Shown here: piece after piece, positions 1 to 64,000 of the stretch
How positions within the stretch are numbered: position 1 is the stretch's first letter
How the letters are laid out: each line of letters starts with the position of its first letter
IMG/VR virus record: IMGVR_UViG_3300044712_001937
Location: 203,681-267,680 of that record
Source: a virus
Strand: one strand, 5' to 3'
Length of the DNA stretch: 64,000 nucleotides
Position numbers and translations under genes: made by a program
The notes under the pieces: generated by a model
Database searches by the model: none
Seen by the model: the letters and a program-made list of their open reading frames with translations, nothing else
What the model was told of the DNA's origin: nothing

Positions 1-108
1 AAGAAAATGAAAATCAATATAAACCTTGCGAATTAATTGGGATTTATGTTAAAACAATTAAATTGGAGATTTTTAATTAAAAACCTTATTTGTAACAAAA
101 TTAGGTTG

Positions 109-140
109 TTTACGTATTGATACATAATCAATAAAAATTA
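109..140 (+). promoter_or_regulatory. Candidate phage promoter, variant of the reiterated TTTCGTAT...ATAAyCAATAAA motif, ending about 10 nt before the ATG at 147
   Basis: The sequence 'tttacgtattgatacataatcaataaaaatta' closely matches the motif upstream of the ORFs starting at 1453, 4827, 5347 and 22732. Confidence 0.4.
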
Positions 141-146
141 ATCAAA

Positions 147-965
147 ATGGCAAAAAAGACTAATATAAAACAAGCTAAAATTAATCCTAAATTAACTCCG
201 GAACTGCATAAATCTATGTTGCTTATGCGTGATTTGGCTGATATGGAGAAAAAGGTTGCAGCAGGTTTAATTCCCACAAATCCAACACGTATATTTAAGG
301 TTGATGAACGTATTCAGTTTGGTGCGCATAAAGAAACATATATTCGTGAGGTATATGATAATGGATTATACTATAAAATTGAGAGTTTAAACGTTCAACG
401 TGAAAGGAATAATCCACCTCAGAATGAATTTCATATTATTGAGTGGGTGAGTTTATTTCCAATTAAATTTGAACCCACTAATTTCACTAAAATTGAGGAA
501 TATAGGATAAGGCAATATAATTCAAGCATTGATTCGTTATTATCAATGGTTTACCATTCCGGAGTTGACTTCGATGTTGAATATCAACGTGAACATGTTT
601 GGAAACTGGAAGATAAAATAAATTTAATTGATTCTATATTCAATAATATTGAGATTGGTATGTTTGTATTTGTGGAAAGAGAATATCCATATACTAAACG
701 TCTTGAAATTATCGATGGTAAACAGAGATTAACTGCAATTCATGAATTTTATGAAGATAGATTTCAATATAAAGGATATTATTTTTCGCAATTATCCAAT
801 CCAGATAAGAATAAATTTACAAGTCATGGTATTGCTTATGGTCAATTGGAAAATCCTACAAGGAAGGCTATTTTGGAGACCTTCATTAAAATGAATACTT
901 GTGGAAAACCAATGGAAAATAAACATATTGAAAATGTAAAGGAATTGTTAAAAACTGTTGAATAA
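147..965 (+). CDS. DUF262 (ParB/Srx-like, GmrSD N-terminal type) domain protein
   Basis: 272-aa ORF. It contains 'YQREHVWKLEDKINLIDSI...IIDGKQRLTAI', which matches the DUF262 signature (QR.YVW...LIDSI...DGQQRLTTL). No DUF1524/HNH half is present. Confidence 0.6.
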   Translation: MAKKTNIKQAKINPKLTPELHKSMLLMRDLADMEKKVAAGLIPTNPTRIFKVDERIQFGAHKETYIREVYDNGLYYKIESLNVQRERNNPPQNEFHIIEWVSLFPIKFEPTNFTKIEEYRIRQYNSSIDSLLSMVYHSGVDFDVEYQREHVWKLEDKINLIDSIFNNIEIGMFVFVEREYPYTKRLEIIDGKQRLTAIHEFYEDRFQYKGYYFSQLSNPDKNKFTSHGIAYGQLENPTRKAILETFIKMNTCGKPMENKHIENVKELLKTVE

Positions 966-986
966 TATTAATTTTTAATTAAAATT

Positions 987-1367
987 ATGAAAAGTGTTTG
1001 TGACTCATGTGGACATCAAAACGAAGAAATTTGTAATACTTGTGAATTGATTAAGAAAGAATTAATTGATTTCAGATATAAAATAGATTCGGATAATATA
1101 ACTTTATATGGTGCAGGTAAATTCCATGAAGAAAAATTGGTTTTGGATAAAACGAAATCCAGTTTATTATTTATTGAATTATGGAAGTTTCTTAATATAG
1201 GTAAAGGAGAAAAGAACTATTCGAAAAAAGAAATGGAACAGAATTTAATCTATTGTGTTTCTGAAATTGCAGCTAAATTAGGACATGCAAAAACATCGGA
1301 AGAAATGAAAGTCTGGAATGATGAAACTCACAAATGGATTGATGAGAATTTAAATAATTTGGAGTAG
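987..1367 (+). CDS. Hypothetical protein with an N-terminal Cys cluster (CDSCGH...CNTCE)
   Basis: 126-aa ORF tightly packed after the previous gene, with Cys pairs at the N-terminus. Confidence 0.4.
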   Translation: MKSVCDSCGHQNEEICNTCELIKKELIDFRYKIDSDNITLYGAGKFHEEKLVLDKTKSSLLFIELWKFLNIGKGEKNYSKKEMEQNLIYCVSEIAAKLGHAKTSEEMKVWNDETHKWIDENLNNLE

Positions 1368-1387
1368 TTAAATTACTCCACCGATAT

Positions 1388-1432
1388 AAAAACCCATGTA
1401 ACATTATATGGGTTTTTTCGTATATAGATATA
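1388..1432 (+). terminator. Reiterated terminator-promoter cassette: hairpin cccatgtaacattatatggg plus T-run, followed directly by TTTCGTATATAGAT
   Basis: Perfect stem cccat/atggg with flanking A-run and T-run. Near-identical copies occur at 4765, 5283 and 21731, and decayed copies at 6522, 12248, 17897 and 26881. Confidence 0.6.
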
Positions 1433-1452
1433 TAACCAATAAAATTAAGCAT

Positions 1453-1680
1453 ATGGCAAAAAGTAAAGAATTTGAAGCTAAATATAAAGCAGAAGGTTTA
1501 CGCAGAAGCCATATTCGTAAAGAAGAACGTATTGCCGAACGTAAACGTAAATTATATCAATACGGTAAAAGTTCTGATGGTCGATGTCCTGAGTGTGGTG
1601 GTCAAATGACTTGGTGTTCTGGCTGTCAGGTATGGAGTCGTACTTGTTGTGAAAAATATGGAACATGTATGTGTAATTAA
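1453..1680 (+). CDS. Small zinc-ribbon protein (start moved from the track's 1408 to the internal ATG at 1453)
   Basis: The track ORF begins inside the terminator hairpin. The internal Met 'MAKSKEF' lies about 25 nt after the TTTCGTATAT motif. The C-terminus has 'CPECGG...CSGCQ...CCEKYGTCMC'. Confidence 0.5.
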   Translation: MAKSKEFEAKYKAEGLRRSHIRKEERIAERKRKLYQYGKSSDGRCPECGGQMTWCSGCQVWSRTCCEKYGTCMCN

Positions 1681-1972
1681 AAATATAATTATGGAAAGTG
1701 TAGGTCAATTTATTTATGGTAACGAAGTTTATTTACCTTTAGATTCTGTAAAAATTGGTGATTTATTCTTCACAGATTTTGAAGATAAAATTGCTGTTTA
1801 TAAAAAAACAAAAAAAGGTAAGAAATTAATAAAAATTGTAGAAAATTATGGTGAGTTATATAAAATTGAAAACATTAATATTGAACCACCAGTATCAAAT
1901 TTCATATTGTTAAACCCTTAAATTTATGTATATTTGTAACAATACATAAATTTATTCGTATATTACATTGCG

Positions 1973-2030
1973 ATTTAGCTCAGTGGTAGAGCCGAGGTGT
2001 CAGGAGTTCGATTCTCTTAGTCGCAACTAA
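1973..2030 (+). tRNA. Truncated tRNA-like element with acceptor stem, D-arm and T-arm (TTCGATT loop) but no anticodon arm
   Basis: Acceptor tgcgatt/agtcgca (7 bp, one G-U), D-stem gctc/gagc with loop agtggta, T-stem aggag/ctctt with loop ttcgatt. Only 9 nt separate the D-arm and T-arm, so it cannot decode. Confidence 0.35.
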
Positions 2031-2357
2031 AAACTAATCTTAAATAAAAAATATATGGCAAAGACTAATTGGAGTGAATGTGAAAGGGATGATTTAAATC
2101 AAATTCCTGTTGCATTAGAAAAAGGTTGGTTACCAGATTTTAACTATAAAGATAAAATGCAAGGTAGAATTACTCCTGAGAATTGTCCTCATGAAACTGT
2201 AAGTTTTTTTAAAAATGAAAAACATACATGGAAAGGATATAATCGAAATACTGGTGAAAGTTATTGGATTGTTGCCGATTTAATACATATGCGTTTCACC
2301 AATCATCGCCAGTATGATACATTGGAGTTAGTATTTGAAAACGAATAAAATTAAAAT

Positions 2358-2708
2358 ATGAAAACAAAACTTATTAAATGGTTAATTTCACTATTACAAC
2401 CAAAATTTACTGTTGAGCAAATCAAAAGAATCAATACTGCAAAAAATTTGTTCGAAATGTATTTTAACGGATTTGAAGATGAAGTTGAACCACAAAGTAA
2501 TTTGTCTACATTTAGTTTAGGTATTACTAACTTTGAATTTGAATTCAAATCAAATTTATTGGTAATGACTGTAACATTACTTAGACCGGGATTATTAATT
2601 GGAAAACGTGGTTCAACTATAGAAGGTTTAACAAAATACTTAACTTCCGAAAATGAACCAGTTGAGATTAAAATAAAAGAATCTAAACTTTGGAATAGTA
2701 TAAAATAA
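2358..2708 (+). CDS. Hypothetical protein, possibly KH-like RNA-binding (LLIGKRGSTIEGL GxxG-type motif)
   Basis: 116-aa ORF with a single motif resembling the KH domain GXXG loop. The call is weak. Confidence 0.25.
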   Translation: MKTKLIKWLISLLQPKFTVEQIKRINTAKNLFEMYFNGFEDEVEPQSNLSTFSLGITNFEFEFKSNLLVMTVTLLRPGLLIGKRGSTIEGLTKYLTSENEPVEIKIKESKLWNSIK

Positions 2709-3931
2709 CAATAATACTTATAACAATGGGAATTTTATCAATTCAAGCAAAGTGTTCAGATATGTGTCATATATCATTCTCAGATAAAAATACTGGAATT
2801 GATATAGAGCATCAAGGTTATGTTCCAAAAGGTATAGGTATTGGTGGTGGTGATATGATTAGACTGCAAATTGATACTGTAACTGGTAAAGTTTTATCAG
2901 CAGGTTTAATGACTGATGCTGATATAATTGAAGCAATTGAAAACGAAAAATAAAAATTATGAAAACAATATTAATTTACATTTTCAGTAATTTTGGAATA
3001 ACATTAGCATTGTTTTTATTAATAATTCGTTTATTTTCAGAATTTTTTAAACTAAAAAATAACTAATAACATATTATATGATACTTAAGCTAAATATTAA
3101 AGCCACAAAAATTCAAGGTCAAAGTAAGTCTGAACTTATGGATAGACTTCACATGTACGGTTATACTGTAAGTAGTAAGTATGGAAGTTATTATGGTAGT
3201 ATGAACGACAGAGATGAATACATTCTTGTTGCAAACTTCCAGAAGGTAAATAAGAAGACCAAACAAGTAAAAAAGAATATTAAAGGTAAAATAAAAACTG
3301 TATCAACAATTATCCGTAGAGCGCATTGGATTGCGTATTACTATCGCATCCCTAAAGCTTGGCTTGAAGCAAGTGGTTCTAAAGTAGAACAACGTTCAAG
3401 AAATTTCGTAATTAAAAATAAAAAGTAATGAAAAAAAATGAAAATTTAATTCTTCAGATAGTATTAATATTATCAGTTGTTGGTGGAATTATAATTGGTT
3501 GTAGTAAAAAACCTGAACCAATACCTAAAGATGGTGATAAAATTGAAAATTATGGGATATATAGCGATTTAGTTAAAGAAACATCAGGCAGAGGCTATAA
3601 AATTATAGTTATTGATAGCTGCGAATATATTTATGCTTGGTTTGGAGGTGGTTATGGAGGTGGTTCATTAACTCATAAAGGAAATTGTAAATTCTGTAAA
3701 GAAAGGTTGAAATTATGGAAAAATTAGATAAATTTGCAGATAATGATAATTGGAGTAATTGGATTGGTTTAAGAATCATCAAACATTCCAAGAAACCATT
3801 TAAAAATGGCAAGCAAGTCAATATTGCAGTTTCAATGAAAACTAATCCAAATTCGAATAAAATGGGTTTTGAAGTTGAAGATGGTTCTATTGTCGATTGC
3901 CATCAATGTAAACTTTTTAATTAAAACTTGT

Positions 3932-4720
3932 ATGAGCAAACTTAAGGATTTAATTTCAAAATATGGTAAGGATAAAATTAATACTTTCACCAAATATCCT
4001 TCCATATTAACACTTCATAAATTAGGTGATAAAGGTAGGTTAACTCCTGAATTAACTACAGATGTTAGTGGTGAAACTATGTATGGTACTGAAAAGATTG
4101 ATGGTACTAATACAAGAATCGTTTGTTATGGGTTTGATTATTTATTTGGTTCAAGAGAGAATATTCTATACTATTTTGAAGATTTATATTTTGACCCAGC
4201 ACAAGGAATTGTTGATGGTTTAAAATCTTTGGAGATTGAGAAAATTATCCCCGTAACTGATGATTTTACTGTCATATACGGTGAATTTTATGGTGGAAAG
4301 GTTAGTTCAAATTCAAAGTGGTATGGTCAGGATAAAATAGGTTTCAGGGTATTTGATGTTGCTGTTTATAGCGAAGAAGATTTATTAATATTAGATAAAA
4401 CATTGCCGGAGATATCGAGATGGAGAGAAACCGAAACTGAGACTGGTATTATTTATGGTCAGAATTTTATCACCAGAGATGAGATTATTAATTTAATCCC
4501 AGAGTTTGAGTTAGTACCTTTAATCACTACTAATTTTGGACAATTAGGCGATTATTCACATCAAAATATTTTACAATATCTAAAAACCTATATACCTATA
4601 ACTAATGTAGCTTTATCTGAAACAGCTATAAAGAAAACAGAAGGTTTAGTTTTACGTACTGATGATAGGTCAAAGATTGTGAAAATCAGGTTTGAAGATT
4701 ACGAAAGAACTTTAAGATAA
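3932..4720 (+). CDS. Rnl2-family RNA ligase-like nucleotidyltransferase
   Basis: 'GTEKIDGTNTRI' matches ligase motif I (compare T4 Rnl2 'EKIHGTN'). 'TEGLVLRTDD' fits motif IV (EGxV) and 'KIVKIRFEDY' fits motif V. The start was moved to ATG 3932, just after the stop of the preceding ORF. Confidence 0.55.
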   Translation: MSKLKDLISKYGKDKINTFTKYPSILTLHKLGDKGRLTPELTTDVSGETMYGTEKIDGTNTRIVCYGFDYLFGSRENILYYFEDLYFDPAQGIVDGLKSLEIEKIIPVTDDFTVIYGEFYGGKVSSNSKWYGQDKIGFRVFDVAVYSEEDLLILDKTLPEISRWRETETETGIIYGQNFITRDEIINLIPEFELVPLITTNFGQLGDYSHQNILQYLKTYIPITNVALSETAIKKTEGLVLRTDDRSKIVKIRFEDYERTLR

Positions 4721-4764
4721 ACGTTAACTTCCGTAGATTTGGAGAGGTCTATTGATTTTAATTA

Positions 4765-4802
4765 AACCCATGTAACATTGCATGGGTTTTTTCGTATATA
4801 GA
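4765..4802 (+). terminator. Terminator-promoter cassette copy (cccatgtaacattgcatggg, T-run, TCGTATATAGATG)
   Basis: Near-identical to the 1388 element and followed by the ORF starting at 4827. Confidence 0.6.
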
Positions 4803-5282
4803 TGCATAATCAATAAATTTTAAACTATGAAAAATATATCTAAAGAAGAGATTTGGGATGCAAATAAATATATTGCTATGTTTATGGATTATGAAATATT
4901 TGGCAATACAGTTATTTGTGGTTCAGGTCAAAGACTACATATATCTGAATTCAATTACCATACTGATTATAGAGAATTAATGCCTGTTGTTGATAAAATA
5001 AATCGTAGGGATTGGGTTACAATATTGGCTAATGAATGTAAAATTCATTCTTTAATGGTTAATGAATTTGAAACCATTCATGTAATTGAAGAAGGTTGTG
5101 AAGAAGTTAAAGAACCAATATGGAAAGCCGTTTCCCAATATTGTAAATGGTTTATTATTGAGAAAAAAACAATGGAATAAGTTGTGAAATTTAAAATTAT
5201 TCATATTTTTGTATTTACTATTTGTTAAGAATATGTAAACAGTTTAACCAGAACTGGCATATTCACCAATGAAGATTGGACG

Positions 5283-5322
5283 AAACCCGTGTAACATTAC
5301 ATGGGTTTTTTCGTATATAGAT
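5283..5322 (+). terminator. Terminator-promoter cassette copy (cccgtgtaacattacatggg, T-run, TCGTATATAGATG)
   Basis: Near-identical to the 1388 and 4765 elements. The ORF at 5347 follows. Confidence 0.6.
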
Positions 5323-5346
5323 GTATAACCAATAAAAATTAAAATA

Positions 5347-6522
5347 ATGAGTGAAAATATTAAAGAACAAGGAGTACTTCATTTTTCATTAGGTGAGGAA
5401 TTTGGAATCAGATTAATGGAGATTGCACAGGAACATCTTATATATGGTTATAATCCAGTTAAAGCAGTTGCTACCATTACTGATGGTCTTATTGGTTGTC
5501 CTTATGATTTTGCGTTAAAAATATTAAAAGGCGATATCGTTTTATTTGTTGAAGGTGATGGATTAATAGCTACTGAACGTACAAGTGAAAACGATAAAAT
5601 ATTTCCGAAACTGGATATCCAAAACTGGATAACACGTAGACATAATGATATTGTTGAACATGGTGAAGTTTTAAAATCTGAATTAAAAACATTTCAATCC
5701 AAAATTCATAGAGATAATTACAAATTTGAAATGAATTTTGATTATGATTCAATATTTAAATTCATTGCCGGAAACGATAATATAATTCTCGATGAATTAA
5801 GAGATAACAGCGATATAAAACAAATTGAATTACTTATCTCTGTTACCAAAAAATACATTGACCATTCCTTGCAAATTAAATCCGCAATGGAATGGATTGT
5901 TAATACTTGGGGCGATGAAGATGAAGAATATTCTAATATTATTGATGAGTGTTCGGATTCTTTAATGAATGTAATGAATCTTTTAAAAGATACATTATCT
6001 TTAGATTTTGATTTTGGTCTTATCGAAGATGACGAATTAGCTTCTTTTGTTGAAAACACAATTGAAATTGATAATATTATATCCAAAGGGATTGAACCAG
6101 TTGATATTATGGATAATTACTCTGCGGGTTGGTTAAGTCCCGAAGGTGTATTTTATGGATTAAATGGTGATATAGCTAATATGTTGCATCAACAAATTGC
6201 AGATGCTTTAGTGGAAATAAATATAATTCCTGAAAATTATAAAGAAAATGCTGTTAATCCAGATTCTTGGTTAGCTAAAAATGGTTGGGTTAAAATTCAT
6301 GGAAATAATATTCAGTTTGAAGGTTGTTTAAATTACAGACTACAAAGTAAAAATATTAATTTGAGCAATAAACAAATTAATATTGTGAAATGTTATATTA
6401 ATTATTGTCATTCAGGAATTATGCGATTGGGTTGGAAATTGATTCCAGTAAGTGCAGCAAGATTTGAAATGATGGCAGAAGAGGATATTATTGCTTTGAA
6501 TAAAGAATATTTTGAATATTAA
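5347..6522 (+). CDS. Hypothetical protein (391 aa, acidic)
   Basis: Long ORF preceded by the cassette and followed by a decayed cassette at 6522-6560. I recognise no motif. Confidence 0.5.
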   Translation: MSENIKEQGVLHFSLGEEFGIRLMEIAQEHLIYGYNPVKAVATITDGLIGCPYDFALKILKGDIVLFVEGDGLIATERTSENDKIFPKLDIQNWITRRHNDIVEHGEVLKSELKTFQSKIHRDNYKFEMNFDYDSIFKFIAGNDNIILDELRDNSDIKQIELLISVTKKYIDHSLQIKSAMEWIVNTWGDEDEEYSNIIDECSDSLMNVMNLLKDTLSLDFDFGLIEDDELASFVENTIEIDNIISKGIEPVDIMDNYSAGWLSPEGVFYGLNGDIANMLHQQIADALVEINIIPENYKENAVNPDSWLAKNGWVKIHGNNIQFEGCLNYRLQSKNINLSNKQINIVKCYINYCHSGIMRLGWKLIPVSAARFEMMAEEDIIALNKEYFEY

Positions 6523-7603
6523 AATCATGTAACATAATACATTTTATTTCGTATATAATTAAAAATAAATAATATGAGTAAATACGATATTAATACACAT
6601 GGCGATTTTAAGAAATACTATGATAGTAAATATAAACGAAATTATTGGGTGCTTGGATATTTCGGTGGTGGTGCTGTCAATATAGTAGATGCATATGAAC
6701 TTGCAAAACAATTCGCAGATGCAATTAAAGTTCCATTGGAGACTGTACAAATCGATGAAGTGTTAAAGTCTCGCAGATATAAACATTTCAAGTTTTTATA
6801 TTCAACTGTTGATGAACAAAAACCTGAAAAGGATAGTAACATAATAGAAAATGTATATCAATGGTTAACTGATTAAAATTAATAAATTTATGGAAGTAAC
6901 TGAATATAAACTCAAGCTTAAAATTCTTAAAGAAGAATATGATACGAAATTAAATGAATTGCATACTGAATTTGCAATGTCTAATAATAACGTACATAAT
7001 GGTGATGTATTCACAGACCATATTGGAAGTGTTAAAGTTGACCGTATTGAAGTAACTCTTGCAAGTTCAGATAATATTCCATCGTGCGTGTATTATGGTT
7101 TTGAGGTGAAGAAAGATGGAACACCTAAGAAAAGACCTTATTATCGCTTGGCGTACCAAATTAATGAAGTAAAAAAATAATAAAATGCCTAAGAAAATTA
7201 ATCATATTACTAATACTGATGAATGTTGTGCACACTGTGGAATACCATTTAAATATTACTGGTATGATAAGGAAGAACGAAATGGAATTAGTGAAATTAA
7301 ATGGAATGATAAATATCATAAACATTGTAGCGAGATTGTAACAGGTAGTGAGTGTAAAAGTTTACAAAAGTTAAACGAAGAAAGAAAAATAATCAAATAA
7401 AATAACAAAATGCCTGATATTTTAAAATCATTTAAGGTACTCTGTAAGATTGATAAAAACGATGGGAATGGTATTAAAGACGATTATCCTGTATTCACTA
7501 AAGCTAATGATGATGTAGATGCTGAAAAAAATGTGAAATATTATTGGGTAATGGAAAAACCGGAAGTTTCTTATTATGGTGTAACTAAAATAATTGAAAT
7601 GTA

Positions 7604-8044
7604 ATGTACATTAAAGAAAAAATATCGAAACATCAATATTTATTCAACATTTATTTTAATGATAATGTTGATAGTCCAAAGACTCTAATATCTTATTTAT
7701 TATTAAAAGATTATTATAGGGATTTGGATATTAGCATGAATGAAGAATATGATTGGGGATATTATTTTATTGTGCGTAGGCATTTCTTACGCAAAATGAA
7801 TAAATTAAATGGTGGTTACTGGAAATGTCATTATTGCGGAAAGGTTATAACAATCATGCAGGAACGTAATAGTAAATCTTTAAATAAAAATGCTATAACA
7901 GTTGACCATAAACTCGCATTAGCTAATGGTGGAGATTTACTTGATACTAAAAATATGGTTGAAAGTTGTTATAAATGTAATCATGAGAAAGAAGATAAAT
8001 CTTATGATGAATTTAAAAACTCCAAAGAAATTTGTTGTGTTTAA
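7604..8044 (+). CDS. HNH endonuclease
   Basis: 'CHYCGK...ITVDHKLALANGGD...N...CYKCNHEK' is a CxxC...DH...N...CxxC..H HNH core. Confidence 0.6.
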   Translation: MYIKEKISKHQYLFNIYFNDNVDSPKTLISYLLLKDYYRDLDISMNEEYDWGYYFIVRRHFLRKMNKLNGGYWKCHYCGKVITIMQERNSKSLNKNAITVDHKLALANGGDLLDTKNMVESCYKCNHEKEDKSYDEFKNSKEICCV

Positions 8045-8079
8045 ATTAATTTATATATTTGTCTAAAATATAACAAATA

Positions 8080-8913
8080 ATGAATGATAAAAAATCCATA
8101 TGCGTATTATGCGGGAGAGAATGGCTACCTGTAATTAAAAATTTATGCGAATGTGGAGGTTTTTGTACATGGGGGTTTGAACCAAATAAACCTGAAAGTT
8201 TTACTGTTGATGCCGAAGGAAATTGGCATTTAAAACCAATACCAATGATTGAAAAAAAGTCTATAAAACTATCCGATATTAAAGTTAATCTTCCATTCAA
8301 TATACAAAAGAACATGTATATTGGACATTTGATGGATTGGAAAGATGGTATCCATAAATATGGATATAAGGTGGATTTTGATGTTTTTTTACCAACAAAA
8401 GGAATTAATCTTCAACGTGATTTTTGCTGGACAATTGAGCAAAAACAAGAACTTATATTATCGGTAATTAAAGGTGTAGATATTCAAACATTCACAGTTA
8501 TAATTTATATTGAAGATAGTATTAAAAGAGATACTACAATTAAATTCATAGATGGAAAGCAAAGATTCTCAACATTACTTGATTTCATTCAAGATAAATT
8601 TCCGGTAAAATTATTAGGTGAAAGTTATTTATATAGTGAACTTCCTAAAGATATTAAGGATGTTATTGACCATTTCGATATACATTTCAATCAAACATAC
8701 GAATACCAAGATGATTTAATATCTGACGATATGAAAATAGCTTGGTTTGAACAAATTAACTTTGCTGGCACTCCCCAAGATATTGAACATTTAAATCGTT
8801 TAAAATCCGATAAGAAGATTCATAAATCTATTTGTAGTGCTGATAAAATTGGTGCTTGGTGTTTAGGATGTGAAGAAAGAAATAATTGTAAACTTTATCG
8901 CAATAATTTATGA
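8080..8913 (+). CDS. DUF262 (ParB/Srx-like) domain protein with an N-terminal zinc ribbon; paralog of the 147..965 gene
   Basis: 'LQRDFCWTIEQKQELILSV...FIDGKQRFSTLLDF' matches the DUF262 signature. The N-terminus has 'CVLCGREW...CECGGFC'. Confidence 0.55.
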   Translation: MNDKKSICVLCGREWLPVIKNLCECGGFCTWGFEPNKPESFTVDAEGNWHLKPIPMIEKKSIKLSDIKVNLPFNIQKNMYIGHLMDWKDGIHKYGYKVDFDVFLPTKGINLQRDFCWTIEQKQELILSVIKGVDIQTFTVIIYIEDSIKRDTTIKFIDGKQRFSTLLDFIQDKFPVKLLGESYLYSELPKDIKDVIDHFDIHFNQTYEYQDDLISDDMKIAWFEQINFAGTPQDIEHLNRLKSDKKIHKSICSADKIGAWCLGCEERNNCKLYRNNL

Positions 8914-11900
8914 AATTTTTATTACAAACATTTTATATTTTTTTAGTCTTATTTATGATATTATATATTGGAATATCAGTTTATTGTGGTAACTGGAATC
9001 CTGTTTGTTGGAACATTAATATTAGAACATCATTTTTAGGATATAGTTTACTTACTTTATTTATTGCATTTGCAATTAGATTTTTCACATATTTAATTAA
9101 TGAATATGAATAATAAAAAATTAACTCTCGAAGAAGCCAAAGCATTATCCATTAAGAAATGGGAATTCATTGTTGACCATAATGGAGATGAGGATGAAGA
9201 TTTAATGTTTAAAGATTTTCCTGAATTACAAAATCTTAAAAATGATTGTGCTTTATGTGAATTATTTTACGATACCAAGGATGTAGGATTATATTGTTGT
9301 GCTGGTTGTCCTATTCGTCCTAATATTGATGATTATGATGATACTCAAAATACTGGTTGTTATCAAAAAATTCATCCTTATTATATTTGGAGTAGCATCA
9401 GCACTCAAGAAAATGCTCAAAAAGTTTTGGATTTAATTAAAAACTTTAAATATGAATAGATTAATCTTATTTATTTTTATTTTATTCTTAGGAATATCAG
9501 TTTATAGCCAGAATAATTATATAACTGGTTGTTTTTATATCAATAATAACGGTACATATTTTATGGGTACTAATCAAACTCAATATGCATTACCAATAAA
9601 AATTACAGCAGTTAATGAAACTAAAAATCAACAAAGATTTTGGACAATTAATCTTCAACCATATAGTAGTTTTACAATAAATAAAGATAATGGATGGATA
9701 TGGGAAGCTTATGAGAAATTATATATTACCTTTAATAATGGTCAATCTATATATTGGGTTTTTTCGCCTAAAAATACATCATTTAAAGGTTTAATTCCAA
9801 AAAAATCTTGTCAAATTGCTGGTTGTAATTGCATGAAATATATGAGCGAAGCTGGTTCTGATTATCCATATGGAACGTGGTGTAAGAAATGTAATCATTC
9901 TATAAATTATCATACTAAATAAATTTAATTAAAAACTTTAAATATGAATAGATTATTTTGGTTATTATATGTAATTGGTATTATAATTTTAATATCATGT
10001 GCTGGAAAAGGTACAACTACTGAAAAATTAAGTGGTGATGAAGCTAATCTTCCAGAGGAATTAAAAGGTTTAAAAGTATATAAAGTATCAACTGGTAATG
10101 GAAAATATGTTAATGTAGCTATTTTAAATAGTACAGTTAACTCTTTTACATATCCTGTTGGTAAACATACTGAAAGTACGATTATGGTTAAATCTAAAGA
10201 TGATAATAGTAATTTTATTAAATATTCATCTGGGTTTGATATATATCTTAATTTTATTGATGGCTCAGTTAGAACTATTCCTAATAATTTAAATGTAATT
10301 AGAGAATTTGATATTATTCAGGAAGGTGATACTTGTAAATTCAGGGAATTTGATATTAAAACTAAATCAATGTTATAGTATGAAAAACATAATTTCAATT
10401 TGGAATAAACCGATAAGTCCCGTAATTTCATTTATCATGACATTTATTATGGGATTACTAATTTCTAATTTTGCATTTAAATATAGTTTTTGGATATTTT
10501 TAATTGCAATTCCTTATCTTTATCAATTAATATTTTTAGTTGTTTTAAAACATAAGGTAGCTGAATTACTTAGTGCAATCGGAAAACTCATGGAAATGAT
10601 TAGAAACGCTACAGTTCCTAATAAAGAAGAAAATGTGGACTAACGAATATAATCCAAAAATTTCAACATGGTATATAACCAAATGTAATGGTGAACGTAA
10701 TCCTATGTATTGGAACAATCCACGAAAATTTTGGTCTGATTTCTCAGGGAAAACATATAAGCCAGAAGAAGTGATTTGGCTTGACGATTTTAAAATACAA
10801 TAAAATGAGTGTACAATTAGACGAACATGCATATCAGAGATTAATAGATGAAAACATCATCGCTCTTGAAAAATATATGCCAGAACATTCTTTAGAGAAA
10901 AAACATACAATTGAAGTTCTTAAATGGAGTGTTAATGAAATTTATCATAACACAAAATTAGATGTTTCAAAAATGGAGGCTAATGATGTTAGCAAAATAG
11001 TTAAACTATATATAGAATTCTTACGTACCTCCGGAGAAACTAAACTACAAAATCAAATTGATTTCGTTGAATATTTAAATAATAATTTAATTAAAACTCC
11101 AATATTCATTTCCATTATCAATTCATTAAAGGAGTTACAATCAATTAAAAATAGTAGAAATTATCCTGACTGTCCACTTCATACATCTACTTGTCATTGG
11201 GATAGTTTTTGCCCTAAAAATGTGAAATGTTTACTTAAAGAATAATTTATGCTTATATATAAACCAACAACTACAATTCGTGATTTAAACACATCACATA
11301 CTGCTGTTCAGGGTGAAGATTGCATAGTTGAAGCTATTGAAATAAACGGAAAACATTCATATGCTGTCGTTTTAAATAGTCAGAATAATAAATTAAATAT
11401 TCCACTCGATATTCTTGATAAATATTTTACTATATTTGAAGTTAAATGTTAAACTATGGAAACTCCAATAACAAAAGCAATTAAAGAGTTTGAAAGATTA
11501 AAAGGTGATAGTAAAACCTTAAAAGATATTATCTATCTTGATGGTGTACTGGCAATTCTGGATTCATTTAAAATTTATGAGGAAAAATTTTTAAATGATT
11601 TAGATGAAACTTTTTTAGCTGAAATAAGTTTAGATTATGATAGTACAGAATATAAACTTGTTAAAGCTAAAAACGAAACTGAAGCAAAAAAGAAAGTTAG
11701 TCAACTATATGGTTCAGTAAGGATTAATATATTAACCACAATTAAATAATATAACTATGAGTGATTCAAATAATGTAAAAATTGAAGTTAGATTAATTTC
11801 AGATAAAGAATTAACTGAAAAATATGGTGGATACTTACGCTATAATATAGGTGATTGTTTTAAAACTAATGATAATCATTATTATATGCAAAGAAGTGAA

Positions 11901-13420
11901 AATGTATTACATATTAAAGATGGAGAACTTATCAATATCTTACATAATAGTGCATTAGATAAAGAAAAACTAATTAAAATTAGTGATGAAGAGTTTGCAG
12001 ACCAATTGAAGACTACCATTTTTAATTTAGGAATTTACGCATATACTGAAAACAAAGAATAAATTTAACACTATGGAAACTATTACACTTTTAATCATTT
12101 TTGGACTTAAAACTTGGTCTATAATCTACTCATTAATGTTACTATTCATAATAATAGTTCGTATTTGGAATAAAGATTTTAATTTTAATATAGAGTATAA
12201 AGAAAGTTTTATTTTTACTTTTTATTTTATGTCACTATATGCATGGACTTTGTAACATTTTATATTTAATCTCGTATATTAAATAAAATATAATTTAGGA
12301 TATGGAAATTTTTCTTACATATAATACTGATGAACTGCATTCATTGCTTTTGAAAATATATTATGGAATTAAAGAAACTGCCAAAGATGGTGCTTTCTCC
12401 CATGTTCGAAGTAAATCAAACGAAAATCACAATTCATATCATTTTCAACATTTAGTTGAAAATTCGAATTCAACTATTGATAATTTAAAAGCATTTTATC
12501 CTGAAACTGATAGTAGAAGAAATTGTTTCAAACATATTATTTTAGAGGAATTTGAACAAGAAGCTGAAAGGTTTTTAAACTCAGATATTTACTAAATATG
12601 TATGATATTAAGATAACTAAACCAATATTAAATCTATTCAACGAATGTTTAACAAATGTTGAATTCTTGAATGATTTAGAAAAATTTGACCCAGATTATA
12701 AAGGTAATGAACCAACCAAAAATATGAGTGATTTTAAAAAGGTTATTTATGCATGTGTTTATGAAGGTTGGTTAATTGGAAGAAAAGAATATGATGAAAA
12801 TAAATATCGATAATAAACTAAAAACTAATAATATAGTGTTTATATTTAGAGAAATCGTAAAAAACAAGAGTTTTATTTAACTGTAACTGCCGGAACTAAT
12901 TTAGGTAATTATTTACCAATTGGTCATTACGTAAAAGAAACTTATCGTGATGGTTCATATAAATGGTTTAAAGTTACTGAACGCAATGATAAATTTAATA
13001 AGTTTCCTCTTGAATTAGTTGAGGAAGAACAAGCTAATCTTCTTGATGAACTTCAACTTCAATATTTAAAAGAAGTTTACGGTAAAGATTCCGAATTAGT
13101 AGAAAAATATCTATAAAAATAATTAACATGAAAAATAAAAATTTTGTAATTTCTAATACTCCAGCAAAACTACCAATTCAAAGTACTATTTTATATTCAT
13201 TTTTACTTTATTATTTTAATGTAGATAATCTTTGGTGGGGTATTTTCATCACATTAATGTTAATTTGGTGGGCAATATCATTTTATGCAATATTCCACCA
13301 AGTTATAATTGATTTAAATTCAAATAAATTGGATGAAAATCTTGAAAAGATTGAAAATAAAAGTAATTTTGTTTTAATTTTACAAAATTTAATTAAAGAA
13401 TTTAATAAAAATAAGTAATA

Positions 13421-13732
13421 ATGGGATTAAAAACTTGGCAATTATCATCAGATGAAAATTTGACTGATGATGACAGACGAAAAATTGCAAATGAAATTAT
13501 CCAAGGCAGTAATGGTGGAATGTTTTATAGTGTACTTGAAAATAAAACTTCAAATCAATTAAACGAAATTCATTCTATTACACCAATTAGTATTATTGAT
13601 GACTGTAAAGCTTTAATTAAACAAGGTAGCATCTTAGCAGCAGTTAAATTCTATAAAGAAGAAACTGGCACAGGTTTAAGAGAAGCTAAAGATTTTATCG
13701 ATAATTTACGTGAAGATTTAAAAAATAATTGA
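13421..13732 (+). CDS. Small protein whose C-terminus resembles the ribosomal L7/L12 C-terminal domain
   Basis: 'LAAVKFYKEETGTGLREAKDFIDNL' resembles the L7/L12 CTD consensus 'IKxVRxxTGLGLKEAKDLVE'. Confidence 0.3.
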   Translation: MGLKTWQLSSDENLTDDDRRKIANEIIQGSNGGMFYSVLENKTSNQLNEIHSITPISIIDDCKALIKQGSILAAVKFYKEETGTGLREAKDFIDNLREDLKNN

Positions 13733-13736
13733 AAAT

Positions 13737-15185
13737 ATGAGTGATATTATCTTAACAAGAAAAATAAAACTTGGTGTTTATGTTCCAGAAATTATTGTTG
13801 ATGAAAAAGAACGTAAAACATATAAAGATTTTGTTTGGAGTTTATTACGGAATATTAATCGACAGAATTTTGAATTTCATAATCTATTAGTAAAAAAACT
13901 AATTGAAATTGATGCTATAATTTCCTCTCGATTAAGTGTAGATGATAAATTTATCAAATTAAAAAATAATTATTTTAAAGATAAAAAAGTATCAAAACCT
14001 TATTTTGATTATATCAAACAAACACAAAAAGAATATATTGAATCGTTAAGTTATAAAAATATTAATTCTTATATTTATAATTATTTAGTTCAATATATTA
14101 AATCATTATCTGATGAACAACAATTAATTAATTCATATTCTTATTGCGCAATATCTAAAAATGTTTGTGATAAATATAATGATGATTTATTTGATGTAAA
14201 TAGAGGTATAAAAAACGTTGCCTTTTATAAAAATACTCAACCAATTCCTATTAATATAAAAGCACCTTCATATATTGATGAAAAAGGAGTTAAATCAAAA
14301 TCATTGGGAAAGTTTTGGTTTAATAAACATGAAGATAAATATGTCTTTAAATTTAAATCTTCAAAAAAACATGATATTGAATTATTACTTTTATTTGGTA
14401 AAGATAGAAGTAATAATAGAATTATGATTGATAGAATCTATAATAATGATTCTAATTATAAAATTTGTGATTCTGATATTCAAATTATAGATAATGAAAT
14501 ATTTTTATTATTAACAATAAAACAATTTAATATTGAAAATAAAATTCTCGATAAAAATAAGGTATTAGGAGTTGATTTAGGTATTAAATGTGCTGCATAT
14601 ATTGCTACAAATAATTCATTAGAAAGACAACAAATAGGTTCTAAAGAATTTGTACTATTAAAAACTAAATTGCAAATTGAAAAAGATAAAAGATTACTTC
14701 AACGAAATTCAATATTTTCAAAATCAGGGCATGGAAGAACAAGAAAACTTCAAAAATTAAATGATTTTAAAGAATATGAAAAGAATTTTAGAAATACTTT
14801 TAACCATCAAATATCTTCTGAAATTATAAGTCATGCAATTAAATGGAATTGTGGTCAAATTAATGTAGAAGATTTATCAGCAATACCTTTAGAAGAAAAA
14901 AATAAAAGAATTCTTCGTAATTGGGCATATTTTGATTTATTAAATAAAATTGAATATAAAGCTAAAAAAAATGGAATAAACTTTTTAAAAGTTAATCCAG
15001 CATATACATCCCAAATATGTAATGTTTGTGGGAAAAAAGGTGAACGAATAAAACAAGATACTTTTATTTGTATTAATCAGGATTGTAAATTTCACGATAA
15101 ACCAATTAATGCAGATTATAATGCAGCAATTAATATTGCAAAAAATATTAACATAAAAAAAGAAGAAATTGTATCAATATCCTAA
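13737..15185 (+). CDS. TnpB/Cas12f-like RNA-guided nuclease candidate (split RuvC plus zinc finger), directly upstream of a CRISPR array
   Basis: RuvC-I 'KVLGVDLGIK' (D280). 'SGHGRTRKLQK'. RuvC-II 'INVEDLS' (E378). TnpB hallmark 'NPAYTSQICNVCG'. Zinc finger CxxC...CxxxC ('CNVCG...CINQDC'). RuvC-III 'NADYNAAINIA' (D460). The N-terminal region is about 270 aa, longer than canonical TnpB and in the Cas12f size range. There is no adjacent tnpA. Confidence 0.8.
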   Translation: MSDIILTRKIKLGVYVPEIIVDEKERKTYKDFVWSLLRNINRQNFEFHNLLVKKLIEIDAIISSRLSVDDKFIKLKNNYFKDKKVSKPYFDYIKQTQKEYIESLSYKNINSYIYNYLVQYIKSLSDEQQLINSYSYCAISKNVCDKYNDDLFDVNRGIKNVAFYKNTQPIPINIKAPSYIDEKGVKSKSLGKFWFNKHEDKYVFKFKSSKKHDIELLLLFGKDRSNNRIMIDRIYNNDSNYKICDSDIQIIDNEIFLLLTIKQFNIENKILDKNKVLGVDLGIKCAAYIATNNSLERQQIGSKEFVLLKTKLQIEKDKRLLQRNSIFSKSGHGRTRKLQKLNDFKEYEKNFRNTFNHQISSEIISHAIKWNCGQINVEDLSAIPLEEKNKRILRNWAYFDLLNKIEYKAKKNGINFLKVNPAYTSQICNVCGKKGERIKQDTFICINQDCKFHDKPINADYNAAINIAKNINIKKEEIVSIS

Positions 15186-15406
15186 AATTATATTATATTT
15201 GTATCATCATTTTGAATTTAAGTTCTTTGATATAATTGATATTATTGTTTTTAGTTAAACAATAATTATGGCTGGTTGTACAGCCAAAAGTGAGGTCGAA
15301 ACCTAAAAAATGAATAATTTTGAGCAAAGTTTCATAGAACACTCACTAAATATCTTTCATTATTTTTAAATAAAATATTAATTTACAACAAATTACATAA
15401 AGGTAT
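15186..15406 (+). other. Non-coding region between the nuclease gene and repeat 1: candidate leader, tracrRNA or omega-RNA scaffold
   Basis: Contains the hairpin ggctggttgtacagcc (15270-15285). The 40 nt before repeat 1 hold repeat-like fragments ('atttacaac', 'aaatt..aaaggta'). Confidence 0.3.
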
Positions 15407-15771
15407 GTTGTAAACAACCACAAATTGAAAGGTACTTACAACTATTTGGACATAGAAGTACTGATTATATCAGTTGTAAACAACCACAAATTGAAAGGTA
15501 CTTACAACTCATTACTTACCTGCCTTTCTTTTATCTAAGTTGTAAACAACCACAAATTGAAAGGTACTTACAACGTGCTGGTAGTCCTCAGATTCGTTTA
15601 ATTGTTGTAAACAACCACAAATTGAAAGGTACTTACAACTATTCAATATACAAGAAATGTATTAAAAGAGTTGTAAACAACCACAAATTGAAAGGTACTT
15701 ACAACCTATGGTTAGGATACTGTTATTTTTTTCATGTTGTAAACAACCACAAATTGAAAGGTACTTACAAC
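15407..15771 (+). CRISPR. CRISPR array with 6 identical 36-nt repeats (GTTGTAAACAACCACAAATTGAAAGGTACTTACAAC) and 5 unique spacers (30, 30, 29, 30, 30 nt)
   Basis: Repeats lie at 15407, 15473, 15539, 15604, 15670 and 15736. Each repeat has 7-bp inverted termini GTTGTAA/TTACAAC. The spacers share no similarity with each other. Confidence 0.95.
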
Positions 15772-15806
15772 AGTAGGAGAAGTTCGGGTTCGATTCCCAC
15801 TACTCT
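15772..15806 (+). other. tRNA-like minihelix fragment immediately after the last repeat (GGTTCGATTCC T-loop-like core flanked by agtag/ctact)
   Basis: 'agtaggagaagttcgggttcgattcccactactct' contains a TTCGATT loop and a 5-bp closing stem. It is too short for a tRNA. Confidence 0.25.
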
Positions 15807-15820
15807 ATTAAAATTAATTT

Positions 15821-15916
15821 GGTGCTGTTTGTAATGTTGGCTATACATTTTGTCCATGAAGCGTAAAGTGAAGTATGGCAAGCTCAACGTAGGTTCAATT
15901 CCTACCAGCACCACCA
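15821..15916 (+). tRNA. tRNA-like element (96 nt, encoded CCA) with non-canonical anticodon and variable region
   Basis: Perfect 7-bp acceptor stem ggtgctg/cagcacc, discriminator A plus CCA. Perfect T-arm gtagg-ttcaatt-cctac. D-stem tgta/taca with a GG loop. I could not fold a canonical anticodon arm in the 41 nt between the D-arm and T-arm. Confidence 0.35.
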
Positions 15917-16114
15917 AAAAACCAACCGTTATACAGTATAAGCACTGATGTACCTAATAGTGAAGGTGTGATATGCATGAAAGCAAATTATTGTTGTGGG
16001 ACGGCAATGGTTGTACAGGGAGTGTACCCTACACTCATAGGGACTGTGTAGATAAATCCTTTACTTGACTGGAAACTCATTTATGAAGAATCAAAAGGTC
16101 AGGTAAAGGATTTT

Positions 16115-17551
16115 TCATAAATTTGGATATATGGTGTTATAACATAATTGAGCAATTAATTTATGTCCAAGATTTGTACTATGTACTTTATCGTTTAAAT
16201 AGTAAGTTGTATTATCGGCATCAACCAATCCATTAAAAGCTGCATTAGTTGTAATAGGAATTGATATATAATTATTTTCTATTTGACCATTATCTATTAG
16301 AATATTTAACGCCTGTGATATAGTCCAAAAAGTATCCCATTGACCTGCTGTATACCCAGCAGGTTTCATTGGTCTATTATGTATAACATATGTTTTAAAA
16401 CCTTTAGCATTAGATGCGTTAACCAAGTTTATGATGTTAGCATAAATATAATTTTCATTTTTACCCGAAATTAAATCATTAGCACCAATCCAAATAATAC
16501 TTATATTTTTTTGATAAGACAAGTTATAAGCTGCATCTAAATGTGCTTGATAGTTAATTTTCATATCATCACTATTTTGACCGGGGACTGCATCATTAGT
16601 TAATATTCTCATTTTAGCCCCCATTAACAGAGTTTTCAGTTCAGTAGGATAATCTGTAGTAGCTCCTGCATATGCATAACTTAATGAATCACCATCAGTT
16701 AATATATTAATGGAATATGGAATTTTGGGTGTTATTGAATCAACAAGCAAATACTCAAAATCATCGGAAATTGTTTTGTTTAATTTTGAAAAAATAAAAA
16801 AATCAGCAGTAGTACCATTACAAGAAAAAGCAGCTCCATTGTTTCGAGAAAATAAATTAAGTGTATTTGTTGTATTTGAATTAGCAATTAATGTTCCATT
16901 TCTACCAGATAATATTAAATTTCTATTTTTGTACAATTCAGCTCTATCATCATTATATATCCATCGAGCTATCATTTTATCTAAACCCCAATTAGTAACA
17001 GTTGCATTACCTCCATTATCTACAGTAGTACGTCTTACAGCCCATGTATATCCATAATTTTGATGTAAATAATTTCCGTTTACTGATAAAACATTTGTTC
17101 CATGTTCCATCATAAGCCCAGCAGGTGCTTGGAAATTGCCAGTTAGAAAGACATCTATCCAAGTTGGTAATACTAATCCAGCAATATTAGATGTTTTATT
17201 AGTAACATTTGCCGATGGTTTGTTATTTAAAGTAACATCAGTGATATTGTATAAATATTGTTTTGCTGTATCAGTTTGTATTTCATGAGCTGTAGAAAAT
17301 AAATTATATCTTTTTACAATCTTATTATCTGTAATTTTTATTCCTGCCCTTGTTGATAATCCAACTAATCCTGACGAATTAATATTATTATTTTTACAAA
17401 ATTTTAATATATTATTTACATAATTTAAATCATTAATAATTCCTCCATCTGCTTCAACCATCTTCTTATATAATAATGTTTCAGATAACAATATATCATC
17501 ATTTCTTCCAACTCCAATTTTATTTGCAATACCAATAGTTAAACGTCCCAT
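16115..17551 (-). CDS. SGNH/GDSL-family hydrolase with an N-terminal approximately 280-aa domain of unknown fold; possible receptor-modifying esterase or tail-associated protein
   Basis: Block I 'ILTDGDSLSYAY', block III 'IIWIGANDL', block V 'DKVHSTNLGH' (DxxH). It sits in a minus-strand island inside the + block. Confidence 0.65.
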   Translation of the reverse strand: MGRLTIGIANKIGVGRNDDILLSETLLYKKMVEADGGIINDLNYVNNILKFCKNNNINSSGLVGLSTRAGIKITDNKIVKRYNLFSTAHEIQTDTAKQYLYNITDVTLNNKPSANVTNKTSNIAGLVLPTWIDVFLTGNFQAPAGLMMEHGTNVLSVNGNYLHQNYGYTWAVRRTTVDNGGNATVTNWGLDKMIARWIYNDDRAELYKNRNLILSGRNGTLIANSNTTNTLNLFSRNNGAAFSCNGTTADFFIFSKLNKTISDDFEYLLVDSITPKIPYSINILTDGDSLSYAYAGATTDYPTELKTLLMGAKMRILTNDAVPGQNSDDMKINYQAHLDAAYNLSYQKNISIIWIGANDLISGKNENYIYANIINLVNASNAKGFKTYVIHNRPMKPAGYTAGQWDTFWTISQALNILIDNGQIENNYISIPITTNAAFNGLVDADNTTYYLNDKVHSTNLGHKLIAQLCYNTIYPNL

Positions 17552-17554
17552 ATA

Positions 17555-17845
17555 TTATCTTCCAACTTGAATAATTGTTGCAGTATTACCACTATGAGCA
17601 ATTATTTTTTTACATTTTATGATATTCCAACCATCACCAGCATTGCTAAATTTAGTACGAATTGATTGGTTTTGATTTAATGGAACAACTGTTAACATAC
17701 CTTCATCACCATTTACTTTAATATAAAAACCAAAACCTGAATTATCAATATAACTTTCAGTAAGTAAATTTACACCAATATCTATACATTCTGATACATT
17801 TCCTATATCACTATCTTTATTACTTGTTAAATAATTTTGTGCCAT
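17555..17845 (-). CDS. Hypothetical small protein co-oriented with the SGNH hydrolase
   Basis: 96-aa ORF that ends 3 nt before the start of the SGNH gene. Confidence 0.35.
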   Translation of the reverse strand: MAQNYLTSNKDSDIGNVSECIDIGVNLLTESYIDNSGFGFYIKVNGDEGMLTVVPLNQNQSIRTKFSNAGDGWNIIKCKKIIAHSGNTATIIQVGR

Positions 17846-20800
17846 ACTTATTAAATTTATTAATAAATACTTAATTTATTATAAAATATATTGATATATG
17901 TAACTAAAATTTTTTAATTTCGTATATTTACCTGAAATTAAATCATTATTTATATGGAAGCTAATTTTGAACATGAAACAATTAAAATTCCTGATTTTAT
18001 TTTACTTAAAGAAAGTATTAAAGAAAATAAACAATTATTAGTTCAGATTGGTCAGTTAAAAGGTGAAATTGATTATTTAAATAATTGTATTAAAGAACTA
18101 CAAATAAAAGATAAAATTACCCAAGGTAATGAAATTGTCGCTAAAATAAAAAAAGAAGAAATGTATACGTTATTAAAAAAACGTAATAATCAATTAGCTA
18201 AAAGAGTAAATAGGCAACTTAAAATAATAAGTAATTTATCTGCTCAAAATATTCAACTTCAAAATAATATTGATTCATTAAAACTTTCTAATGATTTCTC
18301 TTTATTTATACCATTAGATAAAGTAAACAAACTTTAAATAATATTAGTTTATGAATAAAGTATATGTGAATGGTTTTGTCTGGTATGCTGATATAAGCAA
18401 TAGAATGCTCTATGAAGATTTAAATAAAACATCCGGTACTTCATTTAAATTTCTTACTGATAATGAAATCAAACAAATTAATGATTCTATTAAATATCCA
18501 CGTAAATCTTAACATATGAAAAATACAAGTTTCGCTTTATATTATATATTAATTTCTATATTTGGTATTGCAATCTTATATATTTTATATATTTCTGTAA
18601 TTAATCCATTTTCCGGTGTTAATCAAAAAGTTGTTAATGGAAATTTAATCACAACAGGCATTTATAAAGGAAAAGAAATATTCATATTTAAAGATACTAT
18701 TCATAGTTTTAGTAATGATACAATAAAATACATTCGATATCATCAGGCATTAAATGAAATTAATGCATATGTTAGATTTGAAACCAAAATATGTAAATAA
18801 TTATGAAATATCAAATTCTCGCAATTATACATGTTAAATCTGATTTTCCTAAACTTCTGGAGTTTGGAATGGAACATACAGATTTAAATGATTCTATTGA
18901 AGCAATGAAGATTTGTGATTCAGAAGGTGATGCTCATAAATTCTTAATTGAAAAAGCTAAATTATATAATGAAAGACATTTCGGAAATGAAACCGATTTG
19001 AAATTAATGCTCAATGAAATTGAAATGGGTTGTTTAACTCTTAATGGAGTTACTGCCTACATTTCCGAAGTAGAAGAATGTTATATTATTAGAGTTAAAG
19101 AATCCGGAACTGAAATTCAACATTACGATAATATTGAAGATGCAAGAATTGGACTTTCAACTTTTGAAGATATTGATATTATTGAAGGAAATTATACTGA
19201 AAACTATTATGAAATTTTTGATACTTTAACCAATAAAATTGTTGAGTGATGGTAAATAGTTTAAATAGCCGAATTGTAGAATTAACCAAAATGATTGATG
19301 AGTTTGATAAAAAATTTGGAGAAATAGATGTTAAAACATTAAATCCAAAAGATAGAACTGCATTAGTTAAACTCAAAAAACAGATTAATAAATTTCGTCA
19401 ACAAAAAAAATCAATGCAAGATACATTGAATATGATGAAAAAATTTGGTGCAACTGATATAATAATTGGTGATTAGTAGATTTTACATAGATAAACTACA
19501 AATACTCGATTATCTATTCATAATTTGCAACAATTTCATTTGAAATTCGTAATTCAACAAAACATTAAAACAATTTCAATATGAAAACATTATTTAAAAT
19601 CTTAATAGTATTAATCATTGCACTATTCGTAATTGATTATTTTCATCCTGATGGAAAGATATTCCATAAAGCAGGTAAAGTTGGAAAAACAATCATAAAA
19701 GAAGCTCCTGCCAAAATAGGTAAAGCCTATAATGAGGTTAAAGAAGGTGTTCAAGACTCAACCAAATAAGATAAAAATGGAAGGAACATATTTCGTAATC
19801 AGAAATTCAGATGGTGAAACTACTGTCAGAATTATAAGTAAAGAACAATTACTTGAAGATATTGAAAATGGTGAGTTTGGAGATGTATTGACGGAAATTC
19901 CCGAAAACTCCGATACTAATTATTGGGGAGAAAGTGTACTTATAATTAAAGGAAAATTAGTAGTACCAATAGCAGAACAAGTAGTGACTAAATACAGTAT
20001 TGAATAAATTTAATTAAAATATATGATAAAGAAAAAATGGAAATGGGTAATTGACCAATGGTTAGAAGATAAAGTTTGGGTGAATATTCCAAAAGAACAT
20101 CAAAGTCCTCATTTTTTCTTTTTACTTGGTTTTGTAACAGCAATCATAATTTTTACTCTTATAACTTTAATTTAAAATATTAACAGCATATGGGCAATGC
20201 AATGAACCCACAATAATCGATAATGTTTCTGTCTATTGTGGTTATTTAATATTGGTAACACTTATAATTTATGATGGGTCGTGAAGTAAAAAATCAAAAA
20301 GGTGAATATTTTACACTTACTGAAGATGAAGAAAAATATGTAAGAGCATTAGAACGATTAAGTAAAATGAATCCCGGAAGAATACAACTAATGGCAAACG
20401 GTACAATTAGTATCCGAATAAATGGAATATGGCATAACGATAGCATAGATGGACATCATAAAGCATTTTCAATTCAATGCGAAGGCGGTGACGGGGGTGA
20501 TAATTATTAATTTCTTTTTAACTTATATATTAAATAAATTACCATAAACCTTAATAAAATAAATATTATGCCAACAATTAAAATTGAAAAAACATTCGAG
20601 ATTAGCAACCAAGATATTGAAGACCTTTTAGTTACAGCATTTGAAGGTGGAATAAATTATTGGTGTGATAAAGTTATCATTAAAGAATATCCGGAGTCAT
20701 TAGAAGATAAAAATATGTTAGCTTCTGATATATTGGCTCATGGTGCAGTTTTAACTTTATGTGATGCTGAAAGTTCTGATAAATGGGATTTAACATTAGA

Positions 20801-21730
20801 TAAATTTACCCAAGGTTTAAAAATGCATCTCGAAAATACTGAATATTCCAGCATGGAAGATTTAATGGATTCTTATGATGCAAATGATGCAGATTGTATT
20901 ATTCAATATGCTATATTTAACGAATTAATATTTGGATAATTATGGAAGTTATTGATGTTAAAACATTAGGAAGTTTAGCTACTTCAACATATTTTAGAAA
21001 TGATAATAAACAAACTATTAAAGTTGAAGTTAGAATTCGTACTCATTGTAGTGTAGTTAATCAATTAACAACATTTTACTATAATATGTATTTGAGAAAA
21101 TATAAAGGTAGAAAATTCCGTTACATTATGACTGGAAATAATCAAGATAAAGATAAATACTCTCAATGGATTGATGAACAAAGTCTCTATATTGCATATC
21201 ATAATCATTGGAATAATATTAATCCACTCAAACAATTTAGTAAAACATATTTAAATGGTAATCCTACTTCTTTTTCAGTTGAACCTGTATTACCAGATAA
21301 ACCAAATGAAATAAAAACCTTACGTGCTGATAATAAATTTAAATAAAATAATTATGAGAACACAAATTTTTGCATACAAAGGAATTGTTGCAGCAATTAC
21401 CGATTTAGAAGATGGTAAATTTCTTAATGACCCATTAGCAGGTGGACAATTAGATTGATATAACCAAAGAAGCAAAGGAGTTAATAAGAAAAGCTCCAAG
21501 AGAAGGTGGTTCATTTGCAGCAATAATGCTTACTAAACATGGTGATGGCTCAGATTCATCAATAGGTTTAATCGGATTTAGAAAACATTTATATGCTGGT
21601 GAAGACCTGTGTATAGGTAGGGATTGTGATGTTTCAGTATTGGAAGATTGCAATGAAACCGAAATCGAACTTCCTGTAGATTTTGTTAAGTTTATCGATG
21701 AAAACTTTTAAATAAAATAGGAAGAAAAAT

Positions 21731-21767
21731 AAAAACCCATGTAAGATTACATGGGTTTTTTTATTTA
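21731..21767. terminator. Bidirectional hairpin terminator (cccatgtaagattacatggg) between convergent genes
   Basis: Same hairpin family as at 1388, 4765 and 5283. It is flanked by an A-run and a T-run, so it can work on both strands. Confidence 0.6.
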
Positions 21768-22661
21768 ATACTTAATTCTTCCATCCACACTCCCATCATT
21801 ACGGATAGATAATTTTTTACCGCATCCTTTACATTCATATCTTATTGAATTACCTCTCTTTCCATCTTTAACAATATGATTACTTCCACAATACTTACAA
21901 ATCATGTTTCTATCTATTACCTTATCAACTGGCTTATAATTTAAACATTTATCTTTTTTTCTTTGTAAACTAATATTAGCATCTTTATATATAAAATCAA
22001 TAAGTTTAAGTATTTCAGATGTTTTAATAAAGACTAATTGATATACTATTTGTTTACTTTTACCTCTTGGTAATTTTTCATTTATATTCCAACAATTAAT
22101 ATCGATTGATTTTAAGTATGAATCTAATTCATAAATAAATGTTTTTGAAACTGAACAAAACTCAATGGTTATTAAATTTTTTCTTTTAGCTCTGATATAA
22201 ATGCTACCATCAGCATCAAAAAATCCTCTAATAAAATGAGAAATTAAATTTTCATTAATATCCGGAATTTTTAACATTTCTTTATTTTCATATGATTTTC
22301 TTGGGTAAACTCCATTATTTAATAAATCATGATAAAGTTCTTTTGAAGATTTAGCTAATGATTTTTGTTTCCCTGAATTTTTATTATGCTTAGAAAAATC
22401 ATATTCTCCAAGATTGAAGAATGGGAAATTTTCATGTAGTGAATATATTAAATTTTCATCATCTTTATGAATTGAAATCCTTGTTAAAAATCTAATTCTA
22501 TTATTTTTCTCAACATAATTACTAATAGTACCATCACCATACATAAATCCTAATAAATATGCTTTTTCTTGAGTATCAATTTTTTCTAATTCTCTATTAT
22601 ATTCCATATATTTAAATTTTCTATAAATACTGTACACATATACAAAAAACCACCAAATCAT
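21765..22661 (-). CDS. LAGLIDADG homing endonuclease with a C-terminal zinc ribbon
   Basis: Two LAGLIDADG-type motifs, 'LLGFMYGDGT' and 'IRGFFDADGS'. C-terminus 'CKYCGS...CKGCGK'. It is a minus-strand island. Confidence 0.7.
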   Translation of the reverse strand: MIWWFFVYVYSIYRKFKYMEYNRELEKIDTQEKAYLLGFMYGDGTISNYVEKNNRIRFLTRISIHKDDENLIYSLHENFPFFNLGEYDFSKHNKNSGKQKSLAKSSKELYHDLLNNGVYPRKSYENKEMLKIPDINENLISHFIRGFFDADGSIYIRAKRKNLITIEFCSVSKTFIYELDSYLKSIDINCWNINEKLPRGKSKQIVYQLVFIKTSEILKLIDFIYKDANISLQRKKDKCLNYKPVDKVIDRNMICKYCGSNHIVKDGKRGNSIRYECKGCGKKLSIRNDGSVDGRIKY

Positions 22662-22731
22662 ATTTTTATTTGCAACAATTTATTACATTTGTCGTATTAT
22701 TGATTACTATAACCAATAAAAATAAAGTAGT

Positions 22732-25017
22732 ATGATTATCAATATAGATAAATTTTCAGACCAAGAAACAGTTTCAACATGTGAAGAAAATGATATTGTA
22801 TTATCAAAGGATTCTCAAAGTATGTTTTTTTCATTATTCACAAAAAACATATACTCAAATCCAATTGGTAGTATAGTTCGTGAAATAACTTCAAATTGTT
22901 TTGATAGTCATATTGAAGCTGGTTGTAATATGCCTGTTTTAATTAAAAAAAGTATAGAAAAAGATACTAATACAAATTACATATCGTTTATCGATTATGG
23001 TGTTGGAATGTCACCTGAAAGAATAGATAAAGTATTTAGAGTGATGTTTTCATCAACAAAACGCTCAGATAACGCACAAATAGGGGGCTTCGGACTCGGT
23101 TCGAAAAGTTGCCTTGCTTACAAGCGTAGCACAGGTTTTGGCGAAGGTGAATATGACAATTCGTATTATATTATTACAGTATATGATAAGATTAAATACA
23201 TATACAATATATATGAAGGTCAAAAATGCCCAAAAATATCCTTACTTCATAGTGAACCAACCGAAGATGGTAATGGTACAGAAGTTAAAATTCCTGTATT
23301 AGAAAAAGATTTACGTACATTCGAATATGAAATGATACGTCAATTATATTATTTCGAAAATATTATTTTTGAAGGTTTCGACAGCACTAAACTTACAAAC
23401 GATTATCAAATTATCAGGGGAAAATCATTCCTATTCAGAGGTAATGAATACAAAGATTCAATCCATGTTTGTTTAGGTAGGGTTGCATATCCTTTAGATT
23501 ATAATACTTTAGGTTTAAACGAATCAGATTATCGTTTACCTGTAGCAATTAAATTAAATGTTGGTGATATAAATGTTGTTGCCAGTCGTGAAGGTTTAGA
23601 TTATTCTGAAAAAACTATTAAGGTAGTTAAAGCTAAACTGGAAGAAGTTAAAAGTGAAATTATTGGTTTGATTTCCAAACAATATGAGAACATTGTTACA
23701 TTGGAAGATTATTTTAAAGTTAAATCTAAGTTTGGATTTCTTTATTTCTCAAACGGTTTATCTATTAATGTAGGTAATGTTATTAGTGTTAAAGATATTA
23801 ACTATAAAAACTTTCGATATAATTCACTTAAATCAATTCCAAAAGATACTGAATTATTTAAGCTGTTTTTCAATGTTGAAGCTTATGGTAAAAAATTAAA
23901 TAAGAATGTACACCGTAGAACCATATTTTTTGATGGAAGTTTCGATGAAATTCTAAGAAAAAATTTCGTTTACTATATAGATACTCCAATGGAACGTAAA
24001 AGAATTAAACGTGCTTATATGAAGTCTCTGCATGAAACATATTTTGTAATTAGGAAAAATAATTTCATTCATTCAACTAATAGAGAAACAATTTGTGATT
24101 TGTTCAATGTTAATTTTAACAGTTTTTACAATAAATCAACTGATGGTCAATGTACGGAACTTACTGATTTTTCAAAAACATTGTTAATGTTAAGAGATGA
24201 GTTGTTTGAAATTGTTACAAAATATCGTCAGGATTATAATGAAGTTAATGTTCCGGAAAATTTCATTCTTGAAAAGAAAAGAAATATTATCGATACTAAG
24301 ATACTTAGAGAAACTAAAATTCAAGTTAAATTCTTTGGTGTCAGTGGTAAAGATAAAGTTAAATTATCAGCATTGTTCGATTTAAACATTCCAATTTTTT
24401 ATGGTTCACAGGATGATGAAAATAAATTAAACAATGCCAGATATATTCATACTACATTGTTCGGTGGTGGGTCAATGATTTCATATTATGAAGAATATGG
24501 TAATAAAATTAACTTTAATTCAGATAAAAAGGGTATATTGTTCATAATGTTAAGTAAGGGTAATTTAAAATATATGCAATATTGCAAAAAAGCTTACCAT
24601 ATAGATAATTATTACTGGAAAATGCTTCATCGTAAAGCTGACATGGTTTATGATTACTTCAACAGTTTTGAATTTATTCAATCATATCAAAACTTATCAT
24701 CAATGTACAAGTCTAATAAGTTTGATATAATTAATAAAGATTGGGGACGTAAAATTAAAAAAGTTAATGAATATTATCAAAAAATAATTTCAAATAAAAA
24801 TAAAAATATTGGTGATATTCGTCAATACTTAACTCCTTATTTTAATTTATCTAATTTAAATCAAAGTACTGAAAATAAAAAAATAAGCAGTATACTTGAT
24901 GATATTTATAAATTAAAAACTGCTAATGAAAAATCTATTAGGTATATTAATATGCCAAATGATTTTTCAACAGATGAAGTATTAATTGATATATTAAAAA
25001 AAGTTATGATATTTTAA
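22732..25017 (+). CDS. Hsp90/HtpG-like GHKL-family ATPase (761 aa)
   Basis: N-box 'NIYSNPIGSIVREITSNCFDS' (compare Hsp90 'LYSNKEIFLRELISNASDA'). G1 'IDYGVGMS'. G2 'IGGFGLGSKS'. The rest of the protein is not recognisable to me. Confidence 0.5.
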   Translation: MIINIDKFSDQETVSTCEENDIVLSKDSQSMFFSLFTKNIYSNPIGSIVREITSNCFDSHIEAGCNMPVLIKKSIEKDTNTNYISFIDYGVGMSPERIDKVFRVMFSSTKRSDNAQIGGFGLGSKSCLAYKRSTGFGEGEYDNSYYIITVYDKIKYIYNIYEGQKCPKISLLHSEPTEDGNGTEVKIPVLEKDLRTFEYEMIRQLYYFENIIFEGFDSTKLTNDYQIIRGKSFLFRGNEYKDSIHVCLGRVAYPLDYNTLGLNESDYRLPVAIKLNVGDINVVASREGLDYSEKTIKVVKAKLEEVKSEIIGLISKQYENIVTLEDYFKVKSKFGFLYFSNGLSINVGNVISVKDINYKNFRYNSLKSIPKDTELFKLFFNVEAYGKKLNKNVHRRTIFFDGSFDEILRKNFVYYIDTPMERKRIKRAYMKSLHETYFVIRKNNFIHSTNRETICDLFNVNFNSFYNKSTDGQCTELTDFSKTLLMLRDELFEIVTKYRQDYNEVNVPENFILEKKRNIIDTKILRETKIQVKFFGVSGKDKVKLSALFDLNIPIFYGSQDDENKLNNARYIHTTLFGGGSMISYYEEYGNKINFNSDKKGILFIMLSKGNLKYMQYCKKAYHIDNYYWKMLHRKADMVYDYFNSFEFIQSYQNLSSMYKSNKFDIINKDWGRKIKKVNEYYQKIISNKNKNIGDIRQYLTPYFNLSNLNQSTENKKISSILDDIYKLKTANEKSIRYINMPNDFSTDEVLIDILKKVMIF

Positions 25018-25077
25018 GTAACAAATTCAAATTAATATCGTATATTTACGCAAAACAAAATAACTAAATATAAAATT

Positions 25078-26268
25078 ATGGCAAATAAAATAAGTATTCA
25101 CGTAGTTAAAACAGGTAATACTGTCCACATTAGTCTTGGTGGCAAGCTTATTGATAAAAACTGCGGTAATCCTAAAGAAGCTGATGAGTTATTTAAAATA
25201 GTTCTTGCTGCGAAGGAAAATCCAAGTGAAGATAACTTACGCAAAATTCGTGCATATGTAAATGAAAAATTGCGTGTAGCATATTTAACAGGATTAGAAC
25301 ATGACCCAGATACTGGTGAAGTATTCTTGGCAGGTTTCAATACCCCAATTCCTCAAACATTGGTTGATATTATCAGGGAGTATCACGAAAATAAATATCC
25401 GTTAACACCAATTTTTAACTTCTGGAAGTTATTAATGATTAATCCGGATAAGCGTGTACGTGAAAGTTTATTCAAATTTATTACTGCTCACGATTTCTCA
25501 TTAACAGATATGGGATATATGATTGTTTATAAAGCAGTATATTTAAAAGACCAAAAACCTGTTCGTGATACTACTTATGAAGATTTCATAAGCACTCAAT
25601 ATCTTCACGTAAAGAATAACTGGAAATGTAGTCCTAATAAATATGTGGTTTATAAAAACCTTGCAGATTTTACTTTTGCAATTACAAAATATGAAACTGC
25701 TAAGACTTGGGACGAAAAAGAAAAAAATATCGAAATTCTTGGTAAACTTGGCGATATCTATTCAGCCATTGTTGTTGAAGATAATAAACCGCTTCAATAC
25801 ACTGATATGTATTCCCAAACCATGACCATTGAACTTGGTGTACCAGCGAAGAAGGAAAGAAAAGATTGTGATGCTAATCCAGATAAGAATTGCTCTAATG
25901 GATTACATTGCGGTGCAACAAACTATGTAAGCAATTATGCCAAGAAGACAAGTCATATTCTTGTATGTTTTGTCAATCCAATGAATGTTATAGCAGTACC
26001 ACATTATAACCATTCAAAAATGAGGGTTTCAGAATATTTTCCATTCGCTTTAGCTGAATATGATTTTGATAAGAAAAAGATTTCAATTATTGAAGAAAAA
26101 TATTTCGAAAATGATTATAAAGCTTATGAAGTTATAGAACTCGAAAAATTGGTTACTAAAGTGAAATCAGAAGAAAAACCAATTGAAAAAGCACAAAATG
26201 CCGAAGATGAAGTACGTCCAATGTCTGAATTATTAAAAATTATTGAGGGAAGAATGATTGATTTATAA
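25078..26268 (+). CDS. Hypothetical protein (396 aa), preceded by the promoter motif and followed by a strong terminator
   Basis: It has the least AT-biased codon usage in the area. A TCGTATATTTACG motif lies upstream at 25037-25048 and a hairpin at 26289-26323 follows. Confidence 0.45.
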   Translation: MANKISIHVVKTGNTVHISLGGKLIDKNCGNPKEADELFKIVLAAKENPSEDNLRKIRAYVNEKLRVAYLTGLEHDPDTGEVFLAGFNTPIPQTLVDIIREYHENKYPLTPIFNFWKLLMINPDKRVRESLFKFITAHDFSLTDMGYMIVYKAVYLKDQKPVRDTTYEDFISTQYLHVKNNWKCSPNKYVVYKNLADFTFAITKYETAKTWDEKEKNIEILGKLGDIYSAIVVEDNKPLQYTDMYSQTMTIELGVPAKKERKDCDANPDKNCSNGLHCGATNYVSNYAKKTSHILVCFVNPMNVIAVPHYNHSKMRVSEYFPFALAEYDFDKKKISIIEEKYFENDYKAYEVIELEKLVTKVKSEEKPIEKAQNAEDEVRPMSELLKIIEGRMIDL

Positions 26269-26288
26269 TTAAATTAATTATATTTTGT

Positions 26289-26323
26289 AAAAACCGATAT
26301 CTTTATAAGATATCGGTTTTTTA
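26289..26323 (+). terminator. Rho-independent terminator (aaaaccgatatctttataagatatcggtttttt)
   Basis: Perfect 11-bp stem followed by a T-run. Confidence 0.7.
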
Positions 26324-26336
26324 TATTTATTTAAAT

Positions 26337-26873
26337 ATGACTAAAGAAGAAAAGAAAATATATCAAAAAAAATATGAAATTGTTAATAAACAAAGAATTA
26401 GAGAATTACGTATTCAACGTGATATAAAAAATAAAGAAAAAATAAGGAATCAACAAATAATATATAAATTAAAAAATTCTGAAAAAATAAAAGAATATAA
26501 TAAAACATGGCGAAAAAATAATTCTGAAAAAGCAAAAGAATGGGTAATGAATAATAAAGATAAAAGAAAAATTATTGATAAAAATTATAAATCAAATAAT
26601 AAAGAAAAAGTGATTAGTTATAAATTAAAGAAAAATTATGGAATTACATTAGCACAATATAATGAAATGCTTACTAATCAAAATAATTCATGCTTAATTT
26701 GTAATACTAATCAAAATGAATTATCAAAAAAATTAGTAGTAGACCATGACCATTTAACTGGAAAAGTTAGAGGTTTATTGTGTGATAAATGTAATAGAGG
26801 ATTGGGGCATTTTAATGATAATATTGAAACTTTAATTCAAGCAATCAAATACTTGGGGTCTAATAAGATTTAA
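26337..26873 (+). CDS. HNH endonuclease of the T4 endonuclease VII-like type, with a basic KEK-rich N-terminal half
   Basis: 'CLICN...LVVDHDHLTGKVRGLLCDKCNRGLGHF' matches the HNH_3/EndoVII-type core. Confidence 0.65.
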   Translation: MTKEEKKIYQKKYEIVNKQRIRELRIQRDIKNKEKIRNQQIIYKLKNSEKIKEYNKTWRKNNSEKAKEWVMNNKDKRKIIDKNYKSNNKEKVISYKLKKNYGITLAQYNEMLTNQNNSCLICNTNQNELSKKLVVDHDHLTGKVRGLLCDKCNRGLGHFNDNIETLIQAIKYLGSNKI

Positions 26874-28084
26874 AATTCTGGGACTTTTTTTTGCAACATA
26901 TATTCATAAATTTCGTACTTAAATATGTAAAAATTAGGAAAAATATGAAAAACGCCAATATTTATCGTAAAGAATTAAGTGAAATTAAAGCTAAAGAAAT
27001 TGCTTTAAAAAATAGTATAGGTAAAAGACTTTATACTTTAGCTCTTAATTATCCGGATGCTATTGTAAGTAAAGTTGGTGATACTCCAATTAAAGCTAAA
27101 AGAATTGCATCAGCATTTTATATTGAATCAATTGAATTATCAGCACAGATTGATTGTATTGAACGAATTGAAAAATATATTGAAAGTATTTCTCCAGTAA
27201 AGCAGCTTGAAATTAATTGGGAAAACATAAAATAAGAAAATCATGGAACTAATTAAAAAGAAAATTAAAGACTTAATTAATTTTTCATTTGCTGAATCTC
27301 AACCCGATGAAAATATTAGTTTGGCAAAGACCATTAAAAAGGTATTAATAGAACATATTGTTAATGAACTGAAAATACTTTCCAAAGAAAATAATACTAT
27401 TCTTGGTCGTGTAATTAAGTTTTCAGTTAATGATTCTTATGCATATTATGTTATTGTTAATATAAGAGATGTAAATGTTGATATTGTTTGGCTTGATTAT
27501 GGAAAAGGTTATCAGAATCTTAAATTTACTGAATTTGATACAATTCCTTTTGATTATGCAAATGAGAAAGTACAAAAAGAAGATGAATTTGAAATATCTG
27601 AACCTGAAAAAATTAGTATATGAATATATTTTTAATTAAAAAAATAATTTGGGGAATAATCACACTAATTGTAATGTTAATGTCATGTATTTGTATTATG
27701 TACAGTATTGGTGGTTTCTCTAAAGCCAAGTTTTTGTTTGCATCATTATCAATATCTTCAAACATATTTAATTTATTATTTATGTTACCAGTTATTGTTT
27801 GTTGCTTAATTGCGTTATTTGTCTGTCTTAAAAAATTTTTCAATTATAATGCAAAACAGAAACTGTTTAATTATGTCAACAATAAAATTTTGTAAATCAA
27901 TATTTTTTATCTAATTTTAAATTTTTTAATTTCAAATAAATTATGACAACAAAAATAAGCGAAAACGAAATAAATGAGCAAATTGATTTAGCAAATCAAG
28001 CAATTAATGATGGTGGTAAATTTACCTTTTTGTCTTATGAAGATGGCGTTAAAACTGCATTAGAATGGATAATGGGTAATACTG

Positions 28085-28567
28085 ATGTTAAACCAATGGA
28101 AGATTAATCATATGACTATTACTTATCTTAAAGGTGATGTAACATATCCAATTGGTGATGGTAATAAAATAATACCGCACTGTTGTAATGATTCTTCAAA
28201 ATGGGGGCGTGGTTTCGTCTTGGCTCTCAGCAAACGTTGGAGAGAACCCGAAGAAGTTTATCGTTCAGTAAAACTAGAAAATCTTATTCTTGGAAAAGTT
28301 CAATTCATTTGTGTTGAAAATGATATTATTGTTGCAAACATGGTTGGTCAACATGATATTAAACCTAATGAATTAGGCGAACCTCCTGTTAGATATTGGG
28401 CAATAAGAAAATGTTTACAACAAGTAAACCGCATGGCAAAATTATCTAATTCAACAATACATTGCCCTAAGTTCGGAAGTGGCTTAAGTGCTGGAAAATG
28501 GGAAGAGATTGAAAAAATTATTATAGAAACTATTGAAGTGGATGTATTTGTTTATGATTTAATTTAA
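28085..28567 (+). CDS. Macro domain protein (ADP-ribose binding or hydrolase)
   Basis: 'IIPHCCNDSSKWGRGFVLAL' fits the macro 'VNAAN..L..GGGV..AI' motif. 'IHCPKFGSGLSAGKWEEI' fits 'IAFPAISTGIYGYP.EE'. Confidence 0.5.
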   Translation: MLNQWKINHMTITYLKGDVTYPIGDGNKIIPHCCNDSSKWGRGFVLALSKRWREPEEVYRSVKLENLILGKVQFICVENDIIVANMVGQHDIKPNELGEPPVRYWAIRKCLQQVNRMAKLSNSTIHCPKFGSGLSAGKWEEIEKIIIETIEVDVFVYDLI

Positions 28568-28573
28568 AATAAT

Positions 28574-28942
28574 ATGGAAAACAAATCTATAAAAATTAAT
28601 GTACCCGAAGGGTTTGAAATTGATAAGGATAAATCAACGTTTGATGAAATTATTTTTAAGCCAAAACAGAGTTTTGAAAAAGATATGTCAGACTTTTTGT
28701 TTAATATTATCAATGGTTCAACCATGATAATGACTGAAAAGGATGAAGTCACATATTATAAAGATAATGAATGGATTCTGCAACAGGATTTTAAAAAAGA
28801 TAATTTATGGGTTAGATATTCATTAATTTGGGTAATTTTTGAGAAAAAATATAGTCTTAACAACCAACAAATCAGTGATTTTATTAAGGGTTGGGTAGAA
28901 ACCAACCTAAATTGGAAGGGATTAACACCAGGTTGCTGGTGA
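28574..28942 (+). CDS. Hypothetical protein, paralog A (MENKSIKINVPEGFEIDKDKS...), whose 3' end runs into a 36-nt repeat
   Basis: Paralogous to 29880..30287. Most nucleotide differences between the two are synonymous or conservative. The C-terminal 'VETNLNWKGLTP' is encoded by the repeat. Confidence 0.55.
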   Translation: MENKSIKINVPEGFEIDKDKSTFDEIIFKPKQSFEKDMSDFLFNIINGSTMIMTEKDEVTYYKDNEWILQQDFKKDNLWVRYSLIWVIFEKKYSLNNQQISDFIKGWVETNLNWKGLTPGCW

Positions 28943-28996
28943 AGAAACGATTGAAAACAGGTAGAAACCAACCTAAATTGGAAGGGATTAACACCA
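28895..28996 (+). repeat. Repeat-spacer-repeat unit: two perfect 36-nt copies (GTAGAAACCAACCTAAATTGGAAGGGATTAACACCA) separated by a unique 30-nt spacer; candidate solitary CRISPR mini-array
   Basis: Copies at 28895-28930 and 28961-28996, spacer at 28931-28960. It has the same 36/30 geometry as the main array and shares its core AACC..AAATTG.AA.GG. Confidence 0.5.
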
Positions 28997-29879
28997 GATA
29001 ATATAAAATTTATATAATTTATGTATAATAAACCATTAGTAGTATTAGCAAAGAAATTAGGATTTGAAAGTAAATTTTTTTCAGACCAACCTTGGAAGTT
29101 CTCAGAACGTGAACCGATGAGATATCAATTATGGCTGGAGGAATTAAAACAATGGTTAATCAATAATTATGATTTATATGTTGAAGTTCCAAAAACGATG
29201 AGCACTTTTATTAATAATGAATCATACAAAAAAACTTATAAATTTACATTTAATATAAAAGATATTACTGATGAGCATTTTAAAACAACTTCTTTAAATG
29301 GATTCGATTCATATTTAAAAGCATTAGAAGTTGGCGTTCATAGAACATTAATTTATATAGATGAAATAAAATAATTATTAAAATATTTTGTATCTTTATG
29401 CGATATATTATAAAATAACCTTATTTAATCCTGAAATTATATGGACGTAGCTTTTCTAACTACCGATTTTAAACTACCAGATTATTCAAATGAATTATTA
29501 ACCGCAGCACAAGCAATTGAAAAACTTAAGGATGAAATTGAAACTATAAATCTAAATAAAACAATTACTGATAAATCTCATGAAATAATATTTGAGCGTA
29601 TCATTAAAGTTTTAGATTATGTTGGAAAATTATCACAACCTTCATTTGAAATTGAGTATAAATTGGAAGAATTGTATATAATAAACTATCCACATTCTCC
29701 AGAGCTTGCAAAAAAATTATGGCAAGACCACTATGAAAATATTCATCATCCATTCGATTTATTAAAAAACAGATGTTTTAGATTAATTGAAGAATTGGAT
29801 GCAATATTTCATATAATTCACAAAAGGCATCCAAGAAACTGGAAACCATAAACTATTAATATACCTTAAATTTAATAAC

Positions 29880-30287
29880 ATGGAAAACAAATCTATAAAA
29901 ATTAACGTACCCGAAGGGTTTGAAATTGATAAAGATAAATCAAGTTTCGAAGAAATCGTTTTTAAAATAAAACAAGATATAAATAAAGAAATGTCAGATT
30001 TCTTATTTAAAATCGTCAATGGTTGTATGATGAAAATGACTGATGAAAATAAAATCACTTATTATAAGGATGATGAGTGGATTTTACAACAGGATTTTAA
30101 AAAGAGTTATTTATGGATTAGATATTCATTAATTTGGGAAATTTTCGAGAAAAAATATGCTCTTAACTATCAACAAATCAAGAATTTTATAGTGGGTTGG
30201 GTAGAAACAAACCTAAATTGGAAGGGATTAACACCGCGACCTAAATGGAGTAATGTTCCTCATGAGGTAGAAACAAACCTAAATTAG
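29880..30287 (+). CDS. Hypothetical protein, paralog B of 28574..28942, also ending in the repeat
   Basis: 135-aa ORF. Protein identity to paralog A is high and the differences are codon-level. Confidence 0.55.
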   Translation: MENKSIKINVPEGFEIDKDKSSFEEIVFKIKQDINKEMSDFLFKIVNGCMMKMTDENKITYYKDDEWILQQDFKKSYLWIRYSLIWEIFEKKYALNYQQIKNFIVGWVETNLNWKGLTPRPKWSNVPHEVETNLN

Positions 30288-30302
30288 AAGGAATTAATAC
30301 CT
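30201..30302 (+). repeat. Second repeat-spacer-repeat unit of the same family; copy 1 is near-consensus, copy 2 carries 4 mismatches, and the 30-nt spacer differs from mini-array A
   Basis: Copies at 30201-30236 and 30267-30302. The spacer 'cgacctaaatggagtaatgttcctcatgag' is unrelated to the spacer in A. Confidence 0.5.
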
Positions 30303-30334
30303 AAATATTAAACTGTAATTTACTTCTAACACAG

Positions 30335-30368
30335 AAAAAACCTGTATATTCTACAGGTTTTTTATTTT
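30335..30368. terminator. Bidirectional terminator between the convergent + and - blocks (aaaaaacctgtatattctacaggtttttt)
   Basis: 8-bp stem with an A-run and a T-run on the two sides. Confidence 0.65.
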
Positions 30369-30983
30369 GATAAGTATTTGACCAAGTAAAACTAACACAG
30401 AACCAATAATCCACCACCAAATATTTTCTTGTATAATATTCCATGTTAATTTCAACCAATCTGGATGATAAAAATAAAAATTTATTAATAATATTATTAA
30501 AATAACAGCTCCAAATGCGAAACAAATTATTGATATTAAAATTCTAAAACCAATTAAATCTTTTAAAAAATTTTTCATATTTTAACTTTTAATCATTATC
30601 AACACCATCATCTATTAACCATCCTAAGAACATTCCAAAGAATAATATCCAACTTAACATTGATAAGAAAAACATTAAAATTCCAGCATCAAAATCAATA
30701 CTATTTTGTTTCTTATCTCTTAATAGATATATTCCCCACATAAATGATACAATATATCCAATTATCCATATTTTAATACAAATATTCATATTGCTTTTTT
30801 TAATTAACCAAATTTATGACAAATAAATATGCAAGTCAAGTAAAATTTGAAAAATATGATATATGAAAGAAAATTCATAATTAATAAATTATTACCTATA
30901 ATTGTAATAATATAATTTATTACATATTATCATAATAAACTAAATTTAATACAGCAGAATAAACTAATTTTAATACAAAAAAT

Positions 30984-31015
30984 AAACCCGGATATCTTAA
31001 ATGATATCCGGGTTT
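30984..31015 (-). terminator. Hairpin terminator downstream of the flotillin-like gene (aaacccggatatcttaaatgatatccgggttt)
   Basis: 12-bp stem flanked by A and T runs. Confidence 0.6.
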
Positions 31016-31039
31016 ATAATTTAATTAAGCAAATTTAAA

Positions 31040-32941
31040 TTATGCTTTTTTATCTGATTTAGGTGTTGCAACAGGAGTGATTGAATTATTTACTGGATTA
31101 ATATAATTCAGCATTTGTATCGCAGCTAAACTATCGATTGAACTTCCACCTTGACCACCTGTAATTAATATCTTAGGCATAAGTTCTAATTTACCTGCAG
31201 CAATTGCATCAATCATTTTCAATTTACCGAATGCATCCTGACCAATAGCTTTAGCTTGTTCTTCATATGCTTTAGCAGTTGCATTACCTTTTAATTCAAT
31301 AACATTAGCTTCAGCAGTACCAGTTTTTGTTGTTCTTTCAGCTTCAGCAACAGCTTGAAGAGTAATAGATTGAGCATTACCTTCAGCTTTAAGAACGTTA
31401 GATGCTTTATCACCTTCAGCTTTAAGAATATTAGATTTCTTTTCACCTTCAGCTTCTTTAACTTTCTGTGCAGCAATTTTTTCTGCAATAACTACGCCTT
31501 GGTCTGCTTTAACAAGTTCACCTTGAATATCTGCAATACTCTTTTGTTTTTCCAAATCCTGACGGGTTTGTTGTGTGATAATTTGAGTAGAGTAGGTTTT
31601 ATTGGTTTCTTCGGCAATCTTACGGTCAGTCAAAGTTTTCATTAAGTCAGCAGGTGGAACGATATCACCGATTAATGTATCAACAGCAGTTACGTTATAT
31701 TCTTTTAATACTGAAGATATATGCATTTTTGATTCAGTTTGACGTTCTTTTCTATCAACCAAGAAAGCAATAACATCTGAATTTTGAGCAGAGTTACGGA
31801 AATAGTTACCAATTGTTGGCTCAAGTACTTGAGAAACCAAGTTCTTCATATTACCAAAACGTGCGATAACTTTAGATGCTTCAGTTGAAGGTACATGTAT
31901 AATCTGACTTACATCAAGATTGAAAGCAAAACCGTCTTTTGAACGTACAGTAATAGTAGAAAGATTTTCATCTAACTTATGTGATTCATTACGATTATTT
32001 GCCCAATTTAATACAATGTTTGTAGTTGGAACAACTTCCATTCTTTGAGTTGCAGGATTAATTGCATATTTGCCGGGGTCGAATGGAACATTCCAAACGC
32101 CTTTTTTGCCGTTTGCAACAATATTTCCATGACCAAATTTTTCACCTGTTAAATCTTCACCTTTATCACCAACAAATGAAATAATAACACCAACAGAACC
32201 AATTGGAACTTCAGTTAATGGAACTTCCTTAAAACTTACAAACCAAGGATTAAAATTATATGTACCTGACTGTACGATTTGAGATTGAATACCTCTTTGA
32301 CCTCCATTATTCAAGAAAGATTCTATATCTTGAAAATTATTATGGTTTGGTACTTCTTTACCTGCAATTTCACCTGATGGTAATGGTTCTCCATCTAAGG
32401 TTGTTATAACCCCTACCATATTTTCATTAATACGGGTAATTTCTTTTGCTACAATTTTAAATAAATTAGTGTTAATACGATATGACCCTGCAGGTATATA
32501 TGTTGCTTGTCTACCTTTTTGTCCACCGTTTTGTAAAAATGCTGCAGCATCAGTAAAATCTTGACATTCTACATATCTACCTAAAATTGAACCGACAGTT
32601 ATAGCTTTTCCATCTTCAGCATACACTAAACCAATACATCCAGAAGGTATATTAGTTAATGGTACTAATTTTACATCAAATTTCCAAGGATATAACCAAA
32701 AATGAAAACCCGGTGTTAGAGTCTGTGCCTGATAACCAGCTTCACCGTTTATAGCAAACAAACGTCCTTCAGATAATGCAAGAGCACCACCCCAGAATCT
32801 AAACTTTTTGTTTACAAGACCAACTTTATCTTCCGGAACATTAATAATTCCGAATAGTCGCATAATACCGTTAAAGAAAACGATACTTAAAATTATTAGT
32901 AGAATCCACCAATAATTCGATAATAAACCTAATACAATCAT
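31040..32941 (-). CDS. Flotillin-like SPFH (band 7) family membrane protein
   Basis: N-terminal TM helix. SPFH-like 'PGFHFWLYPW'. The C-terminus has Ala/Glu/Lys-rich repeats 'KAEGDKASNVLKAEGNAQSI...AKAYEEQAKAIG' typical of flotillin/YqiK. Confidence 0.6.
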   Translation of the reverse strand: MIVLGLLSNYWWILLIILSIVFFNGIMRLFGIINVPEDKVGLVNKKFRFWGGALALSEGRLFAINGEAGYQAQTLTPGFHFWLYPWKFDVKLVPLTNIPSGCIGLVYAEDGKAITVGSILGRYVECQDFTDAAAFLQNGGQKGRQATYIPAGSYRINTNLFKIVAKEITRINENMVGVITTLDGEPLPSGEIAGKEVPNHNNFQDIESFLNNGGQRGIQSQIVQSGTYNFNPWFVSFKEVPLTEVPIGSVGVIISFVGDKGEDLTGEKFGHGNIVANGKKGVWNVPFDPGKYAINPATQRMEVVPTTNIVLNWANNRNESHKLDENLSTITVRSKDGFAFNLDVSQIIHVPSTEASKVIARFGNMKNLVSQVLEPTIGNYFRNSAQNSDVIAFLVDRKERQTESKMHISSVLKEYNVTAVDTLIGDIVPPADLMKTLTDRKIAEETNKTYSTQIITQQTRQDLEKQKSIADIQGELVKADQGVVIAEKIAAQKVKEAEGEKKSNILKAEGDKASNVLKAEGNAQSITLQAVAEAERTTKTGTAEANVIELKGNATAKAYEEQAKAIGQDAFGKLKMIDAIAAGKLELMPKILITGGQGGSSIDSLAAIQMLNYINPVNNSITPVATPKSDKKA

Positions 32942-35648
32942 AGTTAAATTTAATTTTAATTAATAATAAAGATATATTTATTTGTTTGTTTTTTCATAAT
33001 AATCTTTATACATTTGATACTTACCAGCTTCGTATGGATATAATGAGTATAATAAATATAGAATAATTCCTGCAATTATAATATAAATTAACCAATTGGC
33101 AATTTTTCCTAAGAATTTATCTATTTTTATCCAAAAAGAACTATAATTAATCATAATAAAGATATTTATTTCTTTTTAAGAATTTCCATCGCTTTTTGTA
33201 AACCTATTTCTAACGCATCTTCATAGGTTTTATATCGATTACCTTGAGAATATGCTAAATTAGACGAATCATCATCTACTCTCCAATTATATGAATCATC
33301 AAATTTAACACTAAAAACATAAATATGTCTAACTTCACGAAGATAACGCTGAAGTTTAGTTTGAGTAATTGAAAAAGAATTAATTCTTAGCCATTTATCT
33401 AAAATACATTTATAATAAATGAATCCGATTTCTTTAACTAATTTAGCTGTTTTGTGTGTTATAATTTGGTCTTCCATTATTCTTCAGGAAATTCGCAATT
33501 ACTTTCATCAATAAATGAAATCAATCCCGGTGCATAATCAAATTTAATACAATTCATAGCTGCTTCAATATCATCATCAATTAATAGAAAATCATCAGAT
33601 GATACGTTTTGATTTTTAATTGGAACAACTAATTTCATTGCAAGATTAACTAATACTAAATCTTTATTTATTTTAACGTTACATTTTGGTAAACTTTCCC
33701 AAATTCGTTTTAAATCATTTCGTTTAGTACAAGCTATTACAATATGAGTATTATCAACAATTAACGGAAAATAACCCATTAAACAATGACTTTTTTCCAT
33801 AGTATAGATTTGAATAATTTTCCAACCATTCAAATTAGTGTCTTGTAAATCAGCTAATTTCATTATTAAAAATTTGAATTAATTTCGTCTTCTAATTCTT
33901 TATTTATCATTTTAAGTTCTTCTTCACTAAGCAAATCCATTTCGTTGAATTCTCTATCTTCAGGATAGGTTGATTCAAGATACTCATTAATTTTATGCTC
34001 GGCAAAATCATCCATTAATCTTAATATTTCATTTAAAGTAAGTTGAATTAAAGGGTGATTTATTTGAGCTATGACAGGAATTCCAGCATCATTGCTCAAT
34101 AAAAAATCTTTTGCAGTCATAATATTAATGTTTATGTTTTTTAAAAATACTAATACTTTTTACCAATCTAATTTTAAGTCTGGGTTTATCTTCATATTTT
34201 TCACATAAATCAGTAATTATTTCTGCTGCAATAAATTTAGTTATAGTCTTACTAAAAAAACTATCTTTTTTCTTATAAGATACTTTATAAAGATTCAGGG
34301 TTTTCATTTATATTAATTTTAGGTAAATTTGCGTTATAATAACTATATAATTCATCCAAATTCTTATAACATCTATCTTCGTTTCGATAAACATATCTAT
34401 CATTTGGATATTTGAACATATATACAACATGTCTACTTTTCCGATTCCAACCTTTAACAATAACTCTCATTACTTTCATTGCTTTTATACAACTTTCATC
34501 AATAATAAGAACATATTGACCAACACGATATTTAGTTGGGTATTCATTTATATCTTTCTTAATTTTTTTAAAAATGTTAAAAGATAATATTAAATCTCTA
34601 ATATCGTCATAAATAGTATATCTATCACGATTTCCACCTTCATCAAGCCATTCCACATCATTTGTAATATATTCTTTATCGCCAATTTGAAAATACATTT
34701 CTGGAGAATCAGCATAATTTTTCCAGCCATATACTATAAAATTTTTATACTTAACAATAACTTTATTCTCAAACCCTGCTTCTTTTGGAAGTCTTTCAGA
34801 TGCTTTAACCCATTTCATGATTATACTTATTTAAATTTTTTCCAAAGTTTATCCATTGTCATATTACCAGTTATTTTGGTATTAGCAATAAAATTTGCAA
34901 ATGCACGAGCTTCTTGTTCAGCATATACATCCATTGCAGATAGTGCAGGTTCTTGATATGCTAAAGGAAAATTCTTAGTTGATATAGAAGTTATACCTCT
35001 ATCTATAGTAAATTTAACATATTGTTCCTGTAATATTTCTTCTTTAGTTTTATCCATAATATTATAATATACATTTAATGATTAATAAAAAGAAAATCCA
35101 AAAGCATATTCCTGCAAATATTTCAAACCATCTTGGATATACTGTATATGTTTTAAAAAACATTAAATGACATATGGCTTCTAATAATCTATTCATATAG
35201 TTATTAAATAAAATGATTATGACATGCATCATCTATCCAAACAGTACCAGCTTTATCTTTTTGATAAACTCTTTCTCTGGTTTTTGTTTCTTTACCACAT
35301 AAAACACAAACATTAATTTCGGTATGATACCAATATTTAAGTTTTGGTTTTTTGCCTTTTTGTAATAAAAATGTTTTTGAATTTGGAAAATTAGGCATAC
35401 CCATTAAATTAAATTCAGGCATTTTTAATCTGTTTAAGTAATTTCTTTAAACCTTTCCCATCTTTAATTGTACTTCCGGAATGCCAACCTGAATATGGAA
35501 AATAATATACTTTATGTCCATAAAGATGAATTGTAGTTCAGTTTCACTTTGAAAAGTGATGGTATAACCCAAACTTTCAATTTCTTTTTTAGCGAATTCT
35601 AATCGTTTGGGTTCTAATGTATTTTGCCTTTCAATATCTAATCGCATA

Positions 35649-36512
35649 TTATTTTACGTTTTCTTTTCCGGTTTTAAAAACATTAATGGTGCTATCACTT
35701 AAGAAGCCATACTGAAAATTAATCTTTTCAAGTTTCAATGCTTTATTATATAGATTATTTGGAAAGGTATCAAGTAATGTGTTATTTTTATTGGCAATTA
35801 CTTGGCATTCCTTTTCAATATTGAAATAACCCTCACGTTGACTTGTGATGAAATTACTTAAATCTGTATAGAATTTAGTAAATTCTTCATATGGAATTTG
35901 TTGATTTTCTCTCACCCATTTCCAAGTGACATTTTTACCATCAGCACGATTTTCCATAATTATCTGGGTAACCAGTATAAATGTTTCACGATTAATATTG
36001 GTAATTTTATCCTTCTGCAAATAAGTTTTCCATAATTTATCATAAAATCCTTGCTTCTCTTGAACTTTTTGAGTATAAGTGTTGTGATATAGCTTAGAAG
36101 TATTATAAATGAATTTACAGTCTTTATATACGGTTTTAGTTAAACCAATTAACTTAAATATTAATATGATTACAATTATCCAAAATATCCACTTTTTGAT
36201 AGATTTCCAGATATTAAATGGTTTATCATCATTATCATCACATTTAGAATATTTATTTTCAGTATCTTCATATATAAATTCTAAAGGTGTATCTTTACTA
36301 TCTAATTCCCAAAATGAAATAATTGCCCATACAATGCCTATAATAGTGACAATTGTAGTAACACCATAATGAAACCAACCCCATTTTTTATCTTTATCTC
36401 CAAAAATATCGAAATTGGTATTATACAACCATAGTGTTATAAAAAATAACACAACTAATAGAATAAAAGCACCTATTTGTGTTTGAAGTCTCGTAAATTT
36501 AAATTTTTTCAT
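35649..36512 (-). CDS. Hypothetical multi-pass membrane protein
   Basis: 287-aa ORF with several hydrophobic segments (FILLVVLFFITLWL, IVTIIGIVWAIISFW, IFWIIVIILIF). Confidence 0.45.
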   Translation of the reverse strand: MKKFKFTRLQTQIGAFILLVVLFFITLWLYNTNFDIFGDKDKKWGWFHYGVTTIVTIIGIVWAIISFWELDSKDTPLEFIYEDTENKYSKCDDNDDKPFNIWKSIKKWIFWIIVIILIFKLIGLTKTVYKDCKFIYNTSKLYHNTYTQKVQEKQGFYDKLWKTYLQKDKITNINRETFILVTQIIMENRADGKNVTWKWVRENQQIPYEEFTKFYTDLSNFITSQREGYFNIEKECQVIANKNNTLLDTFPNNLYNKALKLEKINFQYGFLSDSTINVFKTGKENVK

Positions 36513-39500
36513 AATTTTAGTTTTTTAATGTGAATATTTGTATCCAACCTTGTGCATTTAAAGCATTATCAAGGTTTTGTTTGTTTAAAAATATTGGGTT
36601 TAAATGTTTGCATTCGTCACATAGATAATGCCCGTTACTCCAACACTTTCCATTAGGTTTTCCGGGAGAATATGATTTCGTTGGGCAATCTATTAAATTA
36701 TTCATCGAATTGTTTTAAAAAATCTTCAATTTCTTCTTTAGTAAACGATTCAAAATAACTCTCTAAAAACAAATCTAAACCATTTAATCTGAAAGTTAAA
36801 TCACCAAAAATGAATTTAGGATATTCTTCATCCTTAAAATCTTCAACAATTTCATCAATAATCTCAGTAACTTCACTTTCATCAATAAAGTGTTTATTAT
36901 AATTTGAATTACTTAATTCATAATATATTAAATCTCGTAATTCTTGTTCATTTTTAATTACCTGTTTAATCATAATTTATCAATATCTTCGTTAATATCT
37001 ACGAGTAATGCTGCGCTCATTAAATGATGTTCGCCATCCGTATCAGGCAGAGTATCATGACCATTTAAATAACAAATAGCTTTAATTTTATTACCTGATA
37101 AATCGTGAAAATTTATTTGGTCAAATATTTCACCGACATCAGGTTTAAGAAAAAATCGTGATGTTGATTTAACCAAATATGTAATTCTTTTCCATTCTTT
37201 TAAATTTGTCAATGCTTCATTTTCAGTTGAGTCAGCATCAAATGTTAAACTAATATTTCTTGGTTTTTCAATAATTTTGGTTAAACCTTCACTACTTATA
37301 GGATAATATCCATGAATAGAATTTGCACCTTTATTTTCGAGTTTAACTATTTTAATTTTTCCAAGCAACTCTCTAATTTTATCATCACTTTTTCTTTTGT
37401 ATCGGTAATATAAACCGGATACTGAATATTTATCTTCCATAGTTTTATAAATAATTTAGTTATTATCTTTTAGTTAAAGGTTCTATTGTTGATTCTTCTT
37501 TTGGAATTCCAGATAGATTTGAAATTAAATTCCACATATATTTATTCCATGCTGTCATAGCTAAAATATTTGAGGATTCAGACCCATCAATATCCCAACA
37601 AGTATTTATTTTTTCACCGCATTTACAAACTACAATATATGAATTCGGATATGCATTTTCACTTAAATCTTTAATGACTTCTGGAGTTCCACCACACTTG
37701 CATAAATAAAGATGAGAAGGAATTATTTTCTCAATTTCATTAATAACTTTTTTAAGTCTAAGCATTTCATTCCAGACTTCAGTATAATCAAAATCATTTC
37801 TACACCAAATTGGATTTTCATCACCATAACCAAAATCACGTGCTTTTAATTCTTTCTCGTAATTTTGAATTAATATACTTCTTATTTCAGAAAGTCTATG
37901 ATTCATTTTAAAACAATTTCATGTGAAAATAATTACTTAAAAATACTAATATCATTGTTAAAGCTGTAAATAAATTTCCAAATTTTAATTTATTATCTTT
38001 TACAAAAAATGCTTTAACATTTCCATGTAACAAATAAACAAAAATTATAATAGAAAACCAACTCATATTTATTTTTTTTCTTTTTTTAATTTTTTTTCAT
38101 AGTTTTTAACTTCTTTTATTGCATTATTAAATGCTGATTGAATTGAAGTGCCGTTAATAGTAATAGTGTAATTATTTAAATTTCTAAGATGAACTGTCCA
38201 AGTATTAAAATCAGCTAAAGGTATTTGGCAAATTGCTTCAACATAGTAACCTTTAGGAATATATGCATCAAGAGTTATATTATCCTTCAATAATTTAAAT
38301 AATATCATAAATATAATAGATATTACTAATGAAATTGATAAAATATATCGACCTATGATAAATATCATTAGTTGAATTTCTGGACTATTGGTGATAACTT
38401 CTTTAGCTTTAAAGCCAAAAACACAAAATTCAAATATTACTAATAAAATCATAAAACTATAAAAACAAGCCATATATAGTATTATGAATAGCCAAATATT
38501 TTTAAGTATTTTTTTCATTTTTAAATGTTAAAGTTTCAACATCAACTTTGATTCCGGTTAATATTTTAATTAATTCTACAACATTTCCTAATAAAAGATA
38601 TGGTGAATTTAAATGAACATCACATTGAGTATTCTTTACATACTCAATAGCTTTATCAATATTAATTTTTTCATTTTTAAAAATAAGATAACTTATTTTA
38701 TATTTCATTACTTCTTTAGGAACTTTAAAGAAAAAATCTCCTGCATATATTCCAACATAATCATCGAATGCTTGAATTTGAGTAGTATAGGAAGGTAAAT
38801 TAAATCTTCTTTCAGTGTTAAAGTTATTGTTAAAAATACATTCAATACCATGAAGTTGTTTTGAAGCAGATTCAATTTGACTTCTAATATAATCCGGTAA
38901 AGAATAAATCTTTTCTTGAATTTCAGTATATTCTTCTATAGACCGTGCAGTTATTTTTATTGAATATTCCATAATTATTCAACTTTTTTAATTATTATAT
39001 TCATATTTGGTTTAAATACATCAATATTTTTTCCAGTTGCACCGAATGTTGAATTCTCAGCAATTCTTCTTGAGATAATATTTGCACTAAGATTTTTTTG
39101 AAATTCGTTAAACCAATATTCCTTAACACTTTCATCTTTAGTTGCAAAATCAATTAATAAACTGTTAAGTTCAATGACACCACCTTCATTGGCATGAACT
39201 AAACCAACTACATTACATTTTTTTATAAAATCATTTGCAGCTTTTTTCATAATATTAATTATATTGGTTTTTATATACGAATTCAAAATCAGGCATTTCA
39301 ACTCCATTATTTACATAATAAAGATATGCTGCTTTATATATACAAATATCACTTATCCATGAAAGATTTTCAATTTCAGCAGGAGTATTTTTAGTAATTT
39401 TTAACGGAGATTCGTTTGTAGTATTACAACTATAATTATGTTTTTGTTTAGTTCGATATGTTTCATCAATCAAATGAAAATCTTTTTTATGATATCCAAA

Positions 39501-40994
39501 TGCCCAAGCCATATCATATTTTTTTTCAAATACTGCCACATCCCAGAACTTTTTCTTTTCTTCTTCAGTATTACCTTTAACTATCTTTCCAGTTCCATTA
39601 GTCCAATCAATAAAATCTTCTCTACTAAACCAACCAAAATTAAAACATTTTTGATTATTTGGATTTAACCAATAATATGCAATACCATCTTTTTCAATTG
39701 ATTTCTCCAATTTATTCATTGGAGAACAAATTGAATTTGCTTTTATTAATTGCTCAATAGTAGGTTCAGGAACAAATGTAGATACACCTTTAGCGACATT
39801 AGAAAATATTGATTTAAAATAGTTTTTCATTTGATTTATTTTTCAAATATACGATAATTATTAAGTTTTGTTACTTTTTTGGTAATATTCTTTTACAGCA
39901 TCCGACATAGCGAATTCTATACAAATATTTATATAAAATCTGCGCATTAATGGACTCCAATGTTTATGTGATTTAACATATTGAATAGCTGCGACTTCTA
40001 TTGGATTATCAATATTGATAATTTTAATTCCTCTTCCTTTTTCAGGAATAGTGCATGTAAGTTCATCATGTAGTGAACGTAATAATTCCTCAACATGACC
40101 TTCTTCTCTGGTATGTCTTAAAAATCTATATTCAACATAAATTTCATCAACGGGATTTTCAACCCAAGTTTTTAGAAACTCAACCGAAAATGTTGGAAAG
40201 TTTTCATAAATAGGCATACCAGAAATATCTTCATATCCATGAAATTTATCAAGTTCAGGATATGAACCAATTATTTTATTACAAAAAGCTAATGGAAATT
40301 TTTCATCATATATACTAATTTTATTAGTACGATTAGATATATAGTAATCACCTTTTTTAATTTCTTCATCAGAGAGTAATACTAATTGATAACATGATAA
40401 ATCCCATTTATTATAAACTGCATTTTTTAAAAAAATATCATTAGCAATTACATATGAAGATGGTTTAAATTTACCTGTAGGTTTACTATTCCAAACACTT
40501 TCCTGATTATATGTAGGGTCATTAGCATCTTTTAACCATGTTTCATATTCTTCTTCCATATAATTACAAATATCGCCAACTTTAGCATCTCTATTAAGTT
40601 TAATAATTGCTAATTTATGCTTTTTATACATGATTTTATTTATTTTGATTAAACCAACTATCTATATTTGTTTTTTTATATGATTTAATAGTAACACTAA
40701 TACCATCATGAAAATCAGTTCCTTTTAAAGCAGCATTATTTTTTATATAATCCCAAAGAATTTTTTTGCATAAATTTTTAGCTTCTTTTTCAGTAAAAAT
40801 TTTTTCTTCAGGTTCTTTTAAATCATAATGTGCCCTAAATCTTTTCATTTCTTCATCGGTTAAATTTCCACCTTCCCAATCCAAAATACCTAATTCTTTA
40901 TCAATTTCCCATTGACGTTCTGCAGATAATTTAAAAAAATTTTTAGGTCTTCGAAATGACATTTCAAACATTTCATGCTCATTCATACTCATAA

Positions 40995-41930
40995 TTATTT
41001 AAATTTCCAAATAAATGATTTATATTGCTTTCTTATTCCTCTACAACATTCTGAAATTCCAGTTGCATTATAATTAAGCGTTTTTACAATTTCTTGTCCT
41101 GAATTCCATTCTTTTATTATATTATTATTAATATCATATTGTATTATTTTTTTTTCGTTATTAATTGAATTCCAATTAACATTATTTTTTGTAAAATAAT
41201 TTTTAATTGCAGTAATTGGAATATTATATTTTTTATGCAAGCCATATATAGTATATTTTCCACTTAAAAAATCATTTTTAAGTATAGGATATAAATTCTT
41301 ATAATAATTAATTCCATTTATTTCAATATTTTTATTTTTATAAGGTATTTCCTTCCATTTATGTTTATAATCACTAATAGGGCATTTACCTATATATTTT
41401 AAAAAATTATTAACTTTTTTTCTAGGTATATTAATCAAATATTGCGTATCTGTTTTTCTCAATGGTTTAGCATCAAAATCAGATAATTTTTCACATAAAA
41501 AAATAATTTCATCATACGTAAATGAATTTGTATGTAATTTAATATATCCATATTTTTTTTCAAGCTCACCATCACCAATATACCACATCAATAATAAATT
41601 TTTATTAATTTCAATATCAAGCGGTACTATTTTAATTTTATTTGCATAAAATCTTAAATATTGTTCAGTAAATACTGATAATGATTTAGTTCTAAATGAG
41701 TAATTAATATATGTTTTTTTAGTTCTATTATCAAAAATTTCTTTTTTTACTATTACTCGATTATTTTCATTACAATATTCTAAAAAAAATTGATGTATAT
41801 ATTCAGTGTGTTGTTTTGAAGATGATAAATATTTAAAAGATGCATTTTTTCCATTTTTATGTAATTCTAAATGACCATCACCTAATAAGCAACCTTCTAA
41901 AATTTTTTGTGTATATGTAAAATCATTCAT
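40995..41930 (-). CDS. LAGLIDADG-like homing endonuclease with a C-terminal HTH-like DNA-binding tail
   Basis: Motifs 'CLLGDGHLE' and 'WYIGDGELE'. C-terminus 'EWNSGQEIVKTLNYNATGISECCRGIRKQYKSFIWKF'. Confidence 0.5.
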   Translation of the reverse strand: MNDFTYTQKILEGCLLGDGHLELHKNGKNASFKYLSSSKQHTEYIHQFFLEYCNENNRVIVKKEIFDNRTKKTYINYSFRTKSLSVFTEQYLRFYANKIKIVPLDIEINKNLLLMWYIGDGELEKKYGYIKLHTNSFTYDEIIFLCEKLSDFDAKPLRKTDTQYLINIPRKKVNNFLKYIGKCPISDYKHKWKEIPYKNKNIEINGINYYKNLYPILKNDFLSGKYTIYGLHKKYNIPITAIKNYFTKNNVNWNSINNEKKIIQYDINNNIIKEWNSGQEIVKTLNYNATGISECCRGIRKQYKSFIWKFK

Positions 41931-43342
41931 GATAAATATTTTTTACATAAATACACAAAATTTTTAAAAATATCTTCAAAGTTATTTTTTTATTAAAAAG
42001 TATTATTTGCACTACTATTCACATATATTTTTAATTTTAAAACAAGTCTTTATAATCATCACATGCCGGGTCATTCTGAGATATAATTTTTCCAGTAATA
42101 TCACATTTAAATTCTAAAAATGATATTGGTAACATAACTCCAGTTTTTTTAAACTGTTCTATACGTTTTTTAGAAATTTCTTCAGATGATAAAGACCTTT
42201 CTTTTTTATTTTTACATGTAAAACAATCAGGCATAATATATTAATATTGAGGATTATTTTTTATTACGTCAGCTAAAATTTTCAAACCAATTAAATTATC
42301 AATATGATAGCAATCAACATATCTTTCAATAGTTAATTTTCCTTCGTTACAAAGTTTTGAAACTTCTTCAACTGTAATTGGAATGTATTCCTTTTTAAGA
42401 ATATTACTGTATATTTTTTCATAACCAATATTTTCTAATTGCTTATCAAAATCATCATCATAAATAGGTTGTGCACCATATTCATCTGGACTCGGACAAC
42501 CACAATGACCACCAGTACGTATGATATTTCCCATAATTTCAGAATCATTATTAGGATGTTTCATATTATATAAATCCATTGCAATTTTTAATGGTAATCC
42601 TTTTTCACCATCAGGTACAGTTGCAATCCAATAAGTCCATGCTCGTTTAAAAGTCCAATTTCCAACTCTACCTACATGTTTATAGGGAACTTCACCTTTC
42701 CCTTCACACTCAATAATTGGTATACCTGCTAAATATAATTCTTCTTTTACTAAATTATCAGCATTTATATCTCCAGCTAAATTTTTCATAAATTATTTTT
42801 AAGTAGACAAATATATAATTTTGTAATTAAAAAACAAAATTAATAACGATAAATAAATCCATCTGGATGATAACAAGTAGCTTCTTGTTTCATTTTCACT
42901 CCATGACAACGCAGAAAATGACCTTTAATTTCCATTGTTTGGTCTCTTCCACCATTTGATATTGCAGCTAAAATACCAAACATTCCACTCACTGCTGAAT
43001 TTTCATCATATTCTCCATTCTTATTTTTAGGAATTGAGATTCCGGATGCTTGGCGAGTTTTTGGTTTATTTTTATATTTCCAATCATTCCGAAATAGCAT
43101 ATAAAGTTCTTCAAGAAAAGTTGTTGCAGACATAACCTTAATATCTGCAACCATTTTCACGAAATTATCCGAAGGTTTTTTTCCAAATTCTTTTAATATT
43201 CCCTTAAATATACCTTCGAGAATATCATGACTTAAATCAGAAGTAGTTGCACCTCTACCTGAATAATATTCAGGACGTGTAGACATTCGGTTATTACGAA
43301 TAATGTCTTTTAATTTTTCAAAATTATCTATTATCATGACTT

Positions 43343-44269
43343 TTAGTTATATAAATTACTATTAAGAATATATTTTAACACATCTGGAGTTATGTAATGA
43401 AGCAATTCTTTATCAATTGATTCAATTTCAAAACTTTTATCATTAAAAGTAATTTTATTTATAGTATCATTACGTTCTTTAAGCAAGTCTCTAACCTGAG
43501 TAGAAGATGATTCCATGATGGTAGATTCTGCGGTAAGATAAATATGAGGATATTTAAAATACCACGCATTTTGAAGAGGCTGGTAACCTTTTCTTGGAAC
43601 TATAACCATTCGTATCATTCTTTCGAGTTCTTCAAAATTTACCCATGTATCGAATGAATTTGCATTATCTAATCCAACAACAAGAGAAAAATTATAACGT
43701 TCGTTTAATTCTTTCTCCATTTTTAACTTTTTAATCATATAATATGATTCGCCTTTTAATTTATGCTGAATTTCATAATCAAATATTTTAATTCTCGCAT
43801 CAACTTTTGCTGCAAGTTTACACATTTCCAAACGGTGTTCTGGACTTTCCATTATTTTTCCGTTCATATGTTCATATGCCGGAACAAGCCAAACTTCATC
43901 AAATTCGCCACTGGTATTCAATATAAATTGTGCTGCCTGAATATGACCTATTGTTATTGGGTTGAAAGCACCACCATATAATGCAACTTTAGTTTTTCGA
44001 CCTAATGATAAATATTGTTGTCTTCTGCTTTCAATTTTCTCTAAAGTTCTACCAATTAATTCAGCAGCATCCCAACCATTTTCATTACATAACTGTAATA
44101 GTGATGCTAAGATATCTCCGGTTTCTTCTTTAAGATTAATTACATCTTGCCATTTCATGAGTTCAAAGAATTCACCTTGAATATCTTTTAAACGTTCTTT
44201 TAATGGAGTATAACCAAAATGTTCTGTGAACACATCATTTACAACTTTTTGAATTTTATTTATTTCCAT
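43343..44269 (-). CDS. MazG-like NTP pyrophosphohydrolase domain fused to an NMN/NaMN adenylyltransferase (NadD/NMNAT family)
   Basis: The N-terminal roughly 100 aa are MazG/HisE-like. The C-terminus has 'ALYGGAFNPITIGH' ((H/T)xGH motif) and 'ISSTQVRDLL' (the NadD ISSTxxR motif). Confidence 0.65.
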   Translation of the reverse strand: MEINKIQKVVNDVFTEHFGYTPLKERLKDIQGEFFELMKWQDVINLKEETGDILASLLQLCNENGWDAAELIGRTLEKIESRRQQYLSLGRKTKVALYGGAFNPITIGHIQAAQFILNTSGEFDEVWLVPAYEHMNGKIMESPEHRLEMCKLAAKVDARIKIFDYEIQHKLKGESYYMIKKLKMEKELNERYNFSLVVGLDNANSFDTWVNFEELERMIRMVIVPRKGYQPLQNAWYFKYPHIYLTAESTIMESSSTQVRDLLKERNDTINKITFNDKSFEIESIDKELLHYITPDVLKYILNSNLYN

Positions 44270-46183
44270 AAGTTATTTTAGTTAAATTATTATCAATTTC
44301 AACAATTTTATCTTGTAATAGTTTTCGATTCTCAATTTCAAAAATTGAATCATCTTTAGATTCTTTAATGAATGTTTTTATTTCTCTCCAGAATAATCTT
44401 CGAATTCTTAATTGTTCTAAATCGAAATTATCTTTAGGTTTAGTTCCAGATTTTAAGCAACCCTTATCATTATTATTTGATAGTGGACAATCAGTATAGT
44501 TACAATTATTATTTTCTTTATCGAAATAAGGTTTACACATTTGACAATTTAAAGAAAATATAGTAATACCATAATCATCTCTTAATTTTTTAGAATTTAA
44601 ATTAAGAGAAATAATATCATTAAACTGATTAATAATATTATTACAATATTCTAATATTTTATCTTTTTCAGACATAATTATTTATTCATAAATCGTTTTA
44701 CAATTTCCACGTCAATAAGACTATTTATACGAAGTGCTCTTGTAAATTCTGTACCAATTTGTGGATTTTCAGTAAGTATATAGTTACCTAATTTATATGG
44801 TAAATCACCATATTTTTTACAGGCAATATTATTCTTTATTGAACGTAGTTCATCATCAGTATAAAATTTTATATCTTCGCTTTTCATTGAATTTTATGTA
44901 TTAATGAATTTATTAACCCAAATGTGCTACCAATTAAATGTTTATCTTCATTAGTTAATGACTTAAATTCAGGATTTTTAATTAAAAGTTGAAGATTATC
45001 TTTAAATGGAATTAATGATTTTATATTTTCAATCCAAACCGGATTAAGAAGAATATCAATATTTCTATCTTCTTTCCATCTGAATATTTTGAATTCAGAA
45101 AGATTAGCTTTTCCAATTTCCCATTCACCATATTCAAAAACACTTCTTAATAAATTACCATTACCTTCCAACATCCATTTGCAAGATTTAACAGCACCCC
45201 AATGATTTGAATATCGAAATACATCACCATTTTCAGTAATTGCATATTCACTACCACTCGGACTTTTATGTTGGTAAATTAAATTTTGTTTCATAACACC
45301 AAAATCCCATGTTTCATGAATATTATCGTGAGTATTTTCAATTTTTTTGAAATCAACACTCGTACAAATATGAAAGTTTGAAGTGTTAATTGTAGTATTA
45401 AGCTCACGAAAATGTATATATCGGATATTTTCAAGCTCATTAATGAGCTTTAAATTTTCTTCAATATGTTCTTTAGGTATCATCATTATAATTCATTTTT
45501 TATAAGATACGATAAATCATTCAATATGTTACAAAAAAACCCACTAATTAGTGGGTTAAATTTTATCTTCAATTGCCAAACATTGATTTATTAAATCATA
45601 TTTATCATCTGATTTAAAAATAATAGGTTTAAATGTTATACCAAATTCACTAAGAAAAAAGCATTTAGCTCTTTTATTACCAATATATATTCTTTTAATT
45701 AAACCATTATTATCGAAATTCATTACCCTTAACTTTCCACTACGCCAAATAATATGATTTTTTTTAACTTCTGGAGGGATATATTGAAATGAACCATTCT
45801 CTATTCTACCACCTCCAAAATATGTTGGATTTAAATATGTTACAAATTTACCATTTTTTCTCATTTCTTCAACACATGCCTTATGGTCATAACTTACATA
45901 TATAAATTTACAACCAGATAAAACAACTTCTTTAATGATGTGATATGGTATAGTTGAAATCATAAACCCTTTGATATTAATAAAAACAACAAATTAATAA
46001 GTAGAAAAACAAGAAACAGCATAAACCAAACTTCAGGTTTTTTAATTCAACTATAAATTCTTTCCAGAATTTTTTACTTTTATCGTAACTCGATGCATTC
46101 ATTCCTTTAACCAAAAATACTATGGTTAAATATAGTAGTACTTGTAAAACATATATATTCATATAAATTTTAATTTAAAGTTA

Positions 46184-46783
46184 TTATTTCAACATTTCTG
46201 CATAGCTACGTATTGACTCATAATCATTTAAATTATTCTTCAAAAATGTAACTTGTCTTAAATACAGTTCCTTACTTAATATTCCAGATTGAATTAATGC
46301 GAAGCCATCATTCATGTCTTTATCTCTACCAAGTTCAAGTTTCATAATAGCTAAAAGTTCAGGATTGATAATTTTAACGTTAATATTGTTAATTTTAGCA
46401 TATTTAAATGTTTTAAATATAAAACTATTTATAGCTTTATTACCAACATTAGCATCAAGATAATCAGTATTGAAATCCTCTACAGTAATACCTAATAAAC
46501 CAAGATTTCCAACACGTACAGCTTTATATAGAATATCTTCATTATCTAATTTAGATTTAAGTAATTCCATATCATCAACCATAAAATCAATATCTGGAGT
46601 TAGGTCTCTACCACCTTTTAGGTAATAAACTAATGCTGTTCCACCAATAAGTACAGCATTTGGGTAATTATTAACAGTCCATTCAATACCATTGGCAATT
46701 GCGACTAATTGAGATTCAGATAATATAGATAATTTTTCATATAAATTTACTGAACCATAGTGTTCTTTAATTAATTTTTTCAT
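46184..46783 (-). CDS. Pol-beta superfamily nucleotidyltransferase, AbiEii-like
   Basis: 'LIGGTALVYYLKGGRDLTPDIDFMV' matches the GGTAL...R.SxDLDF N-terminal signature of AbiEii/DUF1814 nucleotidyltransferases. Confidence 0.4.
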   Translation of the reverse strand: MKKLIKEHYGSVNLYEKLSILSESQLVAIANGIEWTVNNYPNAVLIGGTALVYYLKGGRDLTPDIDFMVDDMELLKSKLDNEDILYKAVRVGNLGLLGITVEDFNTDYLDANVGNKAINSFIFKTFKYAKINNINVKIINPELLAIMKLELGRDKDMNDGFALIQSGILSKELYLRQVTFLKNNLNDYESIRSYAEMLK

Positions 46784-49700
46784 ATTTAAAATAAATTTTC
46801 TACTTTGAATGACATTTCTATGCCATCTATATTAAATACTTTGTTTCCCCAAGTATAATACTTATAACCTGAATTTTTTACAATAGGAATTATATCTTCC
46901 CTACATTTAGGGTCTGTTGAGACCGATAACTTAGAATTAAAAACGTATTTCCAACTCATTGCTTTTTCTGGAATATTGTCTTTAAGTTTTTCAGACAGTT
47001 CATCTACTGTGATTTTACATGCATCTAAAAAATTTTCATTTCGATACCAGTTTGGACATAGATGTTCAGGTAGACCTAATCTTTCAGATTCAGTTTTCCA
47101 TTCAGTTTTAACCCAATTACCATGATTATCATATAATTCCCAACCATTATCAATTAAAAATTGTTCAGTAAATAAACTATTTTCAAACTCTTCTTTAAAT
47201 TTAAGATAATTTTTATAACGATTATTTCTTAAAGCAAGATTTTGTTTTTTATTATCTTCGATTCTATCATTAAATTCTTCATCAGTTTCTAAGCGTTTTC
47301 TATAAACTTCAAAATAATGAAAATCAGGAGTCCAACAATCATTATCATGATATCCTTCTTCAAAACTAGTTTGAATCACATCATCAGGTAAGATTGTAAA
47401 CTTAACTTCTGACAATTGTATTTTTATAGGACTATGTAATGTATAAACACATTCATCCACATATTTTTTATCTGCCATTTTTTAACTGTTTTAAAATTTC
47501 AGGAAAATATTTATCGCAAGAAGAATCTTTAGTTGATACTCTATATGTATAACTGGAATTATCAAATCTCTTATGTAACCAATCATCCTTTTTAAAGAAT
47601 GTATAAGAACCATATACAATTTCTTTTCTATTAATCAATTCAAGAATTTCTTTCACGAGTTCAATTCGTTTATTAAATTTTAATATCCTTGAATATGAGG
47701 TTTTAGCACTACGATTAACACCATCGTAATCATCACAAGTACATTCCCTTGAAACATGACAATTATGCTTAAAGCACCATCTCTCAGTTTTAGCAACTTC
47801 ATAGTGCGCTGCATGTTTTCTGGGTTGTTTGGGTCTGTTTGAATTTAAACATGAACCACAAGATTTTCCTAATTTAATTTCAATCATTTAAATTGAGATA
47901 ATATAAATATTTCCGGATAAATATACGAATAATAATTTAATTTGTTACTTTTTATCATTATAAAAATCATGAGTTTCAATTCCGGTGGAATTTTTTATTA
48001 ATTTACGAATTTCATTACCTGCCCAAAATGCCATATATTCTCTATCCTTTAAATCCATTTTTTCAGTTTCCTGTAAATCATAAATTTTATCCATTAAAAC
48101 AGATGAAAATATCTTAGTAGCTGCTCTTAATGCATCATCAGAAAAGTTAGGTTTAGAACCATTAAATGCTTCAAATTCCAATAAAGCATTCTCTATTTCA
48201 ACAAGTATAGGTGTTAATTTACTTCCAATTGTTTCCATTATTCTTTATTTGTCATATGTATTATTGTTATATAATTTTGTATATGTATATTACTAATGTT
48301 TTAAACACTTATGTTAATTAATTAGTTATAAGCCATGTATCAGTTTACTATGTAAAACATCTAACCTATCGCATACAGTATTGTAATAACTTCTGTAACC
48401 ATCTTCAAACTTATGTTTATTTCTCATTTCCCTTAGTTCATTTAACATTTTATCTATTTTTTGCACTTCCGAATCACAGTTTATAGTGTATTATTTTTGT
48501 TTTGGATAATAATATTTTAAATTTATTTTTAAAATATATAAGTCCTTAATAAACTTATTCATCAAATCTCTTTCTGCGAAGAAACGAATGTTTTTTGTTC
48601 CATCTTTAAATTTGGTAGGTGGTGCTGTATTATCAATTAATTTAGATAGTTTATCTATTTCACACTCAACATCTTTAATTGATATAAATCCAAGTTTAAA
48701 TAATATTATTTTTATCATATTTAATTGGTTAGTAAATATAAAAATTATTCATCGTACTCATATAAACCAACATAATTCATCGGGTCGTTGGATAAATAAC
48801 GTTTATATTCATTTAATAAGTATAATTATTTATTATGTACATTTTTAAGTTTCGTAATGTCATTATCTTTATACATATCTCTTTCAATACAAATTCACCT
48901 TCTGCAACAAATGCATTTAAAATATCTACTCTTGTATACATTTTTTTATAATCTAATTCAGGAATTTCACCATATCCAGAATAACTTGTTGCTTTTTCTT
49001 TAAGTTTAATATTACTCATAATTTTAACTTAAGTATATAGTGGTTTATATTTATTCTTTATCTAAAAATTTTATAAGTTTTTTAATTGCATCAAATTGTC
49101 CCCATGTTAATTGAAATCTTTGTGATAAGGTATAACAAATATCTACATCAAAACCTTCACCATTATGCCAGTACGATATTTCAATATAATCATCCTTTTT
49201 TGCAAAATAATCAATTTTTTTTAATTCTTCTCCAGAAACATTGGCAGATTTTTTTTTATATTTTTCCATAATTGTTTTTATATCATCAATATTAAAATCA
49301 CTTGATTTACCTATTGTTATTTTAGTGTTAATAAATTCAAGTTTTCGTTTCGGTACAACATTTACTGATAACCCAATACATTCCCCATCTTTATTAAGAG
49401 GTTCTAACTTGAATTCATTTATTTCGTATCCAAGTTCTTTTTCAATCATTTCTTTTGTAATTTCCATAATATTGATATAAATCATCTATAATTAGCAAAT
49501 TTAATCTGTATTTATGATAAAAACAAATTATTATGGATATTAAAGAGATAAAAAACGGAGATTCATTTTTAGTTAATGGCGATACATTCCTAAGTCGCAC
49601 TATTTGTAAAGTAATGAAACATTGGGGAAAGAAGAAAGGATATAATACCACTATTCTTTACAGTCATGCAGCCAGATTTTGTTGGATTGCTGACGAATTG

Positions 49701-50149
49701 TATTTATTTGGTAGTGTTGATAATGGTTATCAACCAATTAAATTTAGATTGCATTATGATTGGAATAAAGATGATTTCGCAATCATGAGACGTAAAACTG
49801 AATTAAGTGCTACTGAAGAAAAACAAACAATCAATTATTGTTTACATTTAGATACTGTAAGTGTAGGGTATCAATATTGGAATTTCATTCAATGGCTATT
49901 ATTAGCATATGTAGGAATAAATACATTCAAGAAAGGTACTAATGATAGTTTTAATTATTGCTATGAAAGTGAACGTAAATGTAGAAAAGATTTAAATCCT
50001 GAAAATTATGGTGATGTTTCTCAAACTGATATTTTTGATTTATTGTATGACCCAAATTATACAATCCTATATCGCTCTAAGAAATAACATTAAATAAAAA
50101 AATCTCGCCAATTTGACGAGATTTTGGCGAGATTTTTTTATTTAATTTA

Positions 50150-50728
50150 TTATCCGAACATTATAGCATACGTTAATCCTATTGCACCTGCAAAGAAAAA
50201 TATATGTAATACTTTTACAAACTCAACTCCTTCATATTCAGCACCCTGAATAATTTCATACTCTTTAGGTAGCCAAAATTTCCATCCATTATCTTTAACT
50301 ACAATACGTCTTGTACACATATTTTTATAACTACGGAAAATAAAAAATGTCACTATAAACATGAATATTAACCCAATTATAATTCGCATAAAATCTTTAC
50401 CTACAACTTTCCAAGCAATCATAATCATTGTAAATCGACCAACATCTGTTTTTCCAAATTTATCGGCAACATCAACAACAGCATTTAAACCTTCTTTCAC
50501 AGCAGTTCCAACTTCACCACCGACTCCAACCCATTTTCCATAAGTATCGAGTTTCTTTTGAAGTTCAGCAGCAGTTTGTTCAGCTTTAATTTTAGTCAAT
50601 TGCTCAACTGTTAAATCAGTTGCATTAACTGTAAACTTTTCAGGAGTTGAACTTTGAGCATTTGCATTAGGACAACACGCAACCACAATAACTGCGATAA
50701 TTAATGATAAAATAATTTTTTTTTTCAT
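50150..50728 (-). CDS. Secreted or membrane protein (signal peptide plus C-terminal TM segments); possible partner of the adjacent SPFH-like lipoprotein
   Basis: N-terminus 'MKKKIILSLIIAVIVVACCPNANA'. Hydrophobic C-terminal half. Confidence 0.4.
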   Translation of the reverse strand: MKKKIILSLIIAVIVVACCPNANAQSSTPEKFTVNATDLTVEQLTKIKAEQTAAELQKKLDTYGKWVGVGGEVGTAVKEGLNAVVDVADKFGKTDVGRFTMIMIAWKVVGKDFMRIIIGLIFMFIVTFFIFRSYKNMCTRRIVVKDNGWKFWLPKEYEIIQGAEYEGVEFVKVLHIFFFAGAIGLTYAIMFG

Positions 50729-50854
50729 ACGTTTAAATTTATATTAGTTCTTAAGTTTAAAATTATTAATACGTTTAAATATTAAAATTGTTGCACCAAA
50801 AATAAAAAAACCCTCACAATACTGCAAGGGTTTTTCAATATAATTTTTTATTAT

Positions 50855-51655
50855 TTATTTAATACCACCAACAAGAGCATTAACCGGAGTGTTACCGTAT
50901 AATGGAGTTTTACCATCCCATTTTTCGATAAACTGTTGCATAAGAATTTCTTTAGTTAAACCTTTTGATAAGTTTATATTTTCTTGTGCTTTAAGTAGTG
51001 CCAATTCATTCTTTTTCTTTTGTTCGGTAATTTGCTGGTCGATTACAGAAATATTGGTATTTACTTCATTACGACTATCAATTTTAGCTTTTACTTTATC
51101 GGTAAATTCAAGCTGGCTGGAGAATGTTAATAATTCTAATCCTTTAGCATTAAATTCTTTTTTAACTAATTCTTGCACTTTATTTTCAAATCGAAGTGAA
51201 CCACCATTTGCCATTAAAGTATCGGTAGTATACATACGTGATTCTTCTTTCATTAAATCATAAATCTTAGTTTCCAAAATATTATCTTCTAATGCTTTCA
51301 TGAAATCTGAACCAGAACCTAATTGTTTATTATCAAATACAACATCAACTGCACGTTCTTTAATAATTTTATAGGAATACATAGGTTTGCTACTAAAATC
51401 AGTATTATCCGCAGCTTTCAAATGTAAAATTCTATCACCAAAATCGGCACGTTGTTCCCATAATGGAACTTGAAAAAGTTCAGTACCGGGAGCTAAAACA
51501 TTAACACGACCCATTTGTAAACTAAAATCGGATTTACCGTTTTTACCATAATTTTCCATTAAAACACCTACATAGTTAGGAGCTACACGTTCACATGAAG
51601 TGAAAATTGACAAGGCAGTTACTGCCAATAAAAGGAACAGACTAATTTTTCTCAT
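50855..51655 (-). CDS. Lipoprotein with an SPFH/band-7-like N-terminal region
   Basis: Lipobox 'IFTSC'. 'NYVGVLMENYGK...VNVLAPGTELFQVP' resembles the HflK/C-type SPFH start. A terminator hairpin lies at 50800-50830. Confidence 0.35.
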   Translation of the reverse strand: MRKISLFLLLAVTALSIFTSCERVAPNYVGVLMENYGKNGKSDFSLQMGRVNVLAPGTELFQVPLWEQRADFGDRILHLKAADNTDFSSKPMYSYKIIKERAVDVVFDNKQLGSGSDFMKALEDNILETKIYDLMKEESRMYTTDTLMANGGSLRFENKVQELVKKEFNAKGLELLTFSSQLEFTDKVKAKIDSRNEVNTNISVIDQQITEQKKKNELALLKAQENINLSKGLTKEILMQQFIEKWDGKTPLYGNTPVNALVGGIK

Positions 51656-52065
51656 TAATTTTTGATTTTAATTGTTTATAAAAATAATTGATTGTTAAGC
51701 CTATAGTTAAAGCATATGCAATATATGCTATCCAAGGATTAATGTGATTAAAAATCCAGTTTGATACAAATAGTCCAATTAAAAATGCGACTATTACAAC
51801 AAGATACATTGATTTCATATTTTAGGTTTTTATAGTTTTAAATGAAAGGGAGACTTCTGCATCATCTCCCTTCCCACAATTGTGTATAAATTCCGCATTT
51901 TCATATTTAGGTTAGGAAAACACTGCTGCAAAATTAACCTTACTTTTACTTCTTAAAACTTTTAAAATATCTACTTCACTATTCATCCAAAAGAATGAAT
52001 TTTTGATTTTCTTTTACGCATAAAAATCACTCAAGATAGCGAGAGCACAAAACAAGCGGCATATT

Positions 52066-52896
52066 TTAAAGAACTAATTTATTTACCTTATTAAAATATT
52101 CAGGATTCAAATTTATATAATTAATTTCAAATTTGCAAATTTTTTTTAATCTTAATGCAAAAATTGAATGTGATACTACTATAATTTGCCATTTTTGAGT
52201 TAAATTATTAATATATTCCCAATATAATTTTTGATTATCTAAATCCAAATGTGAATCTAATTCATCAATAAGTAAAGTAGGTTTTCCATCTTTAGGCATT
52301 GAATTTAACCAATTTTGAAATATATCACTTGTTTTTACCCAAATATCATTATTAGCTTTAGGGTCTAAAGGAGATGGATATTTGGTAGTTAAATTATAAA
52401 TTTTATTTAATATATTTATTGATTCTTCACCTTTAGATTTATTACTCATTATTTTTCCTAAAATCTCAATACCTGAAAACAATCCATCACTTTTAGGAAA
52501 AGGTGAATCGTAGTTTTTCCACATATTATTAGCATCAAAAGTATCTGGAGTTAAATAATGCACCATTGAGCCATCCCAAACAATATTTGAATTAGGATAA
52601 TTTATATTCCTAATATTCTTTTTAATTAAATTAGGAATATTATCCCAAGCATTATCTTCATCATTTATCATAAAATTATGAATATCGAAAGGTTTTGGCA
52701 TAACCGGACTACTATTATCTTTATTAATAAAACAATTGTTTTTCAATATATTTAATAATACAGATTTACCTGAACCATTACGACCAGTAATAATATTAAT
52801 ACCATCACTAAAATTATAGATTATATCTTTATTTTTTTGATGAAATAGTCTATTACTAAAATTAGTTCCCTTTAATAAAGTTATAGATTTAATCAT
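52066..52896 (-). CDS. AAA_21/ABC-type ATPase (Walker A and B present, no fused nuclease)
   Basis: Walker A 'GRNGSGKSVLLN'. Walker B 'LLIDELDSHLD'. 'VVSHS' H-loop region. Confidence 0.6.
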   Translation of the reverse strand: MIKSITLLKGTNFSNRLFHQKNKDIIYNFSDGINIITGRNGSGKSVLLNILKNNCFINKDNSSPVMPKPFDIHNFMINDEDNAWDNIPNLIKKNIRNINYPNSNIVWDGSMVHYLTPDTFDANNMWKNYDSPFPKSDGLFSGIEILGKIMSNKSKGEESINILNKIYNLTTKYPSPLDPKANNDIWVKTSDIFQNWLNSMPKDGKPTLLIDELDSHLDLDNQKLYWEYINNLTQKWQIIVVSHSIFALRLKKICKFEINYINLNPEYFNKVNKLVL

Positions 52897-53294
52897 TTAC
52901 AGTATTTTTTTATAACTGATTTTGCAGTTAATAGTTGACTATTAAAATGAAAAACATATGAGGGAATATAAATATAACTCTTAAGAATTTCATTAAGAGC
53001 TTTTATAGTATCAGGATGTTGTGGAACTAAGCCAGTTTTTTTGCAAGCATCTTTAATTCTATCTCGATACCATTTTTCTACTTGCCCATGTTTTGCTTTT
53101 AATCCTTCTTTCTGAGCTTGACTTAATTCAATTCTATATTTTTTATCTCCACGAATTTGTTCTTCAGTTAAACCAGTTTCAGACATAATCTGCCGAAGTT
53201 TTTTACCTTCATTTTTATTAGATATATGTTTATCTGGATTATTTGCTATTCTTTTAGACTTAGGTGTAACATACCTTTCATGTACAGTATTCAT
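52893..53294 (-). CDS. Hypothetical basic protein translationally coupled (4-nt overlap) to the AAA_21 ATPase
   Basis: 133-aa ORF whose stop overlaps the ATPase start. Confidence 0.4.
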   Translation of the reverse strand: MNTVHERYVTPKSKRIANNPDKHISNKNEGKKLRQIMSETGLTEEQIRGDKKYRIELSQAQKEGLKAKHGQVEKWYRDRIKDACKKTGLVPQHPDTIKALNEILKSYIYIPSYVFHFNSQLLTAKSVIKKYCK

Positions 53295-53749
53295 AATTAG
53301 TTTCCTTTAATTTCTTTAATAACATTATTCCAAGATTCAATTCGTTTTTGAAGTCTTATTATTCTATTATTAATCAATTCTATTTCATTATCAAAACAAT
53401 AACAACCTTTAGAAGTTGTATGATTTGATAAAACATCTCGTTTATTCAACAATATTACTATTTTACAAATTAATTTTCGACAATACCATTCAATAATTTT
53501 AATAAAAATCATAAGTAATAAAATATAAATTTAGTGTTATTACGGAATTAAAAATTTTTTGTTACAAAAAAGAAACAATTAACAAGGTGATTCCCATTGC
53601 CATATTCTCCGTTCGCATTTAAGCTACTAAATGAGAGACTTAATTGTTTCAATAAGGCGAACCGACTGATGTGCTAACAGAACGACACTTAATGGATTCT
53701 GTTCTTTATGCAAAGTATACACCACTTTTACCCTTTCCTTCAGTCGATT

Positions 53750-54031
53750 TTATACTTTATTTATTATAGGTTCGGAACAAGTTTGAATTTCACTTACAAC
53801 TATTTTGATATTATCTTTAAGCATTGATAATCTTTCTCCAACACTATTAAAATCATGTTCCATACATTGTTGTAAATGATTAATATTTCTATAATCATTA
53901 GCAGGTTGATTATATTCAACTTCAATACCTGCTTCAATTAAATTTTTCAATATCATCCAAGATAAGGTACTTTTTCCGGTGGCAGTAGCACCTATTATTT
54001 GTATTTTTACTGCTTTTTTTTCTTTTTCCAT
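53750..54031 (-). CDS. Small P-loop NTPase
   Basis: Walker A 'GATATGKST' in a 93-aa ORF. Confidence 0.45.
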   Translation of the reverse strand: MEKEKKAVKIQIIGATATGKSTLSWMILKNLIEAGIEVEYNQPANDYRNINHLQQCMEHDFNSVGERLSMLKDNIKIVVSEIQTCSEPIINKV

Positions 54032-54670
54032 AGTTAGTATTTAAATTTTATTTAATTTCCAATCTCGATAGCTATTTAACATTTTAATTTGAATAGATAA
54101 ATCATTATCAATGCCAAACTGTTCTAAATCATAACCTAACATTTTATTGGATATCAATTTAATACCTCTTCTAAATCCAGCATTAAAACTTGACAAATCT
54201 CTTTGTGTAAAACGATATACTTTATAATTAATAGCATCACCACAAGCAATTTTTATTGTTTCAAAAACATTTCTTTTAAATATTTTACCTGTAAATTGAA
54301 TTTTATCTGAAACATTCATATCATATTCGCAATTTTCCATTGTATATATTATATCATCCCAATAGAATTTTTGACCTTTCTTAATATTGCGTAATAATAC
54401 TCGACTCATTCTTCACAATTTTCAATATAAGTATCAATAAACCATTTTAACGGTCTAAATTTTAAATAATTAGGATGTGCTGCGAGTAAACCAAGTAATA
54501 TAACTTCATCAAGTCTACCTCCGGTTTCAACATCAATATCTTTTGGTGAAACATGAAATAATTGTTGTGGAATTATTTCTTGAGTAAATTCTTCAAATCC
54601 TTCTTCTTCAGTCATAAATGAATATTTAAGACAAATTTAAAAATAATAAATATCAATTCAAAATGTTTTT

Positions 54671-54704
54671 AAAAAAAAAGAGGATGCATCACTGCAGCCT
54701 CTTT
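54671..54704 (-). terminator. Rho-independent terminator on the minus strand (agaggctgcagtgatgcatcctct followed by a T-run)
   Basis: GC-rich hairpin with a run of 9 T on the minus strand. Confidence 0.6.
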
Positions 54705-55121
54705 AATTGTTTTTAAAAATAAGAAAAATTTTAATATTTTAAAAAATAGGTTAAATAGTAATAAGGTAATATAGATAATGTCAAAATCAACGTCAATGGC
54801 ACAGACCTTCTTCCACATCAAGGACACAGACAAAAACTAAGTCTTTTTTCGTAAGCTAATTATCCAAGCCAGCATGTTTACATGAAGGACTAATAGGTAA
54901 CTTATCTTACTACATGGTGGTTGTTTAAAAAGAACCCCAAAAAAACTTTATTAGTTTTGTAGAAGAAGCGGTTTTTTGCATATTAGATATCCAATATCCG
55001 AAGATTTGGATGCCAAATAAATTGTTAATTTATTTATTTATCATAGTATTTTTAAAGAACCTTATTACTAAATATAAAGAAAGGCAAACTCGGTTTATAC
55101 TTTATTTGCCTTTCACCCTAT

Positions 55122-56072
55122 TTAGTTTTCTATATCGTCAGTATTATCGTTTTTATTAAGTTCGTTTAAGAACAAATCGATAGTTTTTTGGAATCTACTA
55201 TCTACTTCAATTCGCATTGAAGCAATCGTTGAAATAGCATCCTGACGAGTTTTTTCAAACTCATTATTTACGCCACGAACTACTTCATTATATTTCTTCA
55301 TTTCGCTATCATAATCAATACGAAGATTTGAGTTAATCTCATCAATATTTGCTTGTTTATCTGCATTAACTTTTGCAATACGAGCATTTTCGGCAGTTGC
55401 CAAGTTTTTAACCTTGGCTTTAAAATAATTAACTCGTTGTTCGTATTGACGATGCAAACCAGCTAATTCTTCATGAACCTTAAGTAATTCATCAGGAGTG
55501 TGATGAACAGTAATTTCAATTGGAGTTTTTTCTCCAACTTTAAGTTCCATCCAATCAATTTCTGGAACATTTGGAAGTTCATCCCTTAATCGAGAAAGAT
55601 GACCATCTTTATGAATAAATTGTCCAATGTGAGCTGCAAATGCTTCAGCTTCCATATATTCATTTAATTCAGTAGTTGATAATTGTTCCCAACCAAAATT
55701 TTCATTAACTTGTGGCATGGGTTGATAATTTTCAAATGTAGGACGTTTAGGCATTTCAATATTTGAAATGTCAGCTATTTCACTACGAACATTTTTAAGC
55801 AATAAATCTTTAGCTTTAATGTTTTCCATTAAAAATGCCTGACAAGCGTGTAATTCAGCAACTTCTTTCAATTTACTTACTACATCAGTAGGTAATTTAA
55901 CACCAGTTTTAAGAGTTTTTTCTGAATCACCAACTTTAATTGTTTTTTTAAAGTTGTTAACTTGAGTTAACTCATTACTGATTTTAATTGCTCTTTGATT
56001 ACAAAGATTGGAAATAGATTGAGCTTGTGAAAGACTCAAACCTTTATTTGGAACTAAATTATTCTTCTTCAT
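55122..56072 (-). CDS. Hypothetical coiled-coil protein (316 aa), followed by a hairpin at 55076-55117
   Basis: Long ORF with a heptad-like charged composition. The terminator-like hairpin aaaggcaaa...tttgccttt lies just past the stop. Confidence 0.45.
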   Translation of the reverse strand: MKKNNLVPNKGLSLSQAQSISNLCNQRAIKISNELTQVNNFKKTIKVGDSEKTLKTGVKLPTDVVSKLKEVAELHACQAFLMENIKAKDLLLKNVRSEIADISNIEMPKRPTFENYQPMPQVNENFGWEQLSTTELNEYMEAEAFAAHIGQFIHKDGHLSRLRDELPNVPEIDWMELKVGEKTPIEITVHHTPDELLKVHEELAGLHRQYEQRVNYFKAKVKNLATAENARIAKVNADKQANIDEINSNLRIDYDSEMKKYNEVVRGVNNEFEKTRQDAISTIASMRIEVDSRFQKTIDLFLNELNKNDNTDDIEN

Positions 56073-58530
56073 ATATAAAGTTTTTAGATTAGTTTAACAT
56101 TATGCAAAGATATATTCTTTTTTGTTTTTAACAAATTTATTATCGATTAAACCAAATTATTTTATCAAATTCTTTCCGGATTGAATTATGATTAACATCA
56201 CTGGCATAAATTGTAATATTAGTCATTTTATCATCTTTAATATAATTTCCAGACCCATCATAATCAATATATCCACCACATTTAACTGAAGAAATAAAAT
56301 TATTTAAAGACATTACATTTCCATATTTAGGAATGTCAGATAATTCGTATGACATAATCATGCGTTTATTACGGTCAAGTTTATTTCGTAATTTTACTTC
56401 AGGCATATTTTCCGTTAGAAACATATATTCTTGAAAAGATTTAGTATTGATATATTTATCTAACTTCTCTTCAATAACTATATCAAGCTTATGAATTTCA
56501 TTATTAATTTCTTCAATTTTTTTTGTGATTTCTTCGTTAGTCATTATCCGTAAACATTAAGTTGTGGATTATTTTTATTATTGAAACGCCAATATCTATA
56601 TTGACTCTTTACAACATGTTCATTATTAAATTCACCTGACGTTGCAAGATATGGCATTTTAATAAATGAACAAAAATCGGCTTTTTGGTCAAGACTTAAA
56701 TCTTCCCATTCATTTTCCCAGAAGTTAATATCTGATTCTTCAATTTCAAATATTTCTTCACCTAATGGATTTTTTCTACCTGTAGGTTTCATATTAGTTC
56801 TTATTCCAATTAAAAAATTCATTAAACATTCCACCAATATTATTATAATTATCAGTTAAAGGTGATAATATTTTTTTATTTTCACAATCAACCTCATAAA
56901 TAAATGATTCATTTTGTTCTGGTGTACTAAATATCATCAAAATAACATCTTTTTTACAATTTAATTCAGAAACCCTAATATTACCAGTTTCTAATAATTT
57001 TTTCATTTCACTATTTTCTGTAGTTTCAGCAGCATATGCTTCAATAATAATTCCTGCAGCTTGAACTAAAGGGGTATGACAAATTTGAGTAATAATAAAA
57101 CCAAGTTCTTGTTTTCCTTCAAATGTAGAAAATAATTCAGAAGGTATGAACGATAATGTTGGAACATCTTCTTTAAAGAAAAATAAAGCTGGACTTAAAT
57201 ATCCATCATTTTCGAAATTTTTAATCATTCCTAATCGAAGAGATTCTTTAAATATTGAAAGTTTTTCGTTCATGATTTATATTTTTGTTTAATACGTTTC
57301 TTTTTGAATTTTGTTACAATAAATCAATGACATCTTCATCATCATTTTTATATATTCTATCAATTATTTTTTGTTCTTGTTGACTTTGAAGCTGATACAA
57401 TTCTTTTGGAGATAATGTTAATAATTGCTCAATAGAATATCTGGGAGCTTCGTATTCATTTTCATCATATATTAATTGTTTTTCAGAAATACGTAAGCAA
57501 GCATCAAAAACATCCTTTTCTTTTGCATTTCTAACTTTAAAATTATATTGAATACGTTCAGCATTCAGTTTAATCCAAAGTTTCCGGTCTGCATCACTTT
57601 TAAAAAATTTACTCATAATAGCTAATATAATATCCATCAATACCCATCACAACTTTACCACAACAGATTAAATCACCTGTGCAACAATAATAATATACGT
57701 AATTTCCAACTATAAACATAATTTAAGTTTTATTAATATACGAAGTTATTAATTATTTGTTGTCGCTTTTATTAGTTTTTTTGCTTGTTGTCTTGCAGTT
57801 TTTTTACTTTTTACAGTATTCAGTTCAACCTCCCACCAGTTTACCCATCCCTTTTTAGGATGAAAATCTGGAAAATTTACTCTTAATTTATTCCTAAGTC
57901 CGTATGCTTTCATCGTAATATTGAATTTCCATTTTCCCATTTAAATATCCAATGATATCAATTTCCATATCACATTCCCATCCACCACTATAATAATCTT
58001 GACTTCTAATATATGTTAATTCAACCACAAGATAATTTGACGCAGGTATTGAATGTTTTTTAATATCATCATCTATACGTGGAGTGAATACTGATAATAT
58101 TTTTTCAAAATCAATATCTTTGAATAAATCTGTTATTCCAGATTGACTTATCTCATAATCCAAAAGTCTATCTGCTGTTGATAAATTCACCAAAAGATAT
58201 TTTTTATCTGTAGTTTCTTTGAATAAACCAACAAATTGAAGATAATAATTTGCTTCAATTAAACAGTTATTAGCACCTTCATTTTTATTTATAGTATATT
58301 CCGGAAGGATATCAAATACCATTTCTGGCTTTTGACAATTATCTCTCAATTCCCGAATATAGTTTTCAGAAATTTCATATACCTCAATATTTAAAATACA
58401 TCTAAGAGTTGACATTATATTTTCCTTACTATTAATGATAAATTATTGTCATTCTGCATAACACCACATATTGGTTTAAATCCAAGATTATTTAACTGAT
58501 TTTGAATTTCATAATTATAATCGCATTCAG

Positions 58531-59370
58531 TTAACTGGTTAAAAAACAAGTATAACCTCTACCTGAAATGTCTTTATATCCCCAACATTCACTATTTTTA
58601 TTTTTTTCAGTCATAACATTCGATGAAAATATAAAATATCCACCAGTTTTTAATGCTTTATATGCTTGACTAAAATATTCAAATCTATCCTTTTGTGAAC
58701 AATGCTGTAATACATTTATTGAATAAACTATATCATAAAGTTCATTTCCAGATAAATCTTCATATAGATAATCCGGAATTCCACTTTTATCAATTTCAAT
58801 AAAATTTTTATATTTTTTTAAAAATTTCGGTATAGTATAATCAATTCCTGTATAATTACACTTATCTTTCATTTTAAAAAAGAAATTACCATATCCGAAT
58901 CCAATCTCCAAAATATTTAATTTTTCTGGATTATCGTCAATTATTTTATTGATAATATCAGTAATACCAATTGCATCAGGAATTTGATTAGTATTTTGAT
59001 TAACTTCTTTAATATTTTTAGAGGGACGACCACAAACACTTAATTTTGGAAAATATTCCTTACTTTTAATCCAGAATTTTTTATTATTAATTTTATTGGG
59101 ATGAAATCTTTGAATTCCTTCATGTTTTAATATTAAGCAAACTCTATCTTTAGATAATGTATTTTGTACAATCACTAAATCTTCAAATATAAATGTATTA
59201 GTACAAATCATAGGTATTTGAATATAGTTTCCATTATCATCTTTTTTACAATATTTATTTTTTACAAAATATTCATTTTTTTTGTATGATAAATCTTTAA
59301 AATAATTAAAAGAAGTGTTAAATGATTGAAACTGTTCCATAGTTAATACATTATATGATAAGCTCCCCAC
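58531..59370 (-). CDS. Class I SAM-dependent methyltransferase
   Basis: Motif I 'LNILEIGFGYGNF'. A later 'GGYFIFSS' fits the post-I region. Confidence 0.5.
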   Translation of the reverse strand: MGSLSYNVLTMEQFQSFNTSFNYFKDLSYKKNEYFVKNKYCKKDDNGNYIQIPMICTNTFIFEDLVIVQNTLSKDRVCLILKHEGIQRFHPNKINNKKFWIKSKEYFPKLSVCGRPSKNIKEVNQNTNQIPDAIGITDIINKIIDDNPEKLNILEIGFGYGNFFFKMKDKCNYTGIDYTIPKFLKKYKNFIEIDKSGIPDYLYEDLSGNELYDIVYSINVLQHCSQKDRFEYFSQAYKALKTGGYFIFSSNVMTEKNKNSECWGYKDISGRGYTCFLTS

Positions 59371-59768
59371 ATTAATAATAAATGTATTGTATTATCTGTC
59401 ATAGCATACACATATGCAGTAAATCCACCTTTTAACATTTGATTGCCGGGAGTGTTATTAAGATATGCCCATTTAGCTGAATTATTAACATCATCAATAT
59501 ATTGTTTCATTCCATATCCTTTAATATAATGCATATAATATTCACCTAAACTGAATTTATCAATAGGAAAATGTGAAAGAAATACAACTATAATCCAGAT
59601 TAAATCAAAATTCTGCATAATAACACAAACAGATGCTGTATATATCACACAATGCAATATTGCATAATACCAACCAAGTTTAGTGTTTTTTGACTTATTT
59701 AAAGCCATTTCTTCCGTTTGTAGTAAATAGTCGCCCAATAAATGTCCCAAAAATAATTCAAACATCAT
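59343..59768 (-). CDS. DUF3307-like membrane protein
   Basis: N-terminus 'MMFELFLGHLLGDYLLQTE' resembles the DUF3307 start. The ORF is hydrophobic. Confidence 0.35.
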   Translation of the reverse strand: MMFELFLGHLLGDYLLQTEEMALNKSKNTKLGWYYAILHCVIYTASVCVIMQNFDLIWIIVVFLSHFPIDKFSLGEYYMHYIKGYGMKQYIDDVNNSAKWAYLNNTPGNQMLKGGFTAYVYAMTDNTIHLLLMWGAYHIMY

Positions 59769-61662
59769 ATTTTACATAAATTTTTAAGTTCTTCCCAAGT
59801 AGGGGTAGTTCCTTTATTAACAAAAAATTCAATACCTAAAGAATGCCAATTATCACCATAACATAATTCAAATTTATCATTTTCATCTTTTACAAGATAA
59901 GCAGAATCATATGAAGCACCATCCATAATAAAATGGTCAACTGTTGACGAATTTGCAATCAATTCATCAAATTCATCATTCATTATAATAAATTTTCTAA
60001 AATTAAACCAATCTTTAACAAAATCACCTGAATTAAATATCATATGACAACTTTTAATATCACCATATACTAATTTAACTGAAGTATATCCCAAATTAGT
60101 TTTATTTCCTTCATCATAAACAATACTAACAACTGCCATTATAATAAATTTTTAATATTAATCAATTCAAATTCTTCAAGCATTGGACTACCTGTACTAT
60201 TAATAGCAACACTGTTAAATTTTTTTAACCAATTCAAAATATCTTCTTTTTCGCCATTAATAATTACATTATCACCAATTTTAACGATAATATCGTCATC
60301 AGTAGTATCAGGTGGAAATATTACTTTAATTTCACCAAAATTAAAATCAATTGAAATCGAATCTGGTATTGTTTTTTTTAAACTTTCGGTTAGTAGGATG
60401 TTAAGTACCATAATTAATGATTATTTTTCCTATATTTTTCCCTATTATTTTTTTTATATGATTTAATTTTTTCATCTGCAAAATCATTTGCAAATTTCAT
60501 TACTTCTGCAATTGTCCAATCACCAAGTTCTTTTCCACCTTTATAAGTTTTATCACACCATTCACTTATATAATTCTCCGCAATCATATTTAATGATTAT
60601 TTTATCCAAACTTCTTTATAATCAACTAAATTATCTGTATTGAAAGGCAAAACTGAGGTTAAATACTTAGCTTCCTCTTTATTGATTTTTTGTTTATCCC
60701 AAATTTCACTTAGTTGTTCATCTGAAAAATATCCCAAAGGAAATAATTTAGTTGTGTATACATTTATATCAATGAACGTATTTTCAGGTAATTTTTTGAA
60801 CATATAATAAACATACATAACTCCTTTACCGGGAGACTCTATATGCTCCAATAACATTAATAAACAACCAAAACTTATTTTCAAAGTTGTTAATGCTTTT
60901 AATCTACTTAAAAATACTTGTACTTGAAAAATAGATAAAACTTGTTTATATTCTTCAGATTCTTTATCAAATTCTTCAACATTTTTATTTAAAATTGGAT
61001 TATCTGAAAATAATATACCAATCATATTTTTTGTTTCATCCTCTGACATAGGAGTATTAGGAGAATGTTGGTCGAAAATTTCGGAAAGTAAATTAAGGTT
61101 CATTACTATTTAAATTTAGTTAATAATAAACAAATGTATTAAAATTTCTGAAAATGAACAATAAATTAACATATTTTTTAAAATGGCAAAGTATCATTAT
61201 TTTCAACAGCTTCATCTAAATCAATTAATGATATTATATATGAATTAACATCATAACCATCATATAAGCCTATTACAACACCTCTTTTCGATTTTTTTAC
61301 TATTGATTTTATCATTTGATAATTATCATTAGGTTCATATAAATTTAACATAACTTTAATTGAATTCATAGGTTTTTTAACTTCAATAATAGGTTCACTT
61401 TTGTCAACTAAACCATTATCAAGGTTAACAGGTAGTAATATATCATATTTAGGATTAATAATATCATTATCTACATCATATTCAAATTCAAATGTAGTTA
61501 TAAATCTAATCTTATTAATAGGGACTTGATTATCTAAAAGCAAGTCCCTATTAATTTTAATTAAATTAACTGGTGTTAAATTATCACCAGTCGTATGTTT
61601 TTCATAAACAATGATTTTCTTTTTAAAAGTGATGAATGGAAATTTAAATGAAAATTGTAAGC

Positions 61663-62058
61663 TCATAACTTAATGTTTTGCATCAATCTGTTTTTCATAT
61701 TTTCCAATGTTTCTTTTGGAACATTATGTTCATTAACTCCATTATGCCTATTTTCAATTACAATATAGAATACCTTATAACCAAAAAGTTCAGCCATTGT
61801 CGAATATGGTAACATATCCTTTTCAGTTGTATTTGTATTTGCAATAACAATACGTTCTGCATTAGCACGCATAAATTTCATACACTTACGTTGACACCAT
61901 TTATGTGCTTTATATGCATTATCATATGACCAATTATATTTTCCATCATGCATCATATAATCATCAGCAGTACAAATAGCTTTAGTACCCAATGTTTTAG
62001 CAAATGTCGATTTCCCAGCTCCCGGACATGCCCTTAATATATAGAGAATTTTTTCCAT
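61663..62058 (-). CDS. Small P-loop kinase (AAA_33 or polynucleotide-kinase-like)
   Basis: Walker A 'CPGAGKSTFAKT' at the N-terminus. Its size and position next to a ligase-like gene suggest a nucleic-acid 5'-kinase. Confidence 0.45.
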   Translation of the reverse strand: MEKILYILRACPGAGKSTFAKTLGTKAICTADDYMMHDGKYNWSYDNAYKAHKWCQRKCMKFMRANAERIVIANTNTTEKDMLPYSTMAELFGYKVFYIVIENRHNGVNEHNVPKETLENMKNRLMQNIKL

Positions 62059-62094
62059 AAAATTTGAATACGATATTTATTTAAATTTGTTTCA

Positions 62095-62646
62095 TTAATC
62101 ATCAAATTCGAAGTCTATATCTATAGCTTCTAATTGTTTTTCGCTATATTCAGACCTTATTTTTTTACGAACTTCCATTAATGCTTTACCCAATAAATTC
62201 ATGCCCTGCCATTTTCTTTCATCAAGAACATCATCATTACTCCAAATCAAACCAATACCCCATATTTTATCAACTGGAGAAGCCTCAACTAATGTTTTTG
62301 CTTTGGTATGTAATAATGAAGTTTTTAAACGTAAATTTTGAGTAAATTTAGCATAATTAACATCAACCATAACTTGAAATGATATTATCATCCATTGTTC
62401 TGGATTGAAATTTTTAACTTTTCTTCCTAATGCTTTATTTTCTTTTGGATTTGGAGTTTTAATTATTAATTCAGCAGTTTCCATATCACCAAAGTATATC
62501 GCTTTTTCCCACATAAATGCTTGTTCAGTATTGAAAAAAGTAATTCCTTTATATTTGAATTTACATTCGAACCAATTTGAATATATACCACTCCAAAAAT
62601 ATATGTGACTTTTTGTTATTCGTTCACCTTCAGTATAGTTTTTCAT
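62095..62646 (-). CDS. NADAR (YbiA/DUF1768) domain protein
   Basis: 'FWSGIYSNWF...FFNTEQAFMWEKA...KIWGIGL' matches the YbiA motifs 'FYS..FSNF...TSEHYFQAQKF...AYWGDG'. Confidence 0.65.
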   Translation of the reverse strand: MKNYTEGERITKSHIYFWSGIYSNWFECKFKYKGITFFNTEQAFMWEKAIYFGDMETAELIIKTPNPKENKALGRKVKNFNPEQWMIISFQVMVDVNYAKFTQNLRLKTSLLHTKAKTLVEASPVDKIWGIGLIWSNDDVLDERKWQGMNLLGKALMEVRKKIRSEYSEKQLEAIDIDFEFDD

Positions 62647-62768
62647 TTTATTCAGATTTAGTATATTTAGCTCTAATTATTTTTATTTTTCCTTTTAAAT
62701 CATTATCAATTTCTCTTGATTTTGTAATCGAGATAATAAAATCAGAATTTTTTACTTTATTAATAGAT

Positions 62769-63686
62769 TTATTCGTTGGTTTCATCTTTTTTATAAAATA
62801 AATTTTCAATAAAAATTTTCATAGCATTTACTAAATGCTCAGTATCTACAGATTCTGCAGTTTTAGGTATTTTTTCTTTATATCCACGTTTTTTATATGT
62901 AGTAATACCACTTGTAGGAATTAAAACTATTTTAAAACCATCTCTTGTTTCTTCGTATTTTAAGCAGTATCTTAAGCTATACCAAGTATTTTTATAATAT
63001 TTAAGATTTTCAAATTGATTAAAAAACTTTAAAAATTGTTCAATACATTCTTCTTTTGAATTATAGTCGATATTTTCTCGATTTAATATTCTATTAAAAT
63101 CCATATTATAGTCACGATTTTTAATCAACCCATCTTCAGTAAAATACATATGACCCATTCCATAATGATTTGAATAATTTACTTCAATATATTCATAAAC
63201 TATTTCTTTAAAATGGTCATTATATTTAGAAATATAAAAACTATATCTTTCTTCATTAAAAATAACATCAACCCCATCATAAAATGATTTAATACTTGAA
63301 TCACTTTCGATACCTATTAATCCCCTTATAGGAAATTTAGAAATCATCTTTAAAATAGTAATGTTTTGAAGATGATATGGTGCAAAATACTTATTAAAAG
63401 TATCTGAAACAAGATATACTCTATTTATTTCATGTAAATGCCAGTCATGTAAAGCTTCTGCATATTTTTCATTAGTCATCGATTTTAAATCACCATTTTT
63501 ATTAACTAATAAAACTTTAGTATCATCAACCTTTTCCTTTATTTTACAAATACCTAATTCCCAATGATTAATAACGTTAGGTTTAGGAAAATTTTTTATT
63601 TTTTCAACTAATTCTTTATCTGGATTATCATAAATTGAATATCCATCTTCTTTTCTTATCAAATTGAATTTACTCATTTTAATCAA
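62769..63686 (-). CDS. Hypothetical protein, possibly an ATP-dependent ligase-like nucleotidyltransferase (N-terminal KEDG motif)
   Basis: 'LIRKEDGYS' resembles ligase motif I (KxDG, as in T4 Rnl1 'KEDGSL'). The later motifs are not convincing. Confidence 0.25.
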   Translation of the reverse strand: MIKMSKFNLIRKEDGYSIYDNPDKELVEKIKNFPKPNVINHWELGICKIKEKVDDTKVLLVNKNGDLKSMTNEKYAEALHDWHLHEINRVYLVSDTFNKYFAPYHLQNITILKMISKFPIRGLIGIESDSSIKSFYDGVDVIFNEERYSFYISKYNDHFKEIVYEYIEVNYSNHYGMGHMYFTEDGLIKNRDYNMDFNRILNRENIDYNSKEECIEQFLKFFNQFENLKYYKNTWYSLRYCLKYEETRDGFKIVLIPTSGITTYKKRGYKEKIPKTAESVDTEHLVNAMKIFIENLFYKKDETNE

Positions 63687-64000
63687 GTTTAGTTGTTAAT
63701 ACAGTTGCAGCAATGCTCGGTCTGGTTAATGCTACGTATTTTATCTGATTTCGTTCTCTTACGAGCCAATTTTGGTTAATATCATTCTCCATCACGAATA
63801 CATGTGAATATGTACTACCTTGAGATTTATGCCCGGTAATTGCATAACCATAATCCATATCTTTAACAATAACGTCACTACTACTTCTGGCTTGACCATT
63901 AATATATTTATCAATGGTTTTCATCAAAATATTATTGCGTCTAAATTCGTAATATTTTTTCCACAATTTTTTATTGTTTTTTGCTGAATCTCTAAAGTAA
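63679..64000 (-). CDS. C-terminal part of a RecD/Dda-like SF1 helicase; the gene continues beyond the window end
   Basis: 'GYAITGHKSQGSTYSHVFV' matches helicase motif VI of RecD/Dda-type helicases. The true start lies past 64000. Confidence 0.5.
   Translation of the reverse strand, partial: YFRDSAKNNKKLWKKYYEFRRNNILMKTIDKYINGQARSSSDVIVKDMDYGYAITGHKSQGSTYSHVFVMENDINQNWLVRERNQIKYVALTRPSIAATVLTTKLD

Follow-up and report, generated by a model that had tools for sequence, protein, structure and literature searches.

The window analysed here is a stretch of 64,000 nucleotides from IMG/VR virus record IMGVR_UViG_3300044712_001937. The locus under study comprises an open reading frame of 482 amino acids with a GC content of 21%, a gap of 221 bp and a CRISPR array; the features are collected in Table 1. 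The coordinates bear out the first-pass annotation, which had described the ORF and, 221 bp downstream, six identical 36-nt repeats with unique spacers of 29–30 nt. Annotation pipelines name the protein TnpB or transposase, its JGI label being IS605 OrfB family transposase.

Table 1. Features of the locus, in window coordinates.
Feature	Position	Strand	Remarks
cas12f1-type effector gene	13737..15185	+	482 aa; assigned by profiles, solved structures and fold
Gap between gene and array	15186..15406		221 bp
Promoter-like TATATTTG (TAnnTTTG)	15194..15201	+	upstream of the tracrRNA
Predicted tracrRNA	~15222..15367	+	~146 nt; covariation, covariance model and layout; T-run end at 15363-15367
Pseudoknot CTTTG / CAAAG	15225-15229 / 15325-15329	+	predicted tracrRNA helix
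Stem 1	~15241-15269	+	predicted tracrRNA helix
Hairpin GGCTG / CAGCC	15270-15274 / 15281-15285	+	predicted tracrRNA helix
Hairpin loop GTTGTA	15275..15280	+	complements the final 6 nt (TACAAC) of every repeat
AGTGAG / CTCACT	15289-15294 / 15342-15347	+	predicted tracrRNA helix
Inner stem GAAA / TTTC	15298-15301 / 15330-15333	+	predicted tracrRNA helix
tracrRNA anti-repeat TATCTTTCA	15351..15359	+	pairs with TGAAAGGTA in the repeat (15426-15434 in repeat 1)
Truncated, degenerate repeat copy (leader)	15381..15406	+	fused to the first repeat; resembles the repeat interior; sequence reading only
CRISPR array	15407..15771	+	six identical 36-nt repeats and five spacers
Repeats GTTGTAAACAACCACAAATTGAAAGGTACTTACAAC	15407-15442, 15473-15508, 15539-15574, 15604-15639, 15670-15705, 15736-15771	+	36 nt each
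Spacers	15443-15472, 15509-15538, 15575-15603, 15640-15669, 15706-15735	+	30, 30, 29, 30 and 30 nt; all unique
tRNA-3'-half-like sequence	15772..15808	+	directly after the last repeat; contains GGTTCGATTCCC

The predicted layout of the effector begins with an N-terminal WED strand, followed by long REC helices (approximately residues 23-155) and a WED β-sheet (approximately residues 170-263); the C-terminal part is predicted to consist of a split RuvC domain, with D280, E378 and D460, and a TNB zinc ribbon with C428, C431, C445 and C450. The three acidic residues, which line up with the RuvC motifs of Al3Cas12f, and the four cysteines are kept in 12 close and 66 wider homologues. The catalytic signature described in the first pass stands as regards D280, E378, D460 and the CxxC pair, whereas the second cysteine pair, read as CxxxC, is in fact CxxxxC (C445-INQD-C450).

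The assignment to a TnpB/Cas12f-like RuvC/zinc-finger nuclease can be narrowed to the Cas12f type by profiles, solved structures and fold. The PADLOC Cas12u3 profile is matched over its full length (positions 2-394 of 398; E=3.4e-82), as is the PADLOC Cas12f profile PDLC01699 (E=1e-78), and the Pfam family Cas12f1-like_TNB is found in the protein with E=5.9e-18. Among solved structures searched by sequence, Al3Cas12f (9nzr/9nzo) is matched at E=6e-48 and AsCas12f at approximately 1e-39; the top PDB sequence matches are Cas12f1 enzymes throughout, with ISDra2 TnpB missing from them. An AlphaFold2 model of the effector (pLDDT 85.9, pTM 0.70) was compared with known folds by Foldseek, giving TM-scores of 0.73/0.78 for Al3Cas12f (E=4e-28) and 0.68/0.76 for AsCas12f, and lower values of 0.52/0.66 for ISDra2 TnpB. 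By sequence and fold together, the closest solved relatives are Al3Cas12f, AsCas12f, CnCas12f1, OsCas12f and SpCas12f1, all of which outrank ISDra2 TnpB; identity to the nearest characterised enzyme amounts to no more than about 30%. With 84.8 bits where 450 are required, the effector falls short of the NCBIfam Cas12f2 model and is therefore placed outside the f2 branch.

The pipeline names raise the alternative of an ordinary TnpB of the transposon type, an OMEGA nuclease of the IS200/IS605 kind, lying by chance of neighbourhood beside an unrelated array. The protein passes the broad NCBIfam guided_TnpB model (148.7 bits, with a cut-off of 100) and has a weak match to Pfam OrfB_IS605, in line with the JGI name; the Cas12f1 structures and profiles are, however, far better matches than TnpB, and the RNA and the gene neighbourhood described below bear on the same point.

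The repeats form a genuine CRISPR array, as had been proposed: the six copies are identical, the repeat covaries with a tracrRNA (see below), and 0.00 repeat matches are expected in the shuffled window. No further copy occurs elsewhere in the window, even when 3 mismatches are allowed. The array is read in the orientation GTTG...ACAAC, with the repeat 5' of the spacer, because the repeat pairs with the tracrRNA in this sense and homologous arrays are found in about 60 related loci. In the leader, a truncated and degenerate repeat copy appears to be fused to the first repeat, and AACAACCACAAA blocks in the leaders of loci L002, L007, L052 and L053 seem to be its equivalents. The tRNA-like sequence at the other end of the array has an insignificant fold (z=-0.89) and an Rfam match of just 13 nt, below threshold; it could be no more than flanking DNA, its membership of the CRISPR system being uncertain.

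The gap between gene and array encodes a conserved RNA, predicted to be a tracrRNA, which begins 37 nt past the effector stop codon; the first-pass annotation had left this region uninterpreted. In the family alignment (A2), 94.1% of the positions in 30 base pairs are paired, compared with 31-53% in slid controls, and 11 pairs show compensatory changes; 0 of 500 shuffles came out as high. The corresponding covariance model (R1) has one match in the window, at 15222-15362 with 121.6 bits, and 39 matches over 68 sources, all on the strand of the gene and for the most part in the interval that separates it from the array; the window RNA is the top scorer among all loci. The G-U pairs in the helices are compatible with the + strand only, and the layout is the same as that of the validated tracrRNAs of Al3Cas12f and MG119-3. 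No Rfam family reaches its gathering score within the locus. The orphan motif RF02956 ('DUF2693 RNA') was considered for the 5' half of the RNA on a sub-threshold match (22.8 versus 81.3 bits), and was dropped because the match was not reproduced in nine relatives.

Two sites of the predicted tracrRNA are complementary to the repeat. The first is the hairpin loop, where loop and repeat end change together across loci (GTTGTA/TACAAC, GTTGTG/CACAAC and GTTGCA/TGCAAC); when loops and repeats were swapped, 14 of 20000 permutations matched the cognate pairing. The equivalent pairing in Al3Cas12f joins the loop GUUGGA to the repeat end UCCAAC. The second site is the 3' anti-repeat, the position of which agrees with that of the Al3Cas12f anti-repeat. 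Its duplex with the repeat is calculated by RNAduplex as 9 bp with -8.9 kcal/mol; over the family, tail-repeat duplexes average -8.67 kcal/mol for cognate and -5.73 kcal/mol for non-cognate combinations (9 of 20000 permutations as good). Upstream, the motif TAnnTTTG, which we take to be the Bacteroidota -7 consensus, is found 8-45 nt before the 5' block of the tracrRNA in 7 of the 11 family loci (background rate, 3%).

Nothing argues more strongly for joint action of protein and array than the conserved tracrRNA. It also bears on the possibility that a phage mini-array borrows a Cas effector of the host and has no partner in the nuclease next to it. Some phage arrays do have repeats in common with those of their hosts and might rely on the hosts' Cas proteins (Al-Shayeb 2020, PMC7162821), and no adaptation genes are present in the 64-kb window, as such an arrangement might lead one to expect; but the repeat covaries with the tracrRNA of its own locus, a repeat of this type (36 nt, GTTG...ACAAC) accompanies the nuclease throughout the family, and the 23-nt repeat core has no exact match in the representative genomes of 185,579 species. 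We consider borrowing from the host very improbable, and treat the nuclease, the tracrRNA and the array as one system.

The phage context supposed in the first pass is evident from genes for rIIA/rIIB, endonuclease VII and homing endonucleases in the window; homologues of rIIA occur in 2848 phage records, and an effector of identical sequence is on record on a contig of 364,702 bp. No close DNA relatives were found among deposited phages. The genes are small, and the coding density is about 90% with the standard code. Given the AT-rich DNA and the large phage, stop-codon recoding was weighed as well; it was discarded in view of this density. The host is probably a member of the Bacteroidota.

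Neither Cas1, Cas2, Cas4 nor a Y1 transposase is among the best 25 Pfam/PADLOC families listed for the 127 ORFs of the window (64 kb of a genome of ~365 kb), or in the ten ORFs flanking the locus, which were scanned singly at E<=0.01; the reported absence of cas1, cas2, cas4 and tnpA thus agrees with these searches. The missing adaptation genes are no oddity, since the V-U3/Cas12f1 group is defined by the lack of cas1, cas2 and cas4 (Karvelis 2020, PMC7229846) and almost all CRISPR systems of huge phages are without them (Al-Shayeb 2020, PMC7162821).

The cassette of gene, tracrRNA and array is common to about 60 related loci on viral contigs and in Bacteroidales MAGs, with homologous arrays at the same offset from the gene. 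It is present in 33 IMG/VR viral loci and in approximately 35 of 48 MAG loci, mostly from Bacteroidales, and the order of gene, gap of ~230 nt and array of 36-nt repeats recurs in the close relatives. The latter (P0002-P0012) are 48-71% identical to the window effector, the MAG relatives 31-37%. No cas1, cas2, cas4 or tnpA was found around the relatives' loci examined, and 0 of 16 flanking ORFs is common to the loci of the close relatives; these ORFs gave a single weak match, to one distant viral locus.

These observations largely refute the ordinary-TnpB reading, which we regard as having next to no likelihood: tnpA was found neither among the families listed for the window nor beside the relatives, a TNB domain occurs in one window ORF only, the non-coding RNA stands apart from the gene and shows covariation with the repeat, and the cassette is kept across some 60 loci with unrelated flanks. 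ISDra2 and other IS200/IS605 TnpB proteins descend from the same ancestor as the window effector and resemble it in the core of RuvC and zinc ribbon and in a guide RNA scaffold with a pseudoknot. However, TnpB, a protein of ~400 aa within a transposon, uses one omega RNA that overlaps the 3' end of its gene and supplies a single fixed guide, located where the transposon ends, while the window has a split tracrRNA and crRNA, an array of five spacers paired in trans, and none of the tnpA or multi-copy features.

Some relatives are decayed: locus L053 combines D280N with degenerate repeats, and a single repeat is left in L001, L004 and L012. It could accordingly be asked whether the window locus is itself a decaying, non-functional remnant, all the more so as no spacer targets were found in the databases searched (see below). 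The six identical repeats, the intact ORF with all its catalytic and zinc residues, and a tracrRNA that outscores that of every other locus against the family model make this highly unlikely. We regard the CRISPR system as real and predict that it is probably functional.

Phages that share the identical effector have either zero spacers or one of three different spacers beside the gene, and one of them also holds a separate array of 14 repeats. A speculative and rather doubtful extension would see in P0002-P0012 a phage-restricted Cas12f1 lineage, the arrays of which gain and lose spacers without an adaptation gene of their own. If this were true, the phages would hijack unrelated host Cas1-Cas2 in trans or load their guides by recombination, and loci with one repeat would represent a natural halfway stage linking CRISPR arrays to a fixed-guide RNA of the TnpB kind; the tRNA-like stretch joined to the final repeat might then act as a hard-wired guide or as a signal for processing.

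BLAST of the spacers, suggested in the first pass, gave no target for the five window spacers in GenBank phages or PLSDB plasmids; 35 family spacers searched against the same collections gave chance matches only, straddling spacer junctions. IMG/VR contained no exact 25-mer match to window spacers S1, S2, S3 or S5 or to two sister-locus spacers, and S3 was likewise without a match in JGI metagenome contigs. With up to 8 mismatches allowed, the window spacers have no counterpart in the window, and no spacer matched the related loci retrieved. One spacer of a sister locus has a perfect protospacer (31/31) outside any array, with the 5' flank GGTTTT, which suggests a T-rich 5' PAM; this is a single case, from a relative 61% identical to the window effector and on a 1.2-kb contig (L102). 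The site is intergenic and terminator-adjacent. Contig L102 has no phage match and no informative ORFs, and no longer viral contig with the PAM-protospacer junction was found. V-U3 systems have T- or C-rich 5' PAMs, and their tracrRNA is encoded between gene and array (Karvelis 2020, PMC7229846).

As to the biological role, the system may serve to attack competing phages, other mobile elements or host genes. Use against competing mobile elements, proposed in the first pass, is an inference by analogy with other phage CRISPR systems. Spacers of V-F systems are reported to match phages and plasmids (Altae-Tran 2023). A working Cas12f could also have a role other than defence against competitors, such as cutting or repressing host genes for takeover, regulating the phage's own genome, or targeting host tRNA-like sequences via a terminal guide. 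Spacers of phages directed at host genes have been reported, as has a 'dCas14' repressor (Al-Shayeb 2020, PMC7162821), and the lack of any phage or plasmid match for the window spacers in the collections searched, the tRNA-like sequence after the last repeat and the intergenic position of the one known protospacer would all be compatible with such a role. On the other hand, plain repression is not suggested because the catalytic triad is intact, the spacers have no match in the window, and the V-F precedent points to phages and plasmids. We therefore judge a non-defence role unlikely, if less so than the other alternatives weighed here.

The locus likely constitutes a self-contained type V-F1 (Cas12f1, formerly V-U3) CRISPR-Cas system on a large AT-rich phage. 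The best match among known systems is the group of Al3Cas12f/Cas12f-MG119 and uCas-116/117/122 from Alistipes and Tidjanibacter (PMC13186708; bioRxiv 10.1101/2023.02.03.527072). Its members fall in the same size class (433-488 aa), with long REC helices also seen in the window model, have the same order of gene, tracrRNA and 36-nt repeats, and likewise lack an adaptation module. In the Al3Cas12f tracrRNA, too, a loop pairs with the final 6 nt of the repeat, followed by a stem of the AGTGAG/CTCACT type and a 3' anti-repeat. Al3Cas12f acts as an obligate dimer and recognises a T-rich PAM, a PAM of the kind that the relative's protospacer suggests here. The differences lie in the low sequence identity given above, in the repeat end (TACAAC in the window, TCCAAC in Al3Cas12f), and in the setting, the Alistipes and Tidjanibacter systems having chromosomal housekeeping neighbours whereas the window belongs to a large phage genome with far more AT-rich DNA. 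Al3Cas12f has been characterised experimentally, while the window effector is known from its sequence and a model.

The V-U3/Cas12f1 enzymes of Firmicutes (AsCas12f1, SpCas12f1, CnCas12f1, OsCas12f1 and RhCas12f1; Karvelis 2020) are also miniature proteins (415-497 aa) with a tri-split RuvC and a zinc ribbon, a tracrRNA between gene and array, and no cas1, cas2 or cas4. Their Foldseek TM-scores are 0.62-0.68 normalised by query and 0.64-0.76 by target; they differ in identity (~23-27%), in their Clostridia and Bacilli hosts without a phage, and in the sequences of their guide RNAs. Un1Cas12f1 (Cas14a1) is a dimeric miniature Cas12f with a tracrRNA, dimerisation of the window effector being presumed by analogy; it is far more distant (E=7e-19, TM ~0.6), archaeal, and found in a locus with cas1, cas2 and cas4. 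The Un1Cas12f1 tracrRNA has a hairpin loop complementary to the repeat end.

CasPhi (Cas12j), the best-studied effector of huge phages, has approximately 750 aa and, to our knowledge, needs no tracrRNA. The Cas12j/Cas-lambda class, with ~700-800 aa, self-processing of crRNA and no tracrRNA, is unlike the window system with its 482 aa and predicted tracrRNA, and a chain named Cas12j19 (8xcc) is only weakly similar to the effector (E=7e-7). The V-F/V-U variants of huge phages (Al-Shayeb 2020, PMC7162821), compared here by their description, are phage-encoded class 2 type V systems that keep the catalytic residues, lack Cas1, Cas2 and Cas4, and have compact arrays with a reported median of six repeats, the number found here. 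Cas12p ('Cas12 hacker'; bioRxiv 10.1101/2025.01.20.633832) is also a phage-associated miniature type V effector using a tracrRNA, but it has 500-700 aa, a GTN PAM and activation by thioredoxin, and its similarity is weak (E=1e-13, TM 0.46). Nuclease-dead TldR or 'dCas14' proteins have lost RuvC residues, whereas D280, E378 and D460 are intact here; the relative P0005 has D280N.

In the mechanism that we propose from the characterised relatives, the 482-aa Cas12f would be expressed together with upstream phage genes, the tracrRNA of ~146 nt would be transcribed from its own promoter inside the gap, and the array would be transcribed in the same direction. Repeat and tracrRNA would pair at two sites, TGAAAGGTA with the 3' anti-repeat and the final TACAAC with the hairpin loop, and the resulting tracrRNA:crRNA guide would be taken up by a pair of Cas12f molecules. 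This dimer would read a T-rich 5' PAM, form an R-loop with approximately 20 nt of the spacer and cut dsDNA with a single RuvC site. New spacers would have to be supplied by recombination or by an adaptation module of the host acting in trans. We carry dimerisation, PAM, cleavage and RNA processing over by analogy with those relatives.

The novelty implied in the first pass was overstated. The kind is already known from huge phages and from gut Bacteroidales: reports of phage-borne V-F/V-U systems without adaptation genes go back to 2020, and biochemical and structural characterisation of their bacterial sister clade (uCas, Al3Cas12f) followed in 2023 and 2026; the current picture of type V evolution and of phage-encoded CRISPR is unchanged. 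The locus adds an apparently intact Cas12f of 482 aa, with a predicted tracrRNA and a known repeat, to the candidates for compact genome editors, and its PAM and activity profile may differ because it is so distant in sequence from the nearest characterised enzyme. Phage-borne sister lineages exist for the Bacteroidales Cas12f1 clade now employed in editing (uCas, Al3Cas12f), and these lineages circulate among unrelated phage genomes as a three-part cassette of gene, tracrRNA and mini-array, a finding of relevance to competition between phages and to the spread of V-F systems.

The 482-aa protein encoded beside the array is matched by the Pfam model Cas12f1-like_TNB (E=5.9e-18) and passes the broad NCBIfam model guided_TnpB (148.7 vs 100 bits), but not that for Cas12f2 (84.8 vs 450 bits); by sequence, these general libraries make it a member of the TnpB/Cas12f superfamily. 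The PADLOC Cas12u3 profile aligns with residues 5-476 over profile positions 2-394 of 398 (E=3.4e-82), and one PADLOC Cas12f profile likewise matches over the full length (E=1e-78). Among solved structures the best sequence match is Al3Cas12f (9nzr, 9nzo; E=6e-48), followed by AsCas12f (E about 1e-39), CnCas12f1 (E=9e-39), RhCas12f, SpCas12f1 and OsCas12f (E about 1e-35) and Un1Cas12f1 (E=7e-19); the top matches are CRISPR-associated Cas12f1 enzymes throughout, and ISDra2 TnpB is absent from the sequence matches. An AlphaFold2 model, built with 66 homologues as input (pLDDT 85.9, pTM 0.70), superposes full-length in Foldseek on Al3Cas12f (TM 0.73/0.78, 30% identity) and AsCas12f (TM 0.68/0.76), with lower TM scores for Un1Cas12f1 (0.61) and ISDra2 TnpB (0.52). 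Profiles and fold thus bear out the TnpB/Cas12f-like nuclease proposed in the first-pass annotation. Its catalytic signature (D280, E378, D460) is kept family-wide, as are four zinc-ribbon cysteines; the second cysteine pair is spaced CxxxxC (C445...C450) rather than CxxxC as first described. In the N-terminal half, long helices are predicted at residues 23-155; they recall the extended REC helices that have been described as a specific trait of the Al3Cas12f clade (PMC13186708). In one relative, P0005 (L053:296-1726), asparagine replaces the RuvC-I aspartate (D280N), and the repeats downstream (L053:1900-2080) are degenerate and truncated; this locus may be decaying or repurposed.

The features of the locus and its surroundings are collected in the table. 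The ORF, the gap, the six identical repeats and the unique 29-30-nt spacers agree with the initial description. No repeat matches are expected in shuffled sequence, and the window holds no further copies, even allowing three mismatches. A truncated, degenerate copy (AACAAC..AAA..GGTAT) at 15381-15406 is joined to the first full repeat on the gene-proximal side, and equivalent copies lie in the leaders of four relatives' loci (L002, L007, L052, L053). The fold of the tRNA-3'-half-like sequence is not significant (z=-0.89); within a repeat-spacer crRNA this sequence would be a sixth, fixed guide. The neighbouring tRNA-like element scores 29.5 bits against the Rfam tRNA model (gathering score 29) and is called tRNA-His, anticodon ATG, by ARAGORN; the tmRNA model matches its acceptor and T-arm parts only (31.3 vs 47 bits).

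Features of the nuclease-array locus and selected surrounding genes (window coordinates)
Feature	Position	Strand	Description
Rfam tRNA match	1969-2026	+	43.2 bits, only 58 nt; not called by ARAGORN
Effector ORF	13737-15185	+	ATG start, 482 aa
Gene-to-array gap	15186-15406		221 bp
TAnnTTTG motif	15194-15201		window copy, upstream of predicted tracrRNA
Repeats	starts 15407, 15473, 15539, 15604, 15670, 15736		36 nt, six identical copies of GTTGTAAACAACCACAAATTGAAAGGTACTTACAAC
Spacers	between the six repeats		five, all different; 30, 30, 29, 30, 30 nt
tRNA-3'-half-like sequence	15772-15808	+	AGTAGGAGAAGTTCGGGTTCGATTCCCACTACTCTA; begins on base after last repeat
tRNA-like element	15821-15916	+	96 nt; 7-bp acceptor stem, T-arm, encoded CCA; irregular interior
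GDSL-lipase-domain protein	16115-17551	-	478 aa; right after array
rIIA	22732-25014		
rIIB	25078-26265		

Homologues 48-71% identical to the window protein were traced to their own contigs, and nearly all have 36-nt repeats ending ...GGTAnnnACAAC about 230-270 nt 3' of the gene. Repeat numbers range from one, next to the gene (L001, L004, L012), through two (L002, L003, L005, L006, L048), four (L007) and seven (L009) to at least nine (L049). The gap is conserved in blocks: from the 5' end, GTTCTTTGA, a variable stem, a hairpin GGnnG-GTTGYR-CnnCC, AAAGTGAGG, an inner stem, CACTCACTAAAT, a short repeat-complementary segment and a T-run. For nine aligned sequences in which the gap was joined to its cognate repeat, a structure was drawn up with 30 pairs; these form six helices, two of the interactions being of the pseudoknot type. 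The paired fraction is 94.1% in this structure and falls to 31-53% if the partners are shifted by one to three columns; 11 pairs are changed on both sides, and none of 500 shuffles reaches the observed values. Two of the helices connect the gap RNA with the repeat. In one, the hairpin loop pairs with the final six bases of the repeat and covaries with them (GTTGTA/TACAAC, GTTGTG/CACAAC, GTTGCA/TGCAAC). In the other, base pairs form between the 3' tail (TAYC...) and ...GGTA within the repeat, 9 bp in the window (TATCTTTCA with TGAAAGGTA); in a swap control, cognate tail-repeat duplexes average -8.67 kcal/mol and non-cognate ones -5.73, and only 9 of 20000 permutations equal the cognate pairing. 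The G-U pairs of several helices are compatible with the + strand only.

A covariance model built from ten close relatives only has a single match in the 64-kb window, at 15222-15362 (121.6 bits). Over 68 sources (532 kb, both strands) it gives 39 matches, all on the gene strand and most between gene and array, including distant viral loci and Alistipes, Rikenellaceae and Tidjanibacter MAG loci. Three viral loci that are more distantly related (L020 and L021, both 2217-2359; L022, 1908-2044) have a tracrRNA-like match on the other side of the nuclease gene, about 650-1000 nt upstream. Of 11 loci, 7 have the motif TAnnTTTG, which we take to be the Bacteroidota -7 promoter consensus, 8-45 nt 5' of the RNA's first block; the background frequency is 3%. 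The experimentally validated guide RNA of Al3Cas12f (supplement of PMC13186708) can be aligned with the window RNA block by block, in like order: a hairpin GGGCGC-GUUGGA-GCGCC with a loop complementary to UCCAAC at the end of the repeat, then UUUGAGG ... ACACUCAAAAAAU and the anti-repeat UUCACUUGA, which pairs with UCAAGUGAA of the Al3Cas12f repeat. On this comparative evidence (covariation with the repeat, covariance-model matches, shared guide layout and promoter-like motif), we predict that 15222 to about 15367 encodes a tracrRNA. Its 5' half (15222-15302, +) also gives a sub-threshold match (22.8 vs 81.3 bits, E=0.052) to the orphan Rfam motif RF02956, 'DUF2693 RNA', sharing the GUUCUUUGA.AUA.UUGAUA block, the hairpin and AAGUGA. 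No such match came up in nine relatives' loci at E<=0.01; even so, RF02956 might represent a related guide-RNA scaffold.

Relatives were found at 33 viral loci in IMG/VR (29-60% identity), most with period-65/66 arrays directly downstream, and at 48 loci in a representative-genome collection (31-37% identity), almost all in Bacteroidales MAGs from animal guts (Alistipes, Prevotella/Segatella, Rikenellaceae, Bacteroidaceae, Tidjanibacter). About 35 of the 48 have arrays at the same offset as the window, with repeats ending ATCCAAC. The MAG relatives include the source lineages of uCas-116/117/122 (bioRxiv 10.1101/2023.02.03.527072) and Al3Cas12f (PMC13186708); their neighbours are varied housekeeping genes, with no recurrent Cas1, Cas2, Cas4 or transposase family. 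The 16 ORFs that flank the window cassette have no counterpart in the close relatives' loci (one weak match, to a single distant viral locus), and the conserved unit is therefore the gene, the tracrRNA and the array. At L012:4087-4602 a sigma-70-family gene lies directly upstream of a homologue with a single repeat; the pair recalls sigma-associated TnpB/Cas12f derivatives (Altae-Tran 2023), although this homologue keeps its catalytic residues.

The window is phage DNA. Alongside rIIA and rIIB it encodes endonuclease VII, LAGLIDADG and HNH homing endonucleases, RNA ligase, MazG and NADAR, in agreement with the phage setting first proposed; 127 small ORFs cover about 90% of it in the standard code. 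The rIIA homologues, in 2848 phage records, are each below 25% identity, and no deposited phage matches the window at the DNA level. A 364,702-bp contig on record encodes an identical effector protein. The window as a whole has a GC content of 26%, the effector gene one of 21%. As initially reported, Cas1, Cas2, Cas4 and Y1 transposase (tnpA) are absent, both among the matches listed for the window ORFs (best 25 Pfam and best 25 PADLOC families) and from ten flanking ORFs scanned singly. Defence-like genes in the window comprise two GmrSD_N-domain proteins, and there are PADLOC matches to NsnA (two ORFs), PD-T4-2_A (two ORFs), PDC-M42C and AAA-ATPase models (AriA, GajA, PtuA).

The spacer search proposed in the first-pass annotation returned no target in GenBank phages or PLSDB plasmids, nor in IMG/VR (four of five spacers, exact 25-mers), JGI metagenome contigs (one of five) or the window itself. 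The repeat (23-nt core, exact) is absent from the representative genomes of 185,579 species, a result that speaks against an array relying on an effector of the host. The sole family spacer with a target, a 31-nt spacer of L005 and L006, matches 31/31 at L102:712-742, on a 1164-bp metagenome contig. This protospacer has no flanking repeats and lies just past a terminator-like hairpin (AAAACCGGACC...GGTCCGGTTTT); its 5' flank, ...GGTTTT, would, for this one protospacer, suit a type V 5' PAM in both side and composition, and Al3Cas12f likewise has T-rich PAMs. An identical effector, P0007, is encoded on six contigs that come from different samples (L001-L006, about 6650-6765). Beside the gene, L001 and L004 have no spacer, L002 and L003 each have one of their own, and L005 and L006 share a third, so spacer content turns over with no adaptation gene in view. 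In the sister phage L001, a second array of about 14 copies of the same repeat (10360-11190) lies about 4 kb 3' of the gene; this array contains a pair of adjacent, identical spacers, and a single repeat is left beside the gene.

V-U3, an older name for part of the present Cas12f1, was defined as lacking adaptation proteins, with effectors of 422-497 aa and a tracrRNA between gene and array (Karvelis 2020, PMC7229846), and biochemical and structural work has been published on the bacterial sister clade (PMC13186708; bioRxiv 10.1101/2023.02.03.527072). Huge phages, too, have been reported to encode V-F and V-U variants with conserved catalytic residues, compact arrays (median six repeats) and no Cas1, Cas2 or Cas4 (Al-Shayeb 2020, PMC7162821). 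Set against these, the locus shows the V-F1 features of effector size and motifs, profile membership, fold, adjacent array, predicted tracrRNA and, within the window, lack of an adaptation module. It lacks the membership features of transposon-borne TnpB, of nuclease-dead derivatives and of Cas12j. It is a divergent phage-borne addition to V-F1, about 30% identical to the nearest characterised enzyme and of a kind already known.

The phage DNA carries an intact Cas12f1-type gene, a structured RNA covarying with the repeat and a clean array, with no adaptation genes in view. By analogy with characterised relatives, the tracrRNA and each processed repeat-spacer RNA would form one guide, bound by a Cas12f dimer; a T-rich 5' PAM would license an R-loop over about 20 nt, and a single RuvC site would cut both DNA strands. 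By analogy with other phage CRISPR systems only, the cargo may serve the phage against competing mobile elements or host genes. No conceptual interest is claimed for the locus; it matters in practice as a candidate compact editor, and for ecology as a small mobile cassette found in different phages.

What the first reader, a model, noticed from the sequence alone, without database searches (positions are those of the whole stretch)
15407..15771. The array repeat looks like a Bacteroidota type VI-B (Cas13b) direct repeat, giving an alternative host-Cas-hijack reading
The repeat is 36 nt with 30-nt spacers. It starts GTTGTAA and ends TTACAAC, giving 7-bp inverted termini, and has an internal TTG.AAAGGTA segment. 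From memory, that is the architecture of Cas13b direct repeats (36 nt, GTTG...ACAAC termini, 30-nt spacers), for example GTTG...TTTTGGAGGGTAATCACAAC. If so, the array may be loaded into a host Cas13b, as a phage-encoded array targeting rival phage RNA, and the neighbouring TnpB-like gene may be a separate element. A Cas13b-compatible array on a phage and a Cas12f-like effector that has adopted a VI-B-like repeat would both be new.
Basis: partly seen in the sequence, partly recalled or inferred. Interest (0 to 1): 0.85.

Follow-up and report, generated by a model that had tools for sequence, protein, structure and literature searches.

The report
Phage Cas12f CRISPR array with tracrRNA
The array is real and its repeat does resemble Cas13b repeats, but it most likely belongs to the small Cas12f nuclease gene next to it, linked by a guide-helper RNA (tracrRNA) encoded between the two, so this is a new phage-borne example of a known miniature DNA-cutting CRISPR system and not a hijack of host Cas13b.

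Summary
Observation confirmed. There are six identical 36-nt repeats (GTTGTAAACAACCACAAATTGAAAGGTACTTACAAC) at 15407-15771, with spacers of 30/30/29/30/30 nt and 7-bp inverted termini. The resemblance to Cas13b repeats is also real. The pattern GTTG-N14-TTGAAAGGTA-N3-ACAAC retrieves true VI-B arrays, including that of Segatella buccae.

The hijack reading is not supported, for five reasons:
- The 482-aa neighbour is a Cas12f. Its best solved relative is Alistipes Al3Cas12f (E 6e-48), and the RuvC D/E/D residues and zinc finger are intact.
- About 70 of 80 homologues from metagenomes carry the same kind of 36-nt array next to the gene.
- The gap between gene and array encodes a tracrRNA. A covariance model built only from three published Cas12f tracrRNAs has its best window hit there (15256-15358, E 7e-4). 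Its two core helices covary across 31 loci.
- The tracrRNA 3' end (TATCTTTCA) pairs with repeat nt 20-28 (TGAAAGGTA). This leaves an 8-nt tail before the spacer, the same 9+8 geometry as in Al3Cas12f. Changes in the repeat are compensated in the anti-repeat in relatives.
- The repeat lacks the internal GCCTTT/AAAGGT stem of Cas13b repeats and scores +13.6 bits for the Cas12f class. The window has no Cas13b, Cas1 or Cas2.

No targets were found for the spacers. Verdict: a new member of type V-F, of modest interest.

The parts
13737..15185 (+). cas12f gene (482 aa), a type V-F effector
   Evidence: Pfam Cas12f1-like_TNB 5.9e-18 plus weak OrfB_IS605. NCBIfam guided_TnpB 148.7 bits. Best solved relatives are Al3Cas12f 9NZR/9NZO at E 6e-48, then six Cas12f-family chains at 1e-38 to 1e-40 (8J3R/8J1J/8J12, 8HR5, 7WJU, 8DZJ; identified as AsCas12f and SpCas12f partly from my own knowledge). 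The alignment keeps RuvC D (GVDLG), E (INVEDL), D (NADYNAA) and the CxxC...CxxxxC zinc finger. These residues are invariant or nearly so in 12 close homologues.
15230..15362 (+). Predicted tracrRNA. The 5' end is uncertain. The model-supported core is 15256-15358. Elements: hairpin 15243-15268, hairpin GGCTG-GTTGTA-CAGCC 15270-15285, and a long-range stem AGTGAG (15289-15294) with CTCACT (15342-15347). A T-rich run follows the 3' end.
   Evidence: A covariance model built only from the three published tracrRNAs (Al3Cas12f, MG119-3, MG119-2; PMC13186708 Supplementary Data 1) has its best hit in the 64-kb window here: 28 bits, E 6.8e-4, against 17.8 bits and E 0.12 for the next hit. The two core helices covary in 31 sequences: 95.4% of cells paired against 75% in shuffles, 9 of 14 pairs with compensatory changes, score 0.596 against 0.201 (0/500), slid controls at most 0.186.
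15351..15359 (+). Anti-repeat of the tracrRNA (TATCTTTCA), complementary to repeat nt 20-28 (TGAAAGGTA)
   Evidence: A 9-bp duplex at -8.9 kcal/mol. Compensatory changes in relatives: L107 GAACGGTA/TATCGTTC, L042 GAATGGTA/TACCATTC, L039 GGGTAT/GTACCC, L153 TGGTAC/GTACCA, Al3Cas12f UCAAGUGAA/UUCACUUGA. Cognate duplexes are more stable than non-cognate ones; 2 of 5000 permutations reach the cognate mean.
15363..15406 (+). AT-rich spacer region or leader between tracrRNA and array. It contains repeat-like fragments (TTTACAAC, ACAAATT...AAAGGTAT) that abut the first repeat.
   Evidence: Read directly from the sequence. The related motif AACAAC(AG)CCACAAAAT lies upstream of the arrays in L039 and L042. 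Its function was not tested.
15407..15771 (+). CRISPR array: six identical 36-nt repeats and five spacers (15443-15472, 15509-15538, 15575-15603, 15640-15669, 15706-15735)
   Evidence: By homology with Al3Cas12f, each crRNA is predicted to be repeat nt 20-36 plus about 20 nt of the spacer downstream of it. Transcription on the + strand is required for pairing with the tracrRNA.

Best explanation
This is a self-contained, phage-borne type V-F (Cas12f) CRISPR locus lacking an adaptation module. It consists of the 482-aa Cas12f gene, a tracrRNA of about 110-130 nt just downstream, and a five-spacer array, all on the + strand.

Proposed mechanism:
- The array transcript pairs through repeat nt 20-28 (UGAAAGGUA) with the 3' anti-repeat of the tracrRNA (UAUCUUUCA).
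- The last 8 nt of the repeat (CUUACAAC) lead into the spacer that lies downstream of that repeat.
- The tracrRNA:crRNA pair is bound by Cas12f, which is probably a dimer as in solved Cas12f complexes.
- The complex recognises a probably T-rich 5' PAM and cuts double-stranded DNA with its RuvC site.
- The likely targets are competing phages or other mobile DNA.
- New spacers would have to be inserted by a host Cas1-Cas2 acting in trans.

What is shown here: the array; Cas12f homology with intact catalytic residues; the conserved gene-array linkage; the homologous, covarying tracrRNA; and the complementarity between anti-repeat and repeat.

What is inferred from characterised relatives: dimerisation, PAM, DNA cleavage, crRNA boundaries, targets and trans-adaptation.

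The likeness to Cas13b repeats reflects a repeat style common to Bacteroidota arrays (36 nt, GTTG...CAAC ends, 30-nt spacers). In the Cas12f lineage, the GAAAGGTA segment serves as the docking site for the tracrRNA.
For: **Protein.** Cas12f identity with intact RuvC and zinc finger.

**Conserved linkage.**
- In IMG/VR and GTDB, arrays matching the repeat pattern lie beside either Cas13b or homologues of the 482-aa protein.
- About 70 of 80 metagenomic homologues (31-61% identity) have an adjacent array of 36-nt repeats with a 65-66 nt period.

**tracrRNA.**
- The intergenic sequence aligns with published, experimentally validated tracrRNAs.
- A model built from those three alone has its top window hit at 15256-15358, E 6.8e-4.
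- Strong covariation in 31 sequences.

**Anti-repeat.**
- A 9-bp pairing followed by an 8-nt repeat tail, identical in geometry to the Al3Cas12f guide RNA (UCAAGUGAA + UAUCCAAC).
- Compensatory changes across loci.

**Repeat class.**
- Log-odds of +13.6 bits for the Cas12f class at the 17 positions the scan did not fix.
- Inner-stem energy is -0.9 kcal/mol, against a mean of -3.9 for Cas13b repeats.

**Activity in relatives.** Phages carrying an identical Cas12f protein differ in spacer content: none, or one of two different spacers.

**Context.** The window is phage-like (rIIA/rIIB, endonuclease VII, RNA ligase, homing endonucleases). The exact protein is on record on a 364.7-kb contig.
Against: - Nothing was tested experimentally. 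RNA ends, processing, PAM and cleavage are all inferred.
- The three-sequence tracrRNA model is weak. It gave no hit at E<=0.01 when run over 471 kb of related loci with default filters.
- The cognate versus non-cognate duplex difference is small in energy (-8.7 against -8.0 kcal/mol), because the GGTA core is widely conserved.
- The first 128 residues of the protein did not align with Al3Cas12f.
- No protospacer was found for any spacer, so the targets and the DNA-versus-RNA question remain untested.
- The close similarity to Cas13b repeats is explained only by inference.
Confidence: 0.87

Rival explanations
1. Host Cas13b hijack. The array is transcribed and its spacer-repeat units are loaded into a host type VI-B Cas13b to target rival-phage RNA. 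The Cas12f/TnpB-like gene is an unrelated neighbour.
For: The repeat shares length, spacer length, GTTG/CAAC ends and the 10-nt TTGAAAGGTA with true Cas13b repeats, 22-28/36 identical. Hosts of this repeat style are Bacteroidota, where Cas13b is common. Cas13b plus array does occur on viral contigs.
Against: - The gene-array-tracrRNA linkage is conserved and co-varies.
- The repeat lacks the GCCTTT/AAAGGT inner stem of Cas13b-associated repeats and scores +13.6 bits for the Cas12f class.
- The exact repeat is absent from 185,579 representative genomes and from IMG/VR.
- There is no Cas13b in the window.
Confidence: 0.03
2. Dual use. The array serves the phage Cas12f through the tracrRNA, and its transcripts can also be used by a co-resident Cas13b, because both systems read the same repeat style.
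For: The 3' halves of the two repeat classes are nearly the same, and the classes overlap at the margins. A TnpB-like-associated phage repeat (L013/L035) is 30/36 identical to a Cas13b-associated Dysgonomonas repeat (L050/L061). Leave-one-out scores of the two classes overlap for a few repeats. In Flavobacterium columnare, VI-B arrays depend on II-C Cas1-Cas2 in trans, and the repeats share GTTGT ends (PMC8092290). Cross-talk between CRISPR types in this phylum therefore has precedent.
Against: The window repeat itself lacks the inner stem. No Cas13b array with this repeat was found. There is no direct evidence of any kind.
Confidence: 0.05
3. Mobile TnpB element or decaying remnant. The gene is a transposon-type TnpB with its own omega RNA, and the array is an orphan or non-functional relic.
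For: Sources annotate the protein as an IS605 OrfB transposase. PHROGs and NCBIfam place it in TnpB-type families. The closest bacterial repeat (31/36) is in a decayed orphan array in Tenacibaculum agarivorans.
Against: - The six repeats are identical, which argues against decay.
- No TnpA or other transposase was found among 84 further ORFs.
- The non-coding RNA ends in an anti-repeat that pairs with the repeat, not in a fixed guide.
- The closest solved relatives are CRISPR-associated Cas12f nucleases with tracrRNAs.
- Spacer content varies among near-identical relatives.
Confidence: 0.03
4. Regulatory rather than nucleolytic role, as in the nuclease-dead Cas12f homologues of Bacteroidetes that recruit sigma-E for RNA-guided transcription.
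For: Such exapted Cas12f homologues exist in the same phylum (PMC13472631). Some related bacterial loci show scattered tracr-like modules instead of arrays.
Against: The RuvC D/E/D residues are intact and conserved. No Pfam family was found for the two short upstream ORFs or the two ORFs downstream of the lipase-like gene, and the adjacent downstream gene is a GDSL lipase-like protein. No sigma-factor family appears among the 25 Pfam families listed for 84 further ORFs. The locus has a regular multi-spacer array.
Confidence: 0.02

Closest known systems
Al3Cas12f / Cas12f-MG119 family (Alistipes sp. and gut-metagenome type V-F; Guan, Ocampo et al., Nat Struct Mol Biol 2026, PMC13186708; PDB 9NZO/9NZR)
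   Same: - Best solved-structure match, E 6e-48 over residues 129-471.
- Shared motifs: FG+D+SNNR, RuvC D/E/D and the zinc finger.
- Same tracrRNA architecture: a hairpin with a GUUGNA loop, a UGAGG...CACUC long-range stem, and a 3' anti-repeat.
- Same crRNA geometry: a 9-nt pairing segment plus an 8-nt ...CAAC tail, then the spacer.
- Bacteroidota setting.
   Different: - Only about 30% identical in the aligned part, and the N-terminal 128 residues did not align.
- The repeat and anti-repeat sequences differ (TGAAAGGTA/TATCTTTCA against UCAAGUGAA/UUCACUUGA).
- The central tracrRNA insert differs.
- The locus sits on a very AT-rich (about 26% GC) large phage, whereas the Al3Cas12f contig was assigned to Alistipes sp..
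- Nothing here has been tested biochemically.
Other characterised Cas12f1 nucleases (AsCas12f, SpCas12f, OsCas12f, RhCas12f, Un1Cas12f/Cas14a)
   Same: Miniature RuvC nuclease beside an array, dependent on a tracrRNA. Sequence matches of 1e-35 to 1e-40 to solved Cas12f-family structures including OsCas12f and RhCas12f, and about 1e-18 to Un1Cas12f/Cas14a.1 (the AsCas12f and SpCas12f entry assignments are partly from my own knowledge).
   Different: These come from Firmicutes or archaea and have different guide scaffolds. They are more distant in sequence than Al3Cas12f.
Type VI-B (Cas13b) CRISPR arrays of Bacteroidota, e.g. Segatella buccae PbuCas13b
   Same: 36-nt repeat, 30-nt spacers, GTTG...ACAAC ends and the shared TTGAAAGGTA decamer; 22-28/36 identical.
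   Different: - Cas13b repeats carry an inner GCCTTT/AAAGGT stem that is absent here.
- Cas13b uses no tracrRNA and takes the spacer upstream of the repeat (established knowledge).
- There is no Cas13b in the window.
- The effector here is a DNA nuclease homologue.
Phage-encoded compact type V systems (Cas12j/CasPhi, Cas12l/Cas-lambda, phage V-F-like effectors)
   Same: A large phage carries a small Cas12-type effector with a short array and no Cas1/Cas2. Phage-borne V-F1/V-U3-like effectors have been reported (PMC12607003).
   Different: CasPhi and Cas-lambda work without a tracrRNA and belong to other Cas12 branches (own knowledge). The match to Cas12j-type structures is only about 7e-7.

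Membership tests
Type V-F (Cas12f) CRISPR-Cas | Small (about 400-700 aa) TnpB-derived effector with a split RuvC domain and a zinc finger, related to known Cas12f | tested here: met
   482 aa. Pfam Cas12f1-like_TNB. PDB Cas12f hits from 6e-48 to 1e-35. D/E/D and CxxC...CxxxxC are kept in the alignment to 9NZR.
Type V-F (Cas12f) CRISPR-Cas | Effector gene adjacent to a CRISPR array, with the association conserved among homologues | tested here: met
   The array starts 222 nt downstream of the gene. About 70 of 80 metagenomic homologues, and the homologue-bearing IMG/VR and GTDB loci, have adjacent 36-nt-repeat arrays.
Type V-F (Cas12f) CRISPR-Cas | A tracrRNA with an anti-repeat that pairs with the repeat | tested here: met
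   Computational only. Model from published tracrRNAs hits 15256-15358 at E 6.8e-4. Covariation. A 9-bp anti-repeat:repeat duplex with compensatory changes in relatives. Expression was not tested.
Type V-F (Cas12f) CRISPR-Cas | Acts as a homodimer on one guide RNA; PAM-dependent dsDNA cleavage | not testable with these tools
   Inferred from Al3Cas12f and other solved complexes (PMC13186708).
Type VI-B (Cas13b) CRISPR array | A cas13b gene (two HEPN domains; about 1000-1200 aa in the references found here) next to the array or in the same genome | tested here: not met
   The largest ORF in the window is 761 aa and is rIIA-like. tblastn with a Cas13b gives E >= 0.42. No Cas family appears among the 25 most-matched Pfam and PADLOC families for 84 further ORFs. 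The rest of the 365-kb phage and the host could not be examined.
Type VI-B (Cas13b) CRISPR array | 36-nt repeat with GTTG...CAAC ends and about 30-nt spacers | tested here: met
   Bacteroidota Cas12f arrays share this feature, and II-C repeats share the GTTGT end, so it is not diagnostic.
Type VI-B (Cas13b) CRISPR array | Inner stem of the repeat (GCCYTT pairing with AAAGGT), seen in most of the Cas13b-associated repeats recovered here | tested here: not met
   Inner-part folding energy is -0.9 kcal/mol for the window repeat, against a mean of -3.9 for 20 Cas13b-associated repeats. Position-weight log-odds is +13.6 bits towards the Cas12f class.
Type VI-B (Cas13b) CRISPR array | Recognition and processing of the repeat by Cas13b | not testable with these tools
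   Needs in vitro binding and processing with a Cas13b from the host or a related bacterium.
IS200/IS605 TnpB transposon | TnpB with a single omega RNA ending in a fixed guide at the transposon end, usually with TnpA or in multiple copies | tested here: not met
   There is a multi-spacer array instead of a fixed guide. The RNA ends in an anti-repeat. No transposase family appears among the 25 Pfam families listed for 84 further ORFs. The protein sequence has only one tblastn match in the window.

The most novel reading that the evidence does not exclude
Bacteroidota Cas12f (V-F) and Cas13b (VI-B) arrays may form one interchangeable repeat class, maintained by a shared adaptation machinery acting in trans. 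A phage array like this one could then be read by two effectors. The phage's Cas12f would use it through the tracrRNA, taking the spacer downstream of each repeat, to cut DNA. A host Cas13b would use it directly, taking the spacer upstream of each repeat, to cut RNA. One transcript would then arm both a DNA-targeting and an RNA-targeting system.
Probability: 0.05. Interest if true: 0.8.

Novelty: new member of a known kind. Interest (0 to 1): 0.3.

Why it matters
For genome annotation, a gene that sources label "IS605 OrfB transposase" on a roughly 365-kb phage contig is really a complete miniature CRISPR-Cas12f locus with a tracrRNA. The naive repeat-based call (VI-B) would have been wrong. 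Repeat length, GTTG/CAAC ends and even a shared 10-mer do not identify the CRISPR type in Bacteroidota. The neighbouring effector and the tracrRNA anti-repeat do.

For biology, this adds a divergent, phage-borne branch to the Al3Cas12f-like group of compact nucleases. That group is of practical interest as small genome editors. The predicted guide RNA is given here and can be tested directly.

The near-identity of the 3' halves of V-F and VI-B repeats in one phylum is a modestly interesting lead. It could reflect shared spacer-acquisition machinery or array exchange between CRISPR types.

Tried and rejected
- **Exact repeat.** Scans of IMG/VR and of 185,579 representative genomes found nothing, so neither host nor close relative could be identified that way.
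- **The search for related loci.** With the single protein in IMG/VR it found no confirmed relative. An alignment query on metagenomes worked.
- **Contig look-up.** Looking up the window protein (P0001) by exact sequence returned no record, so the sample and environment stay unknown.
- **INPHARED phages.** No DNA similarity for 13000-18000. Only chance-level matches (E >= 1) for the array and its spacers.
- **Protospacers.** The 22-nt repeat-proximal parts of spacers 1, 2, 3 and 5 have no exact match in IMG/VR. No match with up to 5 mismatches for any spacer in the window or in 1.29 Mb of fetched loci. Spacer 4 was not scanned in IMG/VR.
- **Inverted-repeat search.** A generic search of 13000-16200 did not flag the short anti-repeat. 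It was found by comparing homologous loci.
- **Three-sequence tracrRNA model.** It gave no hits at E<=0.01 over 471 kb of related loci with default filters. Motif anchoring and a hand-built core alignment were used for the covariation count instead.
- **Rfam.** No CRISPR repeat family and no known RNA family above threshold in 15150-15950. There was only a weak DUF2693-RNA hit, 22.8 bits against a gathering score of 81.
- **Spacers from related arrays.** Their matches to the window and other loci were only 16-18-nt chance-level hits, apart from one 29/29 match between two contigs of one MAG.
- **Sigma-70 promoter and terminator scan.** Not informative: 18 promoter-like sites against 22 expected. 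These organisms use other promoter types.
- **Rejected readings.** A TnpB transposon, a nuclease-dead regulator, and an orphan array; reasons are given under the rival explanations.

Full report
**1. The observation**

Window 15407-15771 (+) holds six exact copies of the 36-nt unit GTTGTAAACAACCACAAATTGAAAGGTACTTACAAC. Spacers are 30, 30, 29, 30 and 30 nt. Allowing three mismatches finds no further copy in the window, and none is expected by chance. The ends GTTGTAA/TTACAAC pair in the predicted fold, although the repeat as a whole folds no better than shuffled sequence (z = -1.0).

**2. Is the repeat Cas13b-like?**

In part, yes. I scanned IMG/VR and one genome per species of GTDB with GTTG-N14-TTGAAAGGTA-N3-ACAAC. 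These are the 19 positions the window repeat shares with the Prevotella buccae Cas13b repeat as I recalled it.

- The scan returned 37 viral and 58 genomic loci. Nearly all of the genomic ones are Bacteroidota.
- They include the Segatella buccae ATCC 33574 array, with the recalled repeat in 17 copies.
- Many of these arrays lie beside genuine Cas13b genes. One example is a 1012-aa protein on viral contigs that scores 640 bits on the NCBIfam VI_Cas13b model and 3e-52 against PbuCas13b 6DTD.

The resemblance is therefore real and not a trick of memory.

The same scan also returned a second class of arrays. These lie beside 440-510-aa homologues of the window's 482-aa protein. The two classes differ in the middle of the repeat.

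- Cas13b-associated repeats carry GCCYTT, which pairs with the AAAGGT of the shared decamer.
- Cas12f-associated repeats mostly carry ...ATCACAAT... and lack that stem.

At the 17 positions the scan did not fix, the window repeat scores +13.6 bits towards the Cas12f class. Its inner part folds at -0.9 kcal/mol, against a mean of -3.9 for 20 Cas13b repeats and -1.3 for 13 Cas12f-class repeats.

Raw identities:

| Compared repeat | Identity |
|---|---|
| P. buccae Cas13b | 22/36 |
| Closest Cas13b-associated | 28/36 |
| Closest Cas12f-associated | 29/36 |
| Decayed orphan array, Tenacibaculum agarivorans | 31/36 |

The exact repeat occurs in neither collection.

**3. The neighbouring gene**

ORF 13737-15185 (+) matches Pfam Cas12f1-like_TNB and NCBIfam guided_TnpB. 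Its best solved relatives are Cas12f nucleases:

- 9NZR/9NZO at E 6e-48. These are Al3Cas12f from an Alistipes sp., a Bacteroidota gut bacterium.
- Six further Cas12f-family chains at 1e-38 to 1e-40 (8J3R/8J1J/8J12, 8HR5, 7WJU, 8DZJ), which I take to be AsCas12f and SpCas12f.
- RhCas12f (9NZP) and OsCas12f (9NZQ) at about 1e-35 to 1e-36.

The alignment keeps the three RuvC carboxylates (GVDLG, INVEDL, NADYNAA) and the zinc finger. These residues are invariant or nearly so among twelve close homologues. The protein therefore looks like an active nuclease. It does not resemble the nuclease-dead Cas12f homologues of Bacteroidetes that drive sigma-E transcription.

**4. Is the gene tied to the array?**

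- A database search found about 990 homologues.
- A metagenome scan with an alignment of the closest twelve returned 80 loci at 31-61% identity. About 70 of them have a 36-nt-repeat array with a 65-66 nt period directly up- or downstream.
- The repeats vary widely at the 5' end. They keep a 3' half of the form ...GAAAGGTAYATCCAAC or ...GTGAGGTACATCCAAC.
- Phages carrying an identical protein (P0007) have either a lone repeat or two repeats with one of two different spacers. This shows spacer turnover.

**5. The tracrRNA**

Comparing the gene-array gaps of the window, L039, L042, L107 and others showed a conserved structured stretch. The Al3Cas12f paper gives experimentally supported guide RNAs for Al3Cas12f, Cas12f-MG119-2 and -3 (PMC13186708, Supplementary Data 1). 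The window sequence aligns with them and has the same elements:

- a hairpin with a GUUGNA loop (window GGCTG-GTTGTA-CAGCC; Al3 GGCGC-GUUGGA-GCGCC);
- a long-range stem UGAGG...CACUC;
- a 3' anti-repeat.

A covariance model built only from the three published sequences has its best hit in the whole 64-kb window at 15256-15358 (+), at 28 bits and E 6.8e-4. The runner-up scores 17.8 bits, E 0.12.

I also made a core alignment of 31 distinct sequences, with the variable insert removed. On it:

- The two helices pair in 95.4% of cells, against 75% in shuffles.
- Nine of 14 pairs show changes on both sides.
- The covariation score is 0.596 against 0.201 (0/500 shuffles). Slid controls reach at most 0.186.

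**6. The anti-repeat explains the "Cas13b-like" decamer**

The tracrRNA 3' end UAUCUUUCA (15351-15359) pairs over 9 bp with repeat nt 20-28, UGAAAGGUA. That leaves 8 nt (CUUACAAC) before the spacer. The Al3Cas12f guide has the same layout: UCAAGUGAA pairs with UUCACUUGA, followed by UAUCCAAC and the spacer.

Where relatives changed the repeat, the anti-repeat changed with it:

| Locus | Repeat segment | Anti-repeat |
|---|---|---|
| L107 | GAACGGTA | TATCGTTC |
| L042 | GAATGGTA | TACCATTC |
| L039 | GGGTAT | GTACCC |
| L153 | TGGTAC | GTACCA |

Over 50 distinct pairs, cognate duplexes are more stable than non-cognate ones. Only 2 of 5000 permutations reach the cognate mean, though the energy difference is small.

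The pairing needs the array to be transcribed on the + strand. It also implies crRNAs of the repeat-then-spacer kind, the opposite order to Cas13b.

**7. Context**

- The window is about 26% G+C.
- It encodes rIIA/rIIB, endonuclease VII, RNA ligase, MazG, NADAR and LAGLIDADG homing endonucleases.
- The exact protein is on record on a 364.7-kb contig. This is a large phage.
- No Cas family appears among the 25 most-matched Pfam and PADLOC families for 84 further ORFs of 95 aa or more. tblastn with a Cas13b finds nothing.
- Spacer acquisition would therefore have to use host machinery.

In Flavobacterium columnare, VI-B arrays acquire spacers through the II-C Cas1-Cas2 in trans. II-C and VI-B repeats share the GTTGT end across species (PMC8092290). 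It is a reasonable inference, untested here, that Bacteroidota Cas12f arrays belong to the same repeat style for the same reason.

**8. Targets**

No protospacer was found in INPHARED, in IMG/VR for spacers 1, 2, 3 and 5, or in the window and fetched loci. What the phage aims at remains unknown.

**9. Verdict**

The locus is a phage-borne type V-F system made of Cas12f, a tracrRNA and a five-spacer array. It is a divergent relative of the characterised Al3Cas12f/MG119 nucleases.

The host-Cas13b-hijack reading is not supported. It is a property of a known family and not a new kind of system. Phage-borne V-F-like effectors have also been reported before.

A small residual possibility of cross-use by Cas13b remains. 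I rate it at about 5%.

Noticed in passing
L004-L007, L010, L012, L016, L022, L024, L026-L028, L031, L036 (IMG/VR); e.g. L005 3169-6204 and 6273-6374: Viral contigs of 14-50 kb carry a 1012-aa Cas13b (NCBIfam VI_Cas13b, 640 bits) with a 2-8-repeat array. A tape-measure gene lies about 3.5 kb away. Type VI-B therefore appears on phages or prophages, where type VI is said to be rare.
   Followed up: partly
window 15772-15805 and 15821-15916: The sequence right after the last repeat looks like the 3' half of a tRNA (GGTTCGATTCCC plus an acceptor strand), but it is not called as a gene. A 96-nt tRNA-like gene follows. ARAGORN calls it tRNA-His(atg), and Rfam tRNA scores 29.5 bits, just at threshold. 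The array may have been inserted into or beside a tRNA cluster. With repeat-then-spacer crRNAs, the terminal repeat would yield a guide made of this tRNA-like sequence.
   Followed up: no
L038, L041, L105, L106 versus L039 and L040 (about 5640-5830 in L038-L041): Phage contigs that encode the identical Cas12f protein (P0007, on 67 contigs) carry either a lone repeat with no spacer, or two repeats with one of two different spacers. This shows recent spacer gain or loss.
   Followed up: partly
L071 5300-6850 (Pedobacter cryoconitis); L048, L074 (Sphingobacterium); L057 (Parapedobacter): Several tracrRNA-like modules in tandem, and isolated repeats 0.3-1.6 kb apart, take the place of a regular array. 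These may be natural single-guide units, possibly related to the dCas12f-sigmaE systems described in Bacteroidetes.
   Followed up: no
L035 1-1700 and L013 (one IMG/VR contig of 104 kb); L050/L061 (Dysgonomonas MAG): A different TnpB-like clade (guided_TnpB, 241 bits) sits beside eight or more repeats GTTGTGTATGGTCTTCATTTGAAAGGTAATTACAAC. These are 30/36 identical to a Cas13b-associated Dysgonomonas repeat. Its intergenic region has the same GTTCTTTGA motif and a TCTTTCAAAT complementary to the repeat. Arrays of this repeat style seem to have been paired with TnpB-type effectors more than once.
   Followed up: partly
window 15413-15425 (inside each repeat) and 15383-15406; L039 about 5610-5640; L042 about 5645-5665: The motif AACAAC(AG)CCACAAAAT lies upstream of the arrays in the closest relatives. 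In the window it sits inside the repeat itself (AAACAACCACAAATT). Repeat-like fragments also abut the first repeat. This suggests leader-repeat recombination.
   Followed up: no
window 15222-15232; also L039, L042, L107, L113, L035 upstream of the tracrRNA: A conserved GTTCTTTGA(T/C)AT motif precedes the tracrRNA in many loci. It may be a promoter element or the 5' part of the transcript. Rfam gives a weak, sub-threshold hit to DUF2693 RNA at 15222-15302 (22.8 bits against a gathering score of 81).
   Followed up: no
L094 6505-7116 (-), Tenacibaculum agarivorans: A decayed orphan array with mutated repeats and irregular spacing. Its consensus is the closest bacterial match to the window repeat (31/36). 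No Cas12f or Cas13b lies within the 8-kb locus. It hints at a Flavobacteriaceae-like host range.
   Followed up: partly
window 147-965, 21765-22661, 22732-26268: A GmrSD_N / NsnA-like protein, a LAGLIDADG homing endonuclease and an rIIA-rIIB pair. Other ORFs match endonuclease VII, RNA ligase, MazG, NADAR and SPFH/Band 7. This is a typical large-phage accessory region.
   Followed up: partly
L068 (spacer starting at 57) and L069 869-897 (same Bacteroidota MAG): A spacer of a Cas13b-style array (repeat of the Cas13b class; no effector was found within the locus) matches another contig of the same MAG at 29/29. This is a possible self-target or a prophage target.
   Followed up: no

What the first reader, a model, noticed from the sequence alone, without database searches (positions are those of the whole stretch)
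28085..28567. ADP-ribose and NAD toolkit: macro domain, NADAR and MazG-NMNAT fusion scattered across the window
Three separate genes encode a macro domain (28085-28567), a NADAR/YbiA domain (62095-62646) and a MazG-like domain fused to an NMN/NaMN adenylyltransferase (43343-44269). Macro and NADAR domains remove ADP-ribose from protein or DNA, which is the DarT-type modification. NMNAT regenerates NAD+. Together they look like a counter-defence set against ADP-ribosylating and NAD-depleting immunity (DarTG, Thoeris, SIR2/TIR systems). The MazG-NMNAT fusion architecture is itself unusual.
Basis: partly seen in the sequence, partly recalled or inferred. Interest (0 to 1): 0.6.

Follow-up and report, generated by a model that had tools for sequence, protein, structure and literature searches.

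The report
Huge-phage NAD and ADP-ribose genes
A fragment of a giant bacteriophage genome carries three real but separate genes, two that strip ADP-ribose marks and one that helps make NAD; all are of kinds already known to help phages resist bacterial immunity, and the only under-described part is a MazG domain fused to the NAD enzyme.

Summary
All three genes exist at the stated coordinates and the domain calls are correct. The macro gene most likely starts at 28112. Pfam's Macro model misses it, but it is about 55% identical to the solved macrodomain BT1257 and clearly related to SCO6735. The NADAR call is strong. The MazG-NadD fusion passes both Pfam cut-offs and models as a four-helix bundle joined to a NadD fold.

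The genes are not an operon. They are 15 to 18 kb apart, and the macro gene is on the opposite strand. The 64-kb window holds no detectable Nampt, PncA, PncB, NadE, PnuC, NadR, Nudix, ART, SIR2 or NAD-dependent ligase.

In related huge phages the same fusion sits in NAD-salvage islands with NadE, PncA, PncB, PnuC, NadR and a macrodomain. This points to the Preiss-Handler route (NaMN to NaAD), not direct NAD+ regeneration.

Phage NADAR (AdfN), phage macrodomain (AdfM) and "NAD-jumbo phages" are already published, so the counter-defence reading is plausible but not new and not tested here.

The fusion is common in huge-phage contigs and almost absent from bacterial genomes. Its MazG subtype also occurs fused to NAD kinase. 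I found no description of it in the searchable literature. Interest is moderate.

The parts
28112..28567 (+). Stand-alone macrodomain protein of 151 aa, in the SCO6735/BT1257 subgroup of the ALC1-like class. The longest ORF starts at 28085, but 28112 is the likely start.
   Evidence: PDB sequence hits: 2fg1 E=7e-47, 5e3b E=5e-33, ALC1 macrodomain E=4e-13. phrog_335 E=7.5e-27. SCO6735 residues N27, Q85, K89 and G128 are conserved as N35, Q89, K93 and G133 in 160-aa ORF numbering. The called gene on record (P0121) is 151 aa. The start-codon context was read directly.
43994..44269 (-). N-terminal MazG-like all-alpha NTP pyrophosphohydrolase domain of the fusion protein (residues 1-92).
   Evidence: PF03819 scores 30.3 bits. 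A profile of this domain hits the C-terminal domain of E. coli MazG (3cra, E=3.5e-5) and 2yxh. E36, E49 and D52 are invariant, and E33 and E48 nearly so, in 30 homologues. AF2 predicts helices at 3-17, 23-40, 43-64 and 68-89.
43343..43993 (-). NadD-type nicotinate/nicotinamide mononucleotide adenylyltransferase domain of the same protein (residues 93-308).
   Evidence: PF01467 scores 59.7 bits and TIGR00482 scores 107.6 bits. PDB NadD hits reach E=1.7e-13. Foldseek to NadD structures gives TM(target) 0.82-0.87. The motifs GGAFNPITIGH and SSSTQVR are present.
62095..62646 (-). Stand-alone NADAR protein of 183 aa, of the type with Glu at the YbiA-type position.
   Evidence: PF08719 scores 156.7 bits. 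PDB 8bau E=4.4e-18 and YbiA 2b3w E=1.1e-5. TEQAFMWEK and VEASPVDKIWGIG align to the catalytic Glu/Lys and Glu/Asp/Trp positions (residue roles from PMC11543638). 813 phage records carry a homologue.
61663..62058 (-). Small P-loop kinase resembling polynucleotide kinase, 36 nt downstream of NADAR. It is a recurrent neighbour and possibly part of the NADAR module.
   Evidence: phrog_2071 E=1.9e-40 and phrog_505 polynucleotide kinase E=1.3e-7. PF13671 scores 26.9 bits. T4 Pnk 1ltq E=1.2e-3. A homologue (50-61% identity) lies within about 2.7 kb downstream of NADAR in 15 of 34 related IMG/VR loci.
61178..61666 (-). ORF of 162 aa with unknown function. It overlaps the kinase stop by 4 nt and recurs with the NADAR-kinase pair.
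   Evidence: Coordinates. A homologue is found downstream of NADAR in 13 of 34 related loci. No Pfam hit.

Best explanation
The window comes from a huge, AT-rich phage. A protein identical to the fusion is on record on a 364,702-bp contig. The host is probably Bacteroidota, but that is an inference. The phage carries three independently placed accessory genes of the NAD+/ADP-ribose network.

1. The 151-aa macrodomain is an SCO6735/BT1257-type hydrolase. It most likely removes ADP-ribose from thymidine in single-stranded DNA (the DarT2 product) and possibly from acidic residues in proteins.

2. The NADAR most likely cleaves the N-glycosidic bond of guanine-linked ADP-ribose (the DarT1 or ScARP type of product). 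It sits in a recurrent module with a small kinase resembling polynucleotide kinase.

3. The MazG-NadD protein most likely performs the adenylyltransferase step of phage-driven NAD salvage, probably NaMN + ATP -> NaAD + PPi. The preference for NaMN is inferred from gene context in relatives. In relatives this gene lies among PncA, PncB, NadE, PnuC, NadR and a macrodomain. In this phage the other steps must come from genes outside the window or from the host. The MazG domain keeps its metal-binding acidic residues and is probably an active pyrophosphohydrolase with an unknown substrate.

The net effect would be to keep NAD available and erase ADP-ribose marks during infection. That would help both replication and escape from NAD-depleting or DNA-ADP-ribosylating defences.

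What is shown here: gene reality, domain identity, residue conservation, gene context in relatives. What is inferred: every substrate, and the counter-defence role.
For: - Domain identity.
- Functional residues: macro N35/Q89/K93/G133 match SCO6735 N27/Q85/K89/G128. SCO6735 reverses DarT thymidine-ADP-ribosylation and rescues cells from DarT (PMC9411070).
- NADAR Glu/Lys/Glu positions are conserved (PMC11543638).
- Phage NADARs from three lineages counter DarTG1 (PMC11257639). The phage macrodomain AdfM counters DarTG2 (PMC13309987).
- Fusion context in relatives: PncA is the next gene and PncB lies 4 kb away in a 616-kb phage. The same holds in L023. L024 reads NadE-PncA-PncB-fusion-TonB receptor-macro-NadR. 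L006 reads NadE-PncA-PnuC-TonB receptor-fusion-macro-NadR, with overlapping genes.
- Of 21 related loci examined, 8 have another NAD biosynthesis or transport gene within 10 kb and 4 have a macrodomain.
- In the closest relative the macro and fusion genes are only 3 kb apart, in the same rIIA-rIIB-...-macro order.
- The MazG acidic residues are invariant or nearly so across 30 homologues.
- The same MazG subtype is also fused to NadD-NAD kinase and to NAD kinase alone, once directly after NadE.
- Published precedent exists for nadD and pncB-nadD-nadE clusters in jumbo phages (PMC11662467).
Against: - No enzyme activity was tested.
- In this window the three genes are 15-18 kb apart, with the macro gene on the opposite strand, and they share no operon.
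- No PncA, PncB, NadE, Nampt, PnuC, NadR, Nudix, ART, SIR2 or LigA was detected in the 64 kb. NAD synthesis cannot be completed from the genes seen.
- The concatenated-ORF Pfam scan may have lost weak hits, and many ORFs have no annotation.
- 13 of the 21 related loci show no NAD gene within 10 kb of the fusion.
- T4 NADAR and YbiA are active in vitro but did not protect cells from DarT1 (PMC11125620). In-vitro family activity therefore does not guarantee a counter-defence role.
- The macro protein has Gln where DarG and AdfM have the catalytic Lys.
- NaMN versus NMN preference cannot be read from the sequence.
- No DarTG or NADase system of the unknown host was examined.
Confidence: 0.6

Rival explanations
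1. The NAD enzyme is metabolic support, not counter-defence. MazG-NadD raises or maintains NAD for the phage's own NAD-using enzymes, such as NAD-dependent DNA ligase and dehydrogenases, during a long infection by a very large genome. This overlaps with the best explanation and differs only in the selective reason.
For: In a 678-kb relative the fusion lies about 1 kb downstream of an NAD-dependent DNA ligase and near adenylosuccinate synthase. Over half of the 'NAD-jumbo phages' encode LigA (PMC11662467). NARP2 raises NAD even without a defence system (10.1101/2024.02.11.579819).
Against: LigA was near the fusion in only 1 of 21 related loci, and none was found in the window. The recurrent neighbours are salvage genes starting from nicotinamide, which is the product of immune NADases, plus a macrodomain.
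Confidence: 0.3
2. The macro and NADAR proteins process small ADP-ribose by-products of RNA repair, or they reverse the phage's own ADP-ribosyltransferases. They do not erase host DarT marks. Examples of such by-products are ADP-ribose-1''-phosphate from Tpt1-type 2'-phosphotransferase and O-acetyl-ADP-ribose.
For: NADAR is followed by a kinase resembling polynucleotide kinase in the window and in 15 of 34 relatives. An Rnl2-type RNA ligase lies at 3881-4720. phrog_335 is labelled 'phosphatase', and weak hits to ADP-ribose-1''-phosphate phosphatases exist. The published survey proposes soluble ADP-ribose derivatives as substrates (PMC9503650). In Streptomyces phages the homologous macro gene sits next to Sir2 or ART genes.
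Against: No Tpt1/KptA, sirtuin, 2H phosphoesterase or ART was detected in the window. The best-characterised close homologue, SCO6735, acts on DNA and protein substrates. All phage NADARs tested so far act on guanine-ADP-ribose DNA.
Confidence: 0.15
3. There is no 'toolkit'. The three genes are unrelated passengers that co-occur only because very large phages accumulate NAD/ADP-ribose genes, and related phages share gene order by descent.
For: The genes are scattered and the macro gene is on the opposite strand. [quoted passage not shown] Immediate neighbours of the fusion are not conserved beyond close relatives. Two 208-349 kb relatives carrying macro and NADAR were not picked up by the fusion search.
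Against: Different macrodomain genes sit within 0-3 kb of the fusion in four relatives, in one case with overlapping reading frames inside an NAD operon. That is hard to explain without a functional link between the macrodomain and NAD salvage.
Confidence: 0.3
4. The NADAR is a YbiA-like N-glycosidase that removes reactive riboflavin-pathway intermediates.
For: TIGR02464 'riboflavin biosynthesis intermediates N-glycosidase' scores 153.5 bits (cut-off 73.7). Several phage homologues are annotated 'GTP cyclohydrolase II'.
Against: No riboflavin gene was found in the window. YbiA itself also hydrolyses guanine-ADP-ribose (PMC11125620). The best solved match is the ADP-ribose-binding NADAR 8bau, not YbiA.
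Confidence: 0.05

Closest known systems
SCO6735 (Streptomyces coelicolor) and BT1257 (Bacteroides thetaiotaomicron) macrodomains, a subgroup of the ALC1-like class
   Same: Single-domain protein of about 150 aa. It is about 55% identical to BT1257 and matches SCO6735 at E=5e-33. It keeps N27, Q85, K89 and G128 and the long mobile loop.
   Different: It is phage-encoded. V25 is replaced by Cys (only the backbone of that residue is implicated). G87 is replaced by Asp. SCO6735 Lys93, a basic residue of the mobile loop in the alignment, is not conserved. Activity is untested.
AdfM, the phage macrodomain anti-DarTG2 factor of chimalliviruses (PMC13309987)
   Same: A stand-alone phage macrodomain of the same broad class. 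The expected job is the same: removing DarT2 ADP-ribose from DNA.
   Different: AdfM is DarG2-like and has the catalytic Lys (PhiKZ K78). The window protein has Gln at that position, the SCO6735 type of mechanism. The PADLOC DarG model scores only 14.5 bits.
AdfN (T4 gp30.3) and the other phage NADARs shown to counter DarTG1, NADAR-Bas32 and NADAR-Bas60 (PMC11257639)
   Same: A stand-alone phage NADAR with the conserved active site. It shares 34-40% identity with NADARs of 137-151 kb E. coli phages such as ukendt, muut, anhysbys and W70. Whether these belong to the same group as Bas60 was not checked.
   Different: The window protein has Glu at the position where T4-type phage NADARs have His and DarT1-linked NADARs have Asp. 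It lies next to a kinase resembling polynucleotide kinase.
NARP2 (Nampt plus NadM-type Nmnat-Nudix, vibriophage KVP40) and NARP3 (PnuC plus NadR)
   Same: A phage-encoded adenylyltransferase step of NAD synthesis, fused to a pyrophosphohydrolase-type domain.
   Different: The adenylyltransferase here is NadD-type, not NadM or NadR. The fused domain is an N-terminal MazG, not a C-terminal Nudix or kinase. No Nampt or PnuC lies in the window. The partners in relatives are PncA, PncB and NadE.
'NAD-jumbo phages' with pncB-nadD-nadE (Preiss-Handler) clusters (PMC11662467)
   Same: Huge phages, many with Bacteroidota hosts, that carry nadD. That paper also notes that the 735-kb phage LR756501, which holds the best GenBank match to the fusion (48% identity), carries nadD alone.
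   Different: That paper does not mention the MazG domain (0 occurrences) or the macrodomain inside the islands. This window shows nadD without any detectable partner.
E. coli MazG and Thermotoga MazG-related protein (all-alpha NTP pyrophosphohydrolases)
   Same: Four-helix-bundle domain with the ExxE...ExxD acidic set.
   Different: It is a single 90-residue domain fused to NadD. The subtype is small: 113 cluster representatives among 1.84 billion. It is repeatedly fused to NAD-pathway enzymes. The substrate is unknown.

Membership tests
Macrodomain, SCO6735/BT1257 subgroup of the ALC1-like class | Sequence homology to solved members across the whole domain | tested here: met
   2fg1 E=7e-47 over residues 8-159. 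5e3b E=5e-33. ALC1 macrodomain E=4e-13. The Pfam Macro HMM gives no hit.
Macrodomain, SCO6735/BT1257 subgroup of the ALC1-like class | Asn27, Gln85 (in place of the DarG/TARG1 Lys) and Gly128, plus the extended mobile loop with Lys89 | tested here: met
   N35, Q89, G133 and K93 are present. SCO6735 Lys93, a basic residue of the mobile loop in the alignment, is replaced by Leu. Residue roles are from PMC9411070.
Macrodomain, SCO6735/BT1257 subgroup of the ALC1-like class | Hydrolysis of thymidine-linked ADP-ribose on ssDNA, and rescue from DarT | not testable with these tools
   Needs a gel-shift assay on DarT2-modified oligonucleotide and a toxicity-rescue assay.
DarG (DarTG2 antitoxin) / AdfM | Catalytic Lys (DarG K80); for DarG also a C-terminal DarT-binding domain and an adjacent darT gene | tested here: not met
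   Gln occupies the Lys position. The protein is a single domain of 151 aa. PADLOC DarG scores 14.5 bits, E=0.0047. No ART was detected in the window.
NADAR superfamily | Match to the family profile above the curated threshold | tested here: met
   PF08719 scores 156.7 bits against a cut-off of 35.1.
NADAR superfamily | Active-site Glu and Lys (P. nicotianae E43 and K50) and the acidic residue at the E125 position | tested here: met
   TEQAFMWEK and VEASPVDKIWGIG align to these positions in 8bau. Residue roles are from PMC11543638.
AdfN (T4-type phage NADAR) / DarG1 (DarT1-linked NADAR) | His (T4-type) or Asp (DarT1-linked) at the E125-equivalent position; for DarG1 also an adjacent darT1 gene | tested here: not met
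   Glu occupies that position. The neighbours are a P-loop kinase and unknown ORFs.
NadD (nicotinate-nucleotide adenylyltransferase) | (H/T)xGH and ISSTxxR nucleotidyltransferase motifs | tested here: met
   GGAFNPITIGH and SSSTQVR are present. H109 and S255/S256/R260 are invariant in 30 homologues. The motif definitions come from general knowledge of the HIGH-type nucleotidyltransferase superfamily.
NadD (nicotinate-nucleotide adenylyltransferase) | Score above the equivalog cut-off, and a NadD fold | tested here: inconclusive
   TIGR00482 scores 107.6 bits against a cut-off of 112.45. The AF2 model superposes on NadD structures with TM(target) 0.82-0.87. NaMN versus NMN preference cannot be decided.
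MazG / all-alpha NTP pyrophosphohydrolase | Four-helix bundle with the conserved ExxE...ExxD metal-binding residues | tested here: met
   PF03819 scores 30.3 bits (cut-off 22). E33, E36, E48/E49 and D52 are conserved. The AF2 model has four helices. A profile of the domain hits 3cra and 2yxh.
NARP2 (phage Nampt plus Nmnat pathway) | A Nampt (NadV) gene in the same genome, and a NadM-type Nmnat | tested here: not met
   No NAPRTase or Nampt domain was found in any window ORF. The enzyme is NadD-type. The other roughly 300 kb of the genome could not be read.
Phage Preiss-Handler cluster (pncA/pncB-nadD-nadE, 'NAD-jumbo phage') | All steps encoded by the phage, usually clustered | tested here: inconclusive
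   Not met in the window: tblastn with the relatives' PncA, PncB, NadE, PnuC and NadR finds nothing. Met in relatives L003, L006, L008, L016, L019, L021 and L026. The rest of this genome was not available.

The most novel reading that the evidence does not exclude
The roughly 90-residue MazG-like domain may be a pyrophosphohydrolase module dedicated to the NAD pathway. It would be the functional counterpart of the Nudix domain of NadM, acting on an NAD-related nucleotide such as NaAD, NAD, an ADP-ribose derivative or an immune signal, rather than on ordinary NTPs. Under this reading MazG-NadD, together with PncA, PncB, NadE and an embedded macrodomain, forms a fourth phage NAD+ reconstitution route. 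This route would be based on the Preiss-Handler pathway and typical of huge phages. It would recycle the nicotinamide released by immune NADases.
Probability: 0.25. Interest if true: 0.65.

Novelty: new variant of a known kind. Interest (0 to 1): 0.4.

Why it matters
NAD depletion and DNA ADP-ribosylation are widespread bacterial defences. The phage countermeasures NARP1-3, AdfN and AdfM have only recently been described, and mostly in phages of model hosts.

This window shows the same logic in an uncultured huge phage, with different parts:
- a Gln-type (SCO6735-like) macrodomain instead of a DarG-like one;
- a Glu-type NADAR paired with a small kinase;
- a NadD fused to a MazG domain, which in relatives anchors islands encoding the nicotinamide -> nicotinate -> NaMN -> NaAD -> NAD route.

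If the MazG domain has an NAD-related substrate, that would add a new enzymatic step to phage NAD rebuilding and give a marker gene for finding such islands. If not, the finding is a well-annotated but ordinary example of the NAD/ADP-ribose gene load of jumbo phages.

Tried and rejected
- Pfam and NCBIfam on the macro ORF gave no hit. The assignment rests on PDB and PHROG matches instead.
- Megablast of 18 kb of the window against GenBank phages found nothing, so no close cultured or deposited relative exists.
- I tried to recover the window's own 364.7-kb contig through exact-protein look-up. Only a 2,986-bp JGI contig came back. The rest of the genome could not be searched for Nampt, PncB, NadE, LigA or ART.
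- For a whole-window Pfam scan I joined ORFs with Gly-Ser linkers. The linkers produced a spurious 'Serglycin' hit, which I ignored. No further NAD/ADP-ribose genes were found.
- I looked for a conserved immediate partner of the fusion. Upstream and downstream ORFs are conserved only in the closest relative, so this idea was rejected.
- The sigma-70 promoter scan gave fewer matches than shuffled sequence (141 against 158) and is uninformative. Only terminator-like hairpins at 26289-26321, 30335-30363 and 30982-31017 help to delimit the plus-strand block that holds the macro gene.
- I considered filing the fusion under NARP2 or NadM and rejected it: the adenylyltransferase type is wrong and there is no Nampt.
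- I considered filing the macro protein as DarG or AdfM and rejected it: Gln replaces the catalytic Lys, and there is no second domain and no DarT.
- Literature searches for a MazG-NadD fusion found no description. One metabolic-engineering paper treats MazG as an NAD-pathway gene, without evidence I could use.
Full report
**What is in the sequence**

The window is AT-rich (24-28% G+C). It is packed with short ORFs, two LAGLIDADG homing endonucleases, a TnpB-like gene and one tRNA call. It has no nucleotide-level match among deposited phages.

ORFs lie exactly at the three stated positions. A protein identical to the fusion is on record on a 364,702-bp contig (P0001). Its relatives sit on contigs of 170-680 kb and on IMG/VR viral contigs. 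The best GenBank match is the 735-kb uncultured phage LR756501 at 48% identity. The window is therefore part of a huge phage.

A Bacteroidota host is an inference. It rests on the closest bacterial macro homologues, on TonB-dependent receptors in relatives, and on the host range reported for similar phages (PMC11662467).

**The macro gene**

Pfam and NCBIfam do not recognise it. Sequence search against solved structures gives:
- BT1257 (2fg1): E=7e-47, about 55% identity;
- the SCO6735 macrodomain (5e3b): E=5e-33;
- the ALC1 macrodomain: E=4e-13;
- weaker hits to TARG1/OARD1 and ADP-ribose-1''-phosphate phosphatases.

The start is most likely 28112, not 28085.

SCO6735 removes DarT-made thymidine-ADP-ribose from ssDNA and rescues cells from DarT. 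N27, Q85 and G128 are needed for its activity and K89 helps DNA binding (PMC9411070). The window protein has N35, Q89, G133 and K93 at these positions. It has Gln where DarG, TARG1 and the phage factor AdfM have the catalytic Lys. It therefore works like the SCO6735 group and is not a DarG or AdfM member. The PADLOC DarG model scores only 14.5 bits.

The gene lies in a plus-strand block that is collinear with a close relative: rIIA-like, rIIB-like, several small genes, macro, more small genes.

**The NADAR gene**

The Pfam score is 156.7 bits. The best solved match is the NADAR 8bau. The alignment conserves the Glu and Lys of the TEQAFMWEK segment and the Glu, Asp and Trp of VEASPVDKIWGIG. These correspond to the residues that bind ADP-ribose and are needed for guanine de-ADP-ribosylation (PMC11543638).

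The Glu at the third position marks the YbiA-type group. T4-type phage NADARs have His there and DarT1-linked NADARs have Asp.

Homologues at 30-55% identity occur in 813 deposited phage genomes. They include Staphylococcus, Listeria and Bacillus phages, 137-151 kb E. coli phages and Prevotella Lak phages. Three phage NADAR lineages have been shown to counter DarTG1 (PMC11257639). However, T4 NADAR and YbiA failed to protect cells in another assay (PMC11125620).

A 131-aa P-loop kinase resembling polynucleotide kinase follows the gene after 36 nt. It recurs downstream of NADAR in 15 of 34 related loci.

**The MazG-NadD fusion**

Both Pfam domains pass their thresholds. NCBIfam places the C-terminal part with NadD, 5 bits under the equivalog cut-off. 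The AF2 model (pLDDT 89, pTM 0.78) is a four-helix bundle running straight into a Rossmann fold. It superposes on bacterial NadD structures but on no solved two-domain protein.

The nucleotidyltransferase motifs are intact. The MazG acidic residues E33, E36, E48/E49 and D52 are invariant or nearly so in 30 homologues. The MazG half is at least as conserved as the NadD half.

The architecture is not rare:
- at least 517 homologues were found, and the best 120 are 277-308 aa long and 56-100% identical;
- 17 related loci are on IMG/VR viral contigs;
- only three matches occur among 185,579 species-representative genomes, all on 10-42 kb MAG contigs assigned to unrelated taxa, which suggests mis-binned phage DNA.

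**Context in relatives**

This is the main new evidence.
- In a 616-kb phage the next gene after the fusion is an isochorismatase-family protein (PncA-like). A nicotinate phosphoribosyltransferase (PncB) lies 4 kb further on. Another contig shows the same order.
- One contig reads NadE, PncA, PncB, fusion, TonB-dependent receptor, macrodomain, NadR-like.
- Another reads glutamine-dependent NadE, PncA, PnuC, TonB-dependent receptor, fusion, macrodomain (overlapping the fusion's stop), NadR-like.

Of 21 related loci examined, 8 have another NAD biosynthesis or transport gene within 10 kb. Four have a macrodomain, one has a NADAR and one has an NAD-dependent ligase.

This supports NaMN adenylylation within a nicotinamide -> nicotinate -> NaMN -> NaAD -> NAD route. 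It also supports a real link between NAD salvage and a macrodomain in this phage group.

In the window itself none of these partners is present. The macro gene is 15 kb from the fusion, against 3 kb in the closest relative.

**The MazG subtype**

A search of 1.84 billion cluster representatives with residues 1-92 finds only 113 relatives. Besides MazG-NadD, these include MazG-NadD-NAD kinase and MazG-NAD kinase proteins. One of them sits directly after NadE.

The domain therefore travels with ATP-using enzymes of NAD(P) synthesis. Its substrate is unknown. The analogy with the Nudix domain of NadM is an inference.

**Comparison with what is known**

The following are already published:
- phage NADAR as an anti-DarTG1 factor (2024);
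- phage macrodomain as an anti-DarTG2 factor (2026);
- NARP1, NARP2 and NARP3;
- a survey showing nadD and pncB-nadD-nadE clusters in jumbo phages.

That survey and the Aravind-group census do not mention a MazG-NadD fusion. Nor did targeted searches find one.

**Verdict**

The counter-defence interpretation is plausible and in line with precedent, but it is untested. It is overstated as a linked 'set', and it is imprecise about NAD regeneration.

The macro and NADAR genes are new members of known kinds. The MazG-NadD gene is an under-described variant of the known phage NAD-synthesis theme. Interest is moderate.

Noticed in passing
window 22732-25017 (+) and 25078-26268 (+): A 761-aa HATPase_c protein and a 396-aa protein are 56% and 61% identical to neighbouring genes in a relative. 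In that relative the second gene carries Pfam Phage_T4_rIIB. This is probably an rIIA/rIIB-like pair, just upstream of the block that contains the macro gene.
   Followed up: partly
window 13737-15185 (+): TnpB/Cas12f-like gene (Cas12f1-like_TNB 65 bits, OrfB_IS605) inside the phage genome. Similar genes occur near the fusion in relatives L002 and L029.
   Followed up: no
window 15821-15916 (+): ARAGORN calls a 96-nt tRNA-His with anticodon printed as 'atg'. This is unusually long and the anticodon is atypical. It may contain an intron or be a false call.
   Followed up: no
window 28574-28942 (+) and 29880-30287 (+): Two paralogous ORFs directly after the macro gene share an almost identical N-terminus (MENKSIKINVPEGFEIDKDKS...) and C-terminal motifs. 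A homologue sits at the same place in the relative L031.
   Followed up: no
window 30982-31017: A perfect 15-bp-stem hairpin with T-runs on both sides lies at the point where plus-strand genes meet minus-strand genes. It is likely a bidirectional terminator.
   Followed up: no
window 147-965 (+) and 8080-8913 (+): The first protein matches GmrSD_N/DUF262 (83 bits), and Pfam reports a second matched stretch elsewhere in the concatenated ORFs. Both proteins contain a DGKQR motif, so the second stretch probably lies in 8080-8913, but I did not map it. Such domains are usually associated with DNA-modification-dependent nucleases.
   Followed up: no
window 3881-4720 (+): RNA ligase (PF09414, 47 bits). 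Together with the kinase at 61663-62058, which resembles polynucleotide kinase, it hints at an RNA-repair capacity.
   Followed up: no
window 31040-32941 (-): A 633-aa membrane protein with an SPFH/Band 7 domain (87 bits).
   Followed up: no
window 52066-52896 (-): A 276-aa ABC/SMC-type ATPase (SMC_N, AAA_21 and AAA_23 hits). This type is often seen in abortive-infection or OLD-like systems, here inside a phage.
   Followed up: no
L006 7436-9565 and L024 11174-13132 (relatives): TonB-dependent outer-membrane receptor genes are embedded in the phage NAD islands, next to PnuC or the fusion. This suggests phage-driven uptake of an NAD precursor across the outer membrane.
   Followed up: no
P0262, P0278, P0279 (633-763 aa) and P0313, P0320 (556-558 aa): The same MazG subtype occurs in MazG-NadD-NAD kinase and MazG-NAD kinase fusions. 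P0262 lies directly after a glutamine-dependent NadE on a 9.9-kb contig of unclear origin.
   Followed up: partly
Streptomyces phage records H11, H14, H31: In about 130-kb Streptomyces phages the homologous macro gene lies next to genes annotated Sir2/NAD-dependent deacetylase or ADP-ribosyltransferase. This is a different context from the one here.
   Followed up: no

Follow-up and report, generated by a model that had tools for sequence, protein, structure and literature searches.

The window analysed here is a 64,000-nt stretch of DNA from a giant phage, with a G+C content of 26%. It carries two paralogous genes, referred to below as array-head genes, each of which ends in a short repeat-spacer-repeat array (mini-array). 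Copy 1 (28574..28942, + strand, 122 aa) was defined from the list of open reading frames (ORFs), 24 homologues and both window copies, and copy 2 (29880..30287, + strand, 135 aa) from the ORF list and a homologue search. In both loci, a protein of about 120 aa has (W)VETNLNWKGLTP as its C-terminus, which is encoded by the first repeat, and the repeat period is 66 nt.

In mini-array 1, the gene-embedded repeat 1a (28894..28929, + strand, 36 nt; GGTAGAAACCAACCTAAATTGGAAGGGATTAACACC) consists of the last 12 sense codons of copy 1, preceded by a G from the adjoining Trp codon, and the ORF ends at a stop four codons into the spacer (..TPGCW*). The spacer (28930..28959, + strand, 30 nt, 40% G+C; AGGTTGCTGGTGAAGAAACGATTGAAAACA) is followed by repeat 1b (28960..28995, + strand; GGTAGAAACCAACCTAAATTGGAAGGGATTAACACC), which lies past the stop codon yet is 100% identical to 1a (36/36 positions, or 38/38 when one flanking base per side is counted). 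In mini-array 2, the gene-embedded repeat 2a (30200..30235, + strand; GGTAGAAACAAACCTAAATTGGAAGGGATTAACACC) is one synonymous base off 1a, and the spacer (30236..30265, + strand, 30 nt, 43% G+C; GCGACCTAAATGGAGTAATGTTCCTCATGA) precedes a degenerate distal repeat 2b (30266..30301, + strand). The ORF of copy 2 runs through this spacer into 2b and terminates at a TAG made by a G>A change.

Most of what the preliminary description had reported about this arrangement agrees with the window sequence and the ORFs: two 36-nt repeats separated by 30 nt at both loci, spacers that resemble neither each other nor the downstream sequence (nor, as found here, any remaining part of the window), a first copy that forms the C-terminus of a duplicated gene, and decay of the last copy at the second locus, where 2b differs by three transitions, including TGG>TAG. 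The loci had also been placed correctly, but the register that matches the main CRISPR repeat of the window begins one base earlier.

The arrays lie on the same strand as their genes, with no terminator-like site between gene and array. A terminator-like hairpin followed by a T run (30335..30363, + strand) is located 34 nt past mini-array 2, the sole such site in 27800-30700, and is likely to be the 3′ end of a predicted gene-plus-array transcript.

The array-head gene is a real, folded protein-coding gene under purifying selection, as indicated by an AlphaFold2 model with a mean pLDDT of 88 and by a dN/dS of 0.134/0.60 = 0.22 between the window paralogs (family median 0.33). The protein had no match in Pfam, PHROG or the PDB, and no close relative of the region 27500-31500 was found among cultured phages.

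Homologous loci and codon choice in the in-gene repeat

Single-protein and exact-repeat scans of IMG/VR gave no matches, and relatives were recovered by profile-based scans. In the profile search, the array-head family comprised 792 clusters at 50% identity; the 36+30 layout is also present in distant members with changed C-terminal peptides, on contigs of 21-57% G+C, and phages carry 2-5 copies of the module. Among 24 homologues with the C-terminus WVETNLNWKGLTP, six continue via 10 variable residues into a second copy.

About 35 distinct homologous loci were compared, which contain one (8 loci), two (~12), three (7), four (6) or six (2) repeats, that is, 0-5 spacers past the gene-embedded repeat. 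The 49 different spacers, which have no cross-similarity, measure 30 nt in 40 cases, 29 nt in six and 31 nt in three, with repeat periods of 65-67 nt. The first spacer contains an in-frame stop in 7/23 arrays, including window locus 1, and the repeats beyond it are still identical, as exemplified by the six-repeat locus L008. In addition, frameshifted repeat copies in two loci (L001 and P0185) have kept their nucleotide sequence.

The most informative pair is L089 and L008, whose flanks are 98.5-100% identical and which have the distal spacer in common, while L008 possesses two additional gene-proximal repeat-spacer units. At the sequence level, this pair provides the decisive evidence for array behaviour. 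Two further syntenic loci with 83-86% identity (L001 and L009) carry one and five spacers, respectively, none in common, and another syntenic relative (L021) has no spacer at either gene copy. Stable inheritance across samples is seen for arrays of 3-5 spacers (L009 = L010 = L016). The distal repeat is degenerate in ~11/23 arrays (1-10 mismatches), including window locus 2. Taken as a set, the compared loci indicate that new units arise beside the gene and that distal repeats decay.

The reading of the loci as repeat-spacer-repeat mini-arrays is strongly supported by homologous loci with 0-5 spacers and by the two gene-proximal units that separate L089 from L008. The term 'solitary', which had been applied to them, is misleading, as the window loci are the short members of a family whose arrays grow. 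It had also been considered that homologues might end in the same peptide without any second copy; at least one spacer is present in ~27 of the ~35 loci, and the gene-end repeat is, judging from these loci, not a coincidental coding repeat.

Of the features by which a CRISPR array is recognised, near-identical direct repeats at a regular period and within the usual size range (23-55 nt), unique spacers of near-constant length, polar gain of units and a degenerate distal repeat were all found. A non-coding AT-rich leader is absent, and its place is taken by the coding sequence of a conserved gene, comprising both the upstream sequence and the first repeat. It is this coding sequence in place of a non-coding leader that makes the case unusual.

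Codon skew was scored at the in-gene repeat across 28 loci, against the codon usage of the genes themselves. Lys115 is encoded by AAG in 18/19 loci (background 15% AAG), Thr118 by ACA in 26/26 (background 22%) and Gly116 by GGA in 19/28 (background 22%), and these fixed codons sit in the 3′ half of the repeat. Since codon choice within the repeat is fixed against codon usage, selection acts on the nucleotides themselves. No excess of synonymous conservation was observed across the repeat (0.62 for repeat codons, 0.61 for the rest of the gene), and the nucleotide constraint is therefore limited to a few positions.

The Cas12f system of the window and searches for partners and targets

A Cas12f protein (13737..15185, + strand, 482 aa), encoded 13.7 kb from mini-array 1, was the sole CRISPR effector detected in the window. 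It matches the zinc-ribbon family Cas12f1-like_TNB of Pfam (PF07282, 6e-18), PDB Cas12f 9nzr (6e-48) and AsCas12f-type PDB chains (~1e-39), and RuvC D/E/D motifs are present in the translation. It is followed by a putative tracrRNA (15221..15366, + strand), with an anti-repeat at 15347-15359 and a loop, GGTTGTAC, at 15274-15281 that is complementary to the 3′ end of the repeat. This RNA shows covariation and is conserved in relatives between cas12f and the array, with an nhmmer E-value of 3e-29 and a single copy in the window; a sliding duplex scan for tracrRNA was uninformative until the relatives had exposed it. The main CRISPR array (15407..15771, + strand) contains six 36-nt repeats (GTTGTAAACAACCACAAATTGAAAGGTACTTACAAC) and five spacers of 29-30 nt.

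The mini repeats are identical to the main repeat at 23-25/36 positions, and the likeness is concentrated in the 3′ half (AAATTG.AAGG.A.T.ACA.C). When the 128,000 36-mers of both strands are ranked by non-self similarity to the main repeat, the mini copies take the first four places, but the next match reaches 22/36, so that the similarity is real and only modestly above noise. The 36+30 geometry common to both is independent support for their relatedness, and the relation to the main repeat noted earlier holds up. Among 11 Cas12f-linked repeats, that of the window is the closest to the mini repeat, and the mini/main identity falls within the range of 13-28 observed among these 11. The mini repeat has palindromic ends (GGTG..CACC) analogous to GTTG..CAAC. 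Neither the main nor the mini repeat matches a CRISPR-DR family in Rfam, and the hairpin stability of the repeat RNA is not significant.

With regard to pairing, the duplex of the tracrRNA with the main repeat has a predicted energy of -9.3 kcal/mol (equalled by 0.7% of shuffles), and that with the mini repeat -6.2 kcal/mol (equalled by 18-24% of shuffles). By direct reading, the mini repeat 3′ end AACACC fits the tracrRNA loop at 4/6 positions. A search with nhmmer, based on a seven-sequence tracrRNA alignment, gave no second tracrRNA, either in the window or at the gene-array loci. The Cas12f at 13737-15185 is a candidate user of the mini-arrays, and this is the weakest step of the explanation favoured below.

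Adaptation genes and further effectors were searched for as well. Neither Cas1 nor Cas2 was detected when window ORFs of 230 aa or more and a set of neighbours were checked, and a Pfam search of 30 window and 20 neighbour ORFs revealed neither Cas1/Cas2 nor other effectors. At the other gene-array loci, the surrounding 5-10 kb contained no cas gene. A tblastn search with Cas12f against all collected loci had a TnpB in L039 as its sole match, which was rejected as an array partner as it has no sequence link to the repeat. None of 33 IMG/VR Cas12f loci lies on a gene-array contig, a negative result that is weak because the search patterns were clade-specific.

No protospacers were identified for the 49 spacers or the main-array spacers by local BLAST in 760 kb of collected loci, or for 30 concatenated spacers in INPHARED. 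The two window spacers, for which phage targets had been considered, matched nothing in INPHARED, nor as exact 22-mers in IMG/VR. Host CRISPR repeats had likewise been considered as counterparts; a scan of 185,579 GTDB species genomes with a degenerate two-repeat pattern detected no host array with a repeat of the mini-repeat family, its sole match being a phage-like contig binned in a Melioribacteraceae MAG. Partial targets of the first 16 nt of the window spacers (up to three mismatches) occurred in the window at chance level only, none of them near cas12f.

Explanations of the gene-anchored arrays

The best explanation, to which we assign a probability of roughly 0.6, is that these loci are genuine CRISPR-type mini-arrays that are anchored in a gene, grow by host adaptation and provide guides for a Cas12f-like effector, the latter as a candidate. 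According to this reading, the 3′ end of the array-head gene would serve at once as coding sequence, leader and first (leader-proximal) repeat. A Cas1-Cas2-type integrase, probably that of the host since none is encoded in the window, would insert spacers at the gene/repeat junction and thereby duplicate the in-gene repeat. The array would be transcribed as a 3′ extension of the mRNA of the gene, and the transcript would be cut into crRNAs that consist of a 5′ handle from the 3′ half of the repeat (...UGGAAGGGAUUAACACC) and a 3′ spacer, as in the type V orientation. In this orientation, the in-gene repeat would give the newest spacer its handle, and the last repeat would be dispensable. A Cas12f-like effector, here possibly the candidate Cas12f/tracrRNA at 13737-15366, might then use the crRNAs against competing mobile elements.

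An unlikely account regards the arrays as by-products of the 'neo-CRISPR' kind: the gene end would mimic a leader-repeat junction at which host Cas1-Cas2 mis-integrates, leaving neutral scars or an adaptation sink rather than guides. A repeat-like site duplicated around a spacer-sized insert is the exact product of non-canonical integration, an outcome that Nivala and co-workers are said to have described. It is also in keeping with this account that no phage Cas1/Cas2, adjacent effector or protospacers were found, that eight loci lack any spacer and that tracrRNA pairing with the mini repeat is not specific. However, the design persists over 792 clusters and 21-57% G+C, even where the C-terminal peptide has changed, and the repeat codons are fixed against codon usage, which implies nucleotide selection. 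In addition, phages retain 2-5 module copies, and arrays of 3-5 spacers have been passed on stably in different samples.

Very tentatively, the array-head gene and its in-gene repeat may instead constitute a self-contained, previously unrecognised phage CRISPR module, in which the protein itself is CRISPR-associated and the arrays serve an effector class with which they have not yet been connected; this, too, seems doubtful. If it were true, the protein could show a borrowed Cas1-Cas2 where to integrate, it could bind or protect crRNA as it is made, or guide production could be coupled to its translation, and hundreds of phage lineages would possess portable gene-anchored 'spacer capture' cassettes that are independent of canonical cas loci.

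Rather improbable is an anti-defence role, in which host Cas proteins would be loaded with the repeat units, as decoys (RNA anti-CRISPRs) or crRNA-like regulators, and thereby disarmed or re-programmed. Phage-borne solitary repeats reportedly function as RNA anti-CRISPRs in the Racr work. Phage solitary repeats and mini-arrays with decoy or regulator roles are also documented in a preprint (bioRxiv 10.1101/2024.10.29.618823), most loci lack an adjacent cas gene, and genomes carry several repeat copies. Against this, polar spacer gain and turnover proceed as in immune arrays, neither of which a decoy needs; apart from the phage-like Melioribacteraceae contig, the two-repeat pattern scan of 185,579 species genomes gave no array with this repeat family; and the first 16 nt of the spacers have no above-chance complementarity to the cas12f region or the window. 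Among the roles that the preliminary description had put forward, the guide role, in which the arrays serve an effector of phage or host, fits best, with the effector as a candidate only, whereas the other two find no support: decoys for lack of a host array with the mini repeat in those species genomes, and guide-like regulators for lack of a partial self-target in the window.

A protein-level cassette, in which a 12-residue motif would surround hypervariable 10-residue peptides in an RiPP-like precursor or polyprotein and the CRISPR appearance would be incidental, is highly improbable. In its favour, the 66-nt period equals 22 codons, 16/23 first spacers are stop-free in frame (~49% expected), the ORFs of several homologues extend across one to three units, and a 760-aa ORF in L086 spans eight spacers and five copies of the gene without a change of frame, but this reading is largely refuted by frame-breaking periods, with 9/49 spacers of 29 or 31 nt and length varying by ±1 rather than ±3 nt, by in-frame stops in seven of the 23 first spacers (window locus 1 among them), and by the perfect or nearly perfect nucleotide identity that untranslated and frameshifted copies retain. 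The geometry also led to the dismissal of a DGR, integron cassettes and target-site duplication, in view of the absence of an RT, the 30-nt inserts and the identical 36-nt repeats.

With regard to the significance of gene-anchored guide arrays, non-coding sequence is where CRISPR arrays are expected, and repeats that overlap ORFs are routinely dropped by array finders as false positives, so that gene-embedded arrays would be systematically missed. If a gene supplies both leader and first repeat, with its codons bent so that the repeat stays functional, this would be a clear instance of one sequence coding for a protein and serving as a CRISPR repeat. Such a gene would also offer a natural system in which to determine the minimal leader-repeat junction that an adaptation complex needs, and to ask how phages that lack Cas1-Cas2 build arrays and how crRNAs leave an mRNA. 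Given its size (792 clusters at 50% identity) and its restriction to phages, the family could represent a widespread layer of conflict, among phages or between phage and host, that has been overlooked, and it could yield compact guide-expression designs for Cas12f-type editors.

Comparison with known systems

CreA/CreR, viral Cracr and RNA anti-CRISPRs resemble the present loci in that a repeat-spacer-repeat unit outside a canonical array is carried by a phage. However, theirs mimic a specific host repeat and have pseudo-spacers that partially match a promoter, whereas for the mini-arrays neither a host repeat nor a partial target was found in the searches above, and spacers accumulate. Neo-CRISPR integration likewise duplicates a repeat-like 36-nt in-gene site around a spacer-sized insert; the arrays described here are not sporadic events and differ in their restriction to one gene family, wide divergence, multi-spacer polar growth and codon-level selection. 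In TnpB/IscB omega-RNA, the guide scaffold is also located within the 3′ end of a coding gene, with the guide immediately downstream, but the array-head gene is no nuclease and is followed by a repeat-spacer array with turnover instead of a single guide defined by a transposon end.

The type V-F system of the window (Cas12f, 13737-15771) has the 36-nt repeat, 30-nt spacers and palindromic ends in common with the mini-arrays, with 24-25/36 identity, and use of the upstream repeat as crRNA handle would agree with last-repeat decay in the mini-arrays. Differences include the repeat end (ACACC in the mini repeat, ACAAC in the main repeat), anti-repeat pairing no better than chance, and the distance of 13-15 kb between the mini-arrays and cas12f, other gene-array loci having no nearby Cas12f.

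A likeness also exists to phage and virus arrays without adjacent cas genes, such as those of huge phages and the mini-arrays of archaeal viruses involved in inter-virus conflict. These also have 1-5 spacers, typical repeat and spacer sizes, spacers that differ between close relatives and no adaptation genes on the phage, and a compact effector (here Cas12f) is encoded elsewhere in the genome of this phage. Literature searches gave no description of a gene-embedded leader or first repeat, and a search for the sequences returned only one unrelated plant paper. In contrast to those intergenic arrays, leader and first repeat here belong to a conserved gene, of which they form the last ~36 nt and the codons upstream, and a large family (792 clusters) is defined by this gene-plus-repeat module. 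In our judgement, gene-anchored arrays form an architectural variant that is new among the CRISPR arrays carried by phages.

Mini-arrays and the genes that carry them

The preliminary description had claimed a repeat-30 nt-repeat unit at each of two loci, and this was borne out by a reading of positions 28500-30600 together with a repeat finder. Mini-array 1 consists of two identical copies of GGTAGAAACCAACCTAAATTGGAAGGGATTAACACC (28894-28929 and 28960-28995), and mini-array 2 of a one-base variant of it (30200-30235) and a second repeat (30266-30301) in which three transitions account for the decay, with its TAG, that had been noticed earlier. In both pairs the copies lie exactly 30 nt apart, and the two 30-mers are indeed unrelated to each other and to the rest of the window. 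The first repeat of each pair is, as proposed, the end of an ORF (28574-28942, 122 aa; 29880-30287, 135 aa). These two array-head genes are paralogs with 75% identity; the former has its stop codon four codons inside the spacer, and the latter runs through the spacer and ends at the TAG that arose as the second copy decayed.

The array-head gene is a real gene, with a dN/dS of 0.134/0.60 between the window paralogs and a median of 0.33 across 172 family pairs. Its protein was modeled by AlphaFold2 with a mean pLDDT of 88; no Pfam or PHROG family or PDB fold neighbour was found, and its structural relatives are uncharacterised phage proteins only, at least nine of which carry the organism label 'uncultured Caudovirales phage'. 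Mean synonymous identity is equal in the repeat codons (0.62) and in the rest of the gene (0.61). Particular repeat codons are fixed contrary to the genes' own usage, and the repeat is dual-coded: Lys115 is encoded by AAG in 18 of 19 loci (15% AAG background), Thr118 is ACA in 26 of 26 (22%), and Gly116 is GGA in 19 of 28 (22%). All fixed codons fall within the 3′ half of the repeat, TGGAAGGGATTAACACC; in type V crRNAs, the 3′ half of the repeat is the part that would remain as the handle.

The window comes from a large phage (a contig of 364,702 bp), and its genes include rIIA, rIIB, endonuclease VII, RNA ligase, and LAGLIDADG endonucleases. Two LAGLIDADG homing-endonuclease ORFs (21765-22661 and 40995-41930, both minus strand) and two GmrSD_N-domain ORFs (147-965 and 8080-8913, both plus strand) were noted, as was a 33-nt tandem coding repeat in three copies (31344-31455) within a 633-aa SPFH/Band-7 ORF (31040-32941, minus strand). 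A repeated cassette of 40-71 nt (1386-1460, 4760-4834, 5279-5353, 6518-6557, and 21729-21769; repeat families D3, D5, and D6), composed of a G+C-rich hairpin with a T run, AAACCCATGTAACATTATATGGGTTTTTT, and then TTCGTATATAGAT...ATAACCAATAAAA, resembles a terminator/promoter unit employed repeatedly between genes.

A family of gene-arrays and its dynamics

A search of 5.8 billion proteins yielded 24 array-head homologues, nearly all of which terminate in WVETNLNWKGLTP, and six of which run on via 10 variable residues to a second copy of the peptide; when 1.84 billion cluster representatives were searched with a profile, the family comprised 792 clusters. The DNA of the homologues and the matches of profile-guided scans of IMG/VR and JGI metagenomes gave about 35 distinct loci with 0-5 extra repeat-spacer units after the gene's last 36 nt (one repeat at 8 loci, two at about 12, three at 7, four at 6, and six at 2), and a coincidental coding repeat, allowed for in the preliminary description, is thus not what was found. 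The 49 different spacers measure 30 nt (n = 40), 29 nt (n = 6), or 31 nt (n = 3). Repeats inside one array copy the in-gene repeat, including lineage-specific synonymous variants, and differ between loci; about 11 of 23 arrays end in a degenerate repeat. Distant members keep the 36+30 layout with other C-terminal peptides, namely VGRDINCEGLTP (locus L039), VEEALKWKGLTA (locus L088, 57% G+C), and MVEDYYKLESVKP (a hot-spring contig).

Comparison of loci reveals how the arrays change. L089 (gene-R-S3-R) and L008 (gene-R-S1-R-S2-R-S3-R), whose flanks are 98.5% identical upstream and 100% downstream, have the distal spacer in common, and L008 carries two additional units beside the gene. Such a difference is what leader-proximal acquisition classically produces, although in this single pair the proximal units may instead have been lost via repeat recombination. 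Two further loci, L001 and L009, are syntenic (more than 2 kb at 83-86% identity) and have one and five spacers, none in common. In L021, a divergent syntenic relative of the window, rIIA and rIIB are followed by two gene copies, both lacking a spacer.

Several loci showed further features. L039 encodes a 371-aa TnpB (139-1254) 2.2 kb upstream of its array-head homologue (3464-3916), which has its own repeat-30 nt-repeat; comparison of the TnpB 3′ flank with the repeat revealed no sequence link. The sole genome-collection match to the repeat family (L040/L024, JALNXG010000108.1) is a 7.5-kb phage-like contig in a Melioribacteraceae MAG, which weakly suggests that some members have an Ignavibacteriota host. 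A separate assembly of the same phage region (L085, Logan contig SRR26046407_6062873) starts just past mini-array 1 (window ~28970), as expected if assemblers break at repeats.

The Cas12f locus and a possible mechanism

The phage carries a complete compact type V-F locus (13737-15916) comprising cas12f, a putative tracrRNA, and a six-repeat array. Cas12f (13737-15185, 482 aa) matches Pfam Cas12f1-like_TNB (6e-18) and the PDB Cas12f 9nzr (6e-48), and its relatives (48-71% identity) are on phage-like contigs that have 36/30 arrays of their own. The main array (15407-15771) has six repeats, GTTGTAAACAACCACAAATTGAAAGGTACTTACAAC, and spacers of 29-30 nt. The stretch between cas12f and the array is conserved among these relatives and was taken as a putative tracrRNA (15221-15366). 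Its 3′ tail TAAATATCTTTCA (15347-15359) is complementary to the main-repeat segment TGAAAGGTACTTA and its hairpin loop GGTTGTAC (15274-15281) to the 3′ end of the main repeat, and both covary with the relatives' repeats. Directly after the main array lies a tRNA-like sequence, with a T-arm-like fragment (15772-15810) and an ARAGORN 'tRNA-His(atg)' (15821-15916) barely at the Rfam threshold. In the Cas12f-phage relatives L046-L049, a 52-aa ORF immediately 5′ of cas12f (9692-9850) contains the array-head N-terminal motif K.I.VP[ED]G[FY]EIDK..STFE.I.FK and lacks the family core and repeat.

The proposed kinship of the mini and main repeats was confirmed: identity to the main repeat is 23-25 of 36 for the four mini copies, which are its top four non-self matches among all window 36-mers (chance maximum 22). 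Among 11 Cas12f-linked repeats from relatives, which share 13-28 of 36 positions pairwise, the one nearest to the mini family is that of this window. Both repeat types have self-complementary ends (main GTTG..CAAC; mini family GGTG/GGTA..CACC). At position 2 the mini repeat has a G, dictated by a Val codon, and at position 35 a C rather than A; G2/C35 would be a compensatory pair, which is suggestive only because a distant member with an ACAGC end does not retain it.

A Cas1-Cas2-type integrase would insert prespacers at the Trp codon/repeat boundary and duplicate the in-gene repeat; it is presumably host-encoded, since none was found among the window ORFs checked. The array would form a 3′ extension of the gene's transcript. 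Downstream of array 2 lies a terminator-like hairpin (30335-30363), and none lies between gene and array. The upstream repeat would supply the crRNA 5′ handle, an orientation in which the newest spacer needs the coding repeat and the last repeat is dispensable, and which agrees with both the constrained codons and the decay of distal repeats. The phage's own Cas12f with the single tracrRNA is the natural candidate effector; of the roles suggested earlier, guides for a phage or host effector would fit best. With the anti-repeat, the mini repeat is predicted to form a duplex of -6.2 kcal/mol, no better than that of shuffled sequences, whereas the main repeat reaches -9.3 kcal/mol; only 4 of the 6 bases at the mini repeat's 3′ end fit the tracr loop, and no second tracr was found in the window or the gene-array loci. 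None of 33 IMG/VR Cas12f loci, collected with clade-specific search patterns, is on a contig with a gene-array.

Competing explanations and known systems

The arrays could be neutral or 'sink' by-products of mis-integration. No cas gene was found within 5-10 kb at any other gene-array locus checked, and no protospacer in the collected loci, INPHARED, or IMG/VR (the last searched with exact 22-mers of two window spacers); both results are compatible with such by-products, which are nevertheless hard to reconcile with the codon fixation and the family's depth and appear improbable. Decoy or regulatory RNAs, also suggested in the preliminary description, are somewhat less probable still: a two-repeat degenerate pattern found no host array with the mini repeat in 185,579 species genomes, no partial target was found in the window, and spacer accumulation would be needless. 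Protein-level repeats in a translated precursor, with an incidental CRISPR look, are scarcely credible, given that 65- and 67-nt periods break the reading frame, that 7 of 23 first spacers contain in-frame stops with repeats further on still perfect (e.g., L008, six repeats), that a 1-nt insertion in the second L001 copy alters the peptide with the nucleotides retained, and that the middle copy of P0185, a related protein, is read in a different frame. A translated cassette-repeat or RiPP-like precursor was ruled out by these frame-shifting periods, stops before perfect repeats, and retained frameshifted copies.

First spacers are stop-free in the gene frame in 16 of 23 arrays versus ~49% expected (35% G+C), a difference of marginal significance; the count was family-wide (28 loci), including window positions 28894-28959 and 30200-30265. 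In L086 (6001-8283), a single 760-aa ORF consists of five tandem units, all in frame with periods of 66 or 60 nt, each comprising a short gene copy and a repeat-spacer-repeat(-spacer-repeat) block, with the following gene copy joined to a conserved variant 'terminal' repeat. These in-frame units may reflect read-through selection or ascertainment.

There is good support for the arrays and for their dynamics, and literature text searches (peptide and repeat sequences, related concepts) found no description of such an arrangement. The nearest known systems are phage-borne orphan or mini CRISPR arrays, type V-F systems, and non-canonical 'neo-CRISPR' integration, none of which has a conserved non-nuclease gene serving as leader and first repeat. 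Omega-RNAs overlapping the tnpB 3′ end are alike in anatomy only, and they too have no such gene in that role.
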